A DNA stretch of 64,000 nt from Cyanobacteria bacterium P01_A01_bin.123. Lineage in GTDB: Bacteria; Cyanobacteriota; Cyanobacteriia; Phormidesmidales; Phormidesmidaceae. Below the pieces are notes generated by a model. That model was given only the letters and a program-made list of their open reading frames with translations, searched no databases and was not told the origin of the DNA. Of this stretch, positions 1 to 64,000 are shown one piece after another. The stretch covers positions 15,327 through 79,326 of the forward strand of contig JBCBZT010000038.1 of assembly GCA_039815185.1 (NCBI GenBank). Direction: 5' to 3'. The translations under genes were made by a program, and so were the position numbers. The first letter of the stretch is position 1; the number at the start of each line of letters is the position of its first letter.

Positions 1-477
1 GTTGCGATCGCCCCCTTAATCATCATGTGGCTGAAAAACAACACGTTTATGGCCCTGGTGGTGTGCGCCTGGATCGTGGCCTTTTTCCCGATCGTGTCAA
101 ATACCACCCTGGGCCTTAAGAGTGCTGACCACAGTCTGCGCAATCTGTTTCAACTCTACGGTGCAAACCGTTGGCAAACCCTTTGGTATCTGCGCTTGCC
201 CAGCGCCTTGCCCTACTTTCTGGGGGGACTGCGGATCAGCGGCGGGTTAGCCTTGATTGGCGCTGTGGTGGCTGAGTTTGTGGCTGGCAGGGGCGGAGCA
301 CGCTCGGGGTTAGCCTATCAGATCTTAATGTCCGGCCTTAACCTACAAATTCCCCGCATGTTCGCGGCCCTGGCGCTGATTACTGGTTTGGGAGTGCTGA
401 TTTTTGTGGGGCTCACGCTATTGTCTGACGCTTTACTCCGCCATTGGCACGAGAGTGCTATAAAGCGAGAGAATTGA
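1..477 (+). CDS. ABC transporter permease (NitT/TauT family), 5'-partial
   Basis: Frame open from base 1 (VAIAPLIIMW...); hydrophobic helices; LRLPSALPYFLGGLRI..GAVVAEF motif. Confidence 0.85.
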   Translation, partial: VAIAPLIIMWLKNNTFMALVVCAWIVAFFPIVSNTTLGLKSADHSLRNLFQLYGANRWQTLWYLRLPSALPYFLGGLRISGGLALIGAVVAEFVAGRGGARSGLAYQILMSGLNLQIPRMFAALALITGLGVLIFVGLTLLSDALLRHWHESAIKREN

Positions 478-487
478 ACACTCGCCC

Positions 488-1828
488 ATGCCCCATCAAT
501 TTGTAGACATTCCCAACTGCGATCGCTTTTGGTTGCGTAACGCCCGCATTCCCCTCACCCTGCTCGATAGCCCAACGGGTTGGACACCGATTTCACGGTT
601 GAGCGCGGTACCGCTTCAAGAAAATCTAGTCGCGGTCAATATTGAGATTCAGGGTAGCCATATTTCCCAGCTTGTCCCTACCGGAACCGGCAGCATTGAA
701 GACAGCGTTGCGGTCGATTTGCAACAAGGCCTAGTGTGGCCTTGCTTTGTGGATATGCATACTCACCTTGACAAAGGTCAAACCTGGGAACGACGCCCCA
801 ACCCCGATGGCAAATTCACCTCTGCCCTGGAAGTCCTAGGCAGCGATCGACTCAAACGCTGGGAACCGGAAGACGTCTATCGTCGAATGGAGTTTGGGCT
901 TAAGTGTAGCTACGCCCACGGCACCCAAGCCATTCGCACCCATTTAGATCTGTTTGATGACCAGATTGAGACCAGTCTGGCGGTGTTTCGGCAGCTTAAG
1001 CAGGCTTGGCGCGATCGCCTTACCCTCGAAGCCGTCTGTCTAGTACCCATCGAGCAGTTCCTCACTCCCTATGGTGAAACCTTGGCTGACGCTATGGCGG
1101 AATTGGGCGGATTGCTGGGCGGCATCGTACTAATGGCAGATAATTTGGACACCCAACTCGATCGCGTGTTTACCCTCGCCGCCGAACGCAACCTCAATCT
1201 AGATTTTCACACCGACGAAAGCCTGGATCCCGCTGAGATCACCCTACGCTACGTGGCCCGAGCCAAAGCCCGCAATCAGTTCACTGGGCAAGTCACCTGC
1301 GACCACTGCTGCACCCTCGCCGTCCAGTCATCAGAGGTCGCCGCAGAGACTCTACGTTGGGTTAGCGATGCAGGCGTTTCCGTCGTCAGCTTACCGATGT
1401 GCAACCTGTATCTGCAAGATCGCGAACCGGGCCGCATGCCCCGCGTGCGTGGCGTCACCCTACTGCACGAACTCAAACAGCACGGCATTCCTGTGGTGCT
1501 GGCCAGCGACAACTGCCGCGACGCCTTCTTTGCCTACGGCGACCACGATGGGCTAGAGGTGTTTACCCAATCCGCCCGCATCGGCCACCTCGATCGCCCC
1601 TACGGTGACTGGCCCCAATCGCTGAACCGGATTCCTGCTGAAATTATGGGTTTGCCAGAAGCGGGGCGGATTGGGGTCGGGCTGCCTGCCGACCTGGTAC
1701 TTTTCAAAGGCCGCACCTTAAATGAATTGATGGCTAGATCCCAACGCGATCGCGTCGTCTTGCGCAACGGCAAAGCCATTGACACCACCCTGCCCGACTA
1801 CGCCGAGCTTGATGATTTACTTGTTTAA
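488..1828 (+). CDS. codA: Cytosine deaminase-like amidohydrolase
   Basis: Metal-binding motifs DMHTHLDK, FHTDE, HCC, ASDN; LPMCNLYLQ. Confidence 0.85.
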   Translation: MPHQFVDIPNCDRFWLRNARIPLTLLDSPTGWTPISRLSAVPLQENLVAVNIEIQGSHISQLVPTGTGSIEDSVAVDLQQGLVWPCFVDMHTHLDKGQTWERRPNPDGKFTSALEVLGSDRLKRWEPEDVYRRMEFGLKCSYAHGTQAIRTHLDLFDDQIETSLAVFRQLKQAWRDRLTLEAVCLVPIEQFLTPYGETLADAMAELGGLLGGIVLMADNLDTQLDRVFTLAAERNLNLDFHTDESLDPAEITLRYVARAKARNQFTGQVTCDHCCTLAVQSSEVAAETLRWVSDAGVSVVSLPMCNLYLQDREPGRMPRVRGVTLLHELKQHGIPVVLASDNCRDAFFAYGDHDGLEVFTQSARIGHLDRPYGDWPQSLNRIPAEIMGLPEAGRIGVGLPADLVLFKGRTLNELMARSQRDRVVLRNGKAIDTTLPDYAELDDLLV

Positions 1829-1857
1829 GTTGACGATAGCTACCTGATATAAACTGT

Positions 1858-2118
1858 ATGGATACTTTGGCGATTCGAGCGGATGCGAGAGTTAAGAAAG
1901 TCTATTTCACACAGGATACAATCAGCGTTGATTTATTAGACGGGCGAACCATTACTGTGCCGTTGGTTTGGTATCCAAGGCTATTTAACGCAACACCTGA
2001 CCAACGAGCAAACTGGCAAGTCTGTGGTGGTGGCTATGGCATCCACTGGGAGGATGTGGATGAGGATCTCAGCACCGCAGGCATGCTGAGGGGAGCACCT
2101 GCACCTGATGCAAAATAA
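1858..2118 (+). CDS. DUF2442 family protein
   Basis: LxDGRTITVPLxWYPRL...GYGIHWEDVDEDLS signature. Confidence 0.85.
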   Translation: MDTLAIRADARVKKVYFTQDTISVDLLDGRTITVPLVWYPRLFNATPDQRANWQVCGGGYGIHWEDVDEDLSTAGMLRGAPAPDAK

Positions 2119-2153
2119 GTTGGGTCCATGAAATCTAAATCCCAAAAAATCTT

Positions 2154-2744
2154 ATGGTTAGTTCTCAACCCATTTCTCCATCCCTAACCATTCAGTCTTT
2201 AGATGACTGGATAAAAAACCCGCTACCCGGCACAGAATGGGTCGATGGCAAGTTAGTCCAAAAACACCCCGATGTATTGATTGAGGGAGAATCGACTTCA
2301 GACAATGGCATGACCTTAAAACACAGCCGGGTGCAGTCAAAGCTTGCTTATTACTGGAGAATGCATGTAGAAACGCTGGCTCAAGACAAAGGAGAAGTCT
2401 ACACCGAAGCGCCCTGTCGCACCCAAGAACAGGGGCGATCGCCCGATGTCGCTTACCTCACCCCAGACCTAGTCGCCCAATATGGTGACGCAGACGTTTT
2501 ACCTCAAAGCTTTCCCCTGATTGCCGAAATTGTCTCCCCTACCGATTTCGCAGAAAGCATCATCGCTAAAGCCTATGAGTACCTCGCCTCCGGCGCTGAA
2601 GAAGTTTGGTTAGTCTTACCCAACAACAATTGGGTGATTGTCGTCACCCACCCACAACAGCAAATTTTCACCCTAGAAGACATCGTGCAAACCCAAACCG
2701 TCCTCCCCGGTTTCAACATCGCAGTCAGAGATCTCTTAAGCTGA
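2154..2744 (+). CDS. Uma2 family endonuclease-fold protein
   Basis: RSPDVAY, LIAEIVSP, YLASGAEEVWLV, VLPGF. Confidence 0.85.
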   Translation: MVSSQPISPSLTIQSLDDWIKNPLPGTEWVDGKLVQKHPDVLIEGESTSDNGMTLKHSRVQSKLAYYWRMHVETLAQDKGEVYTEAPCRTQEQGRSPDVAYLTPDLVAQYGDADVLPQSFPLIAEIVSPTDFAESIIAKAYEYLASGAEEVWLVLPNNNWVIVVTHPQQQIFTLEDIVQTQTVLPGFNIAVRDLLS

Positions 2745-2845
2745 GATGAATTGAAGCAGCGTAAGGGCTCAGGGGTAAGTTAAAGCCCAAAAAATGCCTC
2801 CCCCACTCTCCCTACCTCCCCGCTCTCCCACTCCTCTACTCCCTC

Positions 2846-3613
2846 ATGACCACCCCCCTCCATACCCTCGGCACCCCACCCACCGCCTGGCAAGTCAACG
2901 CCGACATTGCCGACATCACCCGTCCTGCCCTACCTCAACAGATCATCACCTTTCAAACCCAAACTAAAAAACTCCACGTCGATCTCAACAAAACTGCCTG
3001 CATCGTCGTGGATATGCAAAACGATTTTTGCCACCCTGACGGCTGGCTGGCTTCTATTGGCGTCGATGTCACCCCGGCCAGGTCGCCCATCGAACCGCTC
3101 CAGGGGTTGTTGCCCAGGCTGCGATCGCAGCAAGTTCCCATCCTTTGGGTCAACTGGGGCAACCGCCCAGACCTGATGAACATCAGCGCCGGACTCCGCC
3201 ACGTCTATAACCCCACTGGAGAAGGCGTCGGCCTCACCGACCCCCTGCCCAAAAACGGAGCCCCCGTGCTTACAAAAGACAGCTGGGCCGCTGCCGTTGT
3301 GGATGAACTGGAGCAGCTTCCTGAAGATATCAAAGTCGATAAGTACCGCATGAGCGGTTTTTGGGACACTCCCCTCGATAGCATCTTAAAAAACCTGGGT
3401 CGCACCACCCTACTGTTCGCAGGTGTCAACGCCGATCAATGCGTCCTTTGCACCCTGCAAGACGCCAACTTCCTCGGTTACGACTGCATCCTCCTGAAAG
3501 ACTGCACCGCCACCACCTCCCCCGACTACTGCATGCAAGCCACGATCTACAACACCAATCAGATTTTTGGCTTTGTGGTTGATTCGGTTGGTGTCTTAGC
3601 GGCCATTGATTGA
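2846..3613 (+). CDS. Cysteine hydrolase (isochorismatase family)
   Basis: VVDMQNDF, DKYRMSGF, GVNADQCV (D-K-C triad). Confidence 0.85.
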   Translation: MTTPLHTLGTPPTAWQVNADIADITRPALPQQIITFQTQTKKLHVDLNKTACIVVDMQNDFCHPDGWLASIGVDVTPARSPIEPLQGLLPRLRSQQVPILWVNWGNRPDLMNISAGLRHVYNPTGEGVGLTDPLPKNGAPVLTKDSWAAAVVDELEQLPEDIKVDKYRMSGFWDTPLDSILKNLGRTTLLFAGVNADQCVLCTLQDANFLGYDCILLKDCTATTSPDYCMQATIYNTNQIFGFVVDSVGVLAAID

Positions 3614-3650
3614 TGAATGATAAAGGATGATGTGTAAGGCGTTAAAGAAT

Positions 3651-3730
3651 CTCCCTGCCTCCCCCGCTCCCCCTGCCTCCCCCGCTCCCCTTGCCTCCCC
3701 CGCTCCCCCTGCCTCCCCCGCTCCCCTTGT
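3651..3730. repeat. C-rich 18-bp tandem repeat, about 4 copies (CTCCCCCTGCCTCCCCCG)
   Basis: Directly visible; typical cyanobacterial short tandem repeat. Confidence 0.9.
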
Positions 3731-3759
3731 CCCCTTATCTGCCCCATCACGCCATATCT

Positions 3760-5100
3760 ATGCCCCTTAATCTCGACACCTTCATCACCACCCTCGACCC
3801 TATCGAAACCATCCGCGATCCCAACCAGATCGACAAGCTCTCTAAGGACTACTACTACTTTAGTCCGGTATTAAAGGCAAAGCTGGATGACAAAATCGCC
3901 GACATCGTAGTGCGCCCAAAAACTGAGGCGGAAGTATTGCAGGTGGCTAAGGCTTGCGTAGCCCAGCGGATCCCGTTGACGGTGCGGGGGGCGGGTACGG
4001 GCAATTATGGCCAGTGCATTCCTTTAGAAGGGGGGGTGATTTTAGACCTGACGAAACTCAACGCGGTGAAGTGGGTAAAGCCAGGGATTGCCTGTGTGGA
4101 AGCGGGGGCAAAGCTTTCAGCCATTGACAAAGTCACCCGTGAATCGGGGTGGGAAATTCGCATGTATCCCTCCACCTACCGCACAGCAACCATTGGCGGT
4201 TTTGTCGGTGGGGGCAGCGGTGGCATTGGCTCGATTACCTATGGACAACTGCGCGATCGCGGCAGTTTGCTCGCCGCTCGGGTGGTCACCTTAGAAGATG
4301 AACCCAAAATTATCGAGTTGCGGGGGGATGCCGTGTTTCCCGTCACCCACGCCTACGGCACCAACGGCATCATTACCGAGCTAGAAATTCCCCTCGGCCC
4401 CGCCTATCCCTGGAGCGACGTAATTGTCTGCTTTGATGACTTTATGGCAGCAGCCAAGTTTGGCAAAGTACTGGGAGACTCAGATGGCATTATCAAAAAG
4501 CTAATCAGCGTCCACGCGTGGCCGATTCCGGGTTATTTTGCCGCCCTCAAACCTTATTTGCCTGAGGGTAAAGCTGCTGCCCTCCTGATGATTGCCGAAC
4601 CTTGTTTAGAACCCTTTGGTGAACTGGTAAAAGAATTTGGCGGCACGATTACCTATGAAAAAGCTGCCAAAGATGCTGCCAAGGGGACGCTGCTAGCAGA
4701 ATTCACCTGGAACCACACCACACTCCACGCCCGCAGTGTGGATCCGACCCTCACCTATTTGCAAACGATGTTTCCGGGTGATCCAGATCTGAAGCTGGTG
4801 GAGCATATGTGCAATCACTTTGGCGATGAGGTGATGATGCATTTGGAATATCTGCGCATGGACGGCACGGCAATCCCGGCGGGGTTGCAGGTGGTGCGCT
4901 ACACGACTGAAGAACGGCTGAATGAAATCATCCGCTATCACGAGGAAAATGGGGCGTTTATTGCCAATCCACACACATACATCTTGGAAGATGGCGGTCG
5001 GAAGACAATTGACTTTGAGCAGGTAGATTTTAAGGCGAAGACGGATCCCTATGGGTTGTTGAATCCAGGGAAGATGCGGGGTTGGCTAGAGCGGGAGTAA
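3760..5100 (+). CDS. FAD-binding oxidoreductase (FAD_binding_4, GlcD-like)
   Basis: [23 protein letters not shown]-terminal [10 protein letters not shown]; start moved to ATG 3760, past the repeat. Confidence 0.85.
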
Positions 5101-5188
5101 CCGGATGATGCGTTAATTCTGTTTCCTATGTCTGATGCATTACGCTATGACTAATATGCATCATGGGCCAGTAGCTGGGAGGAGAACC

Positions 5189-5845
5189 ATGGTTGCCACC
5201 GCACCTGAACCCAAATTTGACATTCGCGCTGTTGGTGAGCAACGGGCTGTCTTGCAGGGGCTCTCTTGGGATGCCTATTTGCAAATTTTGAATGTGCTAC
5301 CCCAATCACGGGGGGCAAAGTTAACTTATGACAATGGAGTCTTAGAAATCACCGTGCCGCTGGAAGACCACGAATTCTATGGTCGGTTGATCGAACGGTT
5401 TATTTTGACGTTGGTTGAGATGATGGGGCTGCGGATTAAAACGATGGGTTCCACGACGATGAATTACCCCCAGTTGAATAAGGGGGCTGAACCTGATAAT
5501 GCATACTACATTCACAATCAGCCCTTGGTGAAAGGCCGTAATGTCAATTTCAGCCAAGATCCGCCCCCGGATCTCGTGGTTGAAGTTGATATTACCCATA
5601 CAGATATTGCCAAAAATCAGTTTTATGCGAGCTTGGGTGTGCCTGAGTTTTGGCGGTTTGATGGTAAGGTTTGGCGAATTTATGCGCTGCAAGAGGGGGC
5701 ATATGTTGAGTGTGACCAGAGCCCAACGTTTCCTGCTGTGCCGAAGGCGTGGATGTATTCGTTTTTAGAGTTGGCGAAGGTAGATGAAATTGAGGCAGTG
5801 CAGTCTTTGCGAAGTTGGTGGCGTGGGAATAAGGCATCTTTATAA
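5189..5845 (+). CDS. Uma2 family endonuclease-fold protein
   Basis: GAEPD, PPDLVVEVD, LGVPEFWRFDG; RBS GGAGGAG before ATG 5189. Confidence 0.88.
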   Translation: MVATAPEPKFDIRAVGEQRAVLQGLSWDAYLQILNVLPQSRGAKLTYDNGVLEITVPLEDHEFYGRLIERFILTLVEMMGLRIKTMGSTTMNYPQLNKGAEPDNAYYIHNQPLVKGRNVNFSQDPPPDLVVEVDITHTDIAKNQFYASLGVPEFWRFDGKVWRIYALQEGAYVECDQSPTFPAVPKAWMYSFLELAKVDEIEAVQSLRSWWRGNKASL

Positions 5846-5921
5846 TGAGACCTGTTGTATCTAGCAAAAGCAGCGCGATCGCCCTGAAATGATATTGCAT
5901 GAATCCGATACGGTTATTGAT

Positions 5922-5945
5922 GTTTGCGATGCAACGCACCCTACA
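5922..5945 (-). repeat. REP-like GTAG element (left copy)
   Basis: GTTTGCGATGCAACGCACCCTACA is the exact reverse complement of 8235-8258. Confidence 0.8.
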
Positions 5946-6027
5946 GCGATGGGCGATGGCACTATCAAATCTATAGGGAGTCACTTCGAGTTTAATATTA
6001 ATTGCTGGCAAAGGAGTTTTTGTTAGT

Positions 6028-8208
6028 ATGAAATGTCTGCATGTAAATCTTACACATTGTTATGGAATCAAATCACTCAGTGCAAAGTTTGATTTTGATA
6101 CCAAAGGAAATGTTTTTTCAGTCTATGCCCCAAACGGAGTTATGAAAACTTCTTTTGCCAATACATTTCGTGATTTATGTTCAAGCCAAGACACTTCTGA
6201 CCGAATCTGGCCAAGCAATAATACAGAGCGGAATATTGCCGATGAAGATGGTGAACCACTCACCCCAGAATGTATTTTTGTAATAGAACCCTACAATGAA
6301 AAATTCAGATCTGATCGGATTTCAAGACTTCTAGTAAATGATAGTTTGAGAGAAAGATACGAAGAGATATATCTAGAGATAGAGAAAAAAACAGAAGTAC
6401 TTGTTAAAGGCCTCAAACCTTTGTCAGGTCTAAAAAAAGAAATTTGTGAAGAGTTATCAAATGCGATTACACATGATCGTAGTGAATTTCTAAGGGCAAT
6501 AGCACGAGTAAAGTATGAGGTAGAGAATGAAGAAGATACTCCTCTGGGAGATGTAACGTTTAGTACGATTTTCAATCCAAAAGTTGAGCCTGTACTGTCA
6601 GATCAAAGTTTTAGAGAAAAAATAAGAGAATACGTAGAAAAATATGACGAGTTAGTTAGTAAATCTACCTTTTTCAAGAAAGGTGTTTTCACTCATAATA
6701 ATGCAGTGGATATTGCCAAGAATCTGAATTCAAATGGATTCTTCAACGCTAATCACTCTGTATATATCCGTATGGATGGCAAAAAGACTGAGATACGTTC
6801 GTTGGAAGAGTTAGAAAAAGCTATTCAAGTTGAGAAGGACAAAATTCTTACAGATGAAGATTTAAGAACTGCTTTTGAGAATATTGACAAGCGGCTAACA
6901 AAGAATGCAGACCTAAAGAAGTTTCGCCTATGCCTAGAGAAGCACCAAGTTATCTTGGCTGAGTTAAACAATCCAGATAGTCTCAAACAAAAGCTATGGA
7001 TATCGTATTTAATACGTTTGAAGGATGACTATTTGGCTCTTATGCAATGCATTGATTCTGGCAAAGAGGAGCTAAATAGAATTGTCGAAGAGGCTGCGAG
7101 TCAAAGAACACAATGGGCAGAGGTAATCAGTATATTTAACGATCGATTTTCAGTCCCATTTGTGGTTCGCATGGATAATCAAGAGGATGTGATATTGAAG
7201 AGCGATGCTCCAAGTATATGTTTTGATTTTCTGCAGGATCTCAATGATGATGACTCTGATTCGGTGTCTATTGAGGAAGATATACTCAAGTCAGTGTTGA
7301 GCAATGGCGAAAGAAGAGCTCTTTACATTCTCAATATTATATTTGAGGTAGAAGCAAGAAAAGCTTCAGGTCAAGAAACTCTATTCATCGTGGATGATAT
7401 TGCAGATTCGTTTGATTATAAAAATAAATATGCAATTATTGAATATTTAAAGGCAGTTAGTGAGGAGCCTTTCTTTAAACAAATAATCTTGAGTCATAAT
7501 TTTGACTTCTATCGTACAGTTTCAAGTAGACTGAATTTAAAGCGCCAAAGTAGGATGCTTGCAAGTAAAATAAGTGGAAAAATTGTTTTGCAGGAAGAGG
7601 TATATCAAAGATCGGCACCGTTTTCTCACTGGAGGAGAAATCTAGGTGAAAATGCAATGTTAATTGCATCCATTCCTTTCCTTCGTAATCTTGCAGAGTT
7701 TTCTGGCGATGATTCCTCATATACCAGGCTGACATCACTTCTGCATATCAAATCTGACACAGATAATTTTACTATTGGAGATTTGGAATCTCTAATTAAA
7801 CATATATTGTATGATCAAGATTCTTTGGATTTGTCGAGCAAGGAAGACCTGGTTATAAATGTAATCTATCAAGTCTCAGATAATTTACTGAATGATGATA
7901 CTGAAACGCTTTCACTTGAAGATAAGATAGTCCTATCAATTGCGATTAGGCTCAAGATTGAGTCTTTTATGATTCGAGAGATAAATGATACTTCCTTCTG
8001 GGAAGGAATCACTAGCAACCAAACAGTCAAATTAATAAATCGTTATAAAACTGATTTTCCAGATGAGAGAGATAATATCCGACTACTCGAAAGAGTGAAT
8101 CTAATGACTCCAGAGAATATACACCTGAATTCATTTATGTATGAGCCAATATTGGATCTTTCAGCGCACCATTTGAAGAAATTATATTGTAGGGTATGCA
8201 CCTGTTGA
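6028..8208 (+). CDS. Low-GC ABC/SMC-type ATPase with long coiled coil (RloC/AAA_13-like)
   Basis: Degenerate Walker A YAPNGVMKTS, signature LSNGERRA, Walker B/D-loop FIVDDIADSFD, H-loop ILSHN. Confidence 0.75.
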   Translation: MKCLHVNLTHCYGIKSLSAKFDFDTKGNVFSVYAPNGVMKTSFANTFRDLCSSQDTSDRIWPSNNTERNIADEDGEPLTPECIFVIEPYNEKFRSDRISRLLVNDSLRERYEEIYLEIEKKTEVLVKGLKPLSGLKKEICEELSNAITHDRSEFLRAIARVKYEVENEEDTPLGDVTFSTIFNPKVEPVLSDQSFREKIREYVEKYDELVSKSTFFKKGVFTHNNAVDIAKNLNSNGFFNANHSVYIRMDGKKTEIRSLEELEKAIQVEKDKILTDEDLRTAFENIDKRLTKNADLKKFRLCLEKHQVILAELNNPDSLKQKLWISYLIRLKDDYLALMQCIDSGKEELNRIVEEAASQRTQWAEVISIFNDRFSVPFVVRMDNQEDVILKSDAPSICFDFLQDLNDDDSDSVSIEEDILKSVLSNGERRALYILNIIFEVEARKASGQETLFIVDDIADSFDYKNKYAIIEYLKAVSEEPFFKQIILSHNFDFYRTVSSRLNLKRQSRMLASKISGKIVLQEEVYQRSAPFSHWRRNLGENAMLIASIPFLRNLAEFSGDDSSYTRLTSLLHIKSDTDNFTIGDLESLIKHILYDQDSLDLSSKEDLVINVIYQVSDNLLNDDTETLSLEDKIVLSIAIRLKIESFMIREINDTSFWEGITSNQTVKLINRYKTDFPDERDNIRLLERVNLMTPENIHLNSFMYEPILDLSAHHLKKLYCRVCTC

Positions 8209-8234
8209 TGTTAATCAGCAATCGCAGTCGATCT

Positions 8235-8263
8235 TGTAGGGTGCGTTGCATCGCAAACGCACC
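8235..8263 (+). repeat. REP-like GTAG element (right copy)
   Basis: GTAG followed by hairpin GGTGCGTT-GCATCGCA-AACGCACC. Confidence 0.8.
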
Positions 8264-8555
8264 GATATAGAGGTAACGAGCCCACACCTCAATGAACATC
8301 ATGACAGCGGTTTATCAATACGATTACGCTTTATAAAAAGCTATTTTTCCAATCATTATGGCGGCCAATTAACCCTCAATTCTGCCTTATCTATATCTCG
8401 TCAAAAGCTTAAGGAGCGTAGTGTGTGGCAATAAAGTGCTCAGTTGATGTCGTTGGCCAGTGCGATCGCTCAGAAATCCCGTAAAAAACAATGGGTAATT
8501 GTCCTATCCTACTGCGACTAGATAGGATAGAGATATCTTCAATACTGAGGATCCT

Positions 8556-9233
8556 ATGGTTCAAACACCCGCCGTATCCCAGGCTTTGTACCCTGACTCA
8601 GACGGTAACCCCATAGCCGACAATACAATCCAATATCGCTGGATTGTTCGTCTAGTCACCAACCTGAAGCAACTCTTGAAGGGGCAAACTGCTTTTGTGG
8701 CAGGTGATTTACTCTGGTACCCGATTGAAGTCGAAACGCCACCAGCACCGTCTCAAGCGCCAGATGCCATGGTGGTTTTGGGTCGTCCAGACGGCGACCG
8801 TGGCAGCTATAAGCAGTGGGAAGAAGAAAACATTGCACCACAAGTGGTCTTCGAAATTCTATCGCCCAGCAATAGCGCCAGGGAAATGATGGCCAAGCAA
8901 ATTTTCTACGGAAAATATGGTGTTCTGGAGATGTTCTTTTACGATCCAGACTCTTATGATTTTTGGGGACTCGTGCGGGAAACAGCAGAAGAGGATTTCA
9001 TCCCGATCATGCCGATAAACCTACCGTGGGTTTCTCAAGCGTTAGGGATTCGCTTTGAATTATCAAGCGATGGCTTACACGTTTTCTATCCCAATGGAGA
9101 AGAATTCAAAGATCCGGGGACGTTTATTGAGGAGCGTGATCAGGCGAATCAAGAACGTGATCAGGCCCAAGCAGAGCGCGATCGCGCTGTTGCCAAGCTG
9201 CGTGAATTAGGAATTGATCCCAATCAAATTTGA
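8556..9233 (+). CDS. Uma2 family protein with C-terminal coiled-coil repeats
   Basis: YPDSDG, APDAMVV, VVFEILSP, ERDQA repeats, KLRELGIDP. Confidence 0.88.
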   Translation: MVQTPAVSQALYPDSDGNPIADNTIQYRWIVRLVTNLKQLLKGQTAFVAGDLLWYPIEVETPPAPSQAPDAMVVLGRPDGDRGSYKQWEEENIAPQVVFEILSPSNSAREMMAKQIFYGKYGVLEMFFYDPDSYDFWGLVRETAEEDFIPIMPINLPWVSQALGIRFELSSDGLHVFYPNGEEFKDPGTFIEERDQANQERDQAQAERDRAVAKLRELGIDPNQI

Positions 9234-9291
9234 CGGAATGATATTAGCAGGCGCTTATTGCAAGCTGACGTTAGCATAGGACTCTCGCATC

Positions 9292-9864
9292 ATGAATACA
9301 CCCGCTCATGTCGTACTCAACCTGCTGTGTGTTGGGCGCCATGATATGACATCGGTCATTACCCCTGTGGTCGTCGGTGCGATTTTGCCCGATGCGCCGA
9401 TGTTTGTGATGTACTTCATCGCCAAAGTGATTTGGCGGCAACCCGAAAGCGTGATTTGGATGAAAACCTATAACCAAGCTGGCTGGCAGAATTTTATTGA
9501 CCTGTTTAATTCTGTTCCGCTGATGTTGGTTGGTCTAGGGCTGTGTTGGTGGACTGATTCCAAACTGGGGATGTTGTTGTTTATCAGCATGCTGATGCAC
9601 ATCGCAGGGGATTTGCCCCTGCACCACGATGACGCTCACCGCCATTTTTTCCCATTGTCTAACTGGCGATTTTATAGCCCCGTCTCCTATTGGGATCCCA
9701 GGTATCATGGCAGATTCGTAACCATGCTTGAGGGATTGGGGGTCGTCTTAAGCTGCGGAGTGTTATTTCAGACCTATGACTCGGCAGTTGGGAAAGTTGC
9801 GATTGGGCTGGTTGGGCTAAGCTATGTCGCGTATTTCGCATATGCCTATATTGTTTGGGGTTAA
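9292..9864 (+). CDS. Membrane-bound metal-dependent hydrolase-like protein
   Basis: MNTPAH, GAILPD, HIAGDLPLHHDDAHRHFFP; TM helices. Confidence 0.65.
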   Translation: MNTPAHVVLNLLCVGRHDMTSVITPVVVGAILPDAPMFVMYFIAKVIWRQPESVIWMKTYNQAGWQNFIDLFNSVPLMLVGLGLCWWTDSKLGMLLFISMLMHIAGDLPLHHDDAHRHFFPLSNWRFYSPVSYWDPRYHGRFVTMLEGLGVVLSCGVLFQTYDSAVGKVAIGLVGLSYVAYFAYAYIVWG

Positions 9865-9896
9865 GCGCTGCTGCCCAGGCCTGGGCAGCAGCGCTT
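9863..9896. terminator. Perfect 34-bp palindrome, probable bidirectional terminator
   Basis: AAGCGCTGCTGCCCAGG-CCTGGGCAGCAGCGCTT between convergent genes. Confidence 0.6.
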
Positions 9897-9937
9897 GCTT
9901 TGCAATCCTGTAGTGTGCAAAGACCCAGATACAGTTC

Positions 9938-10432
9938 CTAGAACAGGCTAAAGTTATAGCCTATGCCCAGGATGAGACCGACGTCGGTCTCATTGTCGCC
10001 AAACCCTACATTGACCCGAGTCGTCGCCGTAAAGGTTCTACCAATGGGCACATCTACCCCTGCACTGATGAGTGGATCCACCTCGCCATGGATCGAAACA
10101 CCCCCCCCAATGAATGGAATTGCCGTAATTCTTCCATTAGCATTGGTTAGCGGTACTTCTCCAGTCAGTGCGATCGCAGAGGTTGTCTCATCACCAAAGA
10201 TAGTTGAGGAGCGTACAGATAGATAATCAATAATCCTGGTTCGATTGACAATGGCAAAGCCGCCTTCTCCTATGGCAGAGTCATCACCGCTGAGTCCAAT
10301 GTTTCCACCAATGCCAATATAGCTACGGGGTGGTTTAGGCTCATCCTCTTCGGTTTGCTGCGCTAGGGCAGGCATCCCTAGCAAGAGACTCGCAACGACC
10401 CAGAATAAGGCAACCTGTTGTATCTGTACCAT
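9938..10432 (-). CDS. Small outer-membrane beta-barrel protein
   Basis: Signal peptide ending ALA; SYIGIGGNIGL; C-terminal GIGYNF. Confidence 0.7.
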   Translation of the reverse strand: MVQIQQVALFWVVASLLLGMPALAQQTEEDEPKPPRSYIGIGGNIGLSGDDSAIGEGGFAIVNRTRIIDYLSVRSSTIFGDETTSAIALTGEVPLTNANGRITAIPFIGGGVSIHGEVDPLISAGVDVPIGRTFTATTRVNVGFGDNETDVGLILGIGYNFSLF

Positions 10433-10718
10433 GCAGTTTTTTCCTAGAAAGGGTGGGTAATAGGGTAAGTTTTTTTTGCTTGCGTATCTAGGCAATTAAT
10501 GAGTACCTACTTACTTTTATGATGGGTATTAGATACTGTCAAGCTTTTCAGGGCTTAATTCTGGGAGAAGGATTCCCTTTAAGCACTTGGGTTGATCAAT
10601 ATGGAAGAAGTGGCTTGTGCAGGTCAAACATCATGGTGGCGATCGCGACACTTATATGACCTGGATGTCAGTGTATCCGAAGACTAGTCCCTCCGCAGGC
10701 TAAGCTAGGGTTAAGGGG

Positions 10719-11375
10719 GTGAACGCAATGGTCATGCGATTTCACGACCGTACTGATGCCGGACGACATCTAGCCCAAAAGCTTTTAGATTATGCCCATC
10801 GACCTGATGTGTGGGTGTTTGCCTTGCCTCGGGGTGGGGTGCCAGTAGCCTATGAGATTGCGATCGCGCTTGGTGCTCCCCTGGAAGTCTGCGTGGTGCG
10901 CAAGTTAGGTGTACCAGGGCAAGAGGAATTAGCGATGGGCGCGATCGCGCCCGGAAATATCTGCATTCTCAATCGGGGTATGATTCAAGCCCTGGAGATT
11001 GAGTCCGTTGCCATTGGTCAGATTGCCGCCCAAGAACTGCAAGAACTGAAACGTCGCGATCGCTGTTATCGAGGCGATCGCCCCTTCCCAGATTTAAAGG
11101 ATCAAATCGTTATTTTGGTCGACGACGGCATTGCCACGGGGTTTACCTGTCGGGCGGCGATCGCCGCCTTAAAGCAGCACAATCCAGCCCAAATTATCGT
11201 GGCAACTCCAGTTGCTTCAACGGAAGCTGTGATCAGCTTGAAGACTCAAGTCGATCACGTTGTCAGCTTGCTACAGCCTGCTCCGCTAAGATCTATCAGC
11301 CTTTGGTATGACCACTTTGACCAAACGCACGATCGAAAAGTTTGCGATCTATTGGCCCAAGCTAATGGGGAATGA
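10719..11375 (+). CDS. Phosphoribosyltransferase family protein
   Basis: ALPRGGVPVA; PRPP-binding motif VILVDDGIATG. Confidence 0.88.
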   Translation: MNAMVMRFHDRTDAGRHLAQKLLDYAHRPDVWVFALPRGGVPVAYEIAIALGAPLEVCVVRKLGVPGQEELAMGAIAPGNICILNRGMIQALEIESVAIGQIAAQELQELKRRDRCYRGDRPFPDLKDQIVILVDDGIATGFTCRAAIAALKQHNPAQIIVATPVASTEAVISLKTQVDHVVSLLQPAPLRSISLWYDHFDQTHDRKVCDLLAQANGE

Positions 11376-11480
11376 TGGCCAGCGCTCAACTTGTTGAAGC
11401 GAAAAGGTCTGATTCAGTCAGAATGCGAACGTCAGCATTCATGCCCAGTTAACGTCTGACGCCTCGATTCTGCATTCCTT

Positions 11481-11768
11481 TCATTCCAAAAACCGTAGTA
11501 GCCGCACTTTGGGAGACTCAAGTTCAGCATATTGAGTGGAATGAACTTCGATTTGCTGCAACTGGCCTAACGCCAAGCTACAGGGCATACCATATTTGGC
11601 CTGGACGCGATCGCTGGCGATTTTTAATGCTGTTCGCGATCGCTCAACAAAATCGGAGAGGTCATAGCTTTCACCCGGGGTGAAGTAGTCTTTGACAACC
11701 AGTGATGGGGAGTAGCAGGTTTCTTCAGCGCCGTCGGGCCATTGGATTTTGAAGCGAATTTCGGGCAT
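11481..11768 (-). CDS. MSMEG_0570 family nitrogen-starvation protein
   Basis: MPEIRFKIQWPDG..CYSPSLVV...ASDRVQAKYG.PCS. Confidence 0.85.
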   Translation of the reverse strand: MPEIRFKIQWPDGAEETCYSPSLVVKDYFTPGESYDLSDFVERSRTALKIASDRVQAKYGMPCSLALGQLQQIEVHSTQYAELESPKVRLLRFLE

Positions 11769-11850
11769 GTGAGTGAATGGTGAGGTAATGGGGTAGCGGG
11801 ATGGTGGGGTGGCTAGCGATTGGTTTGACGCCTCTCTTATCGCTCCTGAC

Positions 11851-12987
11851 TCAATCAAGGCGTTGGTAATGTTTGAGATGCAACTGGGCTGAACGATGCC
11901 AACTGTATTCAGATAATACTGAATGGTTTTGGGTTCGGGAAGCCTTGGGGTCAACAAATAGGGCTTGAATCATCGCCTTAGCGATGGTACTGGCGTCATT
12001 GGGATTGGCCCAGCAGGCTTGGTTGGGTTCGAGGAATTCGGTGAATGGGGGTTGTTGGGAGATCACGATGGGGAGACCTGAGGCGATCGCTTCGAGCACA
12101 ACTAATCCCCAACCTTCTCTAACAGATGGGAAACAAAAAACATCAGCGCAGCGGTAGAGGGCAGGCAAATCGGCAGCGGGGATGACACCCGGTAACACGA
12201 GAGATGGCCCAACGTCGATGTTGAGGGTTTTGGCGATTTGAAAAAAGCGATCGCGATAGGGCTGGTAGTCAAACAGGGTTGCGCCTCCGGCGATCGCGAG
12301 TTGAGCTTGGGGATATTGATCAAGTACTTGGGCAAAGGCTTCGAGTAAGCGAATAGAATTTTTACGCGGTTCGATGCCGCCGACGGTGAGATAAAGTGGG
12401 GAACCCGTCAGCCCGTAGCGCTGTTTCAAGGCGGCTTCTTGGCCAGACAATTGAGTTGAAAAGCGTTGTGGGTTAACGCCGTTGATGATCCGTGGGGCCT
12501 CAATGCCGTAGTCGGTTTTGAGAATTTTTTGCCAGCGATCGCTGACGCAAAGACATAAATTGGGGGTACGAATGGATTTATCCTGGCACTGCTGCAAGTA
12601 GGGACTGGTGTAGTCTTCAATGTGATGAACGGTGCGGACAAAGTGGGAAATTTTGCCTTGCTGGCGCAGTTCTAGTAGGGCATTAGCTCCGATGCAGTCT
12701 TGGGCATGGTAGATGTCAAAGGAAAGTGGCTGATCAGTTAAAAACGTCGCAAATTCTTGAATCCGCTGCTGAATGAGCGCATCAACTTCCTTGGAGGCAG
12801 CTTTTGCGGGGACCAAACGGACTATACAAGCCAAAGATTGCTCAAATCCCTGACCATCTTTATCGAGGGCGAACACAGAAACGCTGTGATTCAATGCCGT
12901 CAGTGCTGTGGCTAGCTCCAGCGTATGGATAACACTGCCCCGGGGTTTAGTGGAATAGGTTAATAGGGCGATTTTCACGGGTGACAC
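11851..12987 (-). CDS. MSMEG_0565 family glycosyltransferase (GT4)
   Basis: IALLTYSTKPRGSVIH, HAQDCI, GGIEPRKN, EGWGLVVLEA. Confidence 0.85.
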   Translation of the reverse strand: MSPVKIALLTYSTKPRGSVIHTLELATALTALNHSVSVFALDKDGQGFEQSLACIVRLVPAKAASKEVDALIQQRIQEFATFLTDQPLSFDIYHAQDCIGANALLELRQQGKISHFVRTVHHIEDYTSPYLQQCQDKSIRTPNLCLCVSDRWQKILKTDYGIEAPRIINGVNPQRFSTQLSGQEAALKQRYGLTGSPLYLTVGGIEPRKNSIRLLEAFAQVLDQYPQAQLAIAGGATLFDYQPYRDRFFQIAKTLNIDVGPSLVLPGVIPAADLPALYRCADVFCFPSVREGWGLVVLEAIASGLPIVISQQPPFTEFLEPNQACWANPNDASTIAKAMIQALFVDPKASRTQNHSVLSEYSWHRSAQLHLKHYQRLD

Positions 12988-13149
12988 ATATTGATTTGTT
13001 CAACGGCTTCAGGTTATCAGTTAAGACAACCGTTTATCGTCGAAGTTCTATATCTCAGAAGTTGGTCAATTGAGTAATGGCAAAACGAGCATCATGACTT
13101 AGAATTTAGGCATTTCTCATCCATGATTTCCTCTCCTAGGGAAAACTTT

Positions 13150-13890
13150 ATGTCCGTCACCTTTGATGACATCATCAATGATTCCGATTCTGAAGAGGGC
13201 TTTTTGCAAATCTTTCAAGATGCTTTTTCTGAACAGGGGCAGCCATTACTCGAGCCTCACCAAACAATTTTAACCGCTTGTTATAAAAATCCAGAGCTAT
13301 CACCAACACTGAAAGGTAACACACCGGAAATTCTAGCTTGCTCCTGGCTGAGAAAGTATTGAAATAGCTTCGAAAACAGAATCTCAAGAAGAATTTCAAA
13401 TCCTCCAGGAACAGTCGCTGATCCAATCGTCAGCTCAATTATTAATGCCAGATTGACAGGACTAACAAACGAGCATCTTGAACAGATTAAATATGCTCAT
13501 AGACTGTCAATGTCGGCAGAGAATATTCAAGGATTATTGTTAGAGGAATTTCTTGCTGAACAACTTTCTAAGTATGGTTGGTATTGCTGCTGGGGAGAAT
13601 CTATTCGTCACGTTGATTTCTGTAACGTTGATGGTTCTCTCTTGCAAGTGAAAAACCGTAGCAATTCGGAAAATAGTTCATCTTCTAGGGTAAGAATTAA
13701 CCAGCCTATCGAGAGATGGTACAGAGTTGATGCTAGGACAGGGGGATACCGATGGTCATATTTCAACGAAAAGTACAATACAGATAGCTTCTCTGAAGAA
13801 AACTTTGTCATGTTTGTTCGGCAGACCTTAACAGAAAATCCAGATGCCTTAGCCGTAGAAACAAACAATCCTTGGCAATTCTTGTCTTAA
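13150..13890 (+). pseudogene. SinI-family type II restriction endonuclease with in-frame TGA at 13360-13362
   Basis: ORFs 13123-13362 and 13453-13890 share a frame and the gap is open; SAENIQGLLLEEFLA, VDFC, LQVKNRSNSENSSS. Confidence 0.75.
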
Positions 13891-13893
13891 TTA

Positions 13894-15312
13894 TCAGGCT
13901 AGATTTAAAGAAAGCTGCTTCTCTGCAGATTCTTCGAAGTCAGCCATCCAACTCACATCGTCGGTCTTGTGATAACGCGAATAAGGGAAGTCTGGATAAA
14001 TGATAGATGTTTCACCTTTTAAGTGAGTCAAAAGCATCCTCGCGATCGCCTTTCCCAAAGAACAGGGCACAGCATTTCCGACTTGCCGATATTGCTCTAG
14101 TAAAGTTCCCTCAATTATCCAATCATCTGGAAATTCTTGGATGCGCTTATACTCTTCAATACTAAGAGGTCTATCTTCTTCTGGATGCGCGAGATCGGTT
14201 GCAGGCATAGCTGGATGGGTTACTAACGTTGGGGAAGGTTTATCCCAAGCCAACCTCCGATAGAAACCTGTTTTTCCACCCCCTGCATGATAAGAAGCGC
14301 CAAGCGCTTCTTGATGTAGCTCTGCTGGTAAGTCCCGCCAATATTGTCCTGGTTTCAACAGCCGATAGTATTTGAGCCGTTTCTCAGGAAAATTAACAAA
14401 GTGATGCCCGTCTTTGGGAAGATCTTCTAGAACTTCTTTCAAGATTCGCCACTGTGGCAAACCGTATAATTCTCTTTCTGAGTAGGTAGGTGTTAGATAC
14501 GGTAGTTTCTTCCCATCACGGCTACAAGCTATGATGACTCTTTCTCGCTTCTGTGGTGAGCCGAAATTGGCAGCATTGTATAAGTTAAAAGAAACGCTAT
14601 ATCCTGCTTCTTTAAATTGTTGCATGATAAAGAGTAGCGCTCCCCCTCTTTTTTCATCATGAGAGAGTGGTGGGAAATTCTTGCCTCTCATTTCATGGGG
14701 TCTATGTTGTAATGGAGCAGATAATAGTCCTCGGACATTCTCGATTACCGCAAACTGTGGCCGGAGTTCAGTAATTAGGTTGATGAACTTTAAAAAAACA
14801 TTTCCACGCTCGTCGTTAAACCCCTGCCGCTTACCAGCACTACTAAATGCTTGGCATGGTGGGCCACCAACGATTACATCAATCTCTTCGGTCAGACTCA
14901 ATCCCGCCTGTTCTCGAATCTCTGCGGCTGAATAATTTCTGATATCTCCAATGAGTGCTATATCTGGGCGATTCGTTTCAATCGTTTTTCGGGCTGCCCG
15001 ATCGATTTCGCAGGCAAGAAGAACCTTGATCCCCTGACTTTCTAGCCCCAAATCCAACCCCATACAACCAGAAAAAAAACTTAAAGCTTTTAGCTCTGGT
15101 TTACTAAAAGATCTTCGCCCATGATTAGGAACGAGTACTCTGGCATCCTCTCCCTTGCAACGGTACTCGTGGACGGACTCTGAAGCGACAATCCATTGGC
15201 GGCTAATTCTTTCCCCGCTAATTTCACCATATCTGAGCAATTTTCGCACGTATTGCTCAGAGCAACTGAGGAGTTCAGAAGCCTCTCTAACGGATAAATA
15301 CTGACTAGACAT
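13894..15312 (-). CDS. DNA (cytosine-5) methyltransferase with N-terminal excisionase-like HTH
   Basis: FSGCMG, GGPPCQ, ENV, QKRERV, QVGNAV; N-terminal YLSVREASELL. Confidence 0.92.
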   Translation of the reverse strand: MSSQYLSVREASELLSCSEQYVRKLLRYGEISGERISRQWIVASESVHEYRCKGEDARVLVPNHGRRSFSKPELKALSFFSGCMGLDLGLESQGIKVLLACEIDRAARKTIETNRPDIALIGDIRNYSAAEIREQAGLSLTEEIDVIVGGPPCQAFSSAGKRQGFNDERGNVFLKFINLITELRPQFAVIENVRGLLSAPLQHRPHEMRGKNFPPLSHDEKRGGALLFIMQQFKEAGYSVSFNLYNAANFGSPQKRERVIIACSRDGKKLPYLTPTYSERELYGLPQWRILKEVLEDLPKDGHHFVNFPEKRLKYYRLLKPGQYWRDLPAELHQEALGASYHAGGGKTGFYRRLAWDKPSPTLVTHPAMPATDLAHPEEDRPLSIEEYKRIQEFPDDWIIEGTLLEQYRQVGNAVPCSLGKAIARMLLTHLKGETSIIYPDFPYSRYHKTDDVSWMADFEESAEKQLSLNLA

Positions 15313-15644
15313 AGTTGCGGCAACGAAACTAAAAACAGGTACCCAATATTAGATGGTGCATGAACAATTGGCAAGCTTTTCTCGAACAAATGTTCTAGTG
15401 TCGTAGTTCTTACGCTGAGCCAAGCGTTAAGCTCGCCCAAGCCTTGATTAATTCAGCTGGAGAGCTGTTCTGTCGTTTGAGCAACTTCTCTGAGCGTTAT
15501 CCAGCCATGGATGAAAACATCAAGCGTGGGCTAGTCCGTAAATTTCCATACGGAATTTTGTGTATGGGCGCGCAAAACTTTATCGTTGCAGTAATGCCTC
15601 TAACGTAAAGGCTGGATTGCTAGAAGGCTTGCCTAAAACCACAA

Positions 15645-16532
15645 ATGGATACGATAATTGCGCAACCTAATTCTCTACTATTCTGGCGACGTTTTCGGCG
15701 CGATCGCTTGGCACTAGCAGGCGCTGTTGTCGTACTGTTATTGGCACTCGCGGTGCTGATTGGCCCGCTGGTTTATAACGTTTCCACCGATCAAATTGAT
15801 TTTGCTCGGGCGACTTTGCCCCCCAGTTGGGCTCATCCCTTTGGCACTAATGATTTAGGTCAAGATTTGTTGGCCCGAGTCCTCTCGGGCGGGCGAATTT
15901 CTCTGGCGGTTGGGGTCGTGTCAATGGCGATCGCGATCTCAGGGGGCGTCCTGGTGGGAGCAGTCGCCGGATTCTATGGCGGTTGGGTTGACGGCGGACT
16001 GATGCGCTTTACCGACTTGTTTCTCTCGCTGCCTCAATTACCCCTGGCGCTACTAGTCGTTTATTTGTTTGGCGATCAAGCGCGATCGCGCTTTGGCCCA
16101 GAACTCGGCATCTTTGTACTGGTGGTGGCGGTGATTGGTGGGTTGAACTGGATGTCGGTAGCACGGCTGGTGCGGGCGGGGTTTTTGACCGTGAAACAAC
16201 GAAATTTTATCCAGGCGGCGATTGCTTTAGGGGCCCGTCCTCGCACACTAATTTGGACGCACATTTTGCCCAATGTCATCGGGCCAGTGATTGTGGCAGC
16301 GACCTTAGCCGTTGGCAATGCCATCATTGCTGAATCGACCCTGAGCTTTTTGGGATTGGGTTTCCCGCCAGATACCCCTACCTGGGGCCGAATGCTCTAC
16401 GATGCTCAAAACTATATTGAATCTGCACCCCACATGGCTGTTTTTCCAGGATTGGCTATTTTTTTGACCGTGCTGAGTATTAATACTGTGGGTGATGCGT
16501 TACGTGATGCTCTTGATCCGCAAACTCGGTAG
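15645..16532 (+). CDS. Peptide/nickel ABC permease (OppC/DppC-like)
   Basis: HPFGTNDLGQD, HILPN, ESTLSFLGLG, GDALRDALDP. Confidence 0.9.
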   Translation: MDTIIAQPNSLLFWRRFRRDRLALAGAVVVLLLALAVLIGPLVYNVSTDQIDFARATLPPSWAHPFGTNDLGQDLLARVLSGGRISLAVGVVSMAIAISGGVLVGAVAGFYGGWVDGGLMRFTDLFLSLPQLPLALLVVYLFGDQARSRFGPELGIFVLVVAVIGGLNWMSVARLVRAGFLTVKQRNFIQAAIALGARPRTLIWTHILPNVIGPVIVAATLAVGNAIIAESTLSFLGLGFPPDTPTWGRMLYDAQNYIESAPHMAVFPGLAIFLTVLSINTVGDALRDALDPQTR

Positions 16533-16802
16533 GGCCGCAGACCTGTTAAGCGCAAACAGGTGTAATCTTTTGAGACATCAGTAATTTTGCCCATTGGAAC
16601 GGGACAACCCCGTGATATAAATGTAAAGGTTTATTGCAGACTCTCACCTTAGGGACTGCGGTGCATGTGGCCCTGGGTTTGAGTTCCGTGGCTTCTATTA
16701 AAAGCTTGCATCGATGTTGGGTAAGCGAAAGCGTCGAATGGTCGTGTAGCTTGCGTGTCCCTAAGTGTGGCTGTGTCCACTTATTAGAGACGACTCATCT
16801 TC

Positions 16803-17852
16803 ATGACAGCTACTCTTTCGAAGATAACTGCTACAGCTACGCATCCTGCCTTTGATCCAAGCCTCAAGCTGCGGGACATTATTAAAACCATCCCAGCCGA
16901 GTGTTTCCAAAAAAATCCTCGCAAAGCTTGGACTCGGTTAGTTCTAAGCATTATCGCTGTGGTGTTAGGTTACGTTGCGATCGCGCTTTCACCCTGGTTT
17001 CTCTTGCCGTTTGCCTGGATTTTTACAGGCACTGCCCTGACGGGCTTTTTTGTGATTGCCCATGATTGTGGCCATCGGTCTTTTGCTAAGCGCCGCTGGG
17101 TCAATGATCTAGTGGGTCACATCTTCATGCTGCCGTTGATTTATCCCTTCCACGGTTGGCGGTTGCTCCACGACCACCATCATGTCCACACCAACAAGAT
17201 GGATGTGGATAATGCTTGGCATCCCTGGCGGCCCGAGAGCTATTTAGATGCCCCTGCTTGGCTGCAGGCGACCTATCAGGTACTGCGCGGACGGCTCTGG
17301 TGGCTGGCTTCTATTGCCCATTGGGCAACGCTGCATTTTGATCCCAACAATGAGAATGTAGCTGCCCGCGATCGCAATAAAGTTCGATTTTCGGCCTGGG
17401 TGGTGATTGGGTTCGCTACGATCGCTTTTCCAACCCTCTTTTTCACTGTGGGTCTTTGGGGTGTGGTGAAGTTTTGGCTACTGCCCTGGCTGGGCTACCA
17501 TTTTTGGATGAGCACGTTCACGCTGGTGCACCACACGACGCTGGATGTACAGTTTCATCCTCAGGAAACCTGGAATTCTGCTGAGGCTCAACTGGCAGGC
17601 ACTGTTCACTGTGACTATCCCCGCTGGGTTGAGTTTTTGTGCCATGACATCAATGTGCATGTGCCCCATCATTTGTCGGTGGCGATCCCGTCTTACAATC
17701 TCCGACTGGCCCACAAGAGCTTGCAGCAAAATTGGGGACGCTATCTCAAAGAAGAAACTTTCTCTTGGGCATTGATGGATGAGATTACCCGTGAGTGTCA
17801 CATTTATCATCCGCAGGAAGCCTATCAGCCGTTTAAGGCCTTGAAGCGCTAA
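16803..17852 (+). CDS. desA: Delta-12 acyl-lipid desaturase
   Basis: His boxes [23 protein letters not shown]. Confidence 0.88.
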
Positions 17853-17884
17853 GTCACTTTGAATAGTTGCATAGGATTACTGGT

Positions 17885-17916
17885 AAAGCGACGTTGCATT
17901 GGCAACGTCGCTTTTT
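17885..17916 (+). terminator. Intrinsic terminator after desA
   Basis: AAAGCGACGTTGC-ATTG-GCAACGTCGCTTT followed by T run. Confidence 0.8.
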
Positions 17917-17952
17917 AATGGTACGTGTTCTGCTTTTAAGCTCGTTGGGGAC

Positions 17953-18140
17953 AATCCCATTGCGACCCTTGATGGCCCAGTCTATCGTAGCGACTCAGGG
18001 CCTTCAGAACTGGATGCCCTGGTTGCAGATTCACGGGCGGGCATTGGCATAGTCGGCGGCAAGCGATGTTACTGACGATGGAGAATCATCCGGAACCGCT
18101 AAACTGGGCGGCTTTTACGTTAGTGGGGGCGGCAAAATAG
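17953..18140 (+). pseudogene. Deleted relic of a CHAT-domain gene paralogous to 19433-22180
   Basis: NPIATLDGPVYRSDSGPSELDALVADSRAGIGIV joined out of frame to RQAMLLTMENHPEPLNWAAFTLVGAAK*. Confidence 0.8.
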
Positions 18141-18296
18141 CTGTAAACTCTATCGTCTGTGCATCATTCATTGAGTAATCAGAAACAACTTATCGAAGAC
18201 TCAGAAACCTGTCAGCAACGCTTCAGGAAAGAAAGCGATTCTAAAAACAATTGAGCAATGCGTTAGGCGCACGACTTGATTTACAGGAGGTTCTTC

Positions 18297-18470
18297 ATGA
18301 AACGCTTTTTACTTTCTAGCGCAGCGATTCTAATCGCAACGGCAACTATTGCACCCGTGGCCGTTGCTGGCCAAACAGATTTCCATGATTTGAAAGCCGA
18401 TTTGAATGGTGATGGTGAAGTCTCGCTAACTGAGCTCAGAAGATTTAACAGAAGCGCACGTCGAAGCTAA
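18297..18470 (+). CDS. Small secreted EF-hand protein
   Basis: RBS AGGAGG, signal peptide, DLNGDGEVSLTEL loop. Confidence 0.7.
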   Translation: MKRFLLSSAAILIATATIAPVAVAGQTDFHDLKADLNGDGEVSLTELRRFNRSARRS

Positions 18471-18473
18471 TTT

Positions 18474-18582
18474 GTAGCGCTGGCCAGATTGCTTAATGCA
18501 CCGGGTATCGCCAGGATGCCGAGTCCACAAGCAATCTGGTTCGCGGTAGCGCACAAAGCTTTGTGACTACCGCTATACAAGC
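18474..18582. repeat. Structured dispersed repeat / MITE-like element, copy 1
   Basis: Aligns by eye with 44198-44307; two hairpins; ends TAGCG...CGCTA. Confidence 0.65.
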
Positions 18583-18654
18583 GGTCGAACTTAAGCTGAC
18601 AGCAGCAATTATCCAACGTACTTGTAAAACTAAAACTATTCATTCGGAAGGACT

Positions 18655-19269
18655 ATGTACCTGTCATCTAAATTTTCATCAACATTAGCTGCCGCCTTCG
18701 GTTTGTTCCTGATAGTGGGCTGTGCCCCCTCTACCCCAGATGCTTCGCCAGATGCTTTGGTAGATGAGCCCACTCTCCAAACGACAACGGTCGATACGGA
18801 TGATATTGAGACTTCCGCTCCCACTGAGGCTTCCGCTCCCACTGCTGAATCTACTTCCCCGCCGACAGAAGTCTCCTCCAGTGCAACTGAACCGGCTGCC
18901 GTCTTTGTGGAAAACGGCATCGCGATTCGTGGGGCAGACCCAGTAGCCTACTTTACTGCAGGCAACTATGTTGCGGGTAGTCCTGAGTACACCTATGAGT
19001 GGGGCGATGCCATCTGGCAATTTGCCAGTGCCGAAAATCGCGATTTATTTGCCAGTAATGCTGAGCAGTATGCGCCCCAGTATGGCGGTTTCTGTGCTTG
19101 GGCCGTGAGCCAAGGATATACTGCTGCCGTTGATCCCACTGCTTGGGCAATTGTGGACGGCAAGCTCTACCTAAATTTTGATGCTCGTGTCCAAAGCCGT
19201 TGGCAACGAGATATTCCCGGCAATATTGCTAAAGCCAATCAGAATTGGCCGGGAGTGCTCAGTAATTAG
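18655..19269 (+). CDS. YHS-domain lipoprotein
   Basis: Lipobox IVGC; AIRGADPVAYF, FASAENRDLF, YAPQYGGFCAW. Confidence 0.85.
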   Translation: MYLSSKFSSTLAAAFGLFLIVGCAPSTPDASPDALVDEPTLQTTTVDTDDIETSAPTEASAPTAESTSPPTEVSSSATEPAAVFVENGIAIRGADPVAYFTAGNYVAGSPEYTYEWGDAIWQFASAENRDLFASNAEQYAPQYGGFCAWAVSQGYTAAVDPTAWAIVDGKLYLNFDARVQSRWQRDIPGNIAKANQNWPGVLSN

Positions 19270-19432
19270 TGCACGTGATGCACAACCCAGCTTTGATCGC
19301 AAAAAACAAGACGATAAAATCCAAAACGATCAAAGCTATGGGTAGGCTCAGCCTCTAAAGATTGCATAAGTTATCCTGACGGTGAGATAAGAAGTAGGCA
19401 AAGGATAATGCGCAGTCTCATAAGGTAAGGCA

Positions 19433-22180
19433 GTGATAAACGGATCTCGGTGGCGATCGCGTTTAATAGCCGTAACGTTGGCAGTGGCGACATGGCTGTT
19501 GGTTACGGTGTCAGCCCAATCAACCCCTCCCTTCCATCAGGGAAGTCATTCTCTACCGCAGGCGGCTTTCAGCCATAATACCCGCCAAACTAAGCAGCAA
19601 GATTCAGGTAGTACGGTCTTACTTGAGGTTGAGGGCACTCTAGAAGCGGGCGATCTAACGCTTGAGAATGGCAGTCTCTATGACATCCATTCTTTTGAAG
19701 GAGAAGCCGGGCAAACCGTCACCATTCGGATGATCAGTGATGAGTTTGACACGTTTATCGGGTTGGTAGATTCCGCGAGGCAACCCATTGATGAAAACAA
19801 CGATACAACCGCCTCAGAGACGAACTCAACCCTGACGGTGTCGCTGCCTGAAGCAGGAACATATTTCATTATCGCCATCGCCTTTGATAACGCTGGACAA
19901 GGAAACTATCGATTAACCGTCTCAACGGCCAACCCCGCTGAAATTCAGGCACTAGAAGCGGATCGCCTCTTGAGTCAAGGCAATCAACACTATCGAGCTG
20001 GCCAGTTCCGAGCTGCGGTTGAATCTTGGCAGCAAGCGTTAGCGATTTATCAGACCCTTGGCGAAGCCTATGGCACGAGCAAAGCTCTACGCGGTGGGGA
20101 AGCGATCACGCTAGACAATTTGGGTCTTGCTTATTTTTCCCTAGGGCAATATCAGCAGGCGATTGAGTTCCATCAGCAAGCGTTAGAGATTGCTCGCGAA
20201 ATCGAGAATCCTCGACTGGAATCCATCACACTGGGCAACTTGGGACGGACTTACTTTTTTCTGGGGCAATATCAGCAGTCGCTGGAATTGCATCAGCAAG
20301 CGTTGGCGATTGTTCGCGAAATCGGCGACCTTGAAGGGGAAGCTGGCCTGCTAGGCAACTTGGGTAATGTCTATGATTATCTCGGCCAATATCAGCAGGC
20401 GATCGAGTTGCGTCAGCAAGCGTTAGTCCTTCAACGTGAACTCAGAAATCGCCGAGGAGAAGCCAATTCTCTGGGCAACTTGGGTACGGCTTACTATTCC
20501 TTGGGCCAATATCAGCGGGCGATTGAGTTCCATCAGCAAGCGTTAGAGATTGCTCGCGAAATCGGCGATCGCGGCGGGGAAGCCATTACCCTGGGTAACT
20601 TGGGCAATGCTTATGATTCCCTCGGCCAACATCAGCAGGCGATTGAGTTTCATCAGCAATCTTTGGCCATTAAACGGGAATTTGGTAATCGTCAGGGTGA
20701 GGCCATCTCTCTCAATAACCTAAGCGTATCGTTGATCAAAACCAATCAATTTTCTGAAGCTGAAATCACCCTGAAACAAGCGATTGAGACCTACGAATCA
20801 CTGCGTACTGACTTAAGCGATGCTCAACTCATTTCGATTGCTGATACCCAAGCAGCCGCCTACACCCTGCTAGAGCAGGTATTAATCACTCAAGGTAAAC
20901 CAGCCGAAGCCCTAGAAACCAGCGAACGGGCCCGCGCCCGCGCCTTCGTGCTGCAACTGGCGAGTCGTCTTTCAAACCGGGAAGAATCCGCTACCTTAGC
21001 TGAACCCGAGGCCACCCCGCCTCCCACGATTGCCGACATTCAGCAAATCGCCCGCGACCAAAACGCCACACTGGTCACCTATTCTCTGATTTTTGATCAA
21101 GCCCTTTATATCTGGGTCGTGCAACCGTCCGGCGAGATTGAGTTTCGCTTGGTTGAACTTGACGGGTCTGGCAGTCTCCCGAACCCGGTCGCCGCCATTG
21201 ATGGCCCAGTCTATCGGGGCAGTTCAGACCCGTCAGAACTCGACACCCTGGTTGCCGAAACGCGGGCCGGTATTGGTGTGGTTGAAGCAATCCCGACTGA
21301 ACGGCTCAAAGACCTGCATCAAGTCTTGATTGAGCCGATCGCCGATTTACTACCCAGCGATCCTGACGTTAACGTCGTTTTCGTGCCCCAAGGCAGCCTC
21401 TTTTTGGTGCCGTTTGCGGCCCTGCAAGATGCCGACGACACCTACCTGATCGAAAAACATACGGTATTGACTGCGCCATCCATCCAGGTTTTTGGATTGG
21501 CAGCAAGGGAGGAAGCCCAGGGGAGAAGTTCCGAATTTTCTGATGGGCTCGTCGTGGGTAATCCAGTCATGCCTCAGGCTTGGATTCCGGGTGATAACGG
21601 GTTAGAAGAACTCCAACTCGCCCCCCTACCTGGCGCCGAAGCCGAAGCCTTGGCGATTGGTGACTTCCTCAACATTTCGCCGTTGATTGGCGCGCAAGCC
21701 ACCGAAGCACAGATCAAACAGCAACTCCCGAGTGCTCCACTGATTCACCTGGCCACCCACGGTCTGCTTGAATATGGCAACCCCCAATCCTCGGGTGTGC
21801 TTGACGTACCCGGTGCCCTGGCCCTCACCTCCGGAGACGGCGAAGATGGGTTGCTCACTGCTGCTGAAATCCTTGACATGGATTTGCAAGCTCAGCTCGC
21901 CGTCCTCAGTGCTTGCGATACGGGGCGGGGGCGGATTACGGGAGATGGTGTGGTAGGACTGTCGCGATCGCTGATCACCGCTGGCGTGCCCAGCGTAATC
22001 GTATCGCTGTGGGCCGTACCCGATGCACCGACAGCCGCGTTGATGACGGCGTTTTATCGTCAGCTTCAGCAGGGGCAGAGTAAGGCTCAGGCTTTGCGGC
22101 AGGCAATGTTAGCGACTTTGAAGGATTCGCCGGAACCCATCAATTGGGCTGCGTTTACGTTAATGGGTGCGGTGGAGTAG
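19433..22180 (+). CDS. PPC-TPR-CHAT domain protein
   Basis: PPC-like N-domain, 40-aa TPR repeats, CHAT dyad HLATHG and LSACDT. Confidence 0.92.
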   Translation: MINGSRWRSRLIAVTLAVATWLLVTVSAQSTPPFHQGSHSLPQAAFSHNTRQTKQQDSGSTVLLEVEGTLEAGDLTLENGSLYDIHSFEGEAGQTVTIRMISDEFDTFIGLVDSARQPIDENNDTTASETNSTLTVSLPEAGTYFIIAIAFDNAGQGNYRLTVSTANPAEIQALEADRLLSQGNQHYRAGQFRAAVESWQQALAIYQTLGEAYGTSKALRGGEAITLDNLGLAYFSLGQYQQAIEFHQQALEIAREIENPRLESITLGNLGRTYFFLGQYQQSLELHQQALAIVREIGDLEGEAGLLGNLGNVYDYLGQYQQAIELRQQALVLQRELRNRRGEANSLGNLGTAYYSLGQYQRAIEFHQQALEIAREIGDRGGEAITLGNLGNAYDSLGQHQQAIEFHQQSLAIKREFGNRQGEAISLNNLSVSLIKTNQFSEAEITLKQAIETYESLRTDLSDAQLISIADTQAAAYTLLEQVLITQGKPAEALETSERARARAFVLQLASRLSNREESATLAEPEATPPPTIADIQQIARDQNATLVTYSLIFDQALYIWVVQPSGEIEFRLVELDGSGSLPNPVAAIDGPVYRGSSDPSELDTLVAETRAGIGVVEAIPTERLKDLHQVLIEPIADLLPSDPDVNVVFVPQGSLFLVPFAALQDADDTYLIEKHTVLTAPSIQVFGLAAREEAQGRSSEFSDGLVVGNPVMPQAWIPGDNGLEELQLAPLPGAEAEALAIGDFLNISPLIGAQATEAQIKQQLPSAPLIHLATHGLLEYGNPQSSGVLDVPGALALTSGDGEDGLLTAAEILDMDLQAQLAVLSACDTGRGRITGDGVVGLSRSLITAGVPSVIVSLWAVPDAPTAALMTAFYRQLQQGQSKAQALRQAMLATLKDSPEPINWAAFTLMGAVE

Positions 22181-22232
22181 TCCGCTTAGCTAACATATTT
22201 TGAGCTCCCTCAAGGGGGATAGGCTCTAAGGC

Positions 22233-22730
22233 TCACTGGTTTGCTTGCCAGAACTGCTGATGAACAGCAGCAATTTCTGACTCGACTTCGGTGATGGGGC
22301 CCCAGACCGCGATCGCTTTTTGTCCCCGTTTGAACACCTCTCGACAGGGCAGATCTAGGGTGGGGTTTTCAGGGTGGTTGCCCGTTAGCGCCAGCAGTCG
22401 CGCTTCTGAAAGACCATAGGCTAACCGTCCGATGTTGCCCCAATACTGAGTCGCGGCACACATGGCACAGGGTTCAACTGTGGTGTAAAGCGTGCAGTTC
22501 CACAGGTAGTCTGGGCTAAAGTTGGTCACGGCGGTGCGCACCAGTACCGACTCAGCGTGGTTGACCGTATCCACATTGCCTTGACTCAACAACACTGTTT
22601 CATGATCGGGGGCAACGAGAATCGCCCCGAACGGATGGTGCCCAAAAGACTCCGCCCGCTTCGCAATCCGGTTGGCCTGCCGCAGGTGATGCACAACTTG
22701 GGACGAGGTGGGATCGGGGTTTGAAAACAT
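22233..22730 (-). CDS. Nucleoside/nucleobase deaminase (CDA fold)
   Basis: HPFGA, HAE, EPCAMC zinc motifs. Confidence 0.85.
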   Translation of the reverse strand: MFSNPDPTSSQVVHHLRQANRIAKRAESFGHHPFGAILVAPDHETVLLSQGNVDTVNHAESVLVRTAVTNFSPDYLWNCTLYTTVEPCAMCAATQYWGNIGRLAYGLSEARLLALTGNHPENPTLDLPCREVFKRGQKAIAVWGPITEVESEIAAVHQQFWQANQ

Positions 22731-22893
22731 ATCTGGGTGTGGCAATTGACTATTGAGTTTAGTCACAGCAATGGATAGATGGATTGGCTGGTCTCTCAAG
22801 GGGTTCAGTAAATTTAATCACTGAATTGGGGAACAGACTTCATCTACCGTAATGAATATGATAGAAAGCTTAAATTTTAAGGCTCATTGACCT

Positions 22894-23976
22894 ATGGCGA
22901 ACCCCTTCACCCGACGCCGATTTTTGGGATACATGACAGCTTCTGCTGTCGGGAGTCTCTTCTTAAAGGCGTGTACGTCTAGCCCCACTCAAGATACCGC
23001 AACTGATTCTGACGCTGAGGATGCCACCGCCACCGACAGCACGGCAGCACCAGAGACTAGCATTGCCATTGTGCTCCCCGGCACGATCACCGATGGCGGT
23101 TGGAATCAGCTGGGCTACGAGGGCGTTAAGCGAGCGGGTGAGCAACTGGGGATTGAAGTGGCCTACGTGGAACAGGTGGCCAACGCCGACCAAACCGAGT
23201 CTCTGGCTGACTTTGCTCGTCAAGGCTACTCCTTAGTGGTGGGTCACGGGGGGCAGTTTGATGCGGCCATCGAGCAAGTCGCGGCTGAGTTTCCAGATAC
23301 CTTCTTTTTGGGTGTGAATGGCGACATCGCAGGCCCCAACTACGCCTGTGTCCGCACCAACTATAACCAGATGCTCTACCTGAGCGGCATGATGGGGGCA
23401 TCCATGAGCCAAACAAAGAAGCTAGCCTATCTTGCGGGGATGGAATTTAAGTCAACCCAGCAGCAAGGGGTGGCGATGGATTTGGGGGCAAAGGCTATAG
23501 ATCCGAGTGCTGAGGTTGTATCGAGTTTTGTGGGTGACTTCAACGATATTGCCAAGGCAAAAGAGTCAGCGTTAGCGTTAATTGCCAGCGGGGTTGATGT
23601 CATTTTCCATAATCTAGATAATTCTGCGCCAGCAGTGCTGCAAGCCTGCCAAGAGGCGGGTATCTATGCCTTTGGCAACAATGTTGACCAGATGGAACTG
23701 GCTCCTGAAGCGGTTTTGACCAGCGCACTGCAAGACATTGGTGGTGCGATTACGATGGTGGCTGAACTGGCCGGCAAGGGTGAGATTGAAGGCAAGCGCT
23801 ACGTAATTGGCCTAGAAACGCCAGAACTGGTCAGCTTTGGCACATTCAACGAAGTAGTACCGCAAGAGCTGCGAGACCAAGTCGATGCCGTGGCCGCAGA
23901 TATGGTAGCAGGCAAGCTCACTTTTGAGGATGTTGAGGAAGATGGGAAGGCTTCCGTACGCCTTGTGAGTTCATGA
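22894..23976 (+). CDS. BMP family ABC substrate-binding lipoprotein
   Basis: Tat-like RRRFL, lipobox LKAC, DGGWNQLGYEG. Confidence 0.88.
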   Translation: MANPFTRRRFLGYMTASAVGSLFLKACTSSPTQDTATDSDAEDATATDSTAAPETSIAIVLPGTITDGGWNQLGYEGVKRAGEQLGIEVAYVEQVANADQTESLADFARQGYSLVVGHGGQFDAAIEQVAAEFPDTFFLGVNGDIAGPNYACVRTNYNQMLYLSGMMGASMSQTKKLAYLAGMEFKSTQQQGVAMDLGAKAIDPSAEVVSSFVGDFNDIAKAKESALALIASGVDVIFHNLDNSAPAVLQACQEAGIYAFGNNVDQMELAPEAVLTSALQDIGGAITMVAELAGKGEIEGKRYVIGLETPELVSFGTFNEVVPQELRDQVDAVAADMVAGKLTFEDVEEDGKASVRLVSS

Positions 23977-25481
23977 GCGATCTGCGCTTGGCCAAGATTA
24001 CCAAGCGATTTGGCAACTTCACGGCGAATGACCAGATCAGCCTGAGCGTCCGCGCGGGTACCATCCACGGGCTGCTGGGGGAAAACGGCGCGGGTAAATC
24101 GACGCTGATGAATATCCTCTCGGGGCTATACCAGCCTGATGGGGGTCAGATTTTTCTGGATGAGCGCCCGGTGCAAATCCACACCCCGGCGGATGCCATT
24201 CGCTATGGCATTGGCATGATTCATCAGCACTTTATGCTCGTGCCCCAGCTCACGGTGACCGAAAATATCATCTTGGGCAGTGCTGGCGGGTTGCGACTCG
24301 ATTTGCGATCGCGTTCTGAAACCATTGCGCAACTGGGCAAAACCTACGGCTTAGAAGTGCCCCCCATGGCTCGGGTGGAAGATCTACCCGTGGGCATCCA
24401 GCAGCGAGTTGAAATTCTCAAAGTCCTCTATCGGCAGGCCCAAATCCTGATCTTGGATGAACCCACGGCAGTGCTCACGCCTGCTGAAATTACAGGTTTC
24501 CTAGACGTGTTGCGGCAGCTTGCCAGTCGTCACCATACGATTATTTTTATCAGCCACAAGCTAGATGAAGTGATGGCGGTTTGCGATCAGGTCACCATCC
24601 TGCGGCGTGGGCGGGTTGTGGCGTCTCTATCCACGGCAGAGACCAGTCGTGCGGAACTGGCTCGATTAATGGTCGATCGAGATGTTGAAATTAACACCCG
24701 TCCGACCCCACAACCAGTGGGGGATGTAGTGCTCGACATCCAAAATTTGTGGGTCAATACCGAACGGCAAGTGGCGGCGTTACAGGGGCTATCGCTGCAG
24801 GTACGAGCTGGCGAGATCTTTGGCATTGCCGGGGTGGATGGGAACGGTCAGCGAGAACTTGCCGATGCGATCGCCGGACTGTTATCCCCACAACAAGGGT
24901 CAATTCAGGTGCTCACGACCACAATCTTAGAAACGAAAAACACCGCCCCAGGCCAAATCGCCTACATCCCCGAAGATCGGCAAAAACAGGGATTGGTGCT
25001 GAGCTTTTCCATCGCCCGCAATCTGATTCTCAAGGCATTTGCCCGACTGCCGTTTTGTCGGCGCTGGCTCCTCCAGTCTGGGATGATCAGCGCCAATGCA
25101 GAGGCAGCCATTAAAGACTTTGACATCCGGGCCACCAGTAGCCAGCTCAAAGTTAGCCAGCTTTCTGGCGGCAATCAGCAAAAGGTAATTTTGGCCCGAG
25201 AACTGGCGGGTGAACCGGATTTAATTATCGCCATGCAGCCCACCCGAGGGCTGGATATTGGGGCTACCGCAGCGGTACAGCAAAGTTTGCTCACCCAGCG
25301 ATCGCGGGGAGCCGCCATCTTATATATCTCCACAGAGCTAGAAGAAGTAATGGCCATGAGCGATCGCCTCGCTGTGATTTACCGGGGGCAACTGGTCGAT
25401 GTCCTTGATGCCAGCACCGCCACCGTTGAACAAGTGGGCCTACTGATGGCAGGCGGTCAGGTAACCTTAGAGGCTGTATGA
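23973..25481 (+). CDS. Nucleoside/sugar ABC ATP-binding protein (two ABC domains)
   Basis: GENGAGKST, ILDEPT, LSGGNQQK, QPTRGLD. Confidence 0.92.
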   Translation: MSDLRLAKITKRFGNFTANDQISLSVRAGTIHGLLGENGAGKSTLMNILSGLYQPDGGQIFLDERPVQIHTPADAIRYGIGMIHQHFMLVPQLTVTENIILGSAGGLRLDLRSRSETIAQLGKTYGLEVPPMARVEDLPVGIQQRVEILKVLYRQAQILILDEPTAVLTPAEITGFLDVLRQLASRHHTIIFISHKLDEVMAVCDQVTILRRGRVVASLSTAETSRAELARLMVDRDVEINTRPTPQPVGDVVLDIQNLWVNTERQVAALQGLSLQVRAGEIFGIAGVDGNGQRELADAIAGLLSPQQGSIQVLTTTILETKNTAPGQIAYIPEDRQKQGLVLSFSIARNLILKAFARLPFCRRWLLQSGMISANAEAAIKDFDIRATSSQLKVSQLSGGNQQKVILARELAGEPDLIIAMQPTRGLDIGATAAVQQSLLTQRSRGAAILYISTELEEVMAMSDRLAVIYRGQLVDVLDASTATVEQVGLLMAGGQVTLEAV

Positions 25482-25504
25482 GAAGTAGCTAATGTGCTGC
25501 ATTC

Positions 25505-25620
25505 GCCCCCTTTTCATATGTGCCCGGAGGGCTTTAAGCCCCCTTCCTGGTATGCCCGGAGGGCTATATTCTGGGGACTTTGAACTTCAGAACCCCCCAG
25601 AATTGGGGGGCAGGGGGGCG
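25505..25620. repeat. Intergenic short dispersed repeats
   Basis: Two copies of GCCCCCTT...TGCCCGGAGGGCT plus CCCCCCAGAATTGGGGGG hairpin. Confidence 0.7.
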
Positions 25621-25667
25621 GCTCAAATAACCCTCAATACCTTTAAAGCAATCTCTGAGGAGCCCCT

Positions 25668-26726
25668 GTGAGTCTATCCGGTCTTAATCGTCACAGTTCG
25701 CTTCAAGCTGGGTTACGCGCTGCCCTGCCGCCGATGATTGCTGTGTTAGCCGCCCTGCTGGTGGGGGCTTTGCTAATGTTGCTGGCCGGGGCCAACCCGA
25801 TTGCCGCCTATGGAGCCCTGTTGCGCCAAGCGCTGACCACCTACTTTGGGTTTGCCGATACCCTCACCAAAACCACACCCCTGCTACTCGTTAGCCTGGG
25901 CGTTTTAGTGGCCCTGCGGGCTGGGCAATTCAACCTGGGGGGGGAAGGTCAAATTTATATGGGGGGCTTGGGCAGTTTGCTGGTGGGGCTAGCGTTGCCC
26001 AATTTGCCGCTGGTGTTGCACCTACCCCTGGCCCTGCTGGGCGGCTTTGGTCTGGGAGCCGCTTGGGGAGCCGTAGCGGGCTACTTAAAAGTGGCCCGTG
26101 GCCTGAATGAAGTGTTGACCACCCTACTGTTGAACTACATTGCCCAAAACCTAATTAGCTATCTGGTCAACGGCCCCTTGAAAGCCGCCAATGCTCCCAG
26201 CCCCTTCTCAGAACTAGTCGCCGAATCTGCGCGCCTCCCTGCCATTTTGCCCAATACCCAAGCCCACGCCGGTATTTTTCTAGGACTCGCCCTCGCGATT
26301 TTGCTCACCCTTGCCTTTGCCGCCACCGCCTGGGGATATCGGGTGGATGCTGTGGGTCAAAACCCCACCGCCGCCCGCTATGCCGGGATTTCCGTTAACC
26401 GCACCATCCTCAGTGTGATGGCCATATCGGGTGGCCTGGCCGGATTGGCCGGCAGCAGCGAAGTTTTAGGGCTAAAGCACCGCCTGTTTGAAGATTTTTC
26501 ACCGGGGTATGGGTTTGATGCAGTCGCGATCGCGCTGCTCAGTCGTGGCAACCCAGCCGTTGTCATCCTCACCGCCTTCTTCTTCGGCGTCTTGCGCAGC
26601 GGCGCTAACGTCATGCAGCGCAGCGCCTCAGTCCCCGTGTCGATCATCTACGCCATTCAGGGGCTGACCGTGTTGTTTGTGGCGATCAGTCTAGCGTTGG
26701 AATATCGGCAGAAGGAACGCGATTAA
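25668..26726 (+). CDS. Nucleoside ABC permease
   Basis: FNLGGEGQ, AARYAGI, GYGFDAVAIALL. Confidence 0.9.
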   Translation: MSLSGLNRHSSLQAGLRAALPPMIAVLAALLVGALLMLLAGANPIAAYGALLRQALTTYFGFADTLTKTTPLLLVSLGVLVALRAGQFNLGGEGQIYMGGLGSLLVGLALPNLPLVLHLPLALLGGFGLGAAWGAVAGYLKVARGLNEVLTTLLLNYIAQNLISYLVNGPLKAANAPSPFSELVAESARLPAILPNTQAHAGIFLGLALAILLTLAFAATAWGYRVDAVGQNPTAARYAGISVNRTILSVMAISGGLAGLAGSSEVLGLKHRLFEDFSPGYGFDAVAIALLSRGNPAVVILTAFFFGVLRSGANVMQRSASVPVSIIYAIQGLTVLFVAISLALEYRQKERD

Positions 26727-26773
26727 TCGCGTTCCTTCTGCCTCAGTTGATTCTTCCCCTAACCCCACTCCCC

Positions 26774-27700
26774 ATGCCTCCCATCGACTTCCTCACCGAC
26801 TTCCTCGCCGCTTGCCTCCGCCTCACGGTTCCCCTTGCCTTCGCCGCCCTCGGCGGTCTGATCTCAGAACGTTCTGGGGTGTTGAACATTGGCCTAGAGG
26901 GCATGATCTTGACTGGGGCGTTTGCCAGTGCAGCCGTTGCTTTGGGAACTGGGCAGGTTTGGTTGGCAGTGGGAATTGCCTTTGGAGCGGGTGCGCTGGT
27001 GGGGTGGGTGCATGCCTATCTTTGTGTCAGTTTGGGCGTTAACCAGTTGGTGTCGGGGTTGGCGATTAATCTAGCGGCAGCGGGGCTGACGACCTATGGG
27101 GCGAGGCTACTGTTTGAAACTGGCACTGTGGAACTACCTGGTATCGGGGCCCTGGGTGTTCCCGGCTTAAAGGCTTTGCCCGTGCTAGGGGTGATTTTCA
27201 ATCAAGATCCGCTGTTTTATTTGTTGGTGGTGTTGATTCCGCTGAGTACCTACGGGTTGTTTCACACCCGTTGGGGGCTGTCGCTGCGGGCAGTGGGGAA
27301 TGTACCCCAAGCGGCAGATACGGCGGGGGTATCGGTAAGTCGGGTGCGTTATCTTAGCGTGATGTTGTGTGGTGGGTTGTGTGGTTTGGCGGGGGCGTAT
27401 TTGGCACTAGTTCATGTGCGCTTCTTTACAGAAGGCATGAGTGCGGGCAAAGGGTTTATTGCCCTGGCGGCCTTGATTTTTGGGCGATGGCATCCGGTGG
27501 CGACGTTGTTTGCCTGCTTGCTGTTTGGGGCGACGGAGGCGCTGCAGTTGCGGATTCAAGCCTTCGGCTTGGAGATTCCCTATCAGTTTTTAGCCATGCT
27601 GCCTTACGTGACGGCACTGCTGGCGTTGGCGGGTATTGCGGGCAAAGCAGTACCCCCTGCAGCGTTGGGGGTTCCGTATTCGAAAGAAAAACGATCTTAA
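26774..27700 (+). CDS. Nucleoside ABC permease
   Basis: ERSGVLNIGLEG, GKGFIALAALIFGRW, PAALGVPY. Confidence 0.9.
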   Translation: MPPIDFLTDFLAACLRLTVPLAFAALGGLISERSGVLNIGLEGMILTGAFASAAVALGTGQVWLAVGIAFGAGALVGWVHAYLCVSLGVNQLVSGLAINLAAAGLTTYGARLLFETGTVELPGIGALGVPGLKALPVLGVIFNQDPLFYLLVVLIPLSTYGLFHTRWGLSLRAVGNVPQAADTAGVSVSRVRYLSVMLCGGLCGLAGAYLALVHVRFFTEGMSAGKGFIALAALIFGRWHPVATLFACLLFGATEALQLRIQAFGLEIPYQFLAMLPYVTALLALAGIAGKAVPPAALGVPYSKEKRS

Positions 27701-27745
27701 TCGTTAAAATAGAATCAAATTTTTCAAATCATCTTTAAGCCAGTT

Positions 27746-27982
27746 ATGACGACTTTGCCGCTGACCGAACCCATCACCTTGGCCATTCCGCCAATGTCTC
27801 GGGCTGCTGTGGATGAACTTTATCACTTTTTGCAATATTTGCAGTTCAAACATCAATCTGATTTAGAGGACGCGATTGAGGCACTGGAAGATGAGATAGA
27901 CAGTTTCGATGCAGACGTTTCCTTACAAGAGTCGGGAGAAATCTCGTTGGTAGATCTTAAGCAAGAGATTGGTTTAGGATGA
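27746..27982 (+). CDS. Putative antitoxin
   Basis: Small acidic ORF overlapping the relE-like start (ATGA); ISLVDLKQEIGL tail. Confidence 0.7.
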   Translation: MTTLPLTEPITLAIPPMSRAAVDELYHFLQYLQFKHQSDLEDAIEALEDEIDSFDADVSLQESGEISLVDLKQEIGLG

Positions 27983-28239
27983 CCTATCAAGTTGTCTTTA
28001 AGCCCGCAGCGCAACGACAACTGAAAAAGCTTACACCAGTTGTTCAGAAAAGATTAATCGAGTTAATCGAAAGTTTGACAGACGAACCTAGGCCACCGAA
28101 TTGCAAAAAACTTAAAGGGCGGCTAGACCAATATCGTTTGCGCTCTGGCGATTACCGCATCATTTACAGCATTAATGATACAACTCTGATTGTGAAGGTG
28201 ATTAAGCTTGGGCATCGTCGAGATATCTATGAAGAATAG
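27979..28239 (+). CDS. RelE/ParE family toxin
   Basis: PRP.NCKKLKG, YRLRSGDYRIIY, GHRRDIY. Confidence 0.9.
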   Translation: MTYQVVFKPAAQRQLKKLTPVVQKRLIELIESLTDEPRPPNCKKLKGRLDQYRLRSGDYRIIYSINDTTLIVKVIKLGHRRDIYEE

Positions 28240-28339
28240 GTTTACAGTTTCACGTGTGGCTAGAGTAGGCGCTTGTGCACTCTAGCGCCATCGACGAATG
28301 GCTCTAAACAACGGGTTGACTTGCTGCCTGTTCTTGAAA

Positions 28340-28732
28340 CTAGTAGCCATCACTTTGGATTATTCCATCATCGAGTTCGTAATAATCTCCCTTCTCCCCG
28401 ACAAAAGTGTGCTTCGCTAGCTTACGCCCGGTGGATTGATCAAATAAACCCATGGCAATGCTAATCCATTCGTAGCCCTCGATATCGGGTCTCCAAAACA
28501 GCGTAGAACCGCAGACGGCACAAAAACCACGCTCCACTTTGTCGGATGAACGGTACCAGCGAACGCTATCTTTGCCCTCGACAGATAGGGCTGTTTTGCG
28601 TATGTTAACTGCGGTTAAGAAGCTACCCGTCTGTTTCCTGCACTGTACACAGTGACAAGCTTCAGGATCGTGCTCTAGTTGGCCCTTAACTGAGATTTGG
28701 ACTGTTCCGCAGAGGCAGCTTCCGGACAGCAT
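28340..28732 (-). CDS. GFA family protein
   Basis: GSCLCG, CHCVQCRK, RGFCAVCGS. Confidence 0.9.
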   Translation of the reverse strand: MLSGSCLCGTVQISVKGQLEHDPEACHCVQCRKQTGSFLTAVNIRKTALSVEGKDSVRWYRSSDKVERGFCAVCGSTLFWRPDIEGYEWISIAMGLFDQSTGRKLAKHTFVGEKGDYYELDDGIIQSDGY

Positions 28733-28846
28733 CGTTGATTACCCTATGTATATCTTGGCTTGACATTTAAGGTTTCGCTTCACCAACCGCTAGTCATCTT
28801 TCTCTCTTAGCTAAAAACTCAATAAGGTCGGCGGGTAGGTAGTGTA

Positions 28847-29443
28847 TTACACTACATCCTTCACATGTTTCAGCTCTTGATCGCTGAGCACTGTTGGGCC
28901 GACTATGGGAGCACCAGATTCCACAAGAAAGAATGGCGTTTGTTTGTAGCTGCCATCGATGCGAGCTTTCAGCATCATGCCAATGATACGTAAATTGCCA
29001 GATAGAACGCCTGCCGATTTTGGCTTATCTTCCCCAATCGCAGATTCGACATTGACATGCACACGGGCGGAACCAAATGCACTGTCTAACGAATTTTGAT
29101 CTGAACTCAAGCAATTATGAATTAAACCCACAAAGGATATGTTGAGGTTTGGCGGCGTATTGCCGATCGGGGTATTACAACAGGCTGCATACCATCGCAG
29201 CAAACCATTCTCAGTCAGACGCATACAGCTTAGGTTTTCAATACCTGCGGTAAATGTGATATTTGAGGGAGTAGTCTGAATGATGTCAGTTCCCCCGCTT
29301 TCATCGAGTATTTCGTTTTCTTTTTTTAGAAAACGGGCGAAGGCTTGGCAATCAGGACAGTAGCACACACATCTATTCACATGGGCGTTGCTGTTGATTG
29401 TGCCCTTGAGTTGGCCGCAATCGCACTGAATTGAGTGGGGCAT
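28847..29443 (-). CDS. DUF6151-like (GFA-related) protein
   Basis: CDCG, CVCYCPDCQ, LLRWYAACCNTPIGN. Confidence 0.75.
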   Translation of the reverse strand: MPHSIQCDCGQLKGTINSNAHVNRCVCYCPDCQAFARFLKKENEILDESGGTDIIQTTPSNITFTAGIENLSCMRLTENGLLRWYAACCNTPIGNTPPNLNISFVGLIHNCLSSDQNSLDSAFGSARVHVNVESAIGEDKPKSAGVLSGNLRIIGMMLKARIDGSYKQTPFFLVESGAPIVGPTVLSDQELKHVKDVV

Positions 29444-29519
29444 AGTGTTTGCTCCTCTTCCAGAAGAACTCATTGTCTGTGCAGTATATTAGCCATATTG
29501 TTAAAGTTTTCGGTTGACG

Positions 29520-29587
29520 TTCTGCCAGGTAAGTGTTGAAATTTAACAGCTCTCGTGTCGGCTGTCGGGTACATGCCGTTGTTGGGC
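29520..29587 (-). other. Truncated attC-like site
   Basis: Minus strand GCCCAAC-AACGGCATGTACCCGAC (R''/L'' arm), complementary to the cassette start GTTGGGC; right arm not found. Confidence 0.55.
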
Positions 29588-29605
29588 CTGCCTGATAGAA
29601 ACAAT

Positions 29606-30049
29606 CTAGCGACGCTCCATCCTGGCTAGCAGGATAATAGCCCGTGAGTTAGCAGGCGGCCTCTTCTCACAATGGCGAGAAGGGTTGGCTGCCCCGACCC
29701 CGCTGACCTCTAAGACTCGCTCCGGACGGGGCGCGTCGGCGGGGAGCCCCCAGCGGCCGCCTCCGCCTTCGCTGGTGAACCCGGCATCGCCCAACTTCCG
29801 CCGGTAGTAAGCCACGAGCTGAGCTGGTCTGGCGAGTGAGGCGAAGGCATCCCAAGTGATTTCCTCACCCGAAGAGCCTTGCACGCGTTCCCGGCATAGA
29901 TGTGTCAGGTTAGGGTGGCTGGGGAACTGATAGAATTGAAAGATCGATTCATGTGAGTTGGAGTTATCGCCTGTTGCCTGTTGAGGGGCATGACCCGCCA
30001 GCCCTGCGACTGAAATAATAATGAATAGTAGTATCAAGAATCTCATCAC
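29606..30049 (-). CDS. Hypothetical secreted protein (gene cassette)
   Basis: RBS AGGAG upstream, signal peptide, locally high GC, bounded by GTTGGGC and GCCCAAC. Confidence 0.6.
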   Translation of the reverse strand: MMRFLILLFIIISVAGLAGHAPQQATGDNSNSHESIFQFYQFPSHPNLTHLCRERVQGSSGEEITWDAFASLARPAQLVAYYRRKLGDAGFTSEGGGGRWGLPADAPRPERVLEVSGVGAANPSRHCEKRPPANSRAIILLARMERR

Positions 30050-30074
30050 GCCTCATCTCCTTTCATGCGTAGTC

Positions 30075-30161
30075 GCCCAACGGTCGCGCTCACCGGACGC
30101 AGATAGCCTTCTAAACCGACCAACCAACTTGATACGTTCCAGTGCAGCGCGATTGTTAGGC
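30075..30161 (-). other. Integron attC recombination site
   Basis: Minus strand GCCTAAC AA TCGCGCT-G-CACTGGA ... TCCGGTG-AGCGCGA CC GTTGGGC; one extrahelical base; peptidase stop overlaps R''. Confidence 0.8.
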
Positions 30162-30911
30162 ATCACTTGCAACCGCGACTTCTGAACTACCAAGAAAACG
30201 AGTTGCAAGTTTGGTTTCCTCAACTCGACCATTAACTAACTCAACCCGGTAAGCAGATGCTCCTTCTCGTGAAGCGACTACCTCCACTAATTCCTTACCG
30301 CGAAAATGAAGTGCTGCTCCATCATCTGCTGCATAGCCTCCAATCAAGCCATTTGAAATAGCCTTGTGAAACGCAGTAGGGCGCTCAGGTTCACCGTCAT
30401 AGTGAGGACAAGCACTTGCCTCAATAAAACCGAGACCATCACCAAGAGAAGCAAGCTTACCAAAAGAATCCGTTAACCCATCCCGGAACCAGCAAATCAT
30501 CCCAGCACTGATACCACACAGAATTTTGCCTCCGCACCATGCTTCATAAAGCACGTTATCTAATCCATGTACCCGCCACATTGCAAGCAAGTTAGCTGTA
30601 TTTCCCCCACCAACATATAAGATGTCCTGGTCAGCTACGAAGCTGGCGATCTCCGATGTGTGTGAGGGTTGTCTTGGCACTGCCGAAGGATCAAAAATTG
30701 TTAAGTCAGTGGCGATCGCCCGGCCACTAAAAGCGCGATAGAACTTCACGAGGTATGATACAGAGTCCGCACTTGCCGTCGGAATAAAGCAAACTTTCGC
30801 TGGAGTCCGTGACGCCAAAGACAGAACAAAGTCGTCCAGCAGAAGATTGTCGGGTTCCATTGAGAACCCTCCTCCGCCCATCGCAACAATTTGACCCTTT
30901 ACCTCTGACAT
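30156..30911 (-). CDS. Peptidase E (S51) family protein (gene cassette)
   Basis: FIPTASAD, YVGGGNT, GISAG nucleophile, CPHYD. Confidence 0.88.
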   Translation of the reverse strand: MSEVKGQIVAMGGGGFSMEPDNLLLDDFVLSLASRTPAKVCFIPTASADSVSYLVKFYRAFSGRAIATDLTIFDPSAVPRQPSHTSEIASFVADQDILYVGGGNTANLLAMWRVHGLDNVLYEAWCGGKILCGISAGMICWFRDGLTDSFGKLASLGDGLGFIEASACPHYDGEPERPTAFHKAISNGLIGGYAADDGAALHFRGKELVEVVASREGASAYRVELVNGRVEETKLATRFLGSSEVAVASDA

Positions 30912-30939
30912 TTATGAGCTCGATTTCCTAATTTGTGAC

Positions 30940-31086
30940 GCCTAAATACTCATTAGAGAGAACCATTCCACATAACCTCCTATTGCAGAACAGCATCAGC
31001 TTATACACCCCAAACGGGTATATAGGTGGAAGTTCGTCAGCCTAATCACCCTATACCGACGATTAGGCAGAACAATTCAGTATAAC
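30940..31086 (-). other. attI-like array of imperfect dyads
   Basis: Four ~25-bp TTAT/TTAG..GAA..TTC..CTAAT-type dyads, ending at the TTAGGC that begins the first cassette. Confidence 0.4.
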
Positions 31087-31262
31087 CAACCCTAAGAGAA
31101 AAGCTTCCGCCGTGCGATCGCGTCTTTCCTGGCGTAATGAGCTAAAGAAAGTCAGATTGAAAGCCTCAGATCTTGCACCTCATCCATGACTTGAGTTCAG
31201 TCCGCCACTGCATCGTGTTAGGCGACCATTGCAATCAACAATAGCGCTCTGTAGTCGCAATA

Positions 31263-31352
31263 TTATCTATCAGCCTTCAACACTTGTTCAGCCGTCAGCT
31301 TCAGACCGGGAAAAGTGGCAGAAACGATAGTCTGATTGCCTCGGAGTAGAAG
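31263..31352 (-). pseudogene. Uma2 family C-terminal remnant
   Basis: LLRGNQTIVSATFPGLKLTAEQVLKADR* resembles Uma2 C-termini. Confidence 0.6.
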
Positions 31353-31356
31353 ACTG

Positions 31357-31842
31357 CTACAGCAGTTTTCTCATGGTGAACGAATCACCCTGTTGCTCGA
31401 TGATCTCAAACCCAAAGCGTTGATATAACCGCAGGGCCGGGTTATCTTGCGAAACGCTTAGGGAAACTGCATCGTACATGCTGTCAGCTCGTTCAAATAA
31501 ATCTGTTAATAGCCTTGTGCCGATACCTTGCCCCCGAAATTCAGGGAGCACCGCAATGGATAACTCAGGAGTATCGTCATCGATGTAGCCATATCCCGGA
31601 TTGTCGCGAGTGAACAGCCGTAACCAGGCTGCCCCCATAGCAATGGCCTGGGGAGCAGAAACCGCAATGCAACCCACGTCTCCCTGCTGTCCCCAATGTT
31701 CGACGTATTTGGCTAGCTCTGGCTGAAAGACGATGTCTCTGGGTAACGGGGGTGTTCCTGGTGGCACATACAGCGCTTGGTACAGCATCTCCCACAGGAA
31801 CGGTTCATCGGTGGGTTCAGCGAGACGAATGGTCGGGGTCAT
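31357..31842 (-). CDS. GNAT family N-acetyltransferase
   Basis: VLPEFRGQGIGT, NPALRLYQRFGF. Confidence 0.9.
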   Translation of the reverse strand: MTPTIRLAEPTDEPFLWEMLYQALYVPPGTPPLPRDIVFQPELAKYVEHWGQQGDVGCIAVSAPQAIAMGAAWLRLFTRDNPGYGYIDDDTPELSIAVLPEFRGQGIGTRLLTDLFERADSMYDAVSLSVSQDNPALRLYQRFGFEIIEQQGDSFTMRKLL

Positions 31843-32498
31843 CTAAAATCCAGTCCACCAGTTCTTGCACACCTGCCCCTCGGGATTGGGTGGTGACTTT
31901 GTCGGCGATCGCTTTGAGTTCTGGCAATGCATTATTGACCGCCACGGCTAAGCCACAGCTTTTGAGCAGGTCGAGATCGTTTTCAGCATCGCCAATACCC
32001 GCGACTTCACGGGCTTCTAGGCCCAGTTCTGCCAGGGCAACCTGTAGTCCCGTAGCTTTGCTGACCCCCCGTGGGCAACACCATTACTGATCGCTTGTTC
32101 AAAATCACCCGAGCATCTAGACCCATGGCTTCGAGGGTTTGCTGTACGGCTTCGCCATGGGGTTGCCAGGTGGAGACAATCACCTGACCTCGGTTCAAGG
32201 GACTAACCTGCTGTTCTTCAAGGGCTGAGAAAAACGCATCCGGTAGCGGTGTCCCCAACCGTTGAATTTGATCGATTTCCGGTCGAAAAAAGACTGCACC
32301 ATTTTCAACCACCACGCCATCAAACAGGGCTACAGCTGGAAAGGCCCGCTGTAAGTCGGTTAATTCCCGACCTGTGACCATCAGTAAACGCCCTCCAGCG
32401 TCGCGGTAGCGGTGGAGGGCGGCCAGAGTTATCTCATCGACGACACCATCGGTAGCCAAGGTGCCATCATAGTCGGTCGCGATCGCACGATATCGCAT
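31817..32498 (-). pseudogene. HAD-IIB (Cof-like) hydrolase with a +1 frameshift
   Basis: DYDGTL and TGR in the first frame; SKATGL...GIGDAEND continues in another frame after a 6-G run at 32065-32070. Confidence 0.8.
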
Positions 32499-32510
32499 CG
32501 CTCAGTTGAC

Positions 32511-33503
32511 TTATTCCGCAAACACAACGTTTAAATTATCCGCATTGGCTTGCATCACCGTCAAAAAGTCTCCCGATTCAGGCACGTTCCCGGCTGGGTC
32601 AAACACCACACTCTCAATGCCGAGTTCCTGCAAGCGGGCCACGCTTTCAGGGATGGGCTCCCCTTCCCAAATCATCCACTCGGCGGGGTGATCGGCTAGC
32701 ATCGCTTCCAGTTCGGCCCACTGGGCATCATCGGGGAAGGTTTCGGGTTCCCAAAGGACGCTTTCCAGATTCAGCCCATAGCGTTCGGCAAAGTAGTCGT
32801 ACACCGGATGGGAGGCCAACAGGGGCTGATCGGACTGGGCTGAGGTTTCAACCAGGGCGGCAATTTGTTCGTCGATCGCCGTTAGCTCTTGTTCCAGGGC
32901 TGCAAAGTTGGCTGCGAATTCTTCGGTTTGATCGGGGAACTCGGCACTCAGGCGATCGCGGATGGCAGCAGCCTGCTGAATTGCCAACGTGGGGTCAACC
33001 CAGGTGGTAAAGGCAGTCCCCTCATGGGCATGTTCGCCTTCGGGGCCATGTTGATGGGTGACGGCGGTTTCGATGCTCAGCCAGCGATCGCTAAAGGGAG
33101 CAGCAGTATCCACGGTTTTGGCTTGGGGTAGGCTAGTCGTCTCCAGCCATTTTTCGTAGGTAGCCCCGTTGAGAATAATCAAATCAGCCTCTTGGAGCTG
33201 GGCCAACTCATCCGCCGTGGGCTCCCAAAATGCCGGATCGATGTCCCCTGGCAGCGGTAATTCAACCCGGACGCGATCGCCGCCAATGCGCTCGACAAAA
33301 TACTGTAGTGGGTAGTTGGTGACATAAACCAGGGCTTGGTTCTCCTCAGCCCCATCGACAGCGCTGATTTCTTCATTGGGCTGGCTGCTATCCGCACTGT
33401 CTTGGACTTCAGCTGACGAACAGCTCGCTAGCAGTAGAGTTACTGTGGCCAATGTGGCCAGCGTCGCTTGAGAGAAGGGGCGTAAATTGAATTGGCAAAT
33501 CAT
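32511..33503 (-). CDS. Metal (Zn/Mn, cluster A-I) ABC substrate-binding lipoprotein
   Basis: Lipobox LASC, LNGATYE, His loop HQHGPEGEHAHEG, HPVYDYFAERYGL. Confidence 0.85.
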   Translation of the reverse strand: MICQFNLRPFSQATLATLATVTLLLASCSSAEVQDSADSSQPNEEISAVDGAEENQALVYVTNYPLQYFVERIGGDRVRVELPLPGDIDPAFWEPTADELAQLQEADLIILNGATYEKWLETTSLPQAKTVDTAAPFSDRWLSIETAVTHQHGPEGEHAHEGTAFTTWVDPTLAIQQAAAIRDRLSAEFPDQTEEFAANFAALEQELTAIDEQIAALVETSAQSDQPLLASHPVYDYFAERYGLNLESVLWEPETFPDDAQWAELEAMLADHPAEWMIWEGEPIPESVARLQELGIESVVFDPAGNVPESGDFLTVMQANADNLNVVFAE

Positions 33504-33913
33504 TTTTCAAGTCCTCCGTGAGGTGGGATTGACTTAGGGGTTAGGGTTACGACAAAGCAAAACACTAGCTAGCCTTGCTGCAACCCATGAAAGTCCAAAA
33601 TTCTGACTCTCTCATAGAAGTACGGCAGTCATGAAAGATTGGATTTAAAGGATAATGCTTTAGATCTGGAAATTTGCATGAAACGCTGAAAAGTCTTCTC
33701 AAAAGCTTGCGGTTTTGGGACTTTCGGCTTATGTACAAGCCAAGCTTTATTCGATATGCTGACAACCCGAACTGACAGCTCGTTGAGTAAAAAAATATTT
33801 CTTCTGGGTAGTTGAGCATACATCAGCTTGAAACATCGTTGAGATGAGGACAAGGCGTTGCAATGGCAATTATTTTTGAACTATCTGCTGAATGTTTTAA
33901 GCAGGCGATCGCG

Positions 33914-34300
33914 CTAGGTCATTTCATGAACAGATTCGCTGAAGTACCATACGACAGCTAATGTCCAAACGAGTTCTAGCAGCAAGATCCAGGTGATGCG
34001 GGAACGAAAAGGGGGCGGAAAGCGTTGCACTTGTGATCGGGGGAGCCAAGTGGTTAGGACATAGCCAAGCGGCAATCCCCAAGGTAGAAACGAACCGAGA
34101 TAAAGCACCAGCGCCCAAGTTCCAGAGCCCAAACCGGACGTGTCAGCAATCACTTCGCGCTGGAATAAGCCATTGAGGACAAACTGCCAGCCTTCATAGG
34201 CGATCGCACCGGGAATGCCCAGCGAAAAAAAGTGCAGCCCCAACATTCCCAGGGCGGCCACCATCCAATAGAGCAATATAAGCCAGCGAAATCCCATCAT
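33914..34300 (-). CDS. Hypothetical membrane protein
   Basis: 128-aa ORF with about 3 hydrophobic segments. Confidence 0.5.
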   Translation of the reverse strand: MMGFRWLILLYWMVAALGMLGLHFFSLGIPGAIAYEGWQFVLNGLFQREVIADTSGLGSGTWALVLYLGSFLPWGLPLGYVLTTWLPRSQVQRFPPPFRSRITWILLLELVWTLAVVWYFSESVHEMT

Positions 34301-34540
34301 AAGAAGACACCACGAAGAGACTGAGGAAGAAACGTTGAACCTGTTGGGTCAACTCTCCTGTCACTATTACGAGGCTGTCCTACCTATACATCTATAGTAG
34401 AGGGTTGACGTGGAATGATGCTCTCTAAGCATTACGACTCAGTAGTTGTGTCGCAAACCAAGAATTCTTTCAAGTGAGCAATTTCTGTCAAGCGTCACGG
34501 AGACTCAAGGCGTAGTCTATTGACAGGCGAGGAGGATACT

Positions 34541-34753
34541 TGGTTGAGCATATCTACTGCTGAAAACTATCAAGCTAGATTTTATGACGTGCTTGAGTAT
34601 ATCGATAGGCATCTGGATAACGACCTAAGTGTCGAACATCTCAGCCGCATTGCAGCATTCTCGAAATATCATTTTAACAGGCAATTCTCTGGATTTTTTG
34701 AGATCAGTGTCTATAAATGCTTTTGGCGTTGTAGAAAGAATCTTTGGCGCTAA
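34541..34753 (+). pseudogene. AraC family regulator N-terminal fragment
   Basis: VLEYIDRHL..LSVEHLSRIAAFSKYHFNRQF, then truncated. Confidence 0.7.
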
Positions 34754-34859
34754 TTTTCCTTAAACCCTTTTAGAGTGGGTATCTCGGCAAGAAGTATGGC
34801 AACTGCCATAGAATGCGAGCATTTCTGACAGTCTAAATCCTATATTAGGAGGAAATACA

Positions 34860-36629
34860 ATGGTTTATGGACAGATCACGCCAACAGCCCTTAACACAGC
34901 AACGAACGACAATAATATTGACGGCTTGCTTTGGTATAAACGCTGGGCCTCGAACAGAATAACGTTCAGCTTCACGGATGACTTTAAGAATGACTATGAA
35001 GACGAATTAGGCTATCTCTTTAGCACCACACATGAAGCCACGTTTGAAATGTTTAATGCGACTCAGCAGGCTGTCGCCCGAGCGTGGATGGAGATGTATG
35101 AAAATGTCGCGAATCTTGATTTAGTTGAACTAACAAGTGCTAACGATCGCAATGCCACTATCCGAATGGGCAGGTCACAAGCCGTTCTTAACGGAGCCTT
35201 CACTCAAGTACCTCCCGGTAACGAAGGCATAGACAATATAGGGGATGGCGATATTTGGTTTGGCGTCACATTTGACAATCCACTTCTGGGGACTGGTGAC
35301 TATTTGCTATACGGTCATGAAATTGGTCATGCTTTGGGCCTAAGTCATGGGCATGAACCCTTTGGGGTCCGAGAAGTCGCGATGAATTCTAATCGCGACT
35401 CAATGGAATTCTCAATCATGACCTATCGTTCTTATATTGGTGGGCCTACTCGCGGTACTAATGAGTCTGGGGGATTTGCACAGTCTCTCATGATGTATGA
35501 CATTGCGGCGATTCAACACATGTATGGTGCGAACTTTAACTACAACGCTGGCAATACAACTTACACGTTTTCTCCGACGACTGGAGAGATGTCAATCAAT
35601 GGCGTTGGTCAAGGGAGACCATTAGTACGCAATAATATTTTTCGTACCATTTGGGACGGCAATGGTTTAGATACCTACGACTTCTCAAACTACACAACTA
35701 AGCTCAGAATAAATCTTGCTCCCGGAGGTTGGAGTGATTTGGATGTGGGCGGCAATTCACAACGGGCTCGCCTTAATGCAAATGGCAATGAATATGCTCG
35801 GGGACATATTTTCAATGCCTTGCAGTATGACGGTGACACCCGTTCGCTCATTGAGAGAGCCAAAGGTGGATCTAACAACGACCAAATTTTGGGCAATGAT
35901 GCCAGAAACTATCTATACGGCAATAGCGGTAATGATGGGTTATACGGCTATGGTGGCATCGATAACTTGTATGGACACGCTGGTAACGATTCCCTTTATG
36001 GCCATGACGATAATGATTTCCTCTATGGCTGGACTGGCAATGACAAATTATACGGTGGTGCAGGAATAGATAGTCTGTACGGTCACTGGGAAGACGACCA
36101 TCTGGATGGGGGTTCTGGCAATGATCGTCTTTGGGGTGGATCTGATAACGACACTTTGATAGGTGGTGCTGATAGCGACGAACTCAGCGGTTCCGCTGGC
36201 AGGGATATTTTGATTGGAGTCAACCCCTATGCTCAAACGGGGTCTTCAGAAATTGATGAGCTTATTGGGGGTTCTGGTCGCGATCGCTTTGTTCTAGGTG
36301 TTGGCGCCCCTGGCAGCGCAACTTGGATTGGAGGAGCTTCTCCTCGTGTTTTCTATGACGACAACGTTAATGTAAGTGTCGGGCGATCAAGCTATGCGCA
36401 TATTAAAGATTTTACGATTGGCGAAGATGACATTCAGTTGCGAGGTTCTAGGAATGATTACCGACTCAGTGATTATCAAGTCAATGGTCGTTTAGGCACA
36501 GGTATTTTTTATAACAGAGGACAAATTACTTCGGAACTTATTGGCTTTGTGGAGGGAGTCACGCAGGGTACGTCACCTGATCAGCTCAATCTCTCTTCTC
36601 CGCTTGGATCTCAATTCACTTGGGTATAG
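34860..36629 (+). CDS. Serralysin-like M10 metalloprotease with RTX Ca-binding repeats
   Basis: HEIGHALGLSH, Met-turn SIMTY, YDIAAIQHMYG, GGxGxD nonapeptides. Confidence 0.92.
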   Translation: MVYGQITPTALNTATNDNNIDGLLWYKRWASNRITFSFTDDFKNDYEDELGYLFSTTHEATFEMFNATQQAVARAWMEMYENVANLDLVELTSANDRNATIRMGRSQAVLNGAFTQVPPGNEGIDNIGDGDIWFGVTFDNPLLGTGDYLLYGHEIGHALGLSHGHEPFGVREVAMNSNRDSMEFSIMTYRSYIGGPTRGTNESGGFAQSLMMYDIAAIQHMYGANFNYNAGNTTYTFSPTTGEMSINGVGQGRPLVRNNIFRTIWDGNGLDTYDFSNYTTKLRINLAPGGWSDLDVGGNSQRARLNANGNEYARGHIFNALQYDGDTRSLIERAKGGSNNDQILGNDARNYLYGNSGNDGLYGYGGIDNLYGHAGNDSLYGHDDNDFLYGWTGNDKLYGGAGIDSLYGHWEDDHLDGGSGNDRLWGGSDNDTLIGGADSDELSGSAGRDILIGVNPYAQTGSSEIDELIGGSGRDRFVLGVGAPGSATWIGGASPRVFYDDNVNVSVGRSSYAHIKDFTIGEDDIQLRGSRNDYRLSDYQVNGRLGTGIFYNRGQITSELIGFVEGVTQGTSPDQLNLSSPLGSQFTWV

Positions 36630-36699
36630 GATCCAATGCAATGAGTAAAGTGAAAAGCTTGAAACGACTTAATTCTATGAAAATGCCAAGATTCAACTG

Positions 36700-37134
36700 A
36701 TGTACATGCAACTTGGAGCTGTCAATCATATTGCAATCTGTGTATCCGACTTGGCACGCTCAATGAGTTTTTACCGGCCAATCCTGAAATTTCTAGGCTA
36801 TGAGAATACTGAAAGCTTTCCGGGGGTTGAAATATGGGAATCCCATGCAACTGGCACTGCCATAAACCTATGGCAGGCAAAGGAAGAACATCGTGAATCG
36901 AGGCATTATGACTACGCACCGGGACTACATCATCTCGCGTTTCATGCAGCGGCGCGCAAAGAAGTTGACGACTTCTACCGATTGCTCAGCGAAATTGGCG
37001 CTGAGATTGTAAATGAACCCGCAGAGTATGATTATGCGCCTGGATATTATGCGGTGTTCTTTCGAGATCCTGATGCAATCAGAATTGAGCTTGCACATAT
37101 TCCAGCACTGTCAAATGCCCCAGTTGCTGGCTAA
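36700..37134 (+). CDS. VOC/glyoxalase family protein
   Basis: NHIAICVSDL, GLHHLAF, FFRDPD..RIEL. Confidence 0.88.
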   Translation: MYMQLGAVNHIAICVSDLARSMSFYRPILKFLGYENTESFPGVEIWESHATGTAINLWQAKEEHRESRHYDYAPGLHHLAFHAAARKEVDDFYRLLSEIGAEIVNEPAEYDYAPGYYAVFFRDPDAIRIELAHIPALSNAPVAG

Positions 37135-37140
37135 CACTTT

Positions 37141-37971
37141 CTACTTTACAGCAACCCAAATCTCGTAGCCGCCGAGGCCCGTCTCGGGATCAAAGCCTGA
37201 TCCGTACTTCTCCAACGTCGGACCTTGTGCCGCTTCAAGCCCAGATTCCGGCAATCCCGCACTCCAAATGGCGGCGATCACCGCACGGATTTCCGCGATG
37301 TGGCCTCCGTGAGCGAAGACTGCGTACTTCTGGCTTGGCAGATTCATGTAAAGCAGACCAAATGGAACGATACCTTTTTCGGAGGTCTCGACACCCGTCA
37401 GGTAATCAAACTTGCTGTCCTCATCGAAATTGAAACAGATGCCATAGGCATCCTGACCTACTTGGCCAGAGATGTCGCCCAAGTACTGCTGAAATCTCTG
37501 CCATTGATCAGGAATGCCAGCCGGTGACTTGCAATCGTATCGATCGAGGATTCCGATCATTCGCTTCTGCGAGAGAGATTCAATGCGGGGTTTCTGCAGT
37601 TTGGGAGTCGGGGTTGTTGTCATGGCAAACGCCTTCGTTAATGTCAGGTTATTGACGTGCCCTTGGCTACGAACGTATCCAGGAGTTAATTGAAACTCCT
37701 GCTTAAATGCACGGGAAAATGCCTCGTGCGAACCATAGCCATGGTCAAGTGCAAGGGACAAAATATCGGCTACTCCGAATGCCAGCTGTTTTGCTGCTTC
37801 GGAAAGCCGGCGCTGACGCACATATCGCATCAACGATATTCCAAATATCGTCGAGAATGCGCGTGTCAAATAGTACGGGGATACGTCGCTCGCGATGGCA
37901 ACTTGCTCAAGCGTAATCGGCATGCGAGAGTGACTTTCGACATACCACAACGCCTTTTGAACTGGATTCAT
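37141..37971 (-). CDS. AraC family regulator with GyrI-like effector domain
   Basis: N-terminal double HTH (GYGSHEAFSRAFK), C-terminal YAVFAH...EIWVAV. Confidence 0.9.
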   Translation of the reverse strand: MNPVQKALWYVESHSRMPITLEQVAIASDVSPYYLTRAFSTIFGISLMRYVRQRRLSEAAKQLAFGVADILSLALDHGYGSHEAFSRAFKQEFQLTPGYVRSQGHVNNLTLTKAFAMTTTPTPKLQKPRIESLSQKRMIGILDRYDCKSPAGIPDQWQRFQQYLGDISGQVGQDAYGICFNFDEDSKFDYLTGVETSEKGIVPFGLLYMNLPSQKYAVFAHGGHIAEIRAVIAAIWSAGLPESGLEAAQGPTLEKYGSGFDPETGLGGYEIWVAVK

Positions 37972-38099
37972 CTAATCTCCCTTGCCACTCACCAGACTGA
38001 ATTCTACGAAAGGCAATTGATGTCGCTTGATAATTCTTGCGGTCTCAAACAATTTCCCACCCAACTCGTGCAAGAAGCTGACGAATAATCGCATGTACC

Positions 38100-38245
38100 G
38101 GAGCCGCCGCGAATTCATCTGACAACGCAGCGCGAGTCAGTATTTCAACACCGATGCGGATATCGCCTCCCGCCACACCAAAGGCCTGTTTCACCATTTT
38201 GCTACCGAGCATCGATCCGGGATTAACCGCGATGATGGGTAAGCC
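38100..38245 (-). pseudogene. Short-chain dehydrogenase C-terminal fragment
   Basis: IIAVNPGSMLGSKMVKQAFG...AALSDEFA. Confidence 0.55.
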
Positions 38246-38267
38246 TTTCGCATATCGCGTGGTTGAA

Positions 38268-38448
38268 GTTGGGTTTCGTTCCTCAACCACAACCTACATA
38301 CTGTGCTGCCAGGGATGTAGGCACGACGGTAATTGGGCATACAGGTGAAAGGTGTGGTCTGTTTAGAGTGCCCGGTGAAAGCGTCAGGAGCTATATGGGG
38401 AAGGGTAAAGAGGGAGCGCACCAGTGTTGGTGGCAGTGCCCACCCTAC
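38268..38448 (-). mobile_element. RAYT remnant between two GTAG REP-like elements
   Basis: Minus strand GTAGGGTGGGCACTGCC..., then MPNYRRAYIPGST (ATG 38340), then GTAGGTTGTGGTTGAGGAACGAAACCCAAC. Confidence 0.6.
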
Positions 38449-38489
38449 GCTTGCTTAAATCCATATAAAAGTGAGGTTTAATAGATAGG

Positions 38490-39212
38490 ATGCCGCCAGA
38501 AGACTTAGGGTATGAAAAGATGTATCAGGCAACCATAAATGGGGACATCAAAGCACTTAGGCAGATCCTTAAAAAATATCAATGCGCCAATAACAAAGAT
38601 GGACTAGGGAGAACTCCCCTATTCTATGCTGTGCAAAAATCTCAAGATGAAGCAGCATTGCTATTAATCGAAATGGGTTCTGAGATTAACTTTCAAGATA
38701 CTCAAGGCAAAACTCCCCTACATGTGGCTGCCCTGTATGGGCAGGAAAAAATGGTTCAATTGCTTATAGAAAGAGGTGCCAATCTTGAAATAAAAGATCT
38801 CATGTACCTAACTCCTTTGGGAGTGTCAGTTGCTGAAGGTTACGAGAGCATTGCTAGACTGCTGATTAATTCAGGTGCAGATGTAAATGTGAGGTTGGGG
38901 TCTTCTGAGTCCAGCGATACTTTGCTACATATGGCTGTTTCAGCAATGAATAAGAAGAGGAATATAAAGATAGTAGAACTACTATTATCTAGCGATGCTG
39001 ATGTCCATGCTAAATCAGGGATGTTCGGTTACACTCCTCTCTATTACTTAGAAGATTATGCAAATTTTGGACTCTCTTGGCTCCCCTCCTATTGGCGTAA
39101 AGATGAGGAGATTGAGGAACTTCTTAAGCGGTATGGTGCATCTTCTAAGATGTATGACTGGGCTAAACCTATGCATATAGTCAGAGATATCCTCCGCACT
39201 TGCTCCTCATAA
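38490..39212 (+). CDS. Ankyrin repeat protein (low GC)
   Basis: GRTPLFYA, GKTPLHVAA, GADVN repeats. Confidence 0.88.
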   Translation: MPPEDLGYEKMYQATINGDIKALRQILKKYQCANNKDGLGRTPLFYAVQKSQDEAALLLIEMGSEINFQDTQGKTPLHVAALYGQEKMVQLLIERGANLEIKDLMYLTPLGVSVAEGYESIARLLINSGADVNVRLGSSESSDTLLHMAVSAMNKKRNIKIVELLLSSDADVHAKSGMFGYTPLYYLEDYANFGLSWLPSYWRKDEEIEELLKRYGASSKMYDWAKPMHIVRDILRTCSS

Positions 39213-39229
39213 GTTGTAAGCTAGCTGGC

Positions 39230-39593
39230 TGCAACCATCCATCCCGATGAGGGTGAAACCCTAACCCAGCTACTGGATGCGATTGCCCCCGGCACCACCC
39301 CAGCCACCGTCGATTGGAGCGAGATTATCTATTCCGATGCACCGCCTGCTTATCTGAGCGACAACGACCAGATGCAAACGGAATACACCAAGAACGGCAG
39401 AGTCAAGGCCACCATCGACGAACGAGGCAACCGCACCGAGTTCCGCTATGACACCCTGGGACGATTGACTGGGGTGACGGATGCGATGGGCTTCTTGACG
39501 GAGTATCGCTATGACGCTGTGGGTCGTTTGATTGAGGTGGAAGACGCCAATGACAACGTCACTCAGTTAGCAGAATTGATTGCAGCAGCTTAA
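39230..39593 (+). pseudogene. RHS/YD-repeat fragment
   Basis: TEFRYDTLGRLTGVTDAMG, YRYDAVGRL; no start context and abrupt end. Confidence 0.7.
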
Positions 39594-40768
39594 GAAAGCA
39601 TCGTCCGAGTAATTTGTTGTTTAAAGGTGCTCATCCCTGCCGTGACCACCAATGAAAACCCGGTGCTGATCACCAAAATAGTGGCCACTTCCGCAATAAT
39701 TAACCGAGAAATCATCCCCCGACTGCATCCCAGCTTAAAGCTGGTTTCGATTTCTCGCTGTCGCAATCGCAAAGACAGATTAAACACCAAAATTAGGGCG
39801 ATCAGGGTGGTAATCACCACCAGAATGAAAACTAGGTTCAACACATTGCGAATTTTGAAAATTTCCACCAGCAGCTCTTCAACCACAGTGGTCGGTCGGA
39901 TGATTTGACTGCTGGCCTCGCTGACTTCATAACGCCCCCTGAGAATCGCCGCCGCCCTCTCATCCTGGGGCACGGCAATAATGGCGGTTAGCGGAAAGGT
40001 TTCCGTCGCGCCATGGAAGTGGAAAGACGCCAGATTATCCGCTGTGATCTCGTTGTATTGGGGCAAAGCCGCATTGGCCGTGACGGTGTTGCCCTCCTGT
40101 TCGAGCACCACATCTTCATCCGTGGGTTGGGCTAAATCTTGGTGCCCATGCCCCAAACCCTGAATCACCCAAGTGGTTTTAATATCGACAAAAACAGCGC
40201 GATCGTCAGCAGTGTAGGATCTGTCGAGAACGCCAACCACCTTCATTTTGAGGGGGTAGTTGCCGCCAAAGTCAAAGACCGTTTCGGGTGAAGAAATGAT
40301 GCTATCCCCAGGCTTTAGCCCCAGCGTCGCAGCTACTTCAGCACCCAGAACAGCATCTCCTAAAATGCCAAAGGCACGCCCCTCTGCCACTGCCAACTGG
40401 CGTAGATCCAGATAGTCTAGGGTGGTGCCAATAATGGGAAAGTTGCGGGCTTGGAAGTGGGTGTGCAGGGGAATGGGAACTGCCAGATTTGAAGTTTGGA
40501 TTTCCGCTGCCTCAGCCATGGTGATCGGTTCAGGGGGCGCTGAGGCAAAGTAGAGCGAATTAATTGCCAAATCCAAATCGCTCCCCTTAGCCCCCACAAT
40601 CAAAGGGGTCGTTTCAGCCCGAGCCATCAGTTCCCGTTCACTAGCTGATAGCAGTAGGTTTAGGCTCAAGGGCAGCGCACCGACTAGGGTGACGCAGGCG
40701 ATCAAAATCGTCGTGCGCAGCTTGTTAAAGCTGAGGTATTTCCAGGCGAGATAGAGGCTGGGTGGCAT
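39590..40768 (-). CDS. ABC permease (FtsX/MacB-like)
   Basis: N-terminal TM, large periplasmic domain, RQREIETSFKLGCS. Confidence 0.82.
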   Translation of the reverse strand: MPPSLYLAWKYLSFNKLRTTILIACVTLVGALPLSLNLLLSASERELMARAETTPLIVGAKGSDLDLAINSLYFASAPPEPITMAEAAEIQTSNLAVPIPLHTHFQARNFPIIGTTLDYLDLRQLAVAEGRAFGILGDAVLGAEVAATLGLKPGDSIISSPETVFDFGGNYPLKMKVVGVLDRSYTADDRAVFVDIKTTWVIQGLGHGHQDLAQPTDEDVVLEQEGNTVTANAALPQYNEITADNLASFHFHGATETFPLTAIIAVPQDERAAAILRGRYEVSEASSQIIRPTTVVEELLVEIFKIRNVLNLVFILVVITTLIALILVFNLSLRLRQREIETSFKLGCSRGMISRLIIAEVATILVISTGFSLVVTAGMSTFKQQITRTMLS

Positions 40769-40769
40769 G

Positions 40770-41030
40770 GGGGGGAGATAGGAGGGTGAGAAGTCGAGAG
40801 AGTGGGGAGTGGGGGAAGCAGGGGAGCAGGGGGAGTGGGGGAAGCAGGGGAGCGGGGGAGCAAAGAAGGAATGGATTGGGGAGGGAGAGACGCGATTAAG
40901 AATCTTTTGGCTTTGCTCTGCGAATGCATCTATGGAAAGAAGCTTTTCCCGATATGGAAAAGGAAGCCTGATTTACGTTCTTTGAGATTTTGCCCCCCTT
41001 GCTCCCCTGCCCCCTCCACCCCCCTTGCTC
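40770..41030. repeat. G-rich and C-rich short tandem repeats in inverted arrangement
   Basis: GGGGAGCAG-type units at 40770-40865; CTCCCCTGC-type units at 40992-41030. Confidence 0.7.
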
Positions 41031-41033
41031 TAT

Positions 41034-41753
41034 TCACGATGCCAAGGCTTGCACCTCCGCCCCAGTTGTTGAGGTAGGTGTGAACACCATGGCTTGCTTT
41101 AGATCGACGACTTGGTCAAAGCGATCGAGGAGTTCATGGTCGTGAGTGACGGCGATTAGGGTTGCCTGCTGGGTTTTGACGTAGTTAAAGAGAATATCGA
41201 GGATGCGGTGTTTGTTGGCTGGATCGAGGTTGCCCGTAGCTTCATCGGCAAGGAGCACTTGGGGTTGGGGTAGCAGGGCGCGGCAGATGGCGACGCGCTG
41301 TTTTTCACCCTGGGAGAGGGCTTTCACCGATCGCTTGAGCTTATCGGCAATCCCCAGTTGGTCGGCTAACTCAATCGCCCGCTGCTTCACTGCGGCATTG
41401 AGGGTGAGAGCTGGGTTGAGGCGATAGGGGTGGAGGATGTTGTCGAGCACATTGAGGTATTCCAGCAGTTCAAAGTCTTGGAAGACAAACCCAATATGGG
41501 AAATCCGGAATTGCCGTCGTTCGGCATCAGAGAGCTGGTGGATGGCAGTCTCTCCGATCTGAATTTGCCCTGCTAGGGGTGGCCGAATGCCTGCAATCAG
41601 ATGCAGGAGGGTGGTTTTGCCAGTGCCGCTTGGCCCAATCATGGCAATGCTCTGACCCGTGTTGACCGTGAGCTGGGGTAGCCCCAGCCGGAATTCTCCC
41701 CGGTCATACTGAAATTCGAGATCGGTTATTTGAATTAAGGGATTAGAGGTCAT
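41034..41753 (-). CDS. ABC ATP-binding protein (LolD-like)
   Basis: GPSGTGKTT, LSQGEKQR, LADEATGNLD, VTHD. Confidence 0.92.
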   Translation of the reverse strand: MTSNPLIQITDLEFQYDRGEFRLGLPQLTVNTGQSIAMIGPSGTGKTTLLHLIAGIRPPLAGQIQIGETAIHQLSDAERRQFRISHIGFVFQDFELLEYLNVLDNILHPYRLNPALTLNAAVKQRAIELADQLGIADKLKRSVKALSQGEKQRVAICRALLPQPQVLLADEATGNLDPANKHRILDILFNYVKTQQATLIAVTHDHELLDRFDQVVDLKQAMVFTPTSTTGAEVQALAS

Positions 41754-44134
41754 AACAACCGATGTTCATCAACGACATCAATACGCTTAATTTTCCAGAC
41801 TGAATCGACATAGGTAAGGGTGATGGAGGCTACGTAGAGGTTGTGGCGATAGTGGGTATGGCCAAAGTGGCTCACGGCCCCGCCGACCATCCATTCGGCT
41901 TGCACCAAGAGTTGCTTGCCGGGTGCGGAGTGGACGGAGCTGACTTCGGTAACATCCACTTGATCGACGCGGGCGCGGGCGCCGCCTCGGTTTTCCACTT
42001 CTAGGGCGCGGCGATTTTCGAGATAAATGTCTGTGAGCTGTTCGCCTTCCACACTGACGGCAAGTTTGTCATAAATCGCTTCTTCAGTGTTGAACGCAAA
42101 GGATTGGTAGATGTTGGTGAGCAATTTTTCCACGATCAGGGCAGCTTGGGTTGGCGAAGGTTGGGGTTGAAAGGGCGGCGGCAGCTGCAGCGGTAAGGCT
42201 CCGACTGGGTATACCCAAATCGCCAGCGGTAGCATTAAACGGGTGGCGGCAAAGGCAAAACGGGGGTGCTCACCCTTGAAGAAGAATCCCCGTTTATCGA
42301 GCCATAACGCTGCGATGATCAGAATCAAGGAGACAACGGGAAGGGTGCGATGGGTAACGTTTACCCCAATGGCTTCGATATTGGGGACGGCGACATTAAC
42401 CAGGGCATTTTGCCAGCGAGCGCTGGGCTGCTGTGGTGTTAGCACCTGTTCTTCGCTGCCTTGGGGATCGGTGATGGTAGTTGCAATGCGCTGAATCGTT
42501 GGCGAGAAAATTGACCACTCGACGGTGACCGATTGGGGGACGGCGGTGGTGGGGTAGCGTAAAACAACGCCCAGCGTTGCTTCGTCAAGCACTTCAGGGA
42601 TGGGGGTTTCTCGATTGGCGATGCCAGTCTCTTCGACGATGACGAAGTTCACCTGATCGAGGATAGGGGGGGCAACGGTGTCGTCAATGGTTAGAACGAG
42701 GCCGTCGGCTAAAGCTTGGGCGATCGCTTGCTTGAAAGATTCCTGGGCGCCCACCGCCAAGGTGGGGGTATTGGGTGGCGTTTCAATCAGGTCGCTGGCG
42801 AGCAGTGCAGAGACATCCAGCAAAATTTCAGCGCGCACTTCCAACGGCTCTATGGTGACGAATCCTTCGATGGCAAAGGTGCGATCGAGGGATTCGTCAG
42901 AGCTTGCTGATTCGTCGTCTAACAAGGCATCGGTTTTGGACTGCAAATCTGATTCGGGGGCCGCAAAAGTCCCCGAATCAGGTGTGATAGCTGGCGCCGT
43001 TGCAGATGCGTTCAAGACAACGTTTGCTCCAGTGTCTGCCCCTGTTGGGGTAGCACTAGACGCCGACGATACAGCCGAAAGGGATTGCCCTTGATAGGCT
43101 TGGGGAATCGCGATCGCCACAATGGCCAAGCCTGCTAAACCGTACCCAATGCCCCGTCGCCATTGGCTCACCTGGGGGATGCGATGCCCTAGGGTCATCA
43201 GCCATGGAATCACTAACATCACCAGCAACTGGGCGGCGTCCATCCCTAGGATCAGCACCAGCAGACGTATGCCTAGTTGAACACTGCTAGCCCCGCCCTG
43301 ACTCAATGCGCCCGCCCAACCCAAACCGTGTATGAGCCCCAAAATGGCTAGGGGTAGCACTACCCACTTGGAGAGCCAGTTAGGTGTCGCTGCCAGATCT
43401 CTGCGCGTACCTAATAAAGCCAACGCTGCTGTGGCTAGGATAACTGCTGTTTCAGCGATCGCTAACGGGAGGGTGATGCTGCTCACAGCCGCGATCGCGA
43501 CGGATAGCAATCCTCCGACCGTAAAGGCGGTGACGAACTGCACCAGCTTGTTTGCCCGTGCCCAAAAGGCTAAAGCAATCAGGAACAGCAGATGGGGCCA
43601 AGCAATAAAAATATGACTCAAGCCCGCGATCACGTCCTGGCGTAGTTGGGGTATCCAGCTTGCCTCTGCGGTTTCAAACTGGTCTAGTGCAACTATGACG
43701 CCATCGTCTGTTGCGGCAAAGAACTGGCTTTGGGAAGTCCCCGCTTGCCAGTAAACCGTCACAATGCCGCCAGCCGTAGGCCAAGGTAAACCCAAGACAT
43801 CATTACGGCTTAGGGGTTGGCCATCACAGGTAAATGCGAACTGCAAAACCGTTGCTGATGAGTCAGGCGGAGCCGCCTCGGAGAGGCGGCAGCGGGGAGG
43901 TAATTGGGGCGTCAACGCACTCCCGGCTAGAGCATTCGGCAAATCCACAGTCAGTTGATACTCAGCGCCTGGTTGTTCCTGTAGCTCTGCCAGGGTAACG
44001 TTGCCACCATGACCCATGGCAGGACGGGCCAACACCAGGCAGAGCAGGGCTAAAATTACCCCATGGGTTATGATTTGCCACTTCCCCATGATGTTGTCCC
44101 AGATAGGCATCGAGGCGCGCTTGCGGTTGTTCAT
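41750..44134 (-). CDS. HupE/UreJ-family membrane protein fused to a large unknown C-terminal region
   Basis: AMGH signal end, GLSHI..HLLFL, FTVG, GLIHGLGWA; C-terminal HFGHTHYR. Confidence 0.7.
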   Translation of the reverse strand: MNNRKRASMPIWDNIMGKWQIITHGVILALLCLVLARPAMGHGGNVTLAELQEQPGAEYQLTVDLPNALAGSALTPQLPPRCRLSEAAPPDSSATVLQFAFTCDGQPLSRNDVLGLPWPTAGGIVTVYWQAGTSQSQFFAATDDGVIVALDQFETAEASWIPQLRQDVIAGLSHIFIAWPHLLFLIALAFWARANKLVQFVTAFTVGGLLSVAIAAVSSITLPLAIAETAVILATAALALLGTRRDLAATPNWLSKWVVLPLAILGLIHGLGWAGALSQGGASSVQLGIRLLVLILGMDAAQLLVMLVIPWLMTLGHRIPQVSQWRRGIGYGLAGLAIVAIAIPQAYQGQSLSAVSSASSATPTGADTGANVVLNASATAPAITPDSGTFAAPESDLQSKTDALLDDESASSDESLDRTFAIEGFVTIEPLEVRAEILLDVSALLASDLIETPPNTPTLAVGAQESFKQAIAQALADGLVLTIDDTVAPPILDQVNFVIVEETGIANRETPIPEVLDEATLGVVLRYPTTAVPQSVTVEWSIFSPTIQRIATTITDPQGSEEQVLTPQQPSARWQNALVNVAVPNIEAIGVNVTHRTLPVVSLILIIAALWLDKRGFFFKGEHPRFAFAATRLMLPLAIWVYPVGALPLQLPPPFQPQPSPTQAALIVEKLLTNIYQSFAFNTEEAIYDKLAVSVEGEQLTDIYLENRRALEVENRGGARARVDQVDVTEVSSVHSAPGKQLLVQAEWMVGGAVSHFGHTHYRHNLYVASITLTYVDSVWKIKRIDVVDEHRLL

Positions 44135-44197
44135 GAGCCTGATTAAATACCTTGGCGTGGATGCAAGGAAAAAGTTCTATGCCAGTAGAGCTTTGCT

Positions 44198-44307
44198 ATG
44201 GCGTTGGTCAGAGGTTGAATGCACCGAGTCTCGCTGGGATGCTCAGCACATATGCAACCTGTCTCACAGTAGCGCACAAAGCTTTGTGGCTACTGCTAAT
44301 AACAAGC
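44198..44307. repeat. Structured dispersed repeat / MITE-like element, copy 2
   Basis: Shares GTAGCGCACAAAGCTTTGTGRCTAC and the upstream stem with 18474-18582. Confidence 0.65.
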
Positions 44308-44743
44308 TCACAATTGTGTACAGGAATCATTTGAAACTGGATTTAAACTCTTATTTGATTCCCAACCTCTTTGCGAGCCATACTCGCCTCAGATCAAAAA
44401 CTCATTTCCATCAGAGCCACTGTTTAAAGGGTATCTTGAGGGTTCTCGAAGACCTTTATAACCCTAGATTTTTGCATCATAATAAGTCAACTGTTGGGTG
44501 AAGTAATCTATATCACCTACAAGCACAACTATCTACTTAAAAACCTGAAAATAGGCATTTTTTCGCACGATAGCTAAGCCGTAGCTCATCCATGAATCAT
44601 GGTCGTTTTCAGCAAGCTCAAGTTCTAGGGGTCAAATTAGGTCCTCAGACCTATGTCATATGAGGCGTATGCCTCATGCGACTGCCCCCGGCTGCCGCAT
44701 ATTTTGAAATAGACCAGTGGGGCAACTGAGTGCTAGAAAATGG

Positions 44744-44787
44744 CCTTCATATGAGCTTCATACGAGCTTCACGCAAGCTTTATATGG
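44744..44787. promoter_or_regulatory. Four 11-bp-period direct repeats, candidate OmpR/PhoB-family operator
   Basis: CCTTCATATGA GCTTCATACGA GCTTCACGCAA GCTTTATATGG in a divergent promoter region. Confidence 0.5.
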
Positions 44788-45012
44788 GTTTTAAATCCAA
44801 TCGTTGATAGAGTGCGTACTACTTGCGTAAGTTTTTAGATTGACTCCATGCAAAGCCGTGGATATTGCCGCATTTTTATCACTAACTACTAATGAAATTC
44901 CTTGACGAATTACTAATTTACTTATACGAAGATGGCTTTTGACTGAGCTATCTCTACAGCCTGTAAATGATATTTTGTTCTGAACGCCTACCCCCTCTGT
45001 CCTCCGCATATT

Positions 45013-46233
45013 ATGTTCAGAAAACCGTTTCGATCTATTGCCTCCAGATTCGCGATCGCAGCCCTAACTTGCTTACTATGCATCTTTAGTTCGGCGTTTG
45101 TGTCGAGTGCGATCGCCCATGCGCTGGGTCAAAGCTACCTCTATTTTCATATTGGGGAAACGGCTGTCGAGACGCGCGTTGAGATGACCGTCCGCGATCT
45201 CAATGAGGTGCTAGGGCTGGGTTGGCCTGCCAACAAGAAGGTTCGCGACAGTGACATTGAGCCCCACCTTGAGCAGATCAAAGCCTACGTATCAGACAAC
45301 TTGGCGGTTGGTAGCGAATCCCAAACCTATGACCTGGTGTTTCAGCAACATAGTTTTTTGAACACCACGTTTGCTCAGTTTTTGCAGCTGCGCTATGTCG
45401 TGGAAGGGTTTCAAGCCTTACCCGATTCCCTGGGGATCACCTATGACGTGTTCTTAGCTGAGAAGCCGCAGCATACCAATCTGGTGCTAATTGAACAGAA
45501 CTGGAAGACGGGTACGTTTGCCAATGAATCGAATGCATCGCTGATTTATGCCGATCCTGGTCAAGCCCAAACCCTAGATATTTCTGGTGGCAGTGTGCTG
45601 CAGGGGGTTTTCGGTGTGGTGAGGCTGGGAGTAGGACACATCCTCAGTGGCATTGACCATGTGCTGTTTTTGGCGGCGCTGCTGCTGCCGTCGGTATTCT
45701 GGCGAGAAGCAGCGGATTGGAAACCTGTGGGCAAATTGGGTACGCCATTTGTGCGGGTGCTCAAGCTTGTGACGGCTTTTAGCGTGGTTCACACCCTGGC
45801 CCTGGGTTTGGGCTTGCTGCAAGTGGTTGCGGTGCCGCTGCGTTTAGTAGAGTCGGTCACGGCTGCGGCTATTGGCTTAGCTGCTGTAGAGATTTTTTAC
45901 CCCGTTTTTAAGGGTTGGATATGGTTCATTGTTGCTGCCTTTGCTCTATTCCATGGGCTTGGCATTACGGATGAATTGATTCAGAACGGAGCCATGAGTC
46001 AGTATCTCCCGCTTTCGCTGCTGGGTTTCAACTTAGGCATTGAGATCGGTCAAATCGTGATTGTCGCTGTGGCGGTACCGCTGCTTTATTTATTGCGTAC
46101 CCAGCGGTTGTATCCCCGATATGCGATGCCGGCAGGGGGTGCCTTGCTGGGAGCAATGTCGCTCTACTGGTTCATTGAGTATGCCTTTAACGTCAATATT
46201 CGAGTTTTACCTTTTATTCAGGGGTTGTTCTAG
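45013..46233 (+). CDS. HupE/UreJ family protein
   Basis: AIAH signal end, GVGHILSGIDHVLFL, TAFSVVHT, LFHGLG, GFNLGIEIGQ. Confidence 0.85.
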   Translation: MFRKPFRSIASRFAIAALTCLLCIFSSAFVSSAIAHALGQSYLYFHIGETAVETRVEMTVRDLNEVLGLGWPANKKVRDSDIEPHLEQIKAYVSDNLAVGSESQTYDLVFQQHSFLNTTFAQFLQLRYVVEGFQALPDSLGITYDVFLAEKPQHTNLVLIEQNWKTGTFANESNASLIYADPGQAQTLDISGGSVLQGVFGVVRLGVGHILSGIDHVLFLAALLLPSVFWREAADWKPVGKLGTPFVRVLKLVTAFSVVHTLALGLGLLQVVAVPLRLVESVTAAAIGLAAVEIFYPVFKGWIWFIVAAFALFHGLGITDELIQNGAMSQYLPLSLLGFNLGIEIGQIVIVAVAVPLLYLLRTQRLYPRYAMPAGGALLGAMSLYWFIEYAFNVNIRVLPFIQGLF

Positions 46234-46267
46234 GCATTGAAGCCCGATTTCGGACTGCGTTATTTCT

Positions 46268-47476
46268 ATGTTGACTTTTACTCAAACTCCCATGACTCGC
46301 AATGCTATGACCGCCTCGCTGCCTTTACAAACGCGAGTCTTATCCGTTGAAGATATCCGCTCCATTATTGAGTACGTGGGGCTAGATGCTCTGATGGATG
46401 AGATGATTGCACGGCTGACTGAGGCGTTTGAGTGCTTTGATCCGTCGGAGACTGTTGTTCCCGTACGTACGGGATTTAGCTACGAGCAACCCCATGTCGG
46501 GCTAGTGGAGTGGATGCCGCTGTTTCAAAAGCATCAACAAATTGTCGTAAAGGCGGTGGGCTACCATCCCCAAAACCCGAGTTTGCATAATCTACCGACG
46601 GTGCTTTCAACGGTCTCAGCCTACGACCCGACGTCGGGCCATTTATCTGCCCTGATGGACGGTACATTTCTGACAGCGCTAAGGACAGGGGCGGCTTCGG
46701 CGATCGCGAGTCGGTATCTTGCCAACCCCAATAGTCGCGTGTTGGGGCTGATTGGGGCCGGGGCGCAGGCCGTCACCCAGGTGCATGCCCTCTCTCGCTG
46801 CTTTGAGTTAGAGCAGATACTCATCTGCGATCGCGATCCAGCCGTCAGCCAATCCTTTGCCAATCGGGTGGCCGATCTGCATCTGGGTTCTCTGGCGATT
46901 CGGCGGGCTCATAGGGCTGAGATTATAGCCACCGCAGATATTCTCTGCACAGCCACATCTGTGGATGTGGGGGATGGGCCAGTCTTTGCCGATCAAACCT
47001 CAAAGCCTTGGCTGCACATTAATGCCGTAGGCGCTGACTTCCCCGGCAAGTTTGAGATCCCGTTGAGTTTGTTGGAACGCAGCTTTGTCTGCCCTGATTT
47101 CCGGGCGCAGGCCGTTCAAGAAGGGGAGTGTCAGCAGCTCAGCGAGCTTGAGATTGGGCCTGAGCTGTTTGAAGTAGCGCAGCATCCTAACGCGTATCAG
47201 CGATACCAGCATCAGCTCACCGTGTTTGATTCCACCGGATTCGCCCTGGAAGATCAGGTGGCAATGAACATGCTGCTGGACTATGCCACTGAACTCCAAA
47301 TTGGTACTTGGCTTTGTTTAGAGAGTGCTTCAGCCGAGGTCAAAAATCCCTACAGCTTTGTCAACGAAGGGATCTCATCCTCCCTTTCTAAAGGGGAGGT
47401 GCCGCAGGCGGAGGGATGCTCATCGGTCGTCACCCTGTCGCAACAAAGCATGACAACTCCCCCAGTCCATCTGTAA
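46268..47476 (+). CDS. Ornithine/lysine cyclodeaminase family protein
   Basis: LTALRTGAAS, IGAGAQA, HINAVGAD, FDSTGFALED. Confidence 0.88.
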   Translation: MLTFTQTPMTRNAMTASLPLQTRVLSVEDIRSIIEYVGLDALMDEMIARLTEAFECFDPSETVVPVRTGFSYEQPHVGLVEWMPLFQKHQQIVVKAVGYHPQNPSLHNLPTVLSTVSAYDPTSGHLSALMDGTFLTALRTGAASAIASRYLANPNSRVLGLIGAGAQAVTQVHALSRCFELEQILICDRDPAVSQSFANRVADLHLGSLAIRRAHRAEIIATADILCTATSVDVGDGPVFADQTSKPWLHINAVGADFPGKFEIPLSLLERSFVCPDFRAQAVQEGECQQLSELEIGPELFEVAQHPNAYQRYQHQLTVFDSTGFALEDQVAMNMLLDYATELQIGTWLCLESASAEVKNPYSFVNEGISSSLSKGEVPQAEGCSSVVTLSQQSMTTPPVHL

Positions 47477-47500
47477 ACCCTTAGCTTCCCCCAACGCGCA

Positions 47501-48649
47501 ATGGATTTTTCTTGGTCAGACGAACAACTCGCTTTTAAGCAACGCGTGATTGAGTTTGCGCAGGAAAACTTGAATGGCGACACCCTCGAACGGGACTACC
47601 ACGGCAAATTCTCTTGGGAGAACTGGCGCAAATGCGCTGAGTTTGGCATTCAGGGCATGTGTATGCCAGAGGACTACAGCAACTCCCCCGCCCTCGATAT
47701 CATGACGGCGGTGCTGGCCATGGAGGGGATGGGCTACGGCTGTGAAGACAACGGCCTGACGCTGGCCCTCAACGCCCAAATGTGGACGGTGCAGATTTTG
47801 CTGTTGCAGTTTGGTACGGACGCGCAAAAACAGCGCTATCTGTCAAGGCTTTGTGGGGGGGAATGGATCGGGGTGCACGCGCTATCAGAACCGAATGCCG
47901 GGTCTGATGTGTACAGTCTTAAAACCCAGGCGGATAAATGTGAGGGGGGGTATCGCCTCAACGGGCGCAAAAAGTTTGTCACCTGTGCGCCCATCTGTGA
48001 CTTGGCGCTGGTGTTTGCCACCCTTGACCCGAGTTTGGGGAAGTGGGGCGTGACGGCCTTCTTAGTGGAGCGCACCTCCCCTGGGTTTTCGACTGGCCCA
48101 GTCAAAGACAAGATGGGGCTACGCACCACTCCCTTTGGAGAAATCTTCTTTGAAGACTGTTTTGTACCCGAAGAGAACCGTTTGGGCCCAGAAGGGGCCG
48201 GTTTTAGCTTTTCCCACAATTCGCTGGAATATGACCGCTGCTTTAACCTGGCCAGTGAGCTAGGCACCATGGAGCGGCAGTTAGAAAAAACCGTGGCCTA
48301 CGCCAAATCGCGAGAGCAGTATGGTCAGCCGATTGGTAAGTTTCAATCGGTCTCGAATCGGGTGGCCGATATGAAACTACGACTGGAGACGGCGCGACTG
48401 CTGCTTTATAAAGTGGCCTGGCTGAAAGACCGGGGACAACCCGCCATGATGGAGGCGGCGCTGCTGAAGCTTTACCTGAGTGAATGTTTTGTGGCCTCCG
48501 GGCTAGATGCGGTGCGGATTCACGGCGGTAACGGCTATCTCACGGAATATGAGGTCGAACGCGACCTGCGCGATGCCATTGGCGGGGTGATTTATGCCGG
48601 CACCTCAGATATTCAGCGCAACATCATTGCGCGATCGTTGGGACTTTAA
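47501..48649 (+). CDS. Acyl-CoA dehydrogenase family, aminoacyl-PCP dehydrogenase-like (PltE/RedW/AnaB type)
   Basis: LSEPNAGSD, KMGLR, REQYGQPIGKFQ, IYAGTSDIQR; sits beside stand-alone A and PCP genes. Confidence 0.85.
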   Translation: MDFSWSDEQLAFKQRVIEFAQENLNGDTLERDYHGKFSWENWRKCAEFGIQGMCMPEDYSNSPALDIMTAVLAMEGMGYGCEDNGLTLALNAQMWTVQILLLQFGTDAQKQRYLSRLCGGEWIGVHALSEPNAGSDVYSLKTQADKCEGGYRLNGRKKFVTCAPICDLALVFATLDPSLGKWGVTAFLVERTSPGFSTGPVKDKMGLRTTPFGEIFFEDCFVPEENRLGPEGAGFSFSHNSLEYDRCFNLASELGTMERQLEKTVAYAKSREQYGQPIGKFQSVSNRVADMKLRLETARLLLYKVAWLKDRGQPAMMEAALLKLYLSECFVASGLDAVRIHGGNGYLTEYEVERDLRDAIGGVIYAGTSDIQRNIIARSLGL

Positions 48650-48663
48650 GGAGCACTAGACCC

Positions 48664-50301
48664 ATGCTTTACCTGCTGTCACAAATTCTCGATCGCTCGG
48701 CTGAGCAGTTTCCTGACCATGATGCCTTTCGCTGCGACGGTCAGGGGATTACCTATGGCGACCTGTTACGGCGGGCGAATGGACTGGCCCATTGGCTGAT
48801 TGAGCATGGGGTACAGCGAGGCGATCGCGTCGGCATCTATCTCAGCAAGAGCTTAGAAACGGCGATCGCGGTCTATGGCATCTGGAAAGCTGGGGCGGCT
48901 TATGTCCCACTAGACCCCAGTGCGCCGATTGCCCGTACCGCCTATGCCATTAACCACTGCGGCATTCGTCATCTAATTACGCAGAGATCGAAGCGATCGC
49001 GTCTACCAGATTTATTGCAGGCCGGGGCGAATGGCCATTCGCCCCTACGGTATGTGGTGGGACTGCCCGACAGCTTTGAACTGGATCATCCGATTACCCG
49101 CTGCGACTGGGCGGCGATTCCCCCCAGCGATACGCCGCCAGCCGTGCGAGTGATGGAGCAAGACTTGGCCTACATCATGTATACCTCTGGCTCCACGGGC
49201 ACACCTAAGGGGATCATGCACACCCATCGCAGCGGCTTGAACTATGCCCAAATGGCTGCTCACATCTACGGCCTAAATCACAGCGATCGCTTGGGGAACC
49301 ACTCGCCCCTGCACTTCGACATGTCCACCCTCGACTATTTTTCAGGGCCGCTGGTGGGAGCCACTACGGTGATCATCCCGGAAGCCTACACCAAAATGCC
49401 CGCTAGCCTATCCCAACTGGTGCAAGACGAAGCGCTAACGATTTGGTACTCGGTGCCCTTTGCCTTGATTCAGCTCTTGCTGCGCGGGGTGCTAGCAGAA
49501 CGCGACTTGAGTTCACTGCGTTGGGTGCTGTTTGGCGGTGAACCCTACCCGGCTAAATACATGTATGCCCTGATGGATCAGCTACCCCAGGCCCGCTTTA
49601 GCAACGTCTATGGCCCAGCCGAAATCAATCAGTGCAGCTATTTCCATGTGCCTCCCCTAGCGGCGGGCGACCCGGTGCCTAAAGACGTTGCCCCCATCGG
49701 TCAAATTTGGGTTAACGCTGAAGAACGGGTTTTAGACGATGCGGATCAGCCCGTATCACCCGGCGAAATCGGTGAGTTGGTGGTGCGTACCCCCACCATG
49801 ATGGCGGGCTATTGGCAGCAGCCTAACCTGAATGAGCGGGCCTTCTACCGTTGCCCAGTTGCCAATCAAACTGCCGTGTTTTACCGCACAGGGGATTTAG
49901 TGCTGCAGCAACCCGACGGCAACTATCAGTTCATCGGTCGCAAAGACCGCCAGATTAAGACGCGGGGCTATCGCGTTGAGCTGGACGAGGTAGAAGCAGC
50001 ATTGGTTGAACACCCCCTCGTGGAAGAAGCGGCGGTCTACGCCGTGCCCTACGAAGCTGGCAGCCACCAGATTGAAGCCGCTGTGATTTTGAAACCGGAT
50101 GTCGCCCCAGATGTCGTTTTAGACGAAGCCGACCTGAAACGCCAGATGGCCGAGCGACTGCCCGCCTACGCGGTGCCTCAGCAAATCGCGATCGCAGAGA
50201 CATTCCCCCGCACCACCAGCGGCAAAATCGATCGCCGAACTTTACAAAATCAAGCCCTAGCCCGCCAACAGTCACCCCCCGTAGAAACTCCCGTCGGCTA
50301 A
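48664..50301 (+). CDS. Stand-alone adenylation domain (prolyl-AMP ligase-like)
   Basis: YTSGSTGTPKG, FDMS, YRTGD, TTSGKIDR; manually read code DMLYLGVQCK. Confidence 0.88.
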   Translation: MLYLLSQILDRSAEQFPDHDAFRCDGQGITYGDLLRRANGLAHWLIEHGVQRGDRVGIYLSKSLETAIAVYGIWKAGAAYVPLDPSAPIARTAYAINHCGIRHLITQRSKRSRLPDLLQAGANGHSPLRYVVGLPDSFELDHPITRCDWAAIPPSDTPPAVRVMEQDLAYIMYTSGSTGTPKGIMHTHRSGLNYAQMAAHIYGLNHSDRLGNHSPLHFDMSTLDYFSGPLVGATTVIIPEAYTKMPASLSQLVQDEALTIWYSVPFALIQLLLRGVLAERDLSSLRWVLFGGEPYPAKYMYALMDQLPQARFSNVYGPAEINQCSYFHVPPLAAGDPVPKDVAPIGQIWVNAEERVLDDADQPVSPGEIGELVVRTPTMMAGYWQQPNLNERAFYRCPVANQTAVFYRTGDLVLQQPDGNYQFIGRKDRQIKTRGYRVELDEVEAALVEHPLVEEAAVYAVPYEAGSHQIEAAVILKPDVAPDVVLDEADLKRQMAERLPAYAVPQQIAIAETFPRTTSGKIDRRTLQNQALARQQSPPVETPVG

Positions 50302-50352
50302 TCTCCAATCCAAACTCTAAACTCCAAAATTTCCACTCCCCAGGAGCAACCC

Positions 50353-50658
50353 ATGACCCCAACCCAGCCTATCCCTGCCAATCCCCAAGCAACGCCTCCA
50401 GAAGGTTTAGATCATCAGCAGATTCTCACGCAGTACATCACCGATGAATTGCTGAATGGGCGCATGCAGGTGGAGGTGGATGATGACTTGCTCGGTGGCG
50501 AGATCATCGACTCGCTGGGGATGATGTGGTTGGTTGCTTTTATCGAGGAAACTTTCGGCGTCAGCGTTCCTCTAGAAGACATTACGATCCAGAATTTTCG
50601 CACCATCGAGACGATTCAAGCCTACGTGCAGCGGAGGGAGAACCATGGTGCTGGATAA
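50353..50658 (+). CDS. Stand-alone carrier protein (PCP/ACP)
   Basis: GEIIDSLG phosphopantetheinyl Ser; IEETFGV. Confidence 0.88.
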   Translation: MTPTQPIPANPQATPPEGLDHQQILTQYITDELLNGRMQVEVDDDLLGGEIIDSLGMMWLVAFIEETFGVSVPLEDITIQNFRTIETIQAYVQRRENHGAG

Positions 50659-53600
50659 TCATCTGCTATCCCCCCCCTCAACCTCCCATCCATCTGCGTC
50701 TGGAGGAAACGGCACAGTTGCGCCTATCAGTCAGCAGATCGAAGCCCTGGCTTCAAAGTCTAATTTGACCGTGGCTCAGCTCCTGCTTTGGCTGGGGCAA
50801 AAGCTGCACCCGGCGGATCCGCTCTACAACATGGTGTTTAGCTTCACCATTGGCGGCGAGATTGACCCTTTCCACTTTCAGCAGGCGTTTCAGGCGTTGG
50901 TTAACCGCTGCGATGTGCTACGGCTGACAATTACTGAGGTTGACGGGGTACCCCATCAGTCCGTGTCTCCGGTACTGGATTATCGCCTCCCCTGTCTAGA
51001 TTTTTCGACCGCAGCAGATCCGCAAGCCTTGGCACAGCAGTGGATCCGCAATCGTGCTACCTGCGCGTTAGACCTATCCATCAGCTTGTTTGATGCGGCA
51101 TTGCTAAAGCTTGGGTCGAATCAGTTCATTTGGTACCTCAATCAGCACCACCTGAGCACTGATAACTGGTCAGTATCGCTGATTTATCGGCAGTTACAGG
51201 CTGACTACGGGCGATCGCTGGCGGGTACCCTAGCCATTGCCTCCAAAATCCCAGCCTACCTGCCCTATGCAGCAGCCCAAGCAGAACCGCCATCGCCCCG
51301 GCAGCAAAAAGCCATCCGCTATTGGCAACAAAAGCGAGAAGATTTACCGCCCCCTGTCCCCCTCTACGGTCAAACTTCCAAGTCCCTTTCGACCCGCACC
51401 CAACGTACTTACTGCGAATTGGGGATGGCCCGATCTCAAGCCCTGCGAGCTCTGGCGGCGACTCCCGAAGCGCGATCGCTTTCCGTACATCAGTCCCAGT
51501 TCAATCTGTTTTTGACCCTGCTGTTCGCCTATCTCTATCGCATCAGCGGTGAACCTGCATTGGCGATCGCATGCCCGTCCCATAACCGCCCCACCCCGGC
51601 CCTTAAGGAAACCCCTGGGCTGTTTATTGAGCTGTTTCCGCTCCAGGTTGAGATTACGCCCGACGAAACCTTTGCGTCCCTACTTAAAAAAGTGGCGCGG
51701 GAGTCTACGGCATTTCTGCGCTACGCCCAGGCGGGGATTAGCCATCACGCCGTCGATCGCAACCTGAATGTGGTGATGAGCTACATCAACGTCACCTTCC
51801 CCGATTTCCACGATATGCCTGCCCAGACGGATTGGGTTCATGCAGATGCTGGCGACGCTCAACATCATTTGCGACTGGAAGTGCATGACTTTGATGCCAC
51901 GGGTAATTTTACGGTGCAGTTCGATTTCAACGCTGATCTGATCTCTGCGGCTCAACAACAGTGCGCACCCGAGCAGTTTTGTAAGCTGCTAGATGCCTGG
52001 TTAGCCAACGGCCAGCAGCGGATTGCCACGGTGGATATCTTGGCTGACGCCGAGCGATCGCTGATTGCAGCTCCCGATCCAACACCGATCGCAGCGGCCA
52101 CTACTTCAACCCGGCCCCAAACTTTAGTCGAACGCTTCCAACAGCAGGTTGCCCATGTCCCCAACCAAACGGCGGTGGTATGTGAAACGCAACACCTGAC
52201 CTATGCACAGCTAGAGGCTGAAGCTAATCAGCTCGCCCATTACCTGGTCAAGCAAGGGGTTAGTCCAGGCACCACAGTGGGGCTGTTGATGACGCGTTCT
52301 CTATCGATGGTCGTGGCCATCTTGGGCGTGCTCAAGGCGGGTGCGGCCTATTTACCCATTGATCCGGCGTATCCAGCAGAGCGGACTGCGTTCATGGTGG
52401 CAGACGGTCAGGTAGCGGTTTTGCTGACGCAGCAGGCATTGGTGGAGAAGGTAAGTGAACTGCTGCCCTCACCCCCGGCCCCTCTCCCTGGGGTAGAGGG
52501 GAGTCGATCCAATGCTGTTTCCCTCTCCCCCAGGGAGAGGGTTAGGGAGAGGATGTTTCACGTGGACGACCTGCAGATACGGGTGATTAGTCTTGAAGCA
52601 CATTCCCAGGCGATCGCGCAAGAATCCACCACAGCGCCTGATGTGGCCTTACGGGCTGAGGGTTTGGCCTACATCCTCTACACCTCTGGGTCAACGGGGC
52701 AGCCGAAAGGGGTGATGGTGGAGCATCGCAACGTCCTGGCTATGCTGGGCGGATTTGAACAGACTGCCCCTACCGGAGAAACGTTGCGGGGAACGGCAAT
52801 GTGTTCCTATGGGTTTGACGTCTCGGTTTGGGAGCTGTTTTCAAATCTGTGCTTTGGTGGCACGGTGCATCTGGTGCCCCCAGATGTGGTCACCAGTCAC
52901 GATCGCTTTGCTCAGTATCTTGTGGCTCATGACATCACCAGCGCCTACATTCCCCCAGCCCTGCTGCGTACCGTCATTGACGTGCTGGAGCAGGAAAATG
53001 ACGCGATCGCGCTAGATCGCATTTTGGTTGGTGTTGAACCGATTCAGCAGGGTCTACTACAACGCTATCGGCAGCGGATTCCCCAGTTGCGCATCGTCAA
53101 TGGCTATGGCCCCACGGAAACCACTATTTGCGCCACGTTTCATTTATTTGAGACAGCCACAGATCTCCAGGCTAATACCCCCATCGGCAAGGCAATACCA
53201 GGGTATGAGGTGTATCTCGTGAACTCCCAGGGACAACAGGTGCCCATCGGCGTGAAGGGAGAAATCGTCATTGGAGGGGCAGGGTTGAGTCGGGGCTATT
53301 TGCATCGATCGAAGTTGATGGCCCAGCGGTTTATTGACAACCCCTTTGGCCACGGGAAACTCTACAAGACAGGCGATCAGGCCCGCTATCTGCCCGATGG
53401 CAACCTGGAATTTTTGGGACGCCTAGACCACCAAGTGAAGGTGCGGGGCTTCCGGGTTGAACTAAGCGAAGTAGAAACCGCGTTAAATCAGCATCCTCAC
53501 ATTCAGCAAGCGGTTGTGATTGCCCAGGAAACCACCTCAAACAGCCAAACCCTCGTAGCCTATTTGGTGGCCCCAGACGCCTCACCCACTAGCAGCGAGA

Positions 53601-55492
53601 TCCGCGATGCGCTCAAACAGAAGCTGCCAGCCTATATGGTGCCGAGTGTCTTCATCCTTTTGGATGCCTTGCCGCTGACCCCTAATGGCAAAGTCGATCG
53701 CCGTCGATTGTCCTCTACAGACTACGCCCAGCGGGAACGGCTCGGGGCAGATGCAGGCTATGTGGCTCCCAAAAACGAGTGGGAAACTTACCTGGTAGGG
53801 CTATGGGGTCAGTGCCTACGAGTGGCATCGGTCGGCATTCACGACAACTTTTTTGACCTGGGGGGCGACTCTATCACGGCGATTCAAATTGCGGCGCAGG
53901 CCACGGAGGCGGGTCTTGCCCTATCGCCCCAGCAAATTCTGCAACAGGCCACCATCGCCAGGCTAGTAGCGCAGATGAATCCCGCGATCGCGACCGCACA
54001 GTCCCATGCCGATACGTCGGGCACTATCCCCCTAACCCCGATACAGCAAGCCTTTTTTGAGCAAAATCTCACCGATGCTCACCATTGGAACCAGACCCTG
54101 CTGTTGGATGTAGCGTACCCCCTTGATCCGCAGGTGCTAGAAGCTGCCGTGCAGCGTTTGTTGCAACACCACGCTGTTCTGAATTTCCGGTTCGTGTCGG
54201 GAGAGTCTGGGTGGCAGCAGTTGCCGTCGGATCCAGAATTGGGTGGCAGGGGGGCAGCCCAGACCTTGCAATCACCCTCTAAGGCATCGTTCCAGTACTT
54301 AAATCTCTCCCATCAATCAACGGCGGAACAGGATCAGTCGATCGCGATCGCAGAAGCTGAGCTGCAAACCAGCCTCAATTTGGCAGTGGGTGATTTAGTG
54401 CGAGTCGCGCTGTTTAACCTCGGGGGCGATCGCCCCAACCGTCTGCTGTTGATTATTCATCACCTAGTGGTTGATGGGGTCTCTTGGCTGGCACTGCTGG
54501 ATCACCTGGAAATCTTCTACCGCCAGCTACAGGGGGAAGCTGTCTCCCTACCGCTACCCACCACACCTTTCGAGACCTGGTCAACAGGATTGGTAGCAGC
54601 AGTCTCATCAGGTGCGTTCCGATCAGAATTGGACTATTGGTTAAAATCCGCTCAGACAACGCTGAAGTCTTTATCGCTGGATGCCCCTGCTGCAGGTGAT
54701 AACACCGTTGCCTCAACCCAAACCATCACCACTATTTTGGATAGCGACCAAACGCGATCGCTCCTAAAAGAGATTCCCAAGCTTGCCCGCGCCCAAGTCA
54801 ACGAAGTGTTGTTGACGGCGCTGATGCTGACATTCTGTGAAGAATCAGACCCAACCGCTTTGCTGGTGGATATGGAAAGCCACGGGCGCGAGGAATCCGT
54901 CGTCCCTGGCGTCAATCTAGTCCGCACGGTGGGATGGTTTACCACGGTATTTCCGCTGCTGTTGAGCGTATCACCGCAGTCAGATTTGGGCGAAAAGCTC
55001 CAAGCCGTCAAAGCACAGTTACGCAGTGTACCGAGCAACGGCATCGGCTACGGACTACTGCGCTATTTGGATGACGATGTCAGGGTTAAGGAACAGTTAC
55101 AGGCGTTGCCCCAAGCAGAAATCTTGTTTAACTATCTCGGTGATTTGGAAGGGTTACTCCCCCCAAACTCCAGGTTTAAGTTGGCCCGTGAACTGTGCTT
55201 ATCTCGCAGTTCCAAAGGGCAACGGCGATACCAGCTTGAAGTCAACGCAGCAGTTGTTGACGGGCAATTGCAAGTGGCCTGGTCTTACAGTAAACGAGTT
55301 CACTCGCGCGAGACGGTTCAGGGTTGGGCGGATGGGTTGATGACCGGACTGCGATCGCTGATGGCTTATTATCTGTCGTCTGAATCTAGCCAAGAAAATA
55401 CCTACACCCCAGTCGATTTCCCCCTTGCCAATCTCAATGCTCAGAAGCTTGGCAAAATAGCCGCCCTGTTGAACAAACGCGATCGCCCCTAA
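50645..55492 (+). CDS. NRPS module C-A-T-E
   Basis: HHLSTDN, YTSGSTGQPKG, YKTGD, GGDSI, E motifs HHLVVDGVSW and RTVGWFTT, COM donor TPVDFP. Confidence 0.93.
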   Translation: MVLDNHLLSPPSTSHPSASGGNGTVAPISQQIEALASKSNLTVAQLLLWLGQKLHPADPLYNMVFSFTIGGEIDPFHFQQAFQALVNRCDVLRLTITEVDGVPHQSVSPVLDYRLPCLDFSTAADPQALAQQWIRNRATCALDLSISLFDAALLKLGSNQFIWYLNQHHLSTDNWSVSLIYRQLQADYGRSLAGTLAIASKIPAYLPYAAAQAEPPSPRQQKAIRYWQQKREDLPPPVPLYGQTSKSLSTRTQRTYCELGMARSQALRALAATPEARSLSVHQSQFNLFLTLLFAYLYRISGEPALAIACPSHNRPTPALKETPGLFIELFPLQVEITPDETFASLLKKVARESTAFLRYAQAGISHHAVDRNLNVVMSYINVTFPDFHDMPAQTDWVHADAGDAQHHLRLEVHDFDATGNFTVQFDFNADLISAAQQQCAPEQFCKLLDAWLANGQQRIATVDILADAERSLIAAPDPTPIAAATTSTRPQTLVERFQQQVAHVPNQTAVVCETQHLTYAQLEAEANQLAHYLVKQGVSPGTTVGLLMTRSLSMVVAILGVLKAGAAYLPIDPAYPAERTAFMVADGQVAVLLTQQALVEKVSELLPSPPAPLPGVEGSRSNAVSLSPRERVRERMFHVDDLQIRVISLEAHSQAIAQESTTAPDVALRAEGLAYILYTSGSTGQPKGVMVEHRNVLAMLGGFEQTAPTGETLRGTAMCSYGFDVSVWELFSNLCFGGTVHLVPPDVVTSHDRFAQYLVAHDITSAYIPPALLRTVIDVLEQENDAIALDRILVGVEPIQQGLLQRYRQRIPQLRIVNGYGPTETTICATFHLFETATDLQANTPIGKAIPGYEVYLVNSQGQQVPIGVKGEIVIGGAGLSRGYLHRSKLMAQRFIDNPFGHGKLYKTGDQARYLPDGNLEFLGRLDHQVKVRGFRVELSEVETALNQHPHIQQAVVIAQETTSNSQTLVAYLVAPDASPTSSEIRDALKQKLPAYMVPSVFILLDALPLTPNGKVDRRRLSSTDYAQRERLGADAGYVAPKNEWETYLVGLWGQCLRVASVGIHDNFFDLGGDSITAIQIAAQATEAGLALSPQQILQQATIARLVAQMNPAIATAQSHADTSGTIPLTPIQQAFFEQNLTDAHHWNQTLLLDVAYPLDPQVLEAAVQRLLQHHAVLNFRFVSGESGWQQLPSDPELGGRGAAQTLQSPSKASFQYLNLSHQSTAEQDQSIAIAEAELQTSLNLAVGDLVRVALFNLGGDRPNRLLLIIHHLVVDGVSWLALLDHLEIFYRQLQGEAVSLPLPTTPFETWSTGLVAAVSSGAFRSELDYWLKSAQTTLKSLSLDAPAAGDNTVASTQTITTILDSDQTRSLLKEIPKLARAQVNEVLLTALMLTFCEESDPTALLVDMESHGREESVVPGVNLVRTVGWFTTVFPLLLSVSPQSDLGEKLQAVKAQLRSVPSNGIGYGLLRYLDDDVRVKEQLQALPQAEILFNYLGDLEGLLPPNSRFKLARELCLSRSSKGQRRYQLEVNAAVVDGQLQVAWSYSKRVHSRETVQGWADGLMTGLRSLMAYYLSSESSQENTYTPVDFPLANLNAQKLGKIAALLNKRDRP

Positions 55493-55558
55493 AGCAGCGC
55501 AAAGCACTACACACCCCTCCCCCCTCCCCCTTCCCTTCACTCTTTACCCCCTCCCCCC

Positions 55559-56422
55559 ATGACCACCCATCACCCCACCCTCCCCATCACCCCACCTCCC
55601 CAACCCAAACCCTGCTGGCGCGTCAAGCTGGCCCAGACCGTCCTCATGGGGCGCGATGAGTCGGCAGGGCGGCTGCGGCAGATCACTCAAGCGATCGCGG
55701 TCGGCATACTCGGCAAAAAAGCCCTAGGCGAGTACATGGAGCATGTCTACGAAACCCACGCCAGTGCGTATGATCCCAGCCATTATCAGCTGGATTGCGA
55801 GGCCAAGATTCTGCCGTATCTGTCGAAATATCATGCCAGCGGTAAGCTTTTGAGCGCGTTTTGTGGTCAGGGACGAGAGGCCAGGGTCTTTGCCGATCAG
55901 GGGTTTGAGGTCACCGGAATTGATGCGAGTCCAGCCATGATCGACGGGGCGATCGCCTATGCCCAAGCCTCTGGATTTAACGCCCGGTTTGAGCGGGCTG
56001 ATTTTTTGCAGTACACCCCAGAGACGCCCTATGACGTGATCTACCTGTCGCCCTGGATGTATGGCACGTTTCCCGATCCGGCAGATCGAATGCAGTTGCT
56101 GCGGCACTGTGGGGCGATGCTTGCCCCTGGGGGAGTGATTGTCATGTCTTACATTCACCTCGTACAACCCGATCGGCTGTGGGAGAAAGCGCGTCATTGG
56201 CTTGCTTTGAGTGCGGCCACCCTGTCTGGCAGCGCGTGGCGACCCCGGTTTGGCGATCGCTTCTATGTGGGCATTTTCCATCACTTTTTTGGGCCGGGGG
56301 AACTGGCGGCAGAAGTTAACGCGGCAGGGCTGGAAATTGTGGAACAGCAGGAATCGGCCAATGGCTTATTTGATTTCTGCCTCTTATCAGCAACCGGGAG
56401 GGATAGCCATGCAGCTAGATAA
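55559..56422 (+). CDS. Class I SAM-dependent methyltransferase
   Basis: SAFCGQGRE, VTGIDAS, YDVI, LAPGG. Confidence 0.8.
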   Translation: MTTHHPTLPITPPPQPKPCWRVKLAQTVLMGRDESAGRLRQITQAIAVGILGKKALGEYMEHVYETHASAYDPSHYQLDCEAKILPYLSKYHASGKLLSAFCGQGREARVFADQGFEVTGIDASPAMIDGAIAYAQASGFNARFERADFLQYTPETPYDVIYLSPWMYGTFPDPADRMQLLRHCGAMLAPGGVIVMSYIHLVQPDRLWEKARHWLALSAATLSGSAWRPRFGDRFYVGIFHHFFGPGELAAEVNAAGLEIVEQQESANGLFDFCLLSATGRDSHAAR

Positions 56423-59339
56423 CGTCGCCGATATTTATCCCCTCTCCCCGATGCAGCAGGGGATGCTATTTCATGCTTTGAGTGCGCCTCATTCCGGCGT
56501 GTACGTCGAGCAATATAGCTGCAAGCTCCAGGGTAATCTGAAAATTCCGGAGTTTCAGCAGGCGTGGCAACAGGTGATCGATCGTCAACCCGTGCTCCGA
56601 ACTGCCTTTCTGTGGGAAGGCCTAGATGACCCCCTCCAGGTGGTGCGCCAGCAGGTGGAGGTTCCGTGGGAAATCGAAGATTGGCGATCGCATCCTCCAA
56701 CCCAACAGGTGGAACGTCTGGCTGAGTTTTTGCAGCGCGATCGCAGATTGGGCTTTGATCTGCTGCAAGCGCCGATTTCGCGCTTTCGACTGATCCAGCT
56801 CCGGGACGACACGCACCAGTTCATCTGGAGCTTTCATCACCTCTTGGCCGATGGTTGGTCTATCCCCATCATTTGGCAAGACGTACTCACCTGTTATCGG
56901 GCCAACTGTCACCGAGTGTCCCCAGCCCTGCCGCCCCTGCATCCCTATCGAGACTATATTGCTTGGCTACAGGCCCAAGATTTGACGGCGGCTGAACCCT
57001 TTTGGCGATCGCAGCTCCAAGGCTTTTCAGACCCCACCCCCCTGCCTGCAGCCAGCACTAGCCACGACATTGGGTCTCAACTCTATCGCCAACAGACTAA
57101 ATCTCTCACGCCAGCCCTTGATGATGCCTTGCAAGCCCTAGCGCGATCGCAGCGCCTAACGCTAAACACCTTAATTCAAGGGGCATGGGCACTTTTGCTG
57201 AGTCACTACAGCAGTCACGATCAGGTCACCTATGGCGCAGTCATGTCGGGGCGACCCGCCGCGCTCAAAGGCGTCGAAACTATGGTGGGCTTATTCATCA
57301 ACACGCTGCCCGTACGCGTTTCCATTCAGCCCGAGCAGTTGCTTATCCCCTGGCTGCAGGCCCGACAGCAGCAGCTCCTCGAATTACGTCAATACGAAGC
57401 TACTCCCCTCAGCGACATTCAGCGTTGGAGTGATGTCCCTGCTGGTAGCCCGCTGTTTGAAAGCATTGTGGTGTTTGAAAACTACCCGACTAATGCGCCC
57501 CCGGATCTGGGGTTTGAGATTCGCGATCGCGATTATCGAGAGCAAAGCAACTATCCCCTGGCACTGCTGGTGGTTCCGGGTGACACATTGGAATTCCTGC
57601 TGCTGTACGATCCGGGGCGATTTGAAGACGCTGCGATCGCCCGCCTGCTGGATCATCTGGAGAGCTTACTGATCGCCTTTGTTGAGCACCCCCAAGCTAC
57701 CCTTGCCGATCTGCCCCGCCTTAGCCCTGCTGACCAACAGCAGCTCGTTACCTGGCAGCAAACTAACTATCCCCAAGATGATGTACCAGATGATGAAGCG
57801 CATGGCTGCATCCACCACTTGATTGAAGCACAGGTCAAACGCACCCCCGGTGCCCCAGCGGTCACCTTTGCAGACCAAACCCTAACCTACAGCGAGTTAA
57901 ATCAGCAGGCCGATCAACTGGCGGATGCGCTGCGATCGCAGGGGGTGACCTGCGGCGATCGCGTCGCCCTCTGCCTCAACCCCTCCCTAGACCGGATCAT
58001 CAGCATCCTGGCCGTCCTCAAAACCGGAGCCGCCTACGTTCCACTAGATCCAACCTATCCTGCGGCTCGACTTGACTATTGTTTGCGAGACACGACTCCT
58101 CAGGTGGTGCTGACCCACCACTCGGTGGCGCTGCCAGATACCGGGATTCCCCGACTGTACCTCGATGATGCGGATGAGAAGGGGACGCGATTGATCGCGT
58201 CCCTACAAATCCCTTCCCCTGCTTCCCCCACTCCCCCACTCCCCCACTCCCCATCCCCCCATCCCGACAACCTCGCCTACATCATCTACACCTCCGGCTC
58301 CACCGGCCAACCCAAAGGCGTCATGGTCACCCATCGCAACCTAGTGCATTCCACCACGGCGCGATCGCAGGTTTACCCTGAACCCGTCGGGCGTTTTCTG
58401 CTGCTCTCCTCCATTGCGTTTGATAGCTCCGTCGCCGGGATCTTTTGGACGCTCTGCCAAGGCGGCACGATCGTACTGCCGCCTGACCGTATCGAACAAG
58501 ATCTACAACAGCTTGCCACCCTGATTGCCCAGCAGCAAATCACCCACACGCTATGTGTTCCCACACTCTATAGCCTGCTGCTGGATGCCGCCGAACCCCG
58601 GCATCTTGCCAAGTTGCATACCGTAATCGTCGCGGGCGAAGCCTGCCCCCGCAGCTTGGCCCAACAGCACTACGCCAAGCTCCCCGCCACCGACCTCTAC
58701 AACGAATATGGCCCCACCGAAGCCACCGTCTGGTGTACGGCACACCGCGTCCACCCCGAACTAACCCCCGGTCCTATCCCCATCGGCACCCCCATCCCCA
58801 ACACCCAAATCCATCTGCTAGATCCAACGCTAAAGCCCGTCCCCATCGGCGCGATTGGCGAACTCTATGTTGGTGGTAAAGGCGTTAGCCAAGGGTATTT
58901 GAACCAACCGGAGCGAAATGCGGCAGCGTTTATCAAGGTAGAAGGCAGAAGGCAGAAGGCAGAATCTAAGATCCAAAATCCAAAACCCAAAATCCAAAAT
59001 TCCCCTCTCCCCATCCCCCCCTCTCCCCATCCCCCCCTCTCCCCATCCCCCCCTCCCTCCCCCCTCTACAAAACCGGAGACCTCGCCCGCTACCGCGCTG
59101 ATGGCACATTGGAATGGCTTGGGCGCTGCGATCGCCAGGTGAAAATTCGGGGCTATCGGATTGAGCTGGGTGAGATTGAGGATGCGCTGCGACAGGATGG
59201 GGCGGTGCGGGAAGCGGTGGTTGTGGCCCAATCCATGGCTCCACCGCCAGATAGCGTGGACAGTCTAATGGCGGCTCTGACGGCCTTAGCACCCGAGCGG
59301 GTAGAGGCGTTACTCGCTGCAGTTGGGGAGGGGCGCTAG
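56409..59339 (+). CDS. NRPS C(DCL)-A core, ending after motif A8; His-type code
   Basis: IYPLSPMQQG, HHLLADGWS, A3-A8 present; manually read code DSALIAEVW(K); no A9, A10 or T. Confidence 0.9.
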   Translation: MQLDNVADIYPLSPMQQGMLFHALSAPHSGVYVEQYSCKLQGNLKIPEFQQAWQQVIDRQPVLRTAFLWEGLDDPLQVVRQQVEVPWEIEDWRSHPPTQQVERLAEFLQRDRRLGFDLLQAPISRFRLIQLRDDTHQFIWSFHHLLADGWSIPIIWQDVLTCYRANCHRVSPALPPLHPYRDYIAWLQAQDLTAAEPFWRSQLQGFSDPTPLPAASTSHDIGSQLYRQQTKSLTPALDDALQALARSQRLTLNTLIQGAWALLLSHYSSHDQVTYGAVMSGRPAALKGVETMVGLFINTLPVRVSIQPEQLLIPWLQARQQQLLELRQYEATPLSDIQRWSDVPAGSPLFESIVVFENYPTNAPPDLGFEIRDRDYREQSNYPLALLVVPGDTLEFLLLYDPGRFEDAAIARLLDHLESLLIAFVEHPQATLADLPRLSPADQQQLVTWQQTNYPQDDVPDDEAHGCIHHLIEAQVKRTPGAPAVTFADQTLTYSELNQQADQLADALRSQGVTCGDRVALCLNPSLDRIISILAVLKTGAAYVPLDPTYPAARLDYCLRDTTPQVVLTHHSVALPDTGIPRLYLDDADEKGTRLIASLQIPSPASPTPPLPHSPSPHPDNLAYIIYTSGSTGQPKGVMVTHRNLVHSTTARSQVYPEPVGRFLLLSSIAFDSSVAGIFWTLCQGGTIVLPPDRIEQDLQQLATLIAQQQITHTLCVPTLYSLLLDAAEPRHLAKLHTVIVAGEACPRSLAQQHYAKLPATDLYNEYGPTEATVWCTAHRVHPELTPGPIPIGTPIPNTQIHLLDPTLKPVPIGAIGELYVGGKGVSQGYLNQPERNAAAFIKVEGRRQKAESKIQNPKPKIQNSPLPIPPSPHPPLSPSPPPSPLYKTGDLARYRADGTLEWLGRCDRQVKIRGYRIELGEIEDALRQDGAVREAVVVAQSMAPPPDSVDSLMAALTALAPERVEALLAAVGEGR

Positions 59340-59340
59340 C

Positions 59341-60714
59341 ATGGCACACATTGTCTGCGTTACGGGTGGGCTAACGGGGATGCTCAACGCCAGTTTGGCG
59401 TTGGTGCAGCAGCTCGCCCAGGCGGGGCATCGCATCACTTATGCTAGCCCTGCGGATTTGAGTGCCCCGGTGTCATCGCAAGGGATTGCTTATGTTCAGC
59501 TTGATCCTTGGGTATTTCAGCCCCAGGAACCCCCGCTCAGCCGTTGGCAAAAACTGCGCACACTGCGATCGCGCCAAAAGTGGGCCGTAGATATGTTGGG
59601 CGTACAAAACTTTGTGCCCGTGATGCAAGATCTAGCCCCCGACTTGCTACTGATCGACATCGAGATGCATCCCCATATTATGGCGGCGGTGATGCATCAG
59701 CTGCCAGTGGCCCTACTGTGTCCGTTTTTGTCGATTTGGCGGCGACCTAACTTACCCCCTATCCATACGAATATTGTGCCGGAGGAAGGTTGGCGCGGTC
59801 AGCGATTAGGGATTGCCTGGAACTGGCTGCGCTATGGCTGGCGCAAATGGAAAGAATCTCAGCGCGATCGCTGGCGGCGAGTGGGGCTGGATCACATCTC
59901 GGTGATGTACTGCTATGCCCGACAACTTGGCTATCCGGCCCGAGCCAGCTTTGGGTTTAACCAGTGGCTTGTGCCCTATCCCCACAGGCACCTTCCCATT
60001 CTCTGTCTTCATCCATTAGAGCTAGATTTGCCCCACGAGCCCCATCCATCCATGCGTTATTTGGGGCCAATGGTGCTCGAAAATCGTCAGGAATCAAGGG
60101 TTAAATCTATTACAAATAAGACCTTAGAGCAGATTTTTGATAACTGTCGCTCTGCAGGGCGATCGCTGATTTATTGCGGTTGTAGCAGCTTGGCGAAGGC
60201 GGATGGCCAGTTCTTGCGGCGAGTTATGGAAGCTGTGGCAGGTTGTCCCCAGTGGGATCTAGTTTTGGGACTGGGGGGACGACTGGATCCTGAGCAGTTA
60301 GGCGATCTTCCACCCAATGTGTATGCCTTTCGGTGGGCACCTCAGTTAACAGTGCTGCAACAGGCAAACTGCGCCATTATCAACAGCGGTTCTCACAGTA
60401 TTACGGAGTGTATTCACTACGGTGTGCCGATGCTGGTTTACTCGCTTAATCGTGCGGATCAAAACGGCAATGCGGCTCGAGTTAGGTATCACAGGCTGGG
60501 GATTGCAGGCGATCTAAGGCAGGACGATGCGGTACAGATGCGTCGTCATATCCAAGCCTTACTGACTAATCCGACCTATCAAGCAGGGGTAACTCAGATG
60601 CGCGATCGCTTCCGGCGCTATACCGATGAAGATCGGACGATACAGGTGGTTGAGAGCTTGCTGGGCACTCAGCGCGATCGCCGGGGAGACAGACAGCTAG
60701 AGGGAGTGATGTAA
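59341..60714 (+). CDS. GT1 (MGT/UDPGT-like) glycosyltransferase
   Basis: LAQAGHRITY; WAPQLTVL...GVPMLV...DQ..NAAR donor-binding box. Confidence 0.82.
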   Translation: MAHIVCVTGGLTGMLNASLALVQQLAQAGHRITYASPADLSAPVSSQGIAYVQLDPWVFQPQEPPLSRWQKLRTLRSRQKWAVDMLGVQNFVPVMQDLAPDLLLIDIEMHPHIMAAVMHQLPVALLCPFLSIWRRPNLPPIHTNIVPEEGWRGQRLGIAWNWLRYGWRKWKESQRDRWRRVGLDHISVMYCYARQLGYPARASFGFNQWLVPYPHRHLPILCLHPLELDLPHEPHPSMRYLGPMVLENRQESRVKSITNKTLEQIFDNCRSAGRSLIYCGCSSLAKADGQFLRRVMEAVAGCPQWDLVLGLGGRLDPEQLGDLPPNVYAFRWAPQLTVLQQANCAIINSGSHSITECIHYGVPMLVYSLNRADQNGNAARVRYHRLGIAGDLRQDDAVQMRRHIQALLTNPTYQAGVTQMRDRFRRYTDEDRTIQVVESLLGTQRDRRGDRQLEGVM

Positions 60715-62723
60715 TGCCAACGAAACAGGAATTGTCTCAACGGATTTCGGCCCTCTCGCCAAATCAACGGGCGGCCCTATTACAACAACTTCAGCAGCTT
60801 GGTATTGAGCGGCAGGTACCCTCTGGACAATCGGCGCAACGGTTAGTGGCCTATGTGGTTCTCCACGCTGATGTTGCCGAGCCGAATCTGCCAATTTTGC
60901 GGGACGCCCTTAAAGCAAAACTGCCCCACTACATGGTGCCAGCCGCCATTGTGCCACTAAAGAAGCTACCGCGCACTGCCAATGGCAAGGTTGATACGAA
61001 AGCCCTGCCTGCCCCCCAACCCGCAGCCCTCTCTGATCGAATCGCTGCCCCACGGAATTCAACGGAAACAACGCTAACTCAGATTTGGCGTGATGTTCTC
61101 CGGCTTGAAGCCATCGGCATCCACGACAACTTTTTTGAACTGGGGGGCGACTCCATCCTCAGCATTCAAATTGTGTCTAGAGCGCGGGAGGTTGGGTTGC
61201 GGTTGGCCCCCAGCCAACTCTTCGAGCAGCCCACCATTGCAGAACTGGCGGCTGTGGTCAATCTCGCGCCTGAGGTGGCTGCAACCCAGACAATTGTGAC
61301 TGGCTCTGTGCCCCTGACGCCAATTCAGCATTGGTTCTTTGAGCAGGCAATGGTAGCGCCTCACCAATGGCATCAGGCGATGATGTTTGAAGTGCCGCCT
61401 AGGGTATCTGGAGAGGTTGTTGAAAGGGCGATCGCAACCCTTTGGCACCACCACGATGCCCTTAGACTCTGCTTCAGCCAGGATTCAGCGGGTTGGCAGC
61501 AGGTCAATGCAGATGCCAGCGAACCCCCCTCGATTCAGCAAATTGATCTGGCCCATTTGAGTGATGCGGATCAAAGGGCAGCGGTTGCCCAGCACGGTAG
61601 TCATTTGCACGCGAGTATAAATTTGGCCTCTGGTGGCCTGATGCGGATGGCCCACTTTATCCGGGGGGCAAATCAACCCAGTTGGCTACTGCTTAGCTTG
61701 CATCACCTGGGGGTGGATACCGTGTCTTGGCAGATCTTGCAAAGTGATTTGGCCACGCTGTTAACCCAACCCAACCCATCTCTACCCGCCAAGACAACCG
61801 CCTTCAAAACCTGGGCCGAGACGCTCATTGCTCAAGCAGCTGGGCGACGTTCAGAAGCATCCTTTTGGTTTGAGCGAGTTGAGTCTCCGGCCATTGCTCT
61901 ACCGCGCGATTACCCTAATGCACCACCCGCTATTGAAGGGACTGCGCAGACCATCACCATCAGCCTCGATTCTGCAGATACCCATGCCCTGCTCCAGGCA
62001 GTACCCGCCGTCTACAACACCCAGATTAACGACGTCCTGCTAACAGCACTGACCCAGACGCTATTGCAGTGGGTGGATGCCCGCTCAGGCAGCGTTCGCA
62101 TTGAGGTAGAAGCCCACGGTCGTGAGGCAATCGCGGCTGGTGTAGACGTGTCCCGCACAGTGGGCTGGTTTACCACCACCTATCCCGTGACGTTAACGCT
62201 GACCGATGGCAACGACTGCGGTACAGCGTTGAAATCCGTCAAAGAACAGCTCCGCCAGATTCCCAATCGCGGTATTGGCTACGGCATGTTGCGCTATCTC
62301 GGTGATGACTTAACCCGTCGTCGCCTAGCGCAGGCTCCACCGTCCGAGGTGTTGTTCAACTACTTGGGCCAGCACAGTTCGATTCAACCCAACTCGGCTG
62401 GCGCAGGAGGTGGCATTCAAGCCATTCACGACATTGACATGGGCCAGCTCAGAGATCCGCGCAACCGCCGCAGCTACCTGCTAGAGGTGAATGCCTGGGT
62501 CGCCGACGGACGGTTGCAGCACAACTGGCGATACGACACGCAGATTTACGCCCCAGATACCCTAACGGCGATCGCGAACCGCTATCTCACTACTCTTAAA
62601 GCCATCATCGCTCACTGCACCACCACTGACAGCGGTGGCTTTACCCCCTCTGACTTCCCCGATACCGATTTCAGTCAGTCAGAACTGGACGCATTCATCG
62701 GTCAGCTCACCCAGGAGGCTTGA
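60714..62723 (+). CDS. NRPS docking helix - A C-terminal subdomain - T - E
   Basis: RISALSPNQRAALL, RLVAYVV, LPHYMVP (A9), NGKVD (A10), GGDSI, HHLGVDTVSW, EAHGRE, FTPSDFP. Confidence 0.9.
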   Translation: MPTKQELSQRISALSPNQRAALLQQLQQLGIERQVPSGQSAQRLVAYVVLHADVAEPNLPILRDALKAKLPHYMVPAAIVPLKKLPRTANGKVDTKALPAPQPAALSDRIAAPRNSTETTLTQIWRDVLRLEAIGIHDNFFELGGDSILSIQIVSRAREVGLRLAPSQLFEQPTIAELAAVVNLAPEVAATQTIVTGSVPLTPIQHWFFEQAMVAPHQWHQAMMFEVPPRVSGEVVERAIATLWHHHDALRLCFSQDSAGWQQVNADASEPPSIQQIDLAHLSDADQRAAVAQHGSHLHASINLASGGLMRMAHFIRGANQPSWLLLSLHHLGVDTVSWQILQSDLATLLTQPNPSLPAKTTAFKTWAETLIAQAAGRRSEASFWFERVESPAIALPRDYPNAPPAIEGTAQTITISLDSADTHALLQAVPAVYNTQINDVLLTALTQTLLQWVDARSGSVRIEVEAHGREAIAAGVDVSRTVGWFTTTYPVTLTLTDGNDCGTALKSVKEQLRQIPNRGIGYGMLRYLGDDLTRRRLAQAPPSEVLFNYLGQHSSIQPNSAGAGGGIQAIHDIDMGQLRDPRNRRSYLLEVNAWVADGRLQHNWRYDTQIYAPDTLTAIANRYLTTLKAIIAHCTTTDSGGFTPSDFPDTDFSQSELDAFIGQLTQEA

Positions 62724-62724
62724 T

Positions 62725-63441
62725 ATGGACAAGCAAAATATTGAAACGCTATATCCCCTAGCCCCGCTGCAGCAGGCATTTCTGTGGCACAGTCTACAAG
62801 CTTCGTCGCAAGCTGGCTTGTTGCACATGCGCTGTACGCTACGCGGTGAGCTTGACCCCGATCTGCTGCGACAAGCTTGGGAATTTGTCGTTAGCCAACA
62901 TCCCGTCCTACGCACCTCCGTTCACTGGGAGGCCGTCAAGCAACCCTTACAAGTCGTGGCCAAACAAGTCACTTTGCCTTGGGTACAGCTTGACTGGCGA
63001 GATCATAAAGACCCGCAGCAAGCGTTAACAGAATTTTTGGCCAACGATCGCGATCGCGGCTTTGACCTCACCCAAGCCCCGATCTCCCGTCTAGCTCTAA
63101 TTCGGCTCAGCGAAACCGACTCCGAGCTGATCTGGAGCTGCCACCACCTCACCCTAGACGGCTGGTCTGGTGCATTGGTGCTCAACCAGGTGCTCAACAC
63201 CTACGAAACCCTGCATCAAGGGAAACCCCCTGCGGACAAGCCTGCACCGACTTACCAAACCTACCTGCGCTGGCTCAAACAACAGAACGAAGCCACCGCC
63301 GCTACCTTCTGGAAAGAAACACTCCAAGGGTTTACGACACCCACCCCCCGCCCCGCAAGTGATCGAACGACACTCGCTCGTTGTTCCCAGCACGGCAACC
63401 CGATTCCGCTGTTGGGGCCACTGCGGCAGAAGCGACCGTGA
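62725..63441 (+). pseudogene. NRPS condensation domain, truncated near 63345
   Basis: LYPLAPLQQ, HHLTLDGWS, FWKETLQGF; homology is lost after TTPTP. Confidence 0.75.
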
Positions 63442-64000
63442 CGACTCTAACCCGACCGAGAGGAGCCTGACAGGGATAAAGCTCCTCATCTTCTCATGCT
63501 TCGCAAGATCAGGCCGGCCTATCTCAACCCATCAGCCAGCCAAGCTAAGCCTCATCCTGCCAAGTAAGTCAAAGGCGCCAAGCCCTCTCTAGACTATTGT
63601 TGCGAGTAGGCTGCGTTCATTGCCGTCGCTACCTGGCTGCCTATCTTCCTCGCTGCGGAGAGGTATTCAGGGGAGGCGGTCCTGATCAAGGTGGGTCCTT
63701 TGAACAAGCCCCAGTATCCCCTCCAGCCCCGAAGCGATGCTGTCGTTGAAATCGCCGACAGGCCTGCCAGCATTTCTGGCTTCGGGGGAGGTGACGGTTG
63801 CCGTCCGGAAGTCGACCCCGATACGATCTGCGAAGGACCGAAGAGTCCGCGCGGTACCGATGCCGTACTCGTCCCCTGTTTCGCACGTTTCGCGGACATG
63901 CGTCGAGAGAGGGAAGTGGGGAGGGCGGGAGGTGGGAAAGGAAGGGGAAATCGTTCCGCCACCGCCCGCATCACCGCTCAATAGACGCAGCCCCTCGGGG

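Follow-up and report, generated by a model that had tools for sequence, protein, structure and literature searches.

Can an adenylation (A) domain that is encoded in two pieces, with a glycosyltransferase (GT) gene between them, serve a nonribosomal peptide synthetase (NRPS), and how would its pieces be brought together? The question is raised by a window of 64,000 nt from Cyanobacteria bacterium P01_A01_bin.123 (the whole stretch of DNA analyzed), in which an earlier note had read such a split as an organized operon rather than decay. The explanation that best accounts for the evidence is that the A domain of module 2 is naturally split and would be reassembled in trans through a recruited pair of docking helices, a reading to which we assign a probability of roughly 0.8 on the basis of sequence patterns and of analogy with known systems.

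The cut in the module 2 adenylation domain

The first half of module 2 (56409..59339, forward strand) comprises a condensation (C) domain, the A core, the first part of the A small subdomain and a C-terminal helix-turn-helix. Pfam places Condensation at residues 7–447 and AMP-binding at residues 473–831, and finds no AMP-binding_C in 56409–59339. The A8 motif lies at nt 59136–59180 and the EAVVVA strand at 59211–59228, and a TAG codon closes the helical tail, leaving 50 residues between the end of the A8 region and the stop, with no methyltransferase match among them. The second half (60714–62723, forward strand) opens with another helix-turn-helix and continues with RLVAYVV (60840–60860), A9 (60921–60941) and NGKVD, which holds the A10 lysine (60981–60995), followed by a carrier (T) and an E-type domain; its AMP-binding_C match spans profile positions 25–76 of 76. 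The gene between them (59341..60714, forward strand) encodes a GT1-family (GT-B) glycosyltransferase (Pfam UDPGT/EryCIII-like_C), whose ATG at 59341 follows the half 1 stop after a 1-nt gap (the TTG at 59323 proposed by the ORF finder is not the likely start), and whose stop shares the TAATG at 60712–60716 with the ATG of half 2. The cut falls inside the small subdomain, after the EAVVV strand and ahead of the RLVAYVV strand, and the catalytic motifs are retained in both halves. Re-checking by ORF and Pfam analysis bore out the open reading frames, motifs and junctions described in the earlier note, as well as its placement of the cut in the A8–A9 region, which can be refined to a point preceding the RLVAYV strand. 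Specificity-code positions in both A domains of the cluster were counted by the GrsA numbering. The code of half 1 (DSALIAEVWK) is His-type and that of the upstream module 1 (DVWYLGGICK) is Met-type, and both are matched in the accessible part of PMC12283262.

Decay or an assembly error, leaving either a broken NRPS or one polypeptide restored by read-through or splicing, might be suspected from the downstream terminal gene, which is broken in the assembly, and from one relative (G453) whose half 1 is only a 326-aa open frame. Such an origin is nonetheless hardly credible, given that identical stops and new starts are present in 28 genomes, that the gap length modulo 3 varies in relatives (1374, 1442, 1417, and 1436 nt), that Rfam finds no match in 44000–64000, and that contigs from two studies cross both junctions. 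The crossing, which was assessed on contigs only, is seen in four of four runs, three of them belonging to a single study that may be the source and the fourth to a second study, whose contig shows 364 differences in 4.3 kb; none of the contig differences listed removes a stop, which speaks against the concern of the earlier note that the stops might be sequencing errors.

Conservation among relatives points in the same direction. A genome scan with the GT returned 11 loci, and a truncated C-A gene precedes the GT in all ten cyanobacterial ones, nine of which also show the second half, the remaining one being cut by a contig end. In the family to which one of the scan genomes belongs, the GT is found in 28 of 172 genomes, at 29 loci that include the ten cyanobacterial loci of the scan. 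Half 1 ends with A8, a helix and a stop at 28 of these 29 loci (26 plus 1, plus 1 on a second contig), the second half is seen at 27, the misses being contig edges, and a contiguous A domain is found at none, so that the three-gene architecture, whose presence elsewhere the earlier note had left to be checked, recurs with A1–A8 and A9–A10 on different open reading frames across 28 genomes. When the A core was used as the query, a close His-type ortholog (at least 64% identity) turned up in 27 GT genomes out of 28 but in 0 of the other 144, where His-type domains are only distant. The GTs of relatives with the same layout are 47–67% identical, and homologs of about 60% identity are named from Dapis and Crocosphaera; the records P0183 and P0313 bear the name of a cultured carrier, Leptolyngbya sp. 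PCC 7375. Moreover, the split survives rearrangement, with half 1 fused to module 1 in some loci and half 2 occurring as Asub-T-E, Asub-T-E-C-T-TE or Asub-T-TE. Because the GT genomes are kin, these counts are not independent, and they represent inheritance under selection rather than independent events. The system is absent from 400 other genomes sampled across the phylum, and is therefore patchy; a plasmid search gave no match. Conservation in 28 genomes, with hydrophobic positions kept in the flanking helices, upholds the claim of an organized split as opposed to decay: a split A domain with a conserved cut is a real and selected feature of a group of marine cyanobacteria.

The facing helices and a proposed reassembly in trans

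The earlier note had described one helix at each facing terminus. Helices are present at both, but each looks like two, arranged as a helix-turn-helix. Half 1 ends in an acidic element of about 23 residues, the putative C-terminal docking element (59256..59324, forward strand), in which positions L47, L51, L62, and L63 (alignment A3) are hydrophobic in 28/28 and the net charge is negative in 28/28. Half 2 begins with a basic element of about 20 residues, the putative N-terminal docking element (60732..60791, forward strand), with the motif L..R[VI].ALS..QR..L...L; five of its positions are hydrophobic in 28/28, and its net charge is positive in 27/28. The helix residues are conserved, while the linkers beside them range from 6 to 34 residues in half 1 and from 5 to 54 in half 2. 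At scores of at least 5 bits, the head profile matches 10 N-termini among the 285 taken from unrelated NRPSs, against 12 of 3240 internal windows, an enrichment at such termini. The tail profile, which matches 11 of 296 C-termini (3 of them non-family, 8 family members having escaped the filter) vs. 14 of 3240 internal windows, shows little likeness to the C-termini of unrelated NRPSs. A single-sequence model of the tail, which is poor overall (mean pLDDT 53), contains two helices at pLDDT of about 70, and complex prediction with the two helix peptides alone scored 0.30 and 0.24, against a mark of 0.32 and with controls not folded, and so speaks neither for nor against pairing.

As far as sequence can indicate, the facing termini fit a docking pair, with helix-turn-helix elements of about 25 residues, conserved hydrophobic faces and opposite charges. 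According to the accessible text of the corresponding reports, split modules of trans-AT polyketide synthases (PKSs) are held together by helix-turn-helix docking pairs of about 25 residues (PMC9113145), and these four-helix-bundle (4HB) or "double-helix pair" docking domains, exemplified by VirA/VirFG and MlnD/MlnE (PMC9113145), resemble the putative helices described here in size, in their hydrophobic core and in charge complementarity. Docking by trans-AT PKS elements and by the three-helix PAX domains (PMC7973640) is also described at intramodular junctions (PMC9113145; PMC7973640), as here, and the likeness to the 4HB and PAX classes is one of described anatomy. Known docking pairs link whole domains (ACP/KS, KS/KR, PCP/C), whereas here the putative pair would close a cut within one subdomain, taking docking elements beyond their between-domain use.

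In the reassembly model, half 1, with the C domain and the A core, would bind His and ATP, and half 2 would contribute the remaining A-domain elements (the RLVAYV strand, A9 and the catalytic lysine of A10) together with T-E. The acidic helix-turn-helix of half 1 would pair with the basic one of half 2, and the paired helices, carried on flexible linkers, would hold the pieces of the small subdomain together. Both docking elements would have been recruited from ordinary NRPS subunit-junction elements, and the GT, methyltransferase, sulfotransferase and membrane protein encoded in the gap at different loci would be separate accessory proteins. Speculatively, a segment running from the end of one NRPS gene through a GT gene to the start of the next NRPS gene could have landed in the loop, in which case a single insertion event would have brought both docking elements and the GT.

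The principle of a split A domain is already published. In the accessible text of PMC11342130, the corallorazine proteins Crz1/Crz2 of Corallococcus coralloides are called the first such report, and Crz1.2, inactive alone, reaches almost full activity in a 1:1 mixture with Crz2. In both systems, a break between A8 and A9 places the A domain on two genes, the downstream protein opens with A9–A10 and T, and activity is expected only on mixing. As described there, Crz1 has an embedded type I N-methyltransferase at its end, whereas half 1 here is without an embedded domain; the Crz genes are adjacent, whereas 1–3 genes part the halves here; and the present system is set apart further, going by that description, by a cut that precedes the RLVAYV strand and by a helix-turn-helix at both ends. 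In the literature covered, outside which most subscription journals lie, we met with no account of this cut site, of docking helices placed within a domain or of non-adjacent A halves with 1–3 genes between them.

The same precedent can be turned toward a different mechanism, in which reassembly would proceed mainly by strand complementation, the helices being leftovers or solubility aids. The cut parts neighboring strands of one small subdomain, which implies a native interface, and the accessible text of PMC11342130 credits Crz2 with giving only residues 1–65 to its A domain and names no docking domain for Crz1/Crz2. However, the helix residues are kept in 28 sequences as the linkers drift, their charges are complementary, and both helices are missing from a re-fused ortholog, and we regard complementation by strands as quite improbable.

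That ortholog, P0389, a record without context that consists of one Logan contig, is a contiguous C-A-T-E protein of 1542 aa, 58% identical to half 1 and 55% to half 2, with a short loop devoid of either helix. In quick trees built from the best 120 protein matches to the A core, the split forms make up one clade of 62 rows (SH-aLRT 97), with contiguous His-type domains as outgroups; three sequences labeled "split" by error (P0348, P0349, and P0383) fall outside it. P0389 nests within the split clade (SH-aLRT 97–100), and an AU test on a 26-row quick tree rejects its placement outside the split forms (p 8.5e-64). The simplest reading of these sequences is one split followed by one re-fusion, with helices only in the split state; the nesting of a helix-less P0389 indicates that the helices track that state. 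Trans reassembly through docking helices, as the earlier note had proposed, is hence favored by inference from conservation in 28 genomes and from the opposite charges, and is strengthened by the helix-less P0389 and by the Crz1/Crz2 precedent (PMC11342130, accessible text); the role that the note gave to the GT does not share in this support.

If the halves complement each other, the family would offer a natural, lineage-wide cut site in an A domain with its own short docking pair, and engineers could part substrate selection (the C-A core) from the carrier and epimerase without linker design, with P0389 as a ready natural control. Automated annotation would call module 2 broken, and this family of marine cyanobacterial clusters may hence be overlooked.

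The loop and the genes in the gap

The a8–a9 region is described as a tolerant site tied to tailoring enzymes in interrupted A domains (Lundy et al., PMC8341866; PMC11355689), which in the accessible text of these sources are single polypeptides with M, Ox, MOx or KR domains embedded; the words "split," "glycosyl," and "amidotransferase" are absent from the main text of PMC8341866. Here, unlike in interrupted A domains, the polypeptide is divided and each tailoring enzyme has a gene of its own. Among the control NRPSs, those large in-cis inserts that could be classified come after the LVAY strand (13 of 639 motifs and 2 of 105) and are of methyltransferase type, with 164 of 639 and 21 of 105 motifs left "unclear" by the regex classifier and two further motifs flagged as "before" the strand that proved on inspection to be regex misses. 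L097 and P0362 were similarly flagged as having A10 owing to a linker motif. The control set derived from the half 2 head profile search is biased and dominated by multi-module NRPSs. In the metagenome control, a scan of 77 mostly unrelated loci with the half 1 tail and generic patterns, none of 105 motifs ends in a helix and a stop after A8, and one stops early without a helix.

Module 1 in the window has an A domain that is contiguous across the same loop. In 12 of 19 wide loci, module 1 carries an in-cis insert of about 350 residues there, which resembles WbuX N-acetyl-sugar amidotransferases (TIGR03573, 1.9e-30, below cut-off). An embedded auxiliary domain, the mark of an interrupted A domain, is thus found in module 1 of these relatives but not in module 2, with its three separate open reading frames, and the insert in the one and the cut in the other indicate that the lineage uses this loop twice. 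No WbuX-like interruption of an A domain was found described in the literature covered, which leaves most subscription journals aside. Such an interrupted domain points to new tailoring chemistry.

The GT has a GT-B fold with a C-terminal nucleotide-sugar motif (AF2 pLDDT 93), and its best Foldseek match is the macrolide glycosyltransferase 2iya. Its first strand starts at residue 3 and it ends in a normal terminal helix, with no docking extensions. In OleD-type O-glycosyltransferases, an N-terminal His is catalytic. The GT shares its fold and donor-binding half with macrolide-type GT1 enzymes (OleD/OleI), but lacks their catalytic His: aligned to the oleandomycin GT, it has Met in that column, and among 81 GT homologs, His occupies the canonical N-terminal catalytic column in 1 and Glu108 is present in all 81. 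The missing His and the invariant Glu108 suggest a non-canonical enzyme, perhaps N-glycosylating, or one whose role has changed. A His-less GT1 family, too, hints at new tailoring chemistry.

The GT sits in the gap at every locus with both halves visible, at −4 to +2 nt from half 1 in all 11 loci of the GT scan. It is not alone there: extra genes are present in 14 of 29 loci, so that 1–3 genes separate the halves. In nine loci, about 730–810 nt or more precede the GT (a class I methyltransferase by Pfam in two tested), a 569-aa multi-pass membrane protein also lies before it in one locus, with another like it at a second locus, and in five loci about 800–930 nt follow it (a Stf0 sulfotransferase by Pfam in two tested). 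A Bacteroidota genome (G809) has a cluster of cyclodeaminase, dehydrogenase, ligase, NRPS1 with a WbuX-like insert, and GT, the last followed by a transposase-like ORF; the 20 kb read there show no split module. For the GT group at 40% identity (P0237–P0270), the genomic context covered comes from four genomes out of 251 in a single Bacteroidota family. The earlier note had put forward the GT as a possible third structural subunit. Since it is a complete stand-alone GT-B enzyme without docking extensions, since the gap content varies, and since a GT is found in the Bacteroidota cluster although the stretch read there shows no split module, that role is unlikely and an accessory enzyme is favored, although its fixed place and tight coupling keep the third-subunit reading alive.

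The fixed position of the GT, the WbuX-like domain that the same loop holds in cis in module 1, and the non-canonical GT active site could also be taken to mean that the gap is a plug-in site, i.e., an interrupted A domain at the level of genes, in which the docking-helix split would let separate tailoring enzymes (the GT, exchangeable for the methyltransferase or sulfotransferase) dock and modify the T-bound His or peptide. If true, this would be the counterpart in trans of an interrupted A domain, with the module 1 insert as its fused version. We consider it unlikely, in view of the ordinary termini of the GT, of a gap that also carries a multi-pass membrane protein, of the Bacteroidota GT without a split module and, as a weak test, of the lack of any GT fused in a longer protein among 5108 candidates of 801–2285 aa. 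With module 2 reassembled in trans and the GT as an accessory enzyme, the GT would most likely attach its sugar to an intermediate or to the product, the His imidazole being a possible acceptor.

The surrounding pathway

The genes upstream, all on the forward strand, outline a candidate starter. A cyclodeaminase (46268..47476) is nearest to lysine cyclodeaminase (5gzi, E 8e-92; 2e-39 against the ornithine cyclodeaminase 1u7h), and is followed by a PigA/RedW-like prolyl-carrier dehydrogenase (47501..48649; NF053553 6.4e-119 and NF045652 8.6e-107, both below cut-off), a stand-alone adenylation enzyme (48664..50301; Pfam; PDB 6o6e, E 1.2e-80), whose best single-domain match is L-proline--[prolyl-carrier protein] ligase, and a free carrier protein (50353..50658; Pfam PP-binding). 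Equivalents of the genes of pyrrolyl-carrier starter cassettes (PigA/RedW dehydrogenase, Pro ligase, and carrier) are thus present, but unlike in those cassettes, the lysine-cyclodeaminase-like gene suggests that the starter derives from pipecolate, the set as a whole implying an oxidized starter derived from pipecolate or proline. Module 1 (50645..55492; Pfam C-A-T-E) comes next, followed by a class I methyltransferase (55559..56422; Pfam) that overlaps the start of half 1. E domains end both modules. The 5′ part of a terminal C-T-TE gene (62726..63441) breaks near 63350 at the contig end, and its remainder lies on another contig (C68); because this gene is broken in the assembly, the pathway may be inactive in the source strain.

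A promoter/terminator scan yielded counts no better than chance (5 vs. 11.7; 20 vs. 18.3), and no RNA data set was listed as a carrier. Neither a description of this cluster nor a product of it was found in the literature covered, most subscription journals lying beyond that coverage. The gene content makes a heteroaryl-acyl-Xaa-His product likely, one that bears a sugar and perhaps a sulfate or methyl group. The cluster opens with a membrane protein that has a HupE/UreJ domain (45013..46233, forward strand; Pfam PF13795), which occupies the same position in three further loci (L129, L132, and L136), and from which one might guess at a metal-binding role for the product.

Insertions in the adenylation domains

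The adenylation domain of module 1 is uninterrupted in the window (50645..55492), but in related loci it is interrupted in cis by a WbuX-like PP-loop domain of about 350 aa (for example at L006:3772-5086), which is Cys-rich at its start, carries an SGGKDS motif and is inserted in the same loop in which module 2 is split. This interruption was found in 12 of the 19 wide loci (L004, L005, L006, L007-L009, L126, L129, L133, L134, L139 and L144), one of which belongs to a Bacteroidota genome. No amidotransferase-type interrupted adenylation domain was found in the literature searched, whose coverage excluded most subscription journals, and the WbuX-like interruption possibly represents an undescribed family of interrupted adenylation domains. 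In the adenylation core of module 2, a C-rich low-complexity repeat (59003-59067) encodes an in-frame Pro-rich insertion immediately ahead of A7, and similar insertions occur in module 1.

Variants of the split module and its glycosyltransferase

The contiguous C-A-T-E orthologue P0389 is nested within the clade of split adenylation domains and is a probable natural re-fusion. The early-branching P0398 is split, and its longer C-terminal tail bears a third acidic helix repeat, which makes it look more like the C-terminal docking segment of an ordinary NRPS. The split cluster is present twice in one genome, in divergent versions (G524:C159 and G524:C133) whose glycosyltransferases share 58% and 48% identity with that of the window (59341-60714). 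Across this glycosyltransferase family the canonical N-terminal His is missing (present in 1 of 81), while Glu108 is invariant and His110 frequent. At L126, the gap holds a 569-aa multi-pass membrane protein (4719-6428, minus strand) with unnamed Atlas neighbours and weak structural likeness to HTTM-domain proteins.

Ends of the cluster

The terminal C-T-TE gene gives way to unrelated GC-rich sequence (63350-64000) with no second copy in the genome, and its remainder lies at the start of another contig (G000:C68), apparently with an additional frame change. A misjoin or repeat is likely at this break, because contigs from two runs likewise stop at 63347-63349, with 63480-64000 lying on a contig of its own at low depth. 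In the related locus L003 (13385-15886), the terminal C-T-TE protein is devoid of an adenylation domain.

The cluster product could be a metal chelator. Upstream of the Met- and His-type modules lie a HupE/UreJ gene and a pipecolate- or pyrrole-type starter cassette (45013-50658). An ORF resembling, by eye, a TonB receptor was seen upstream of the Bacteroidota cluster.
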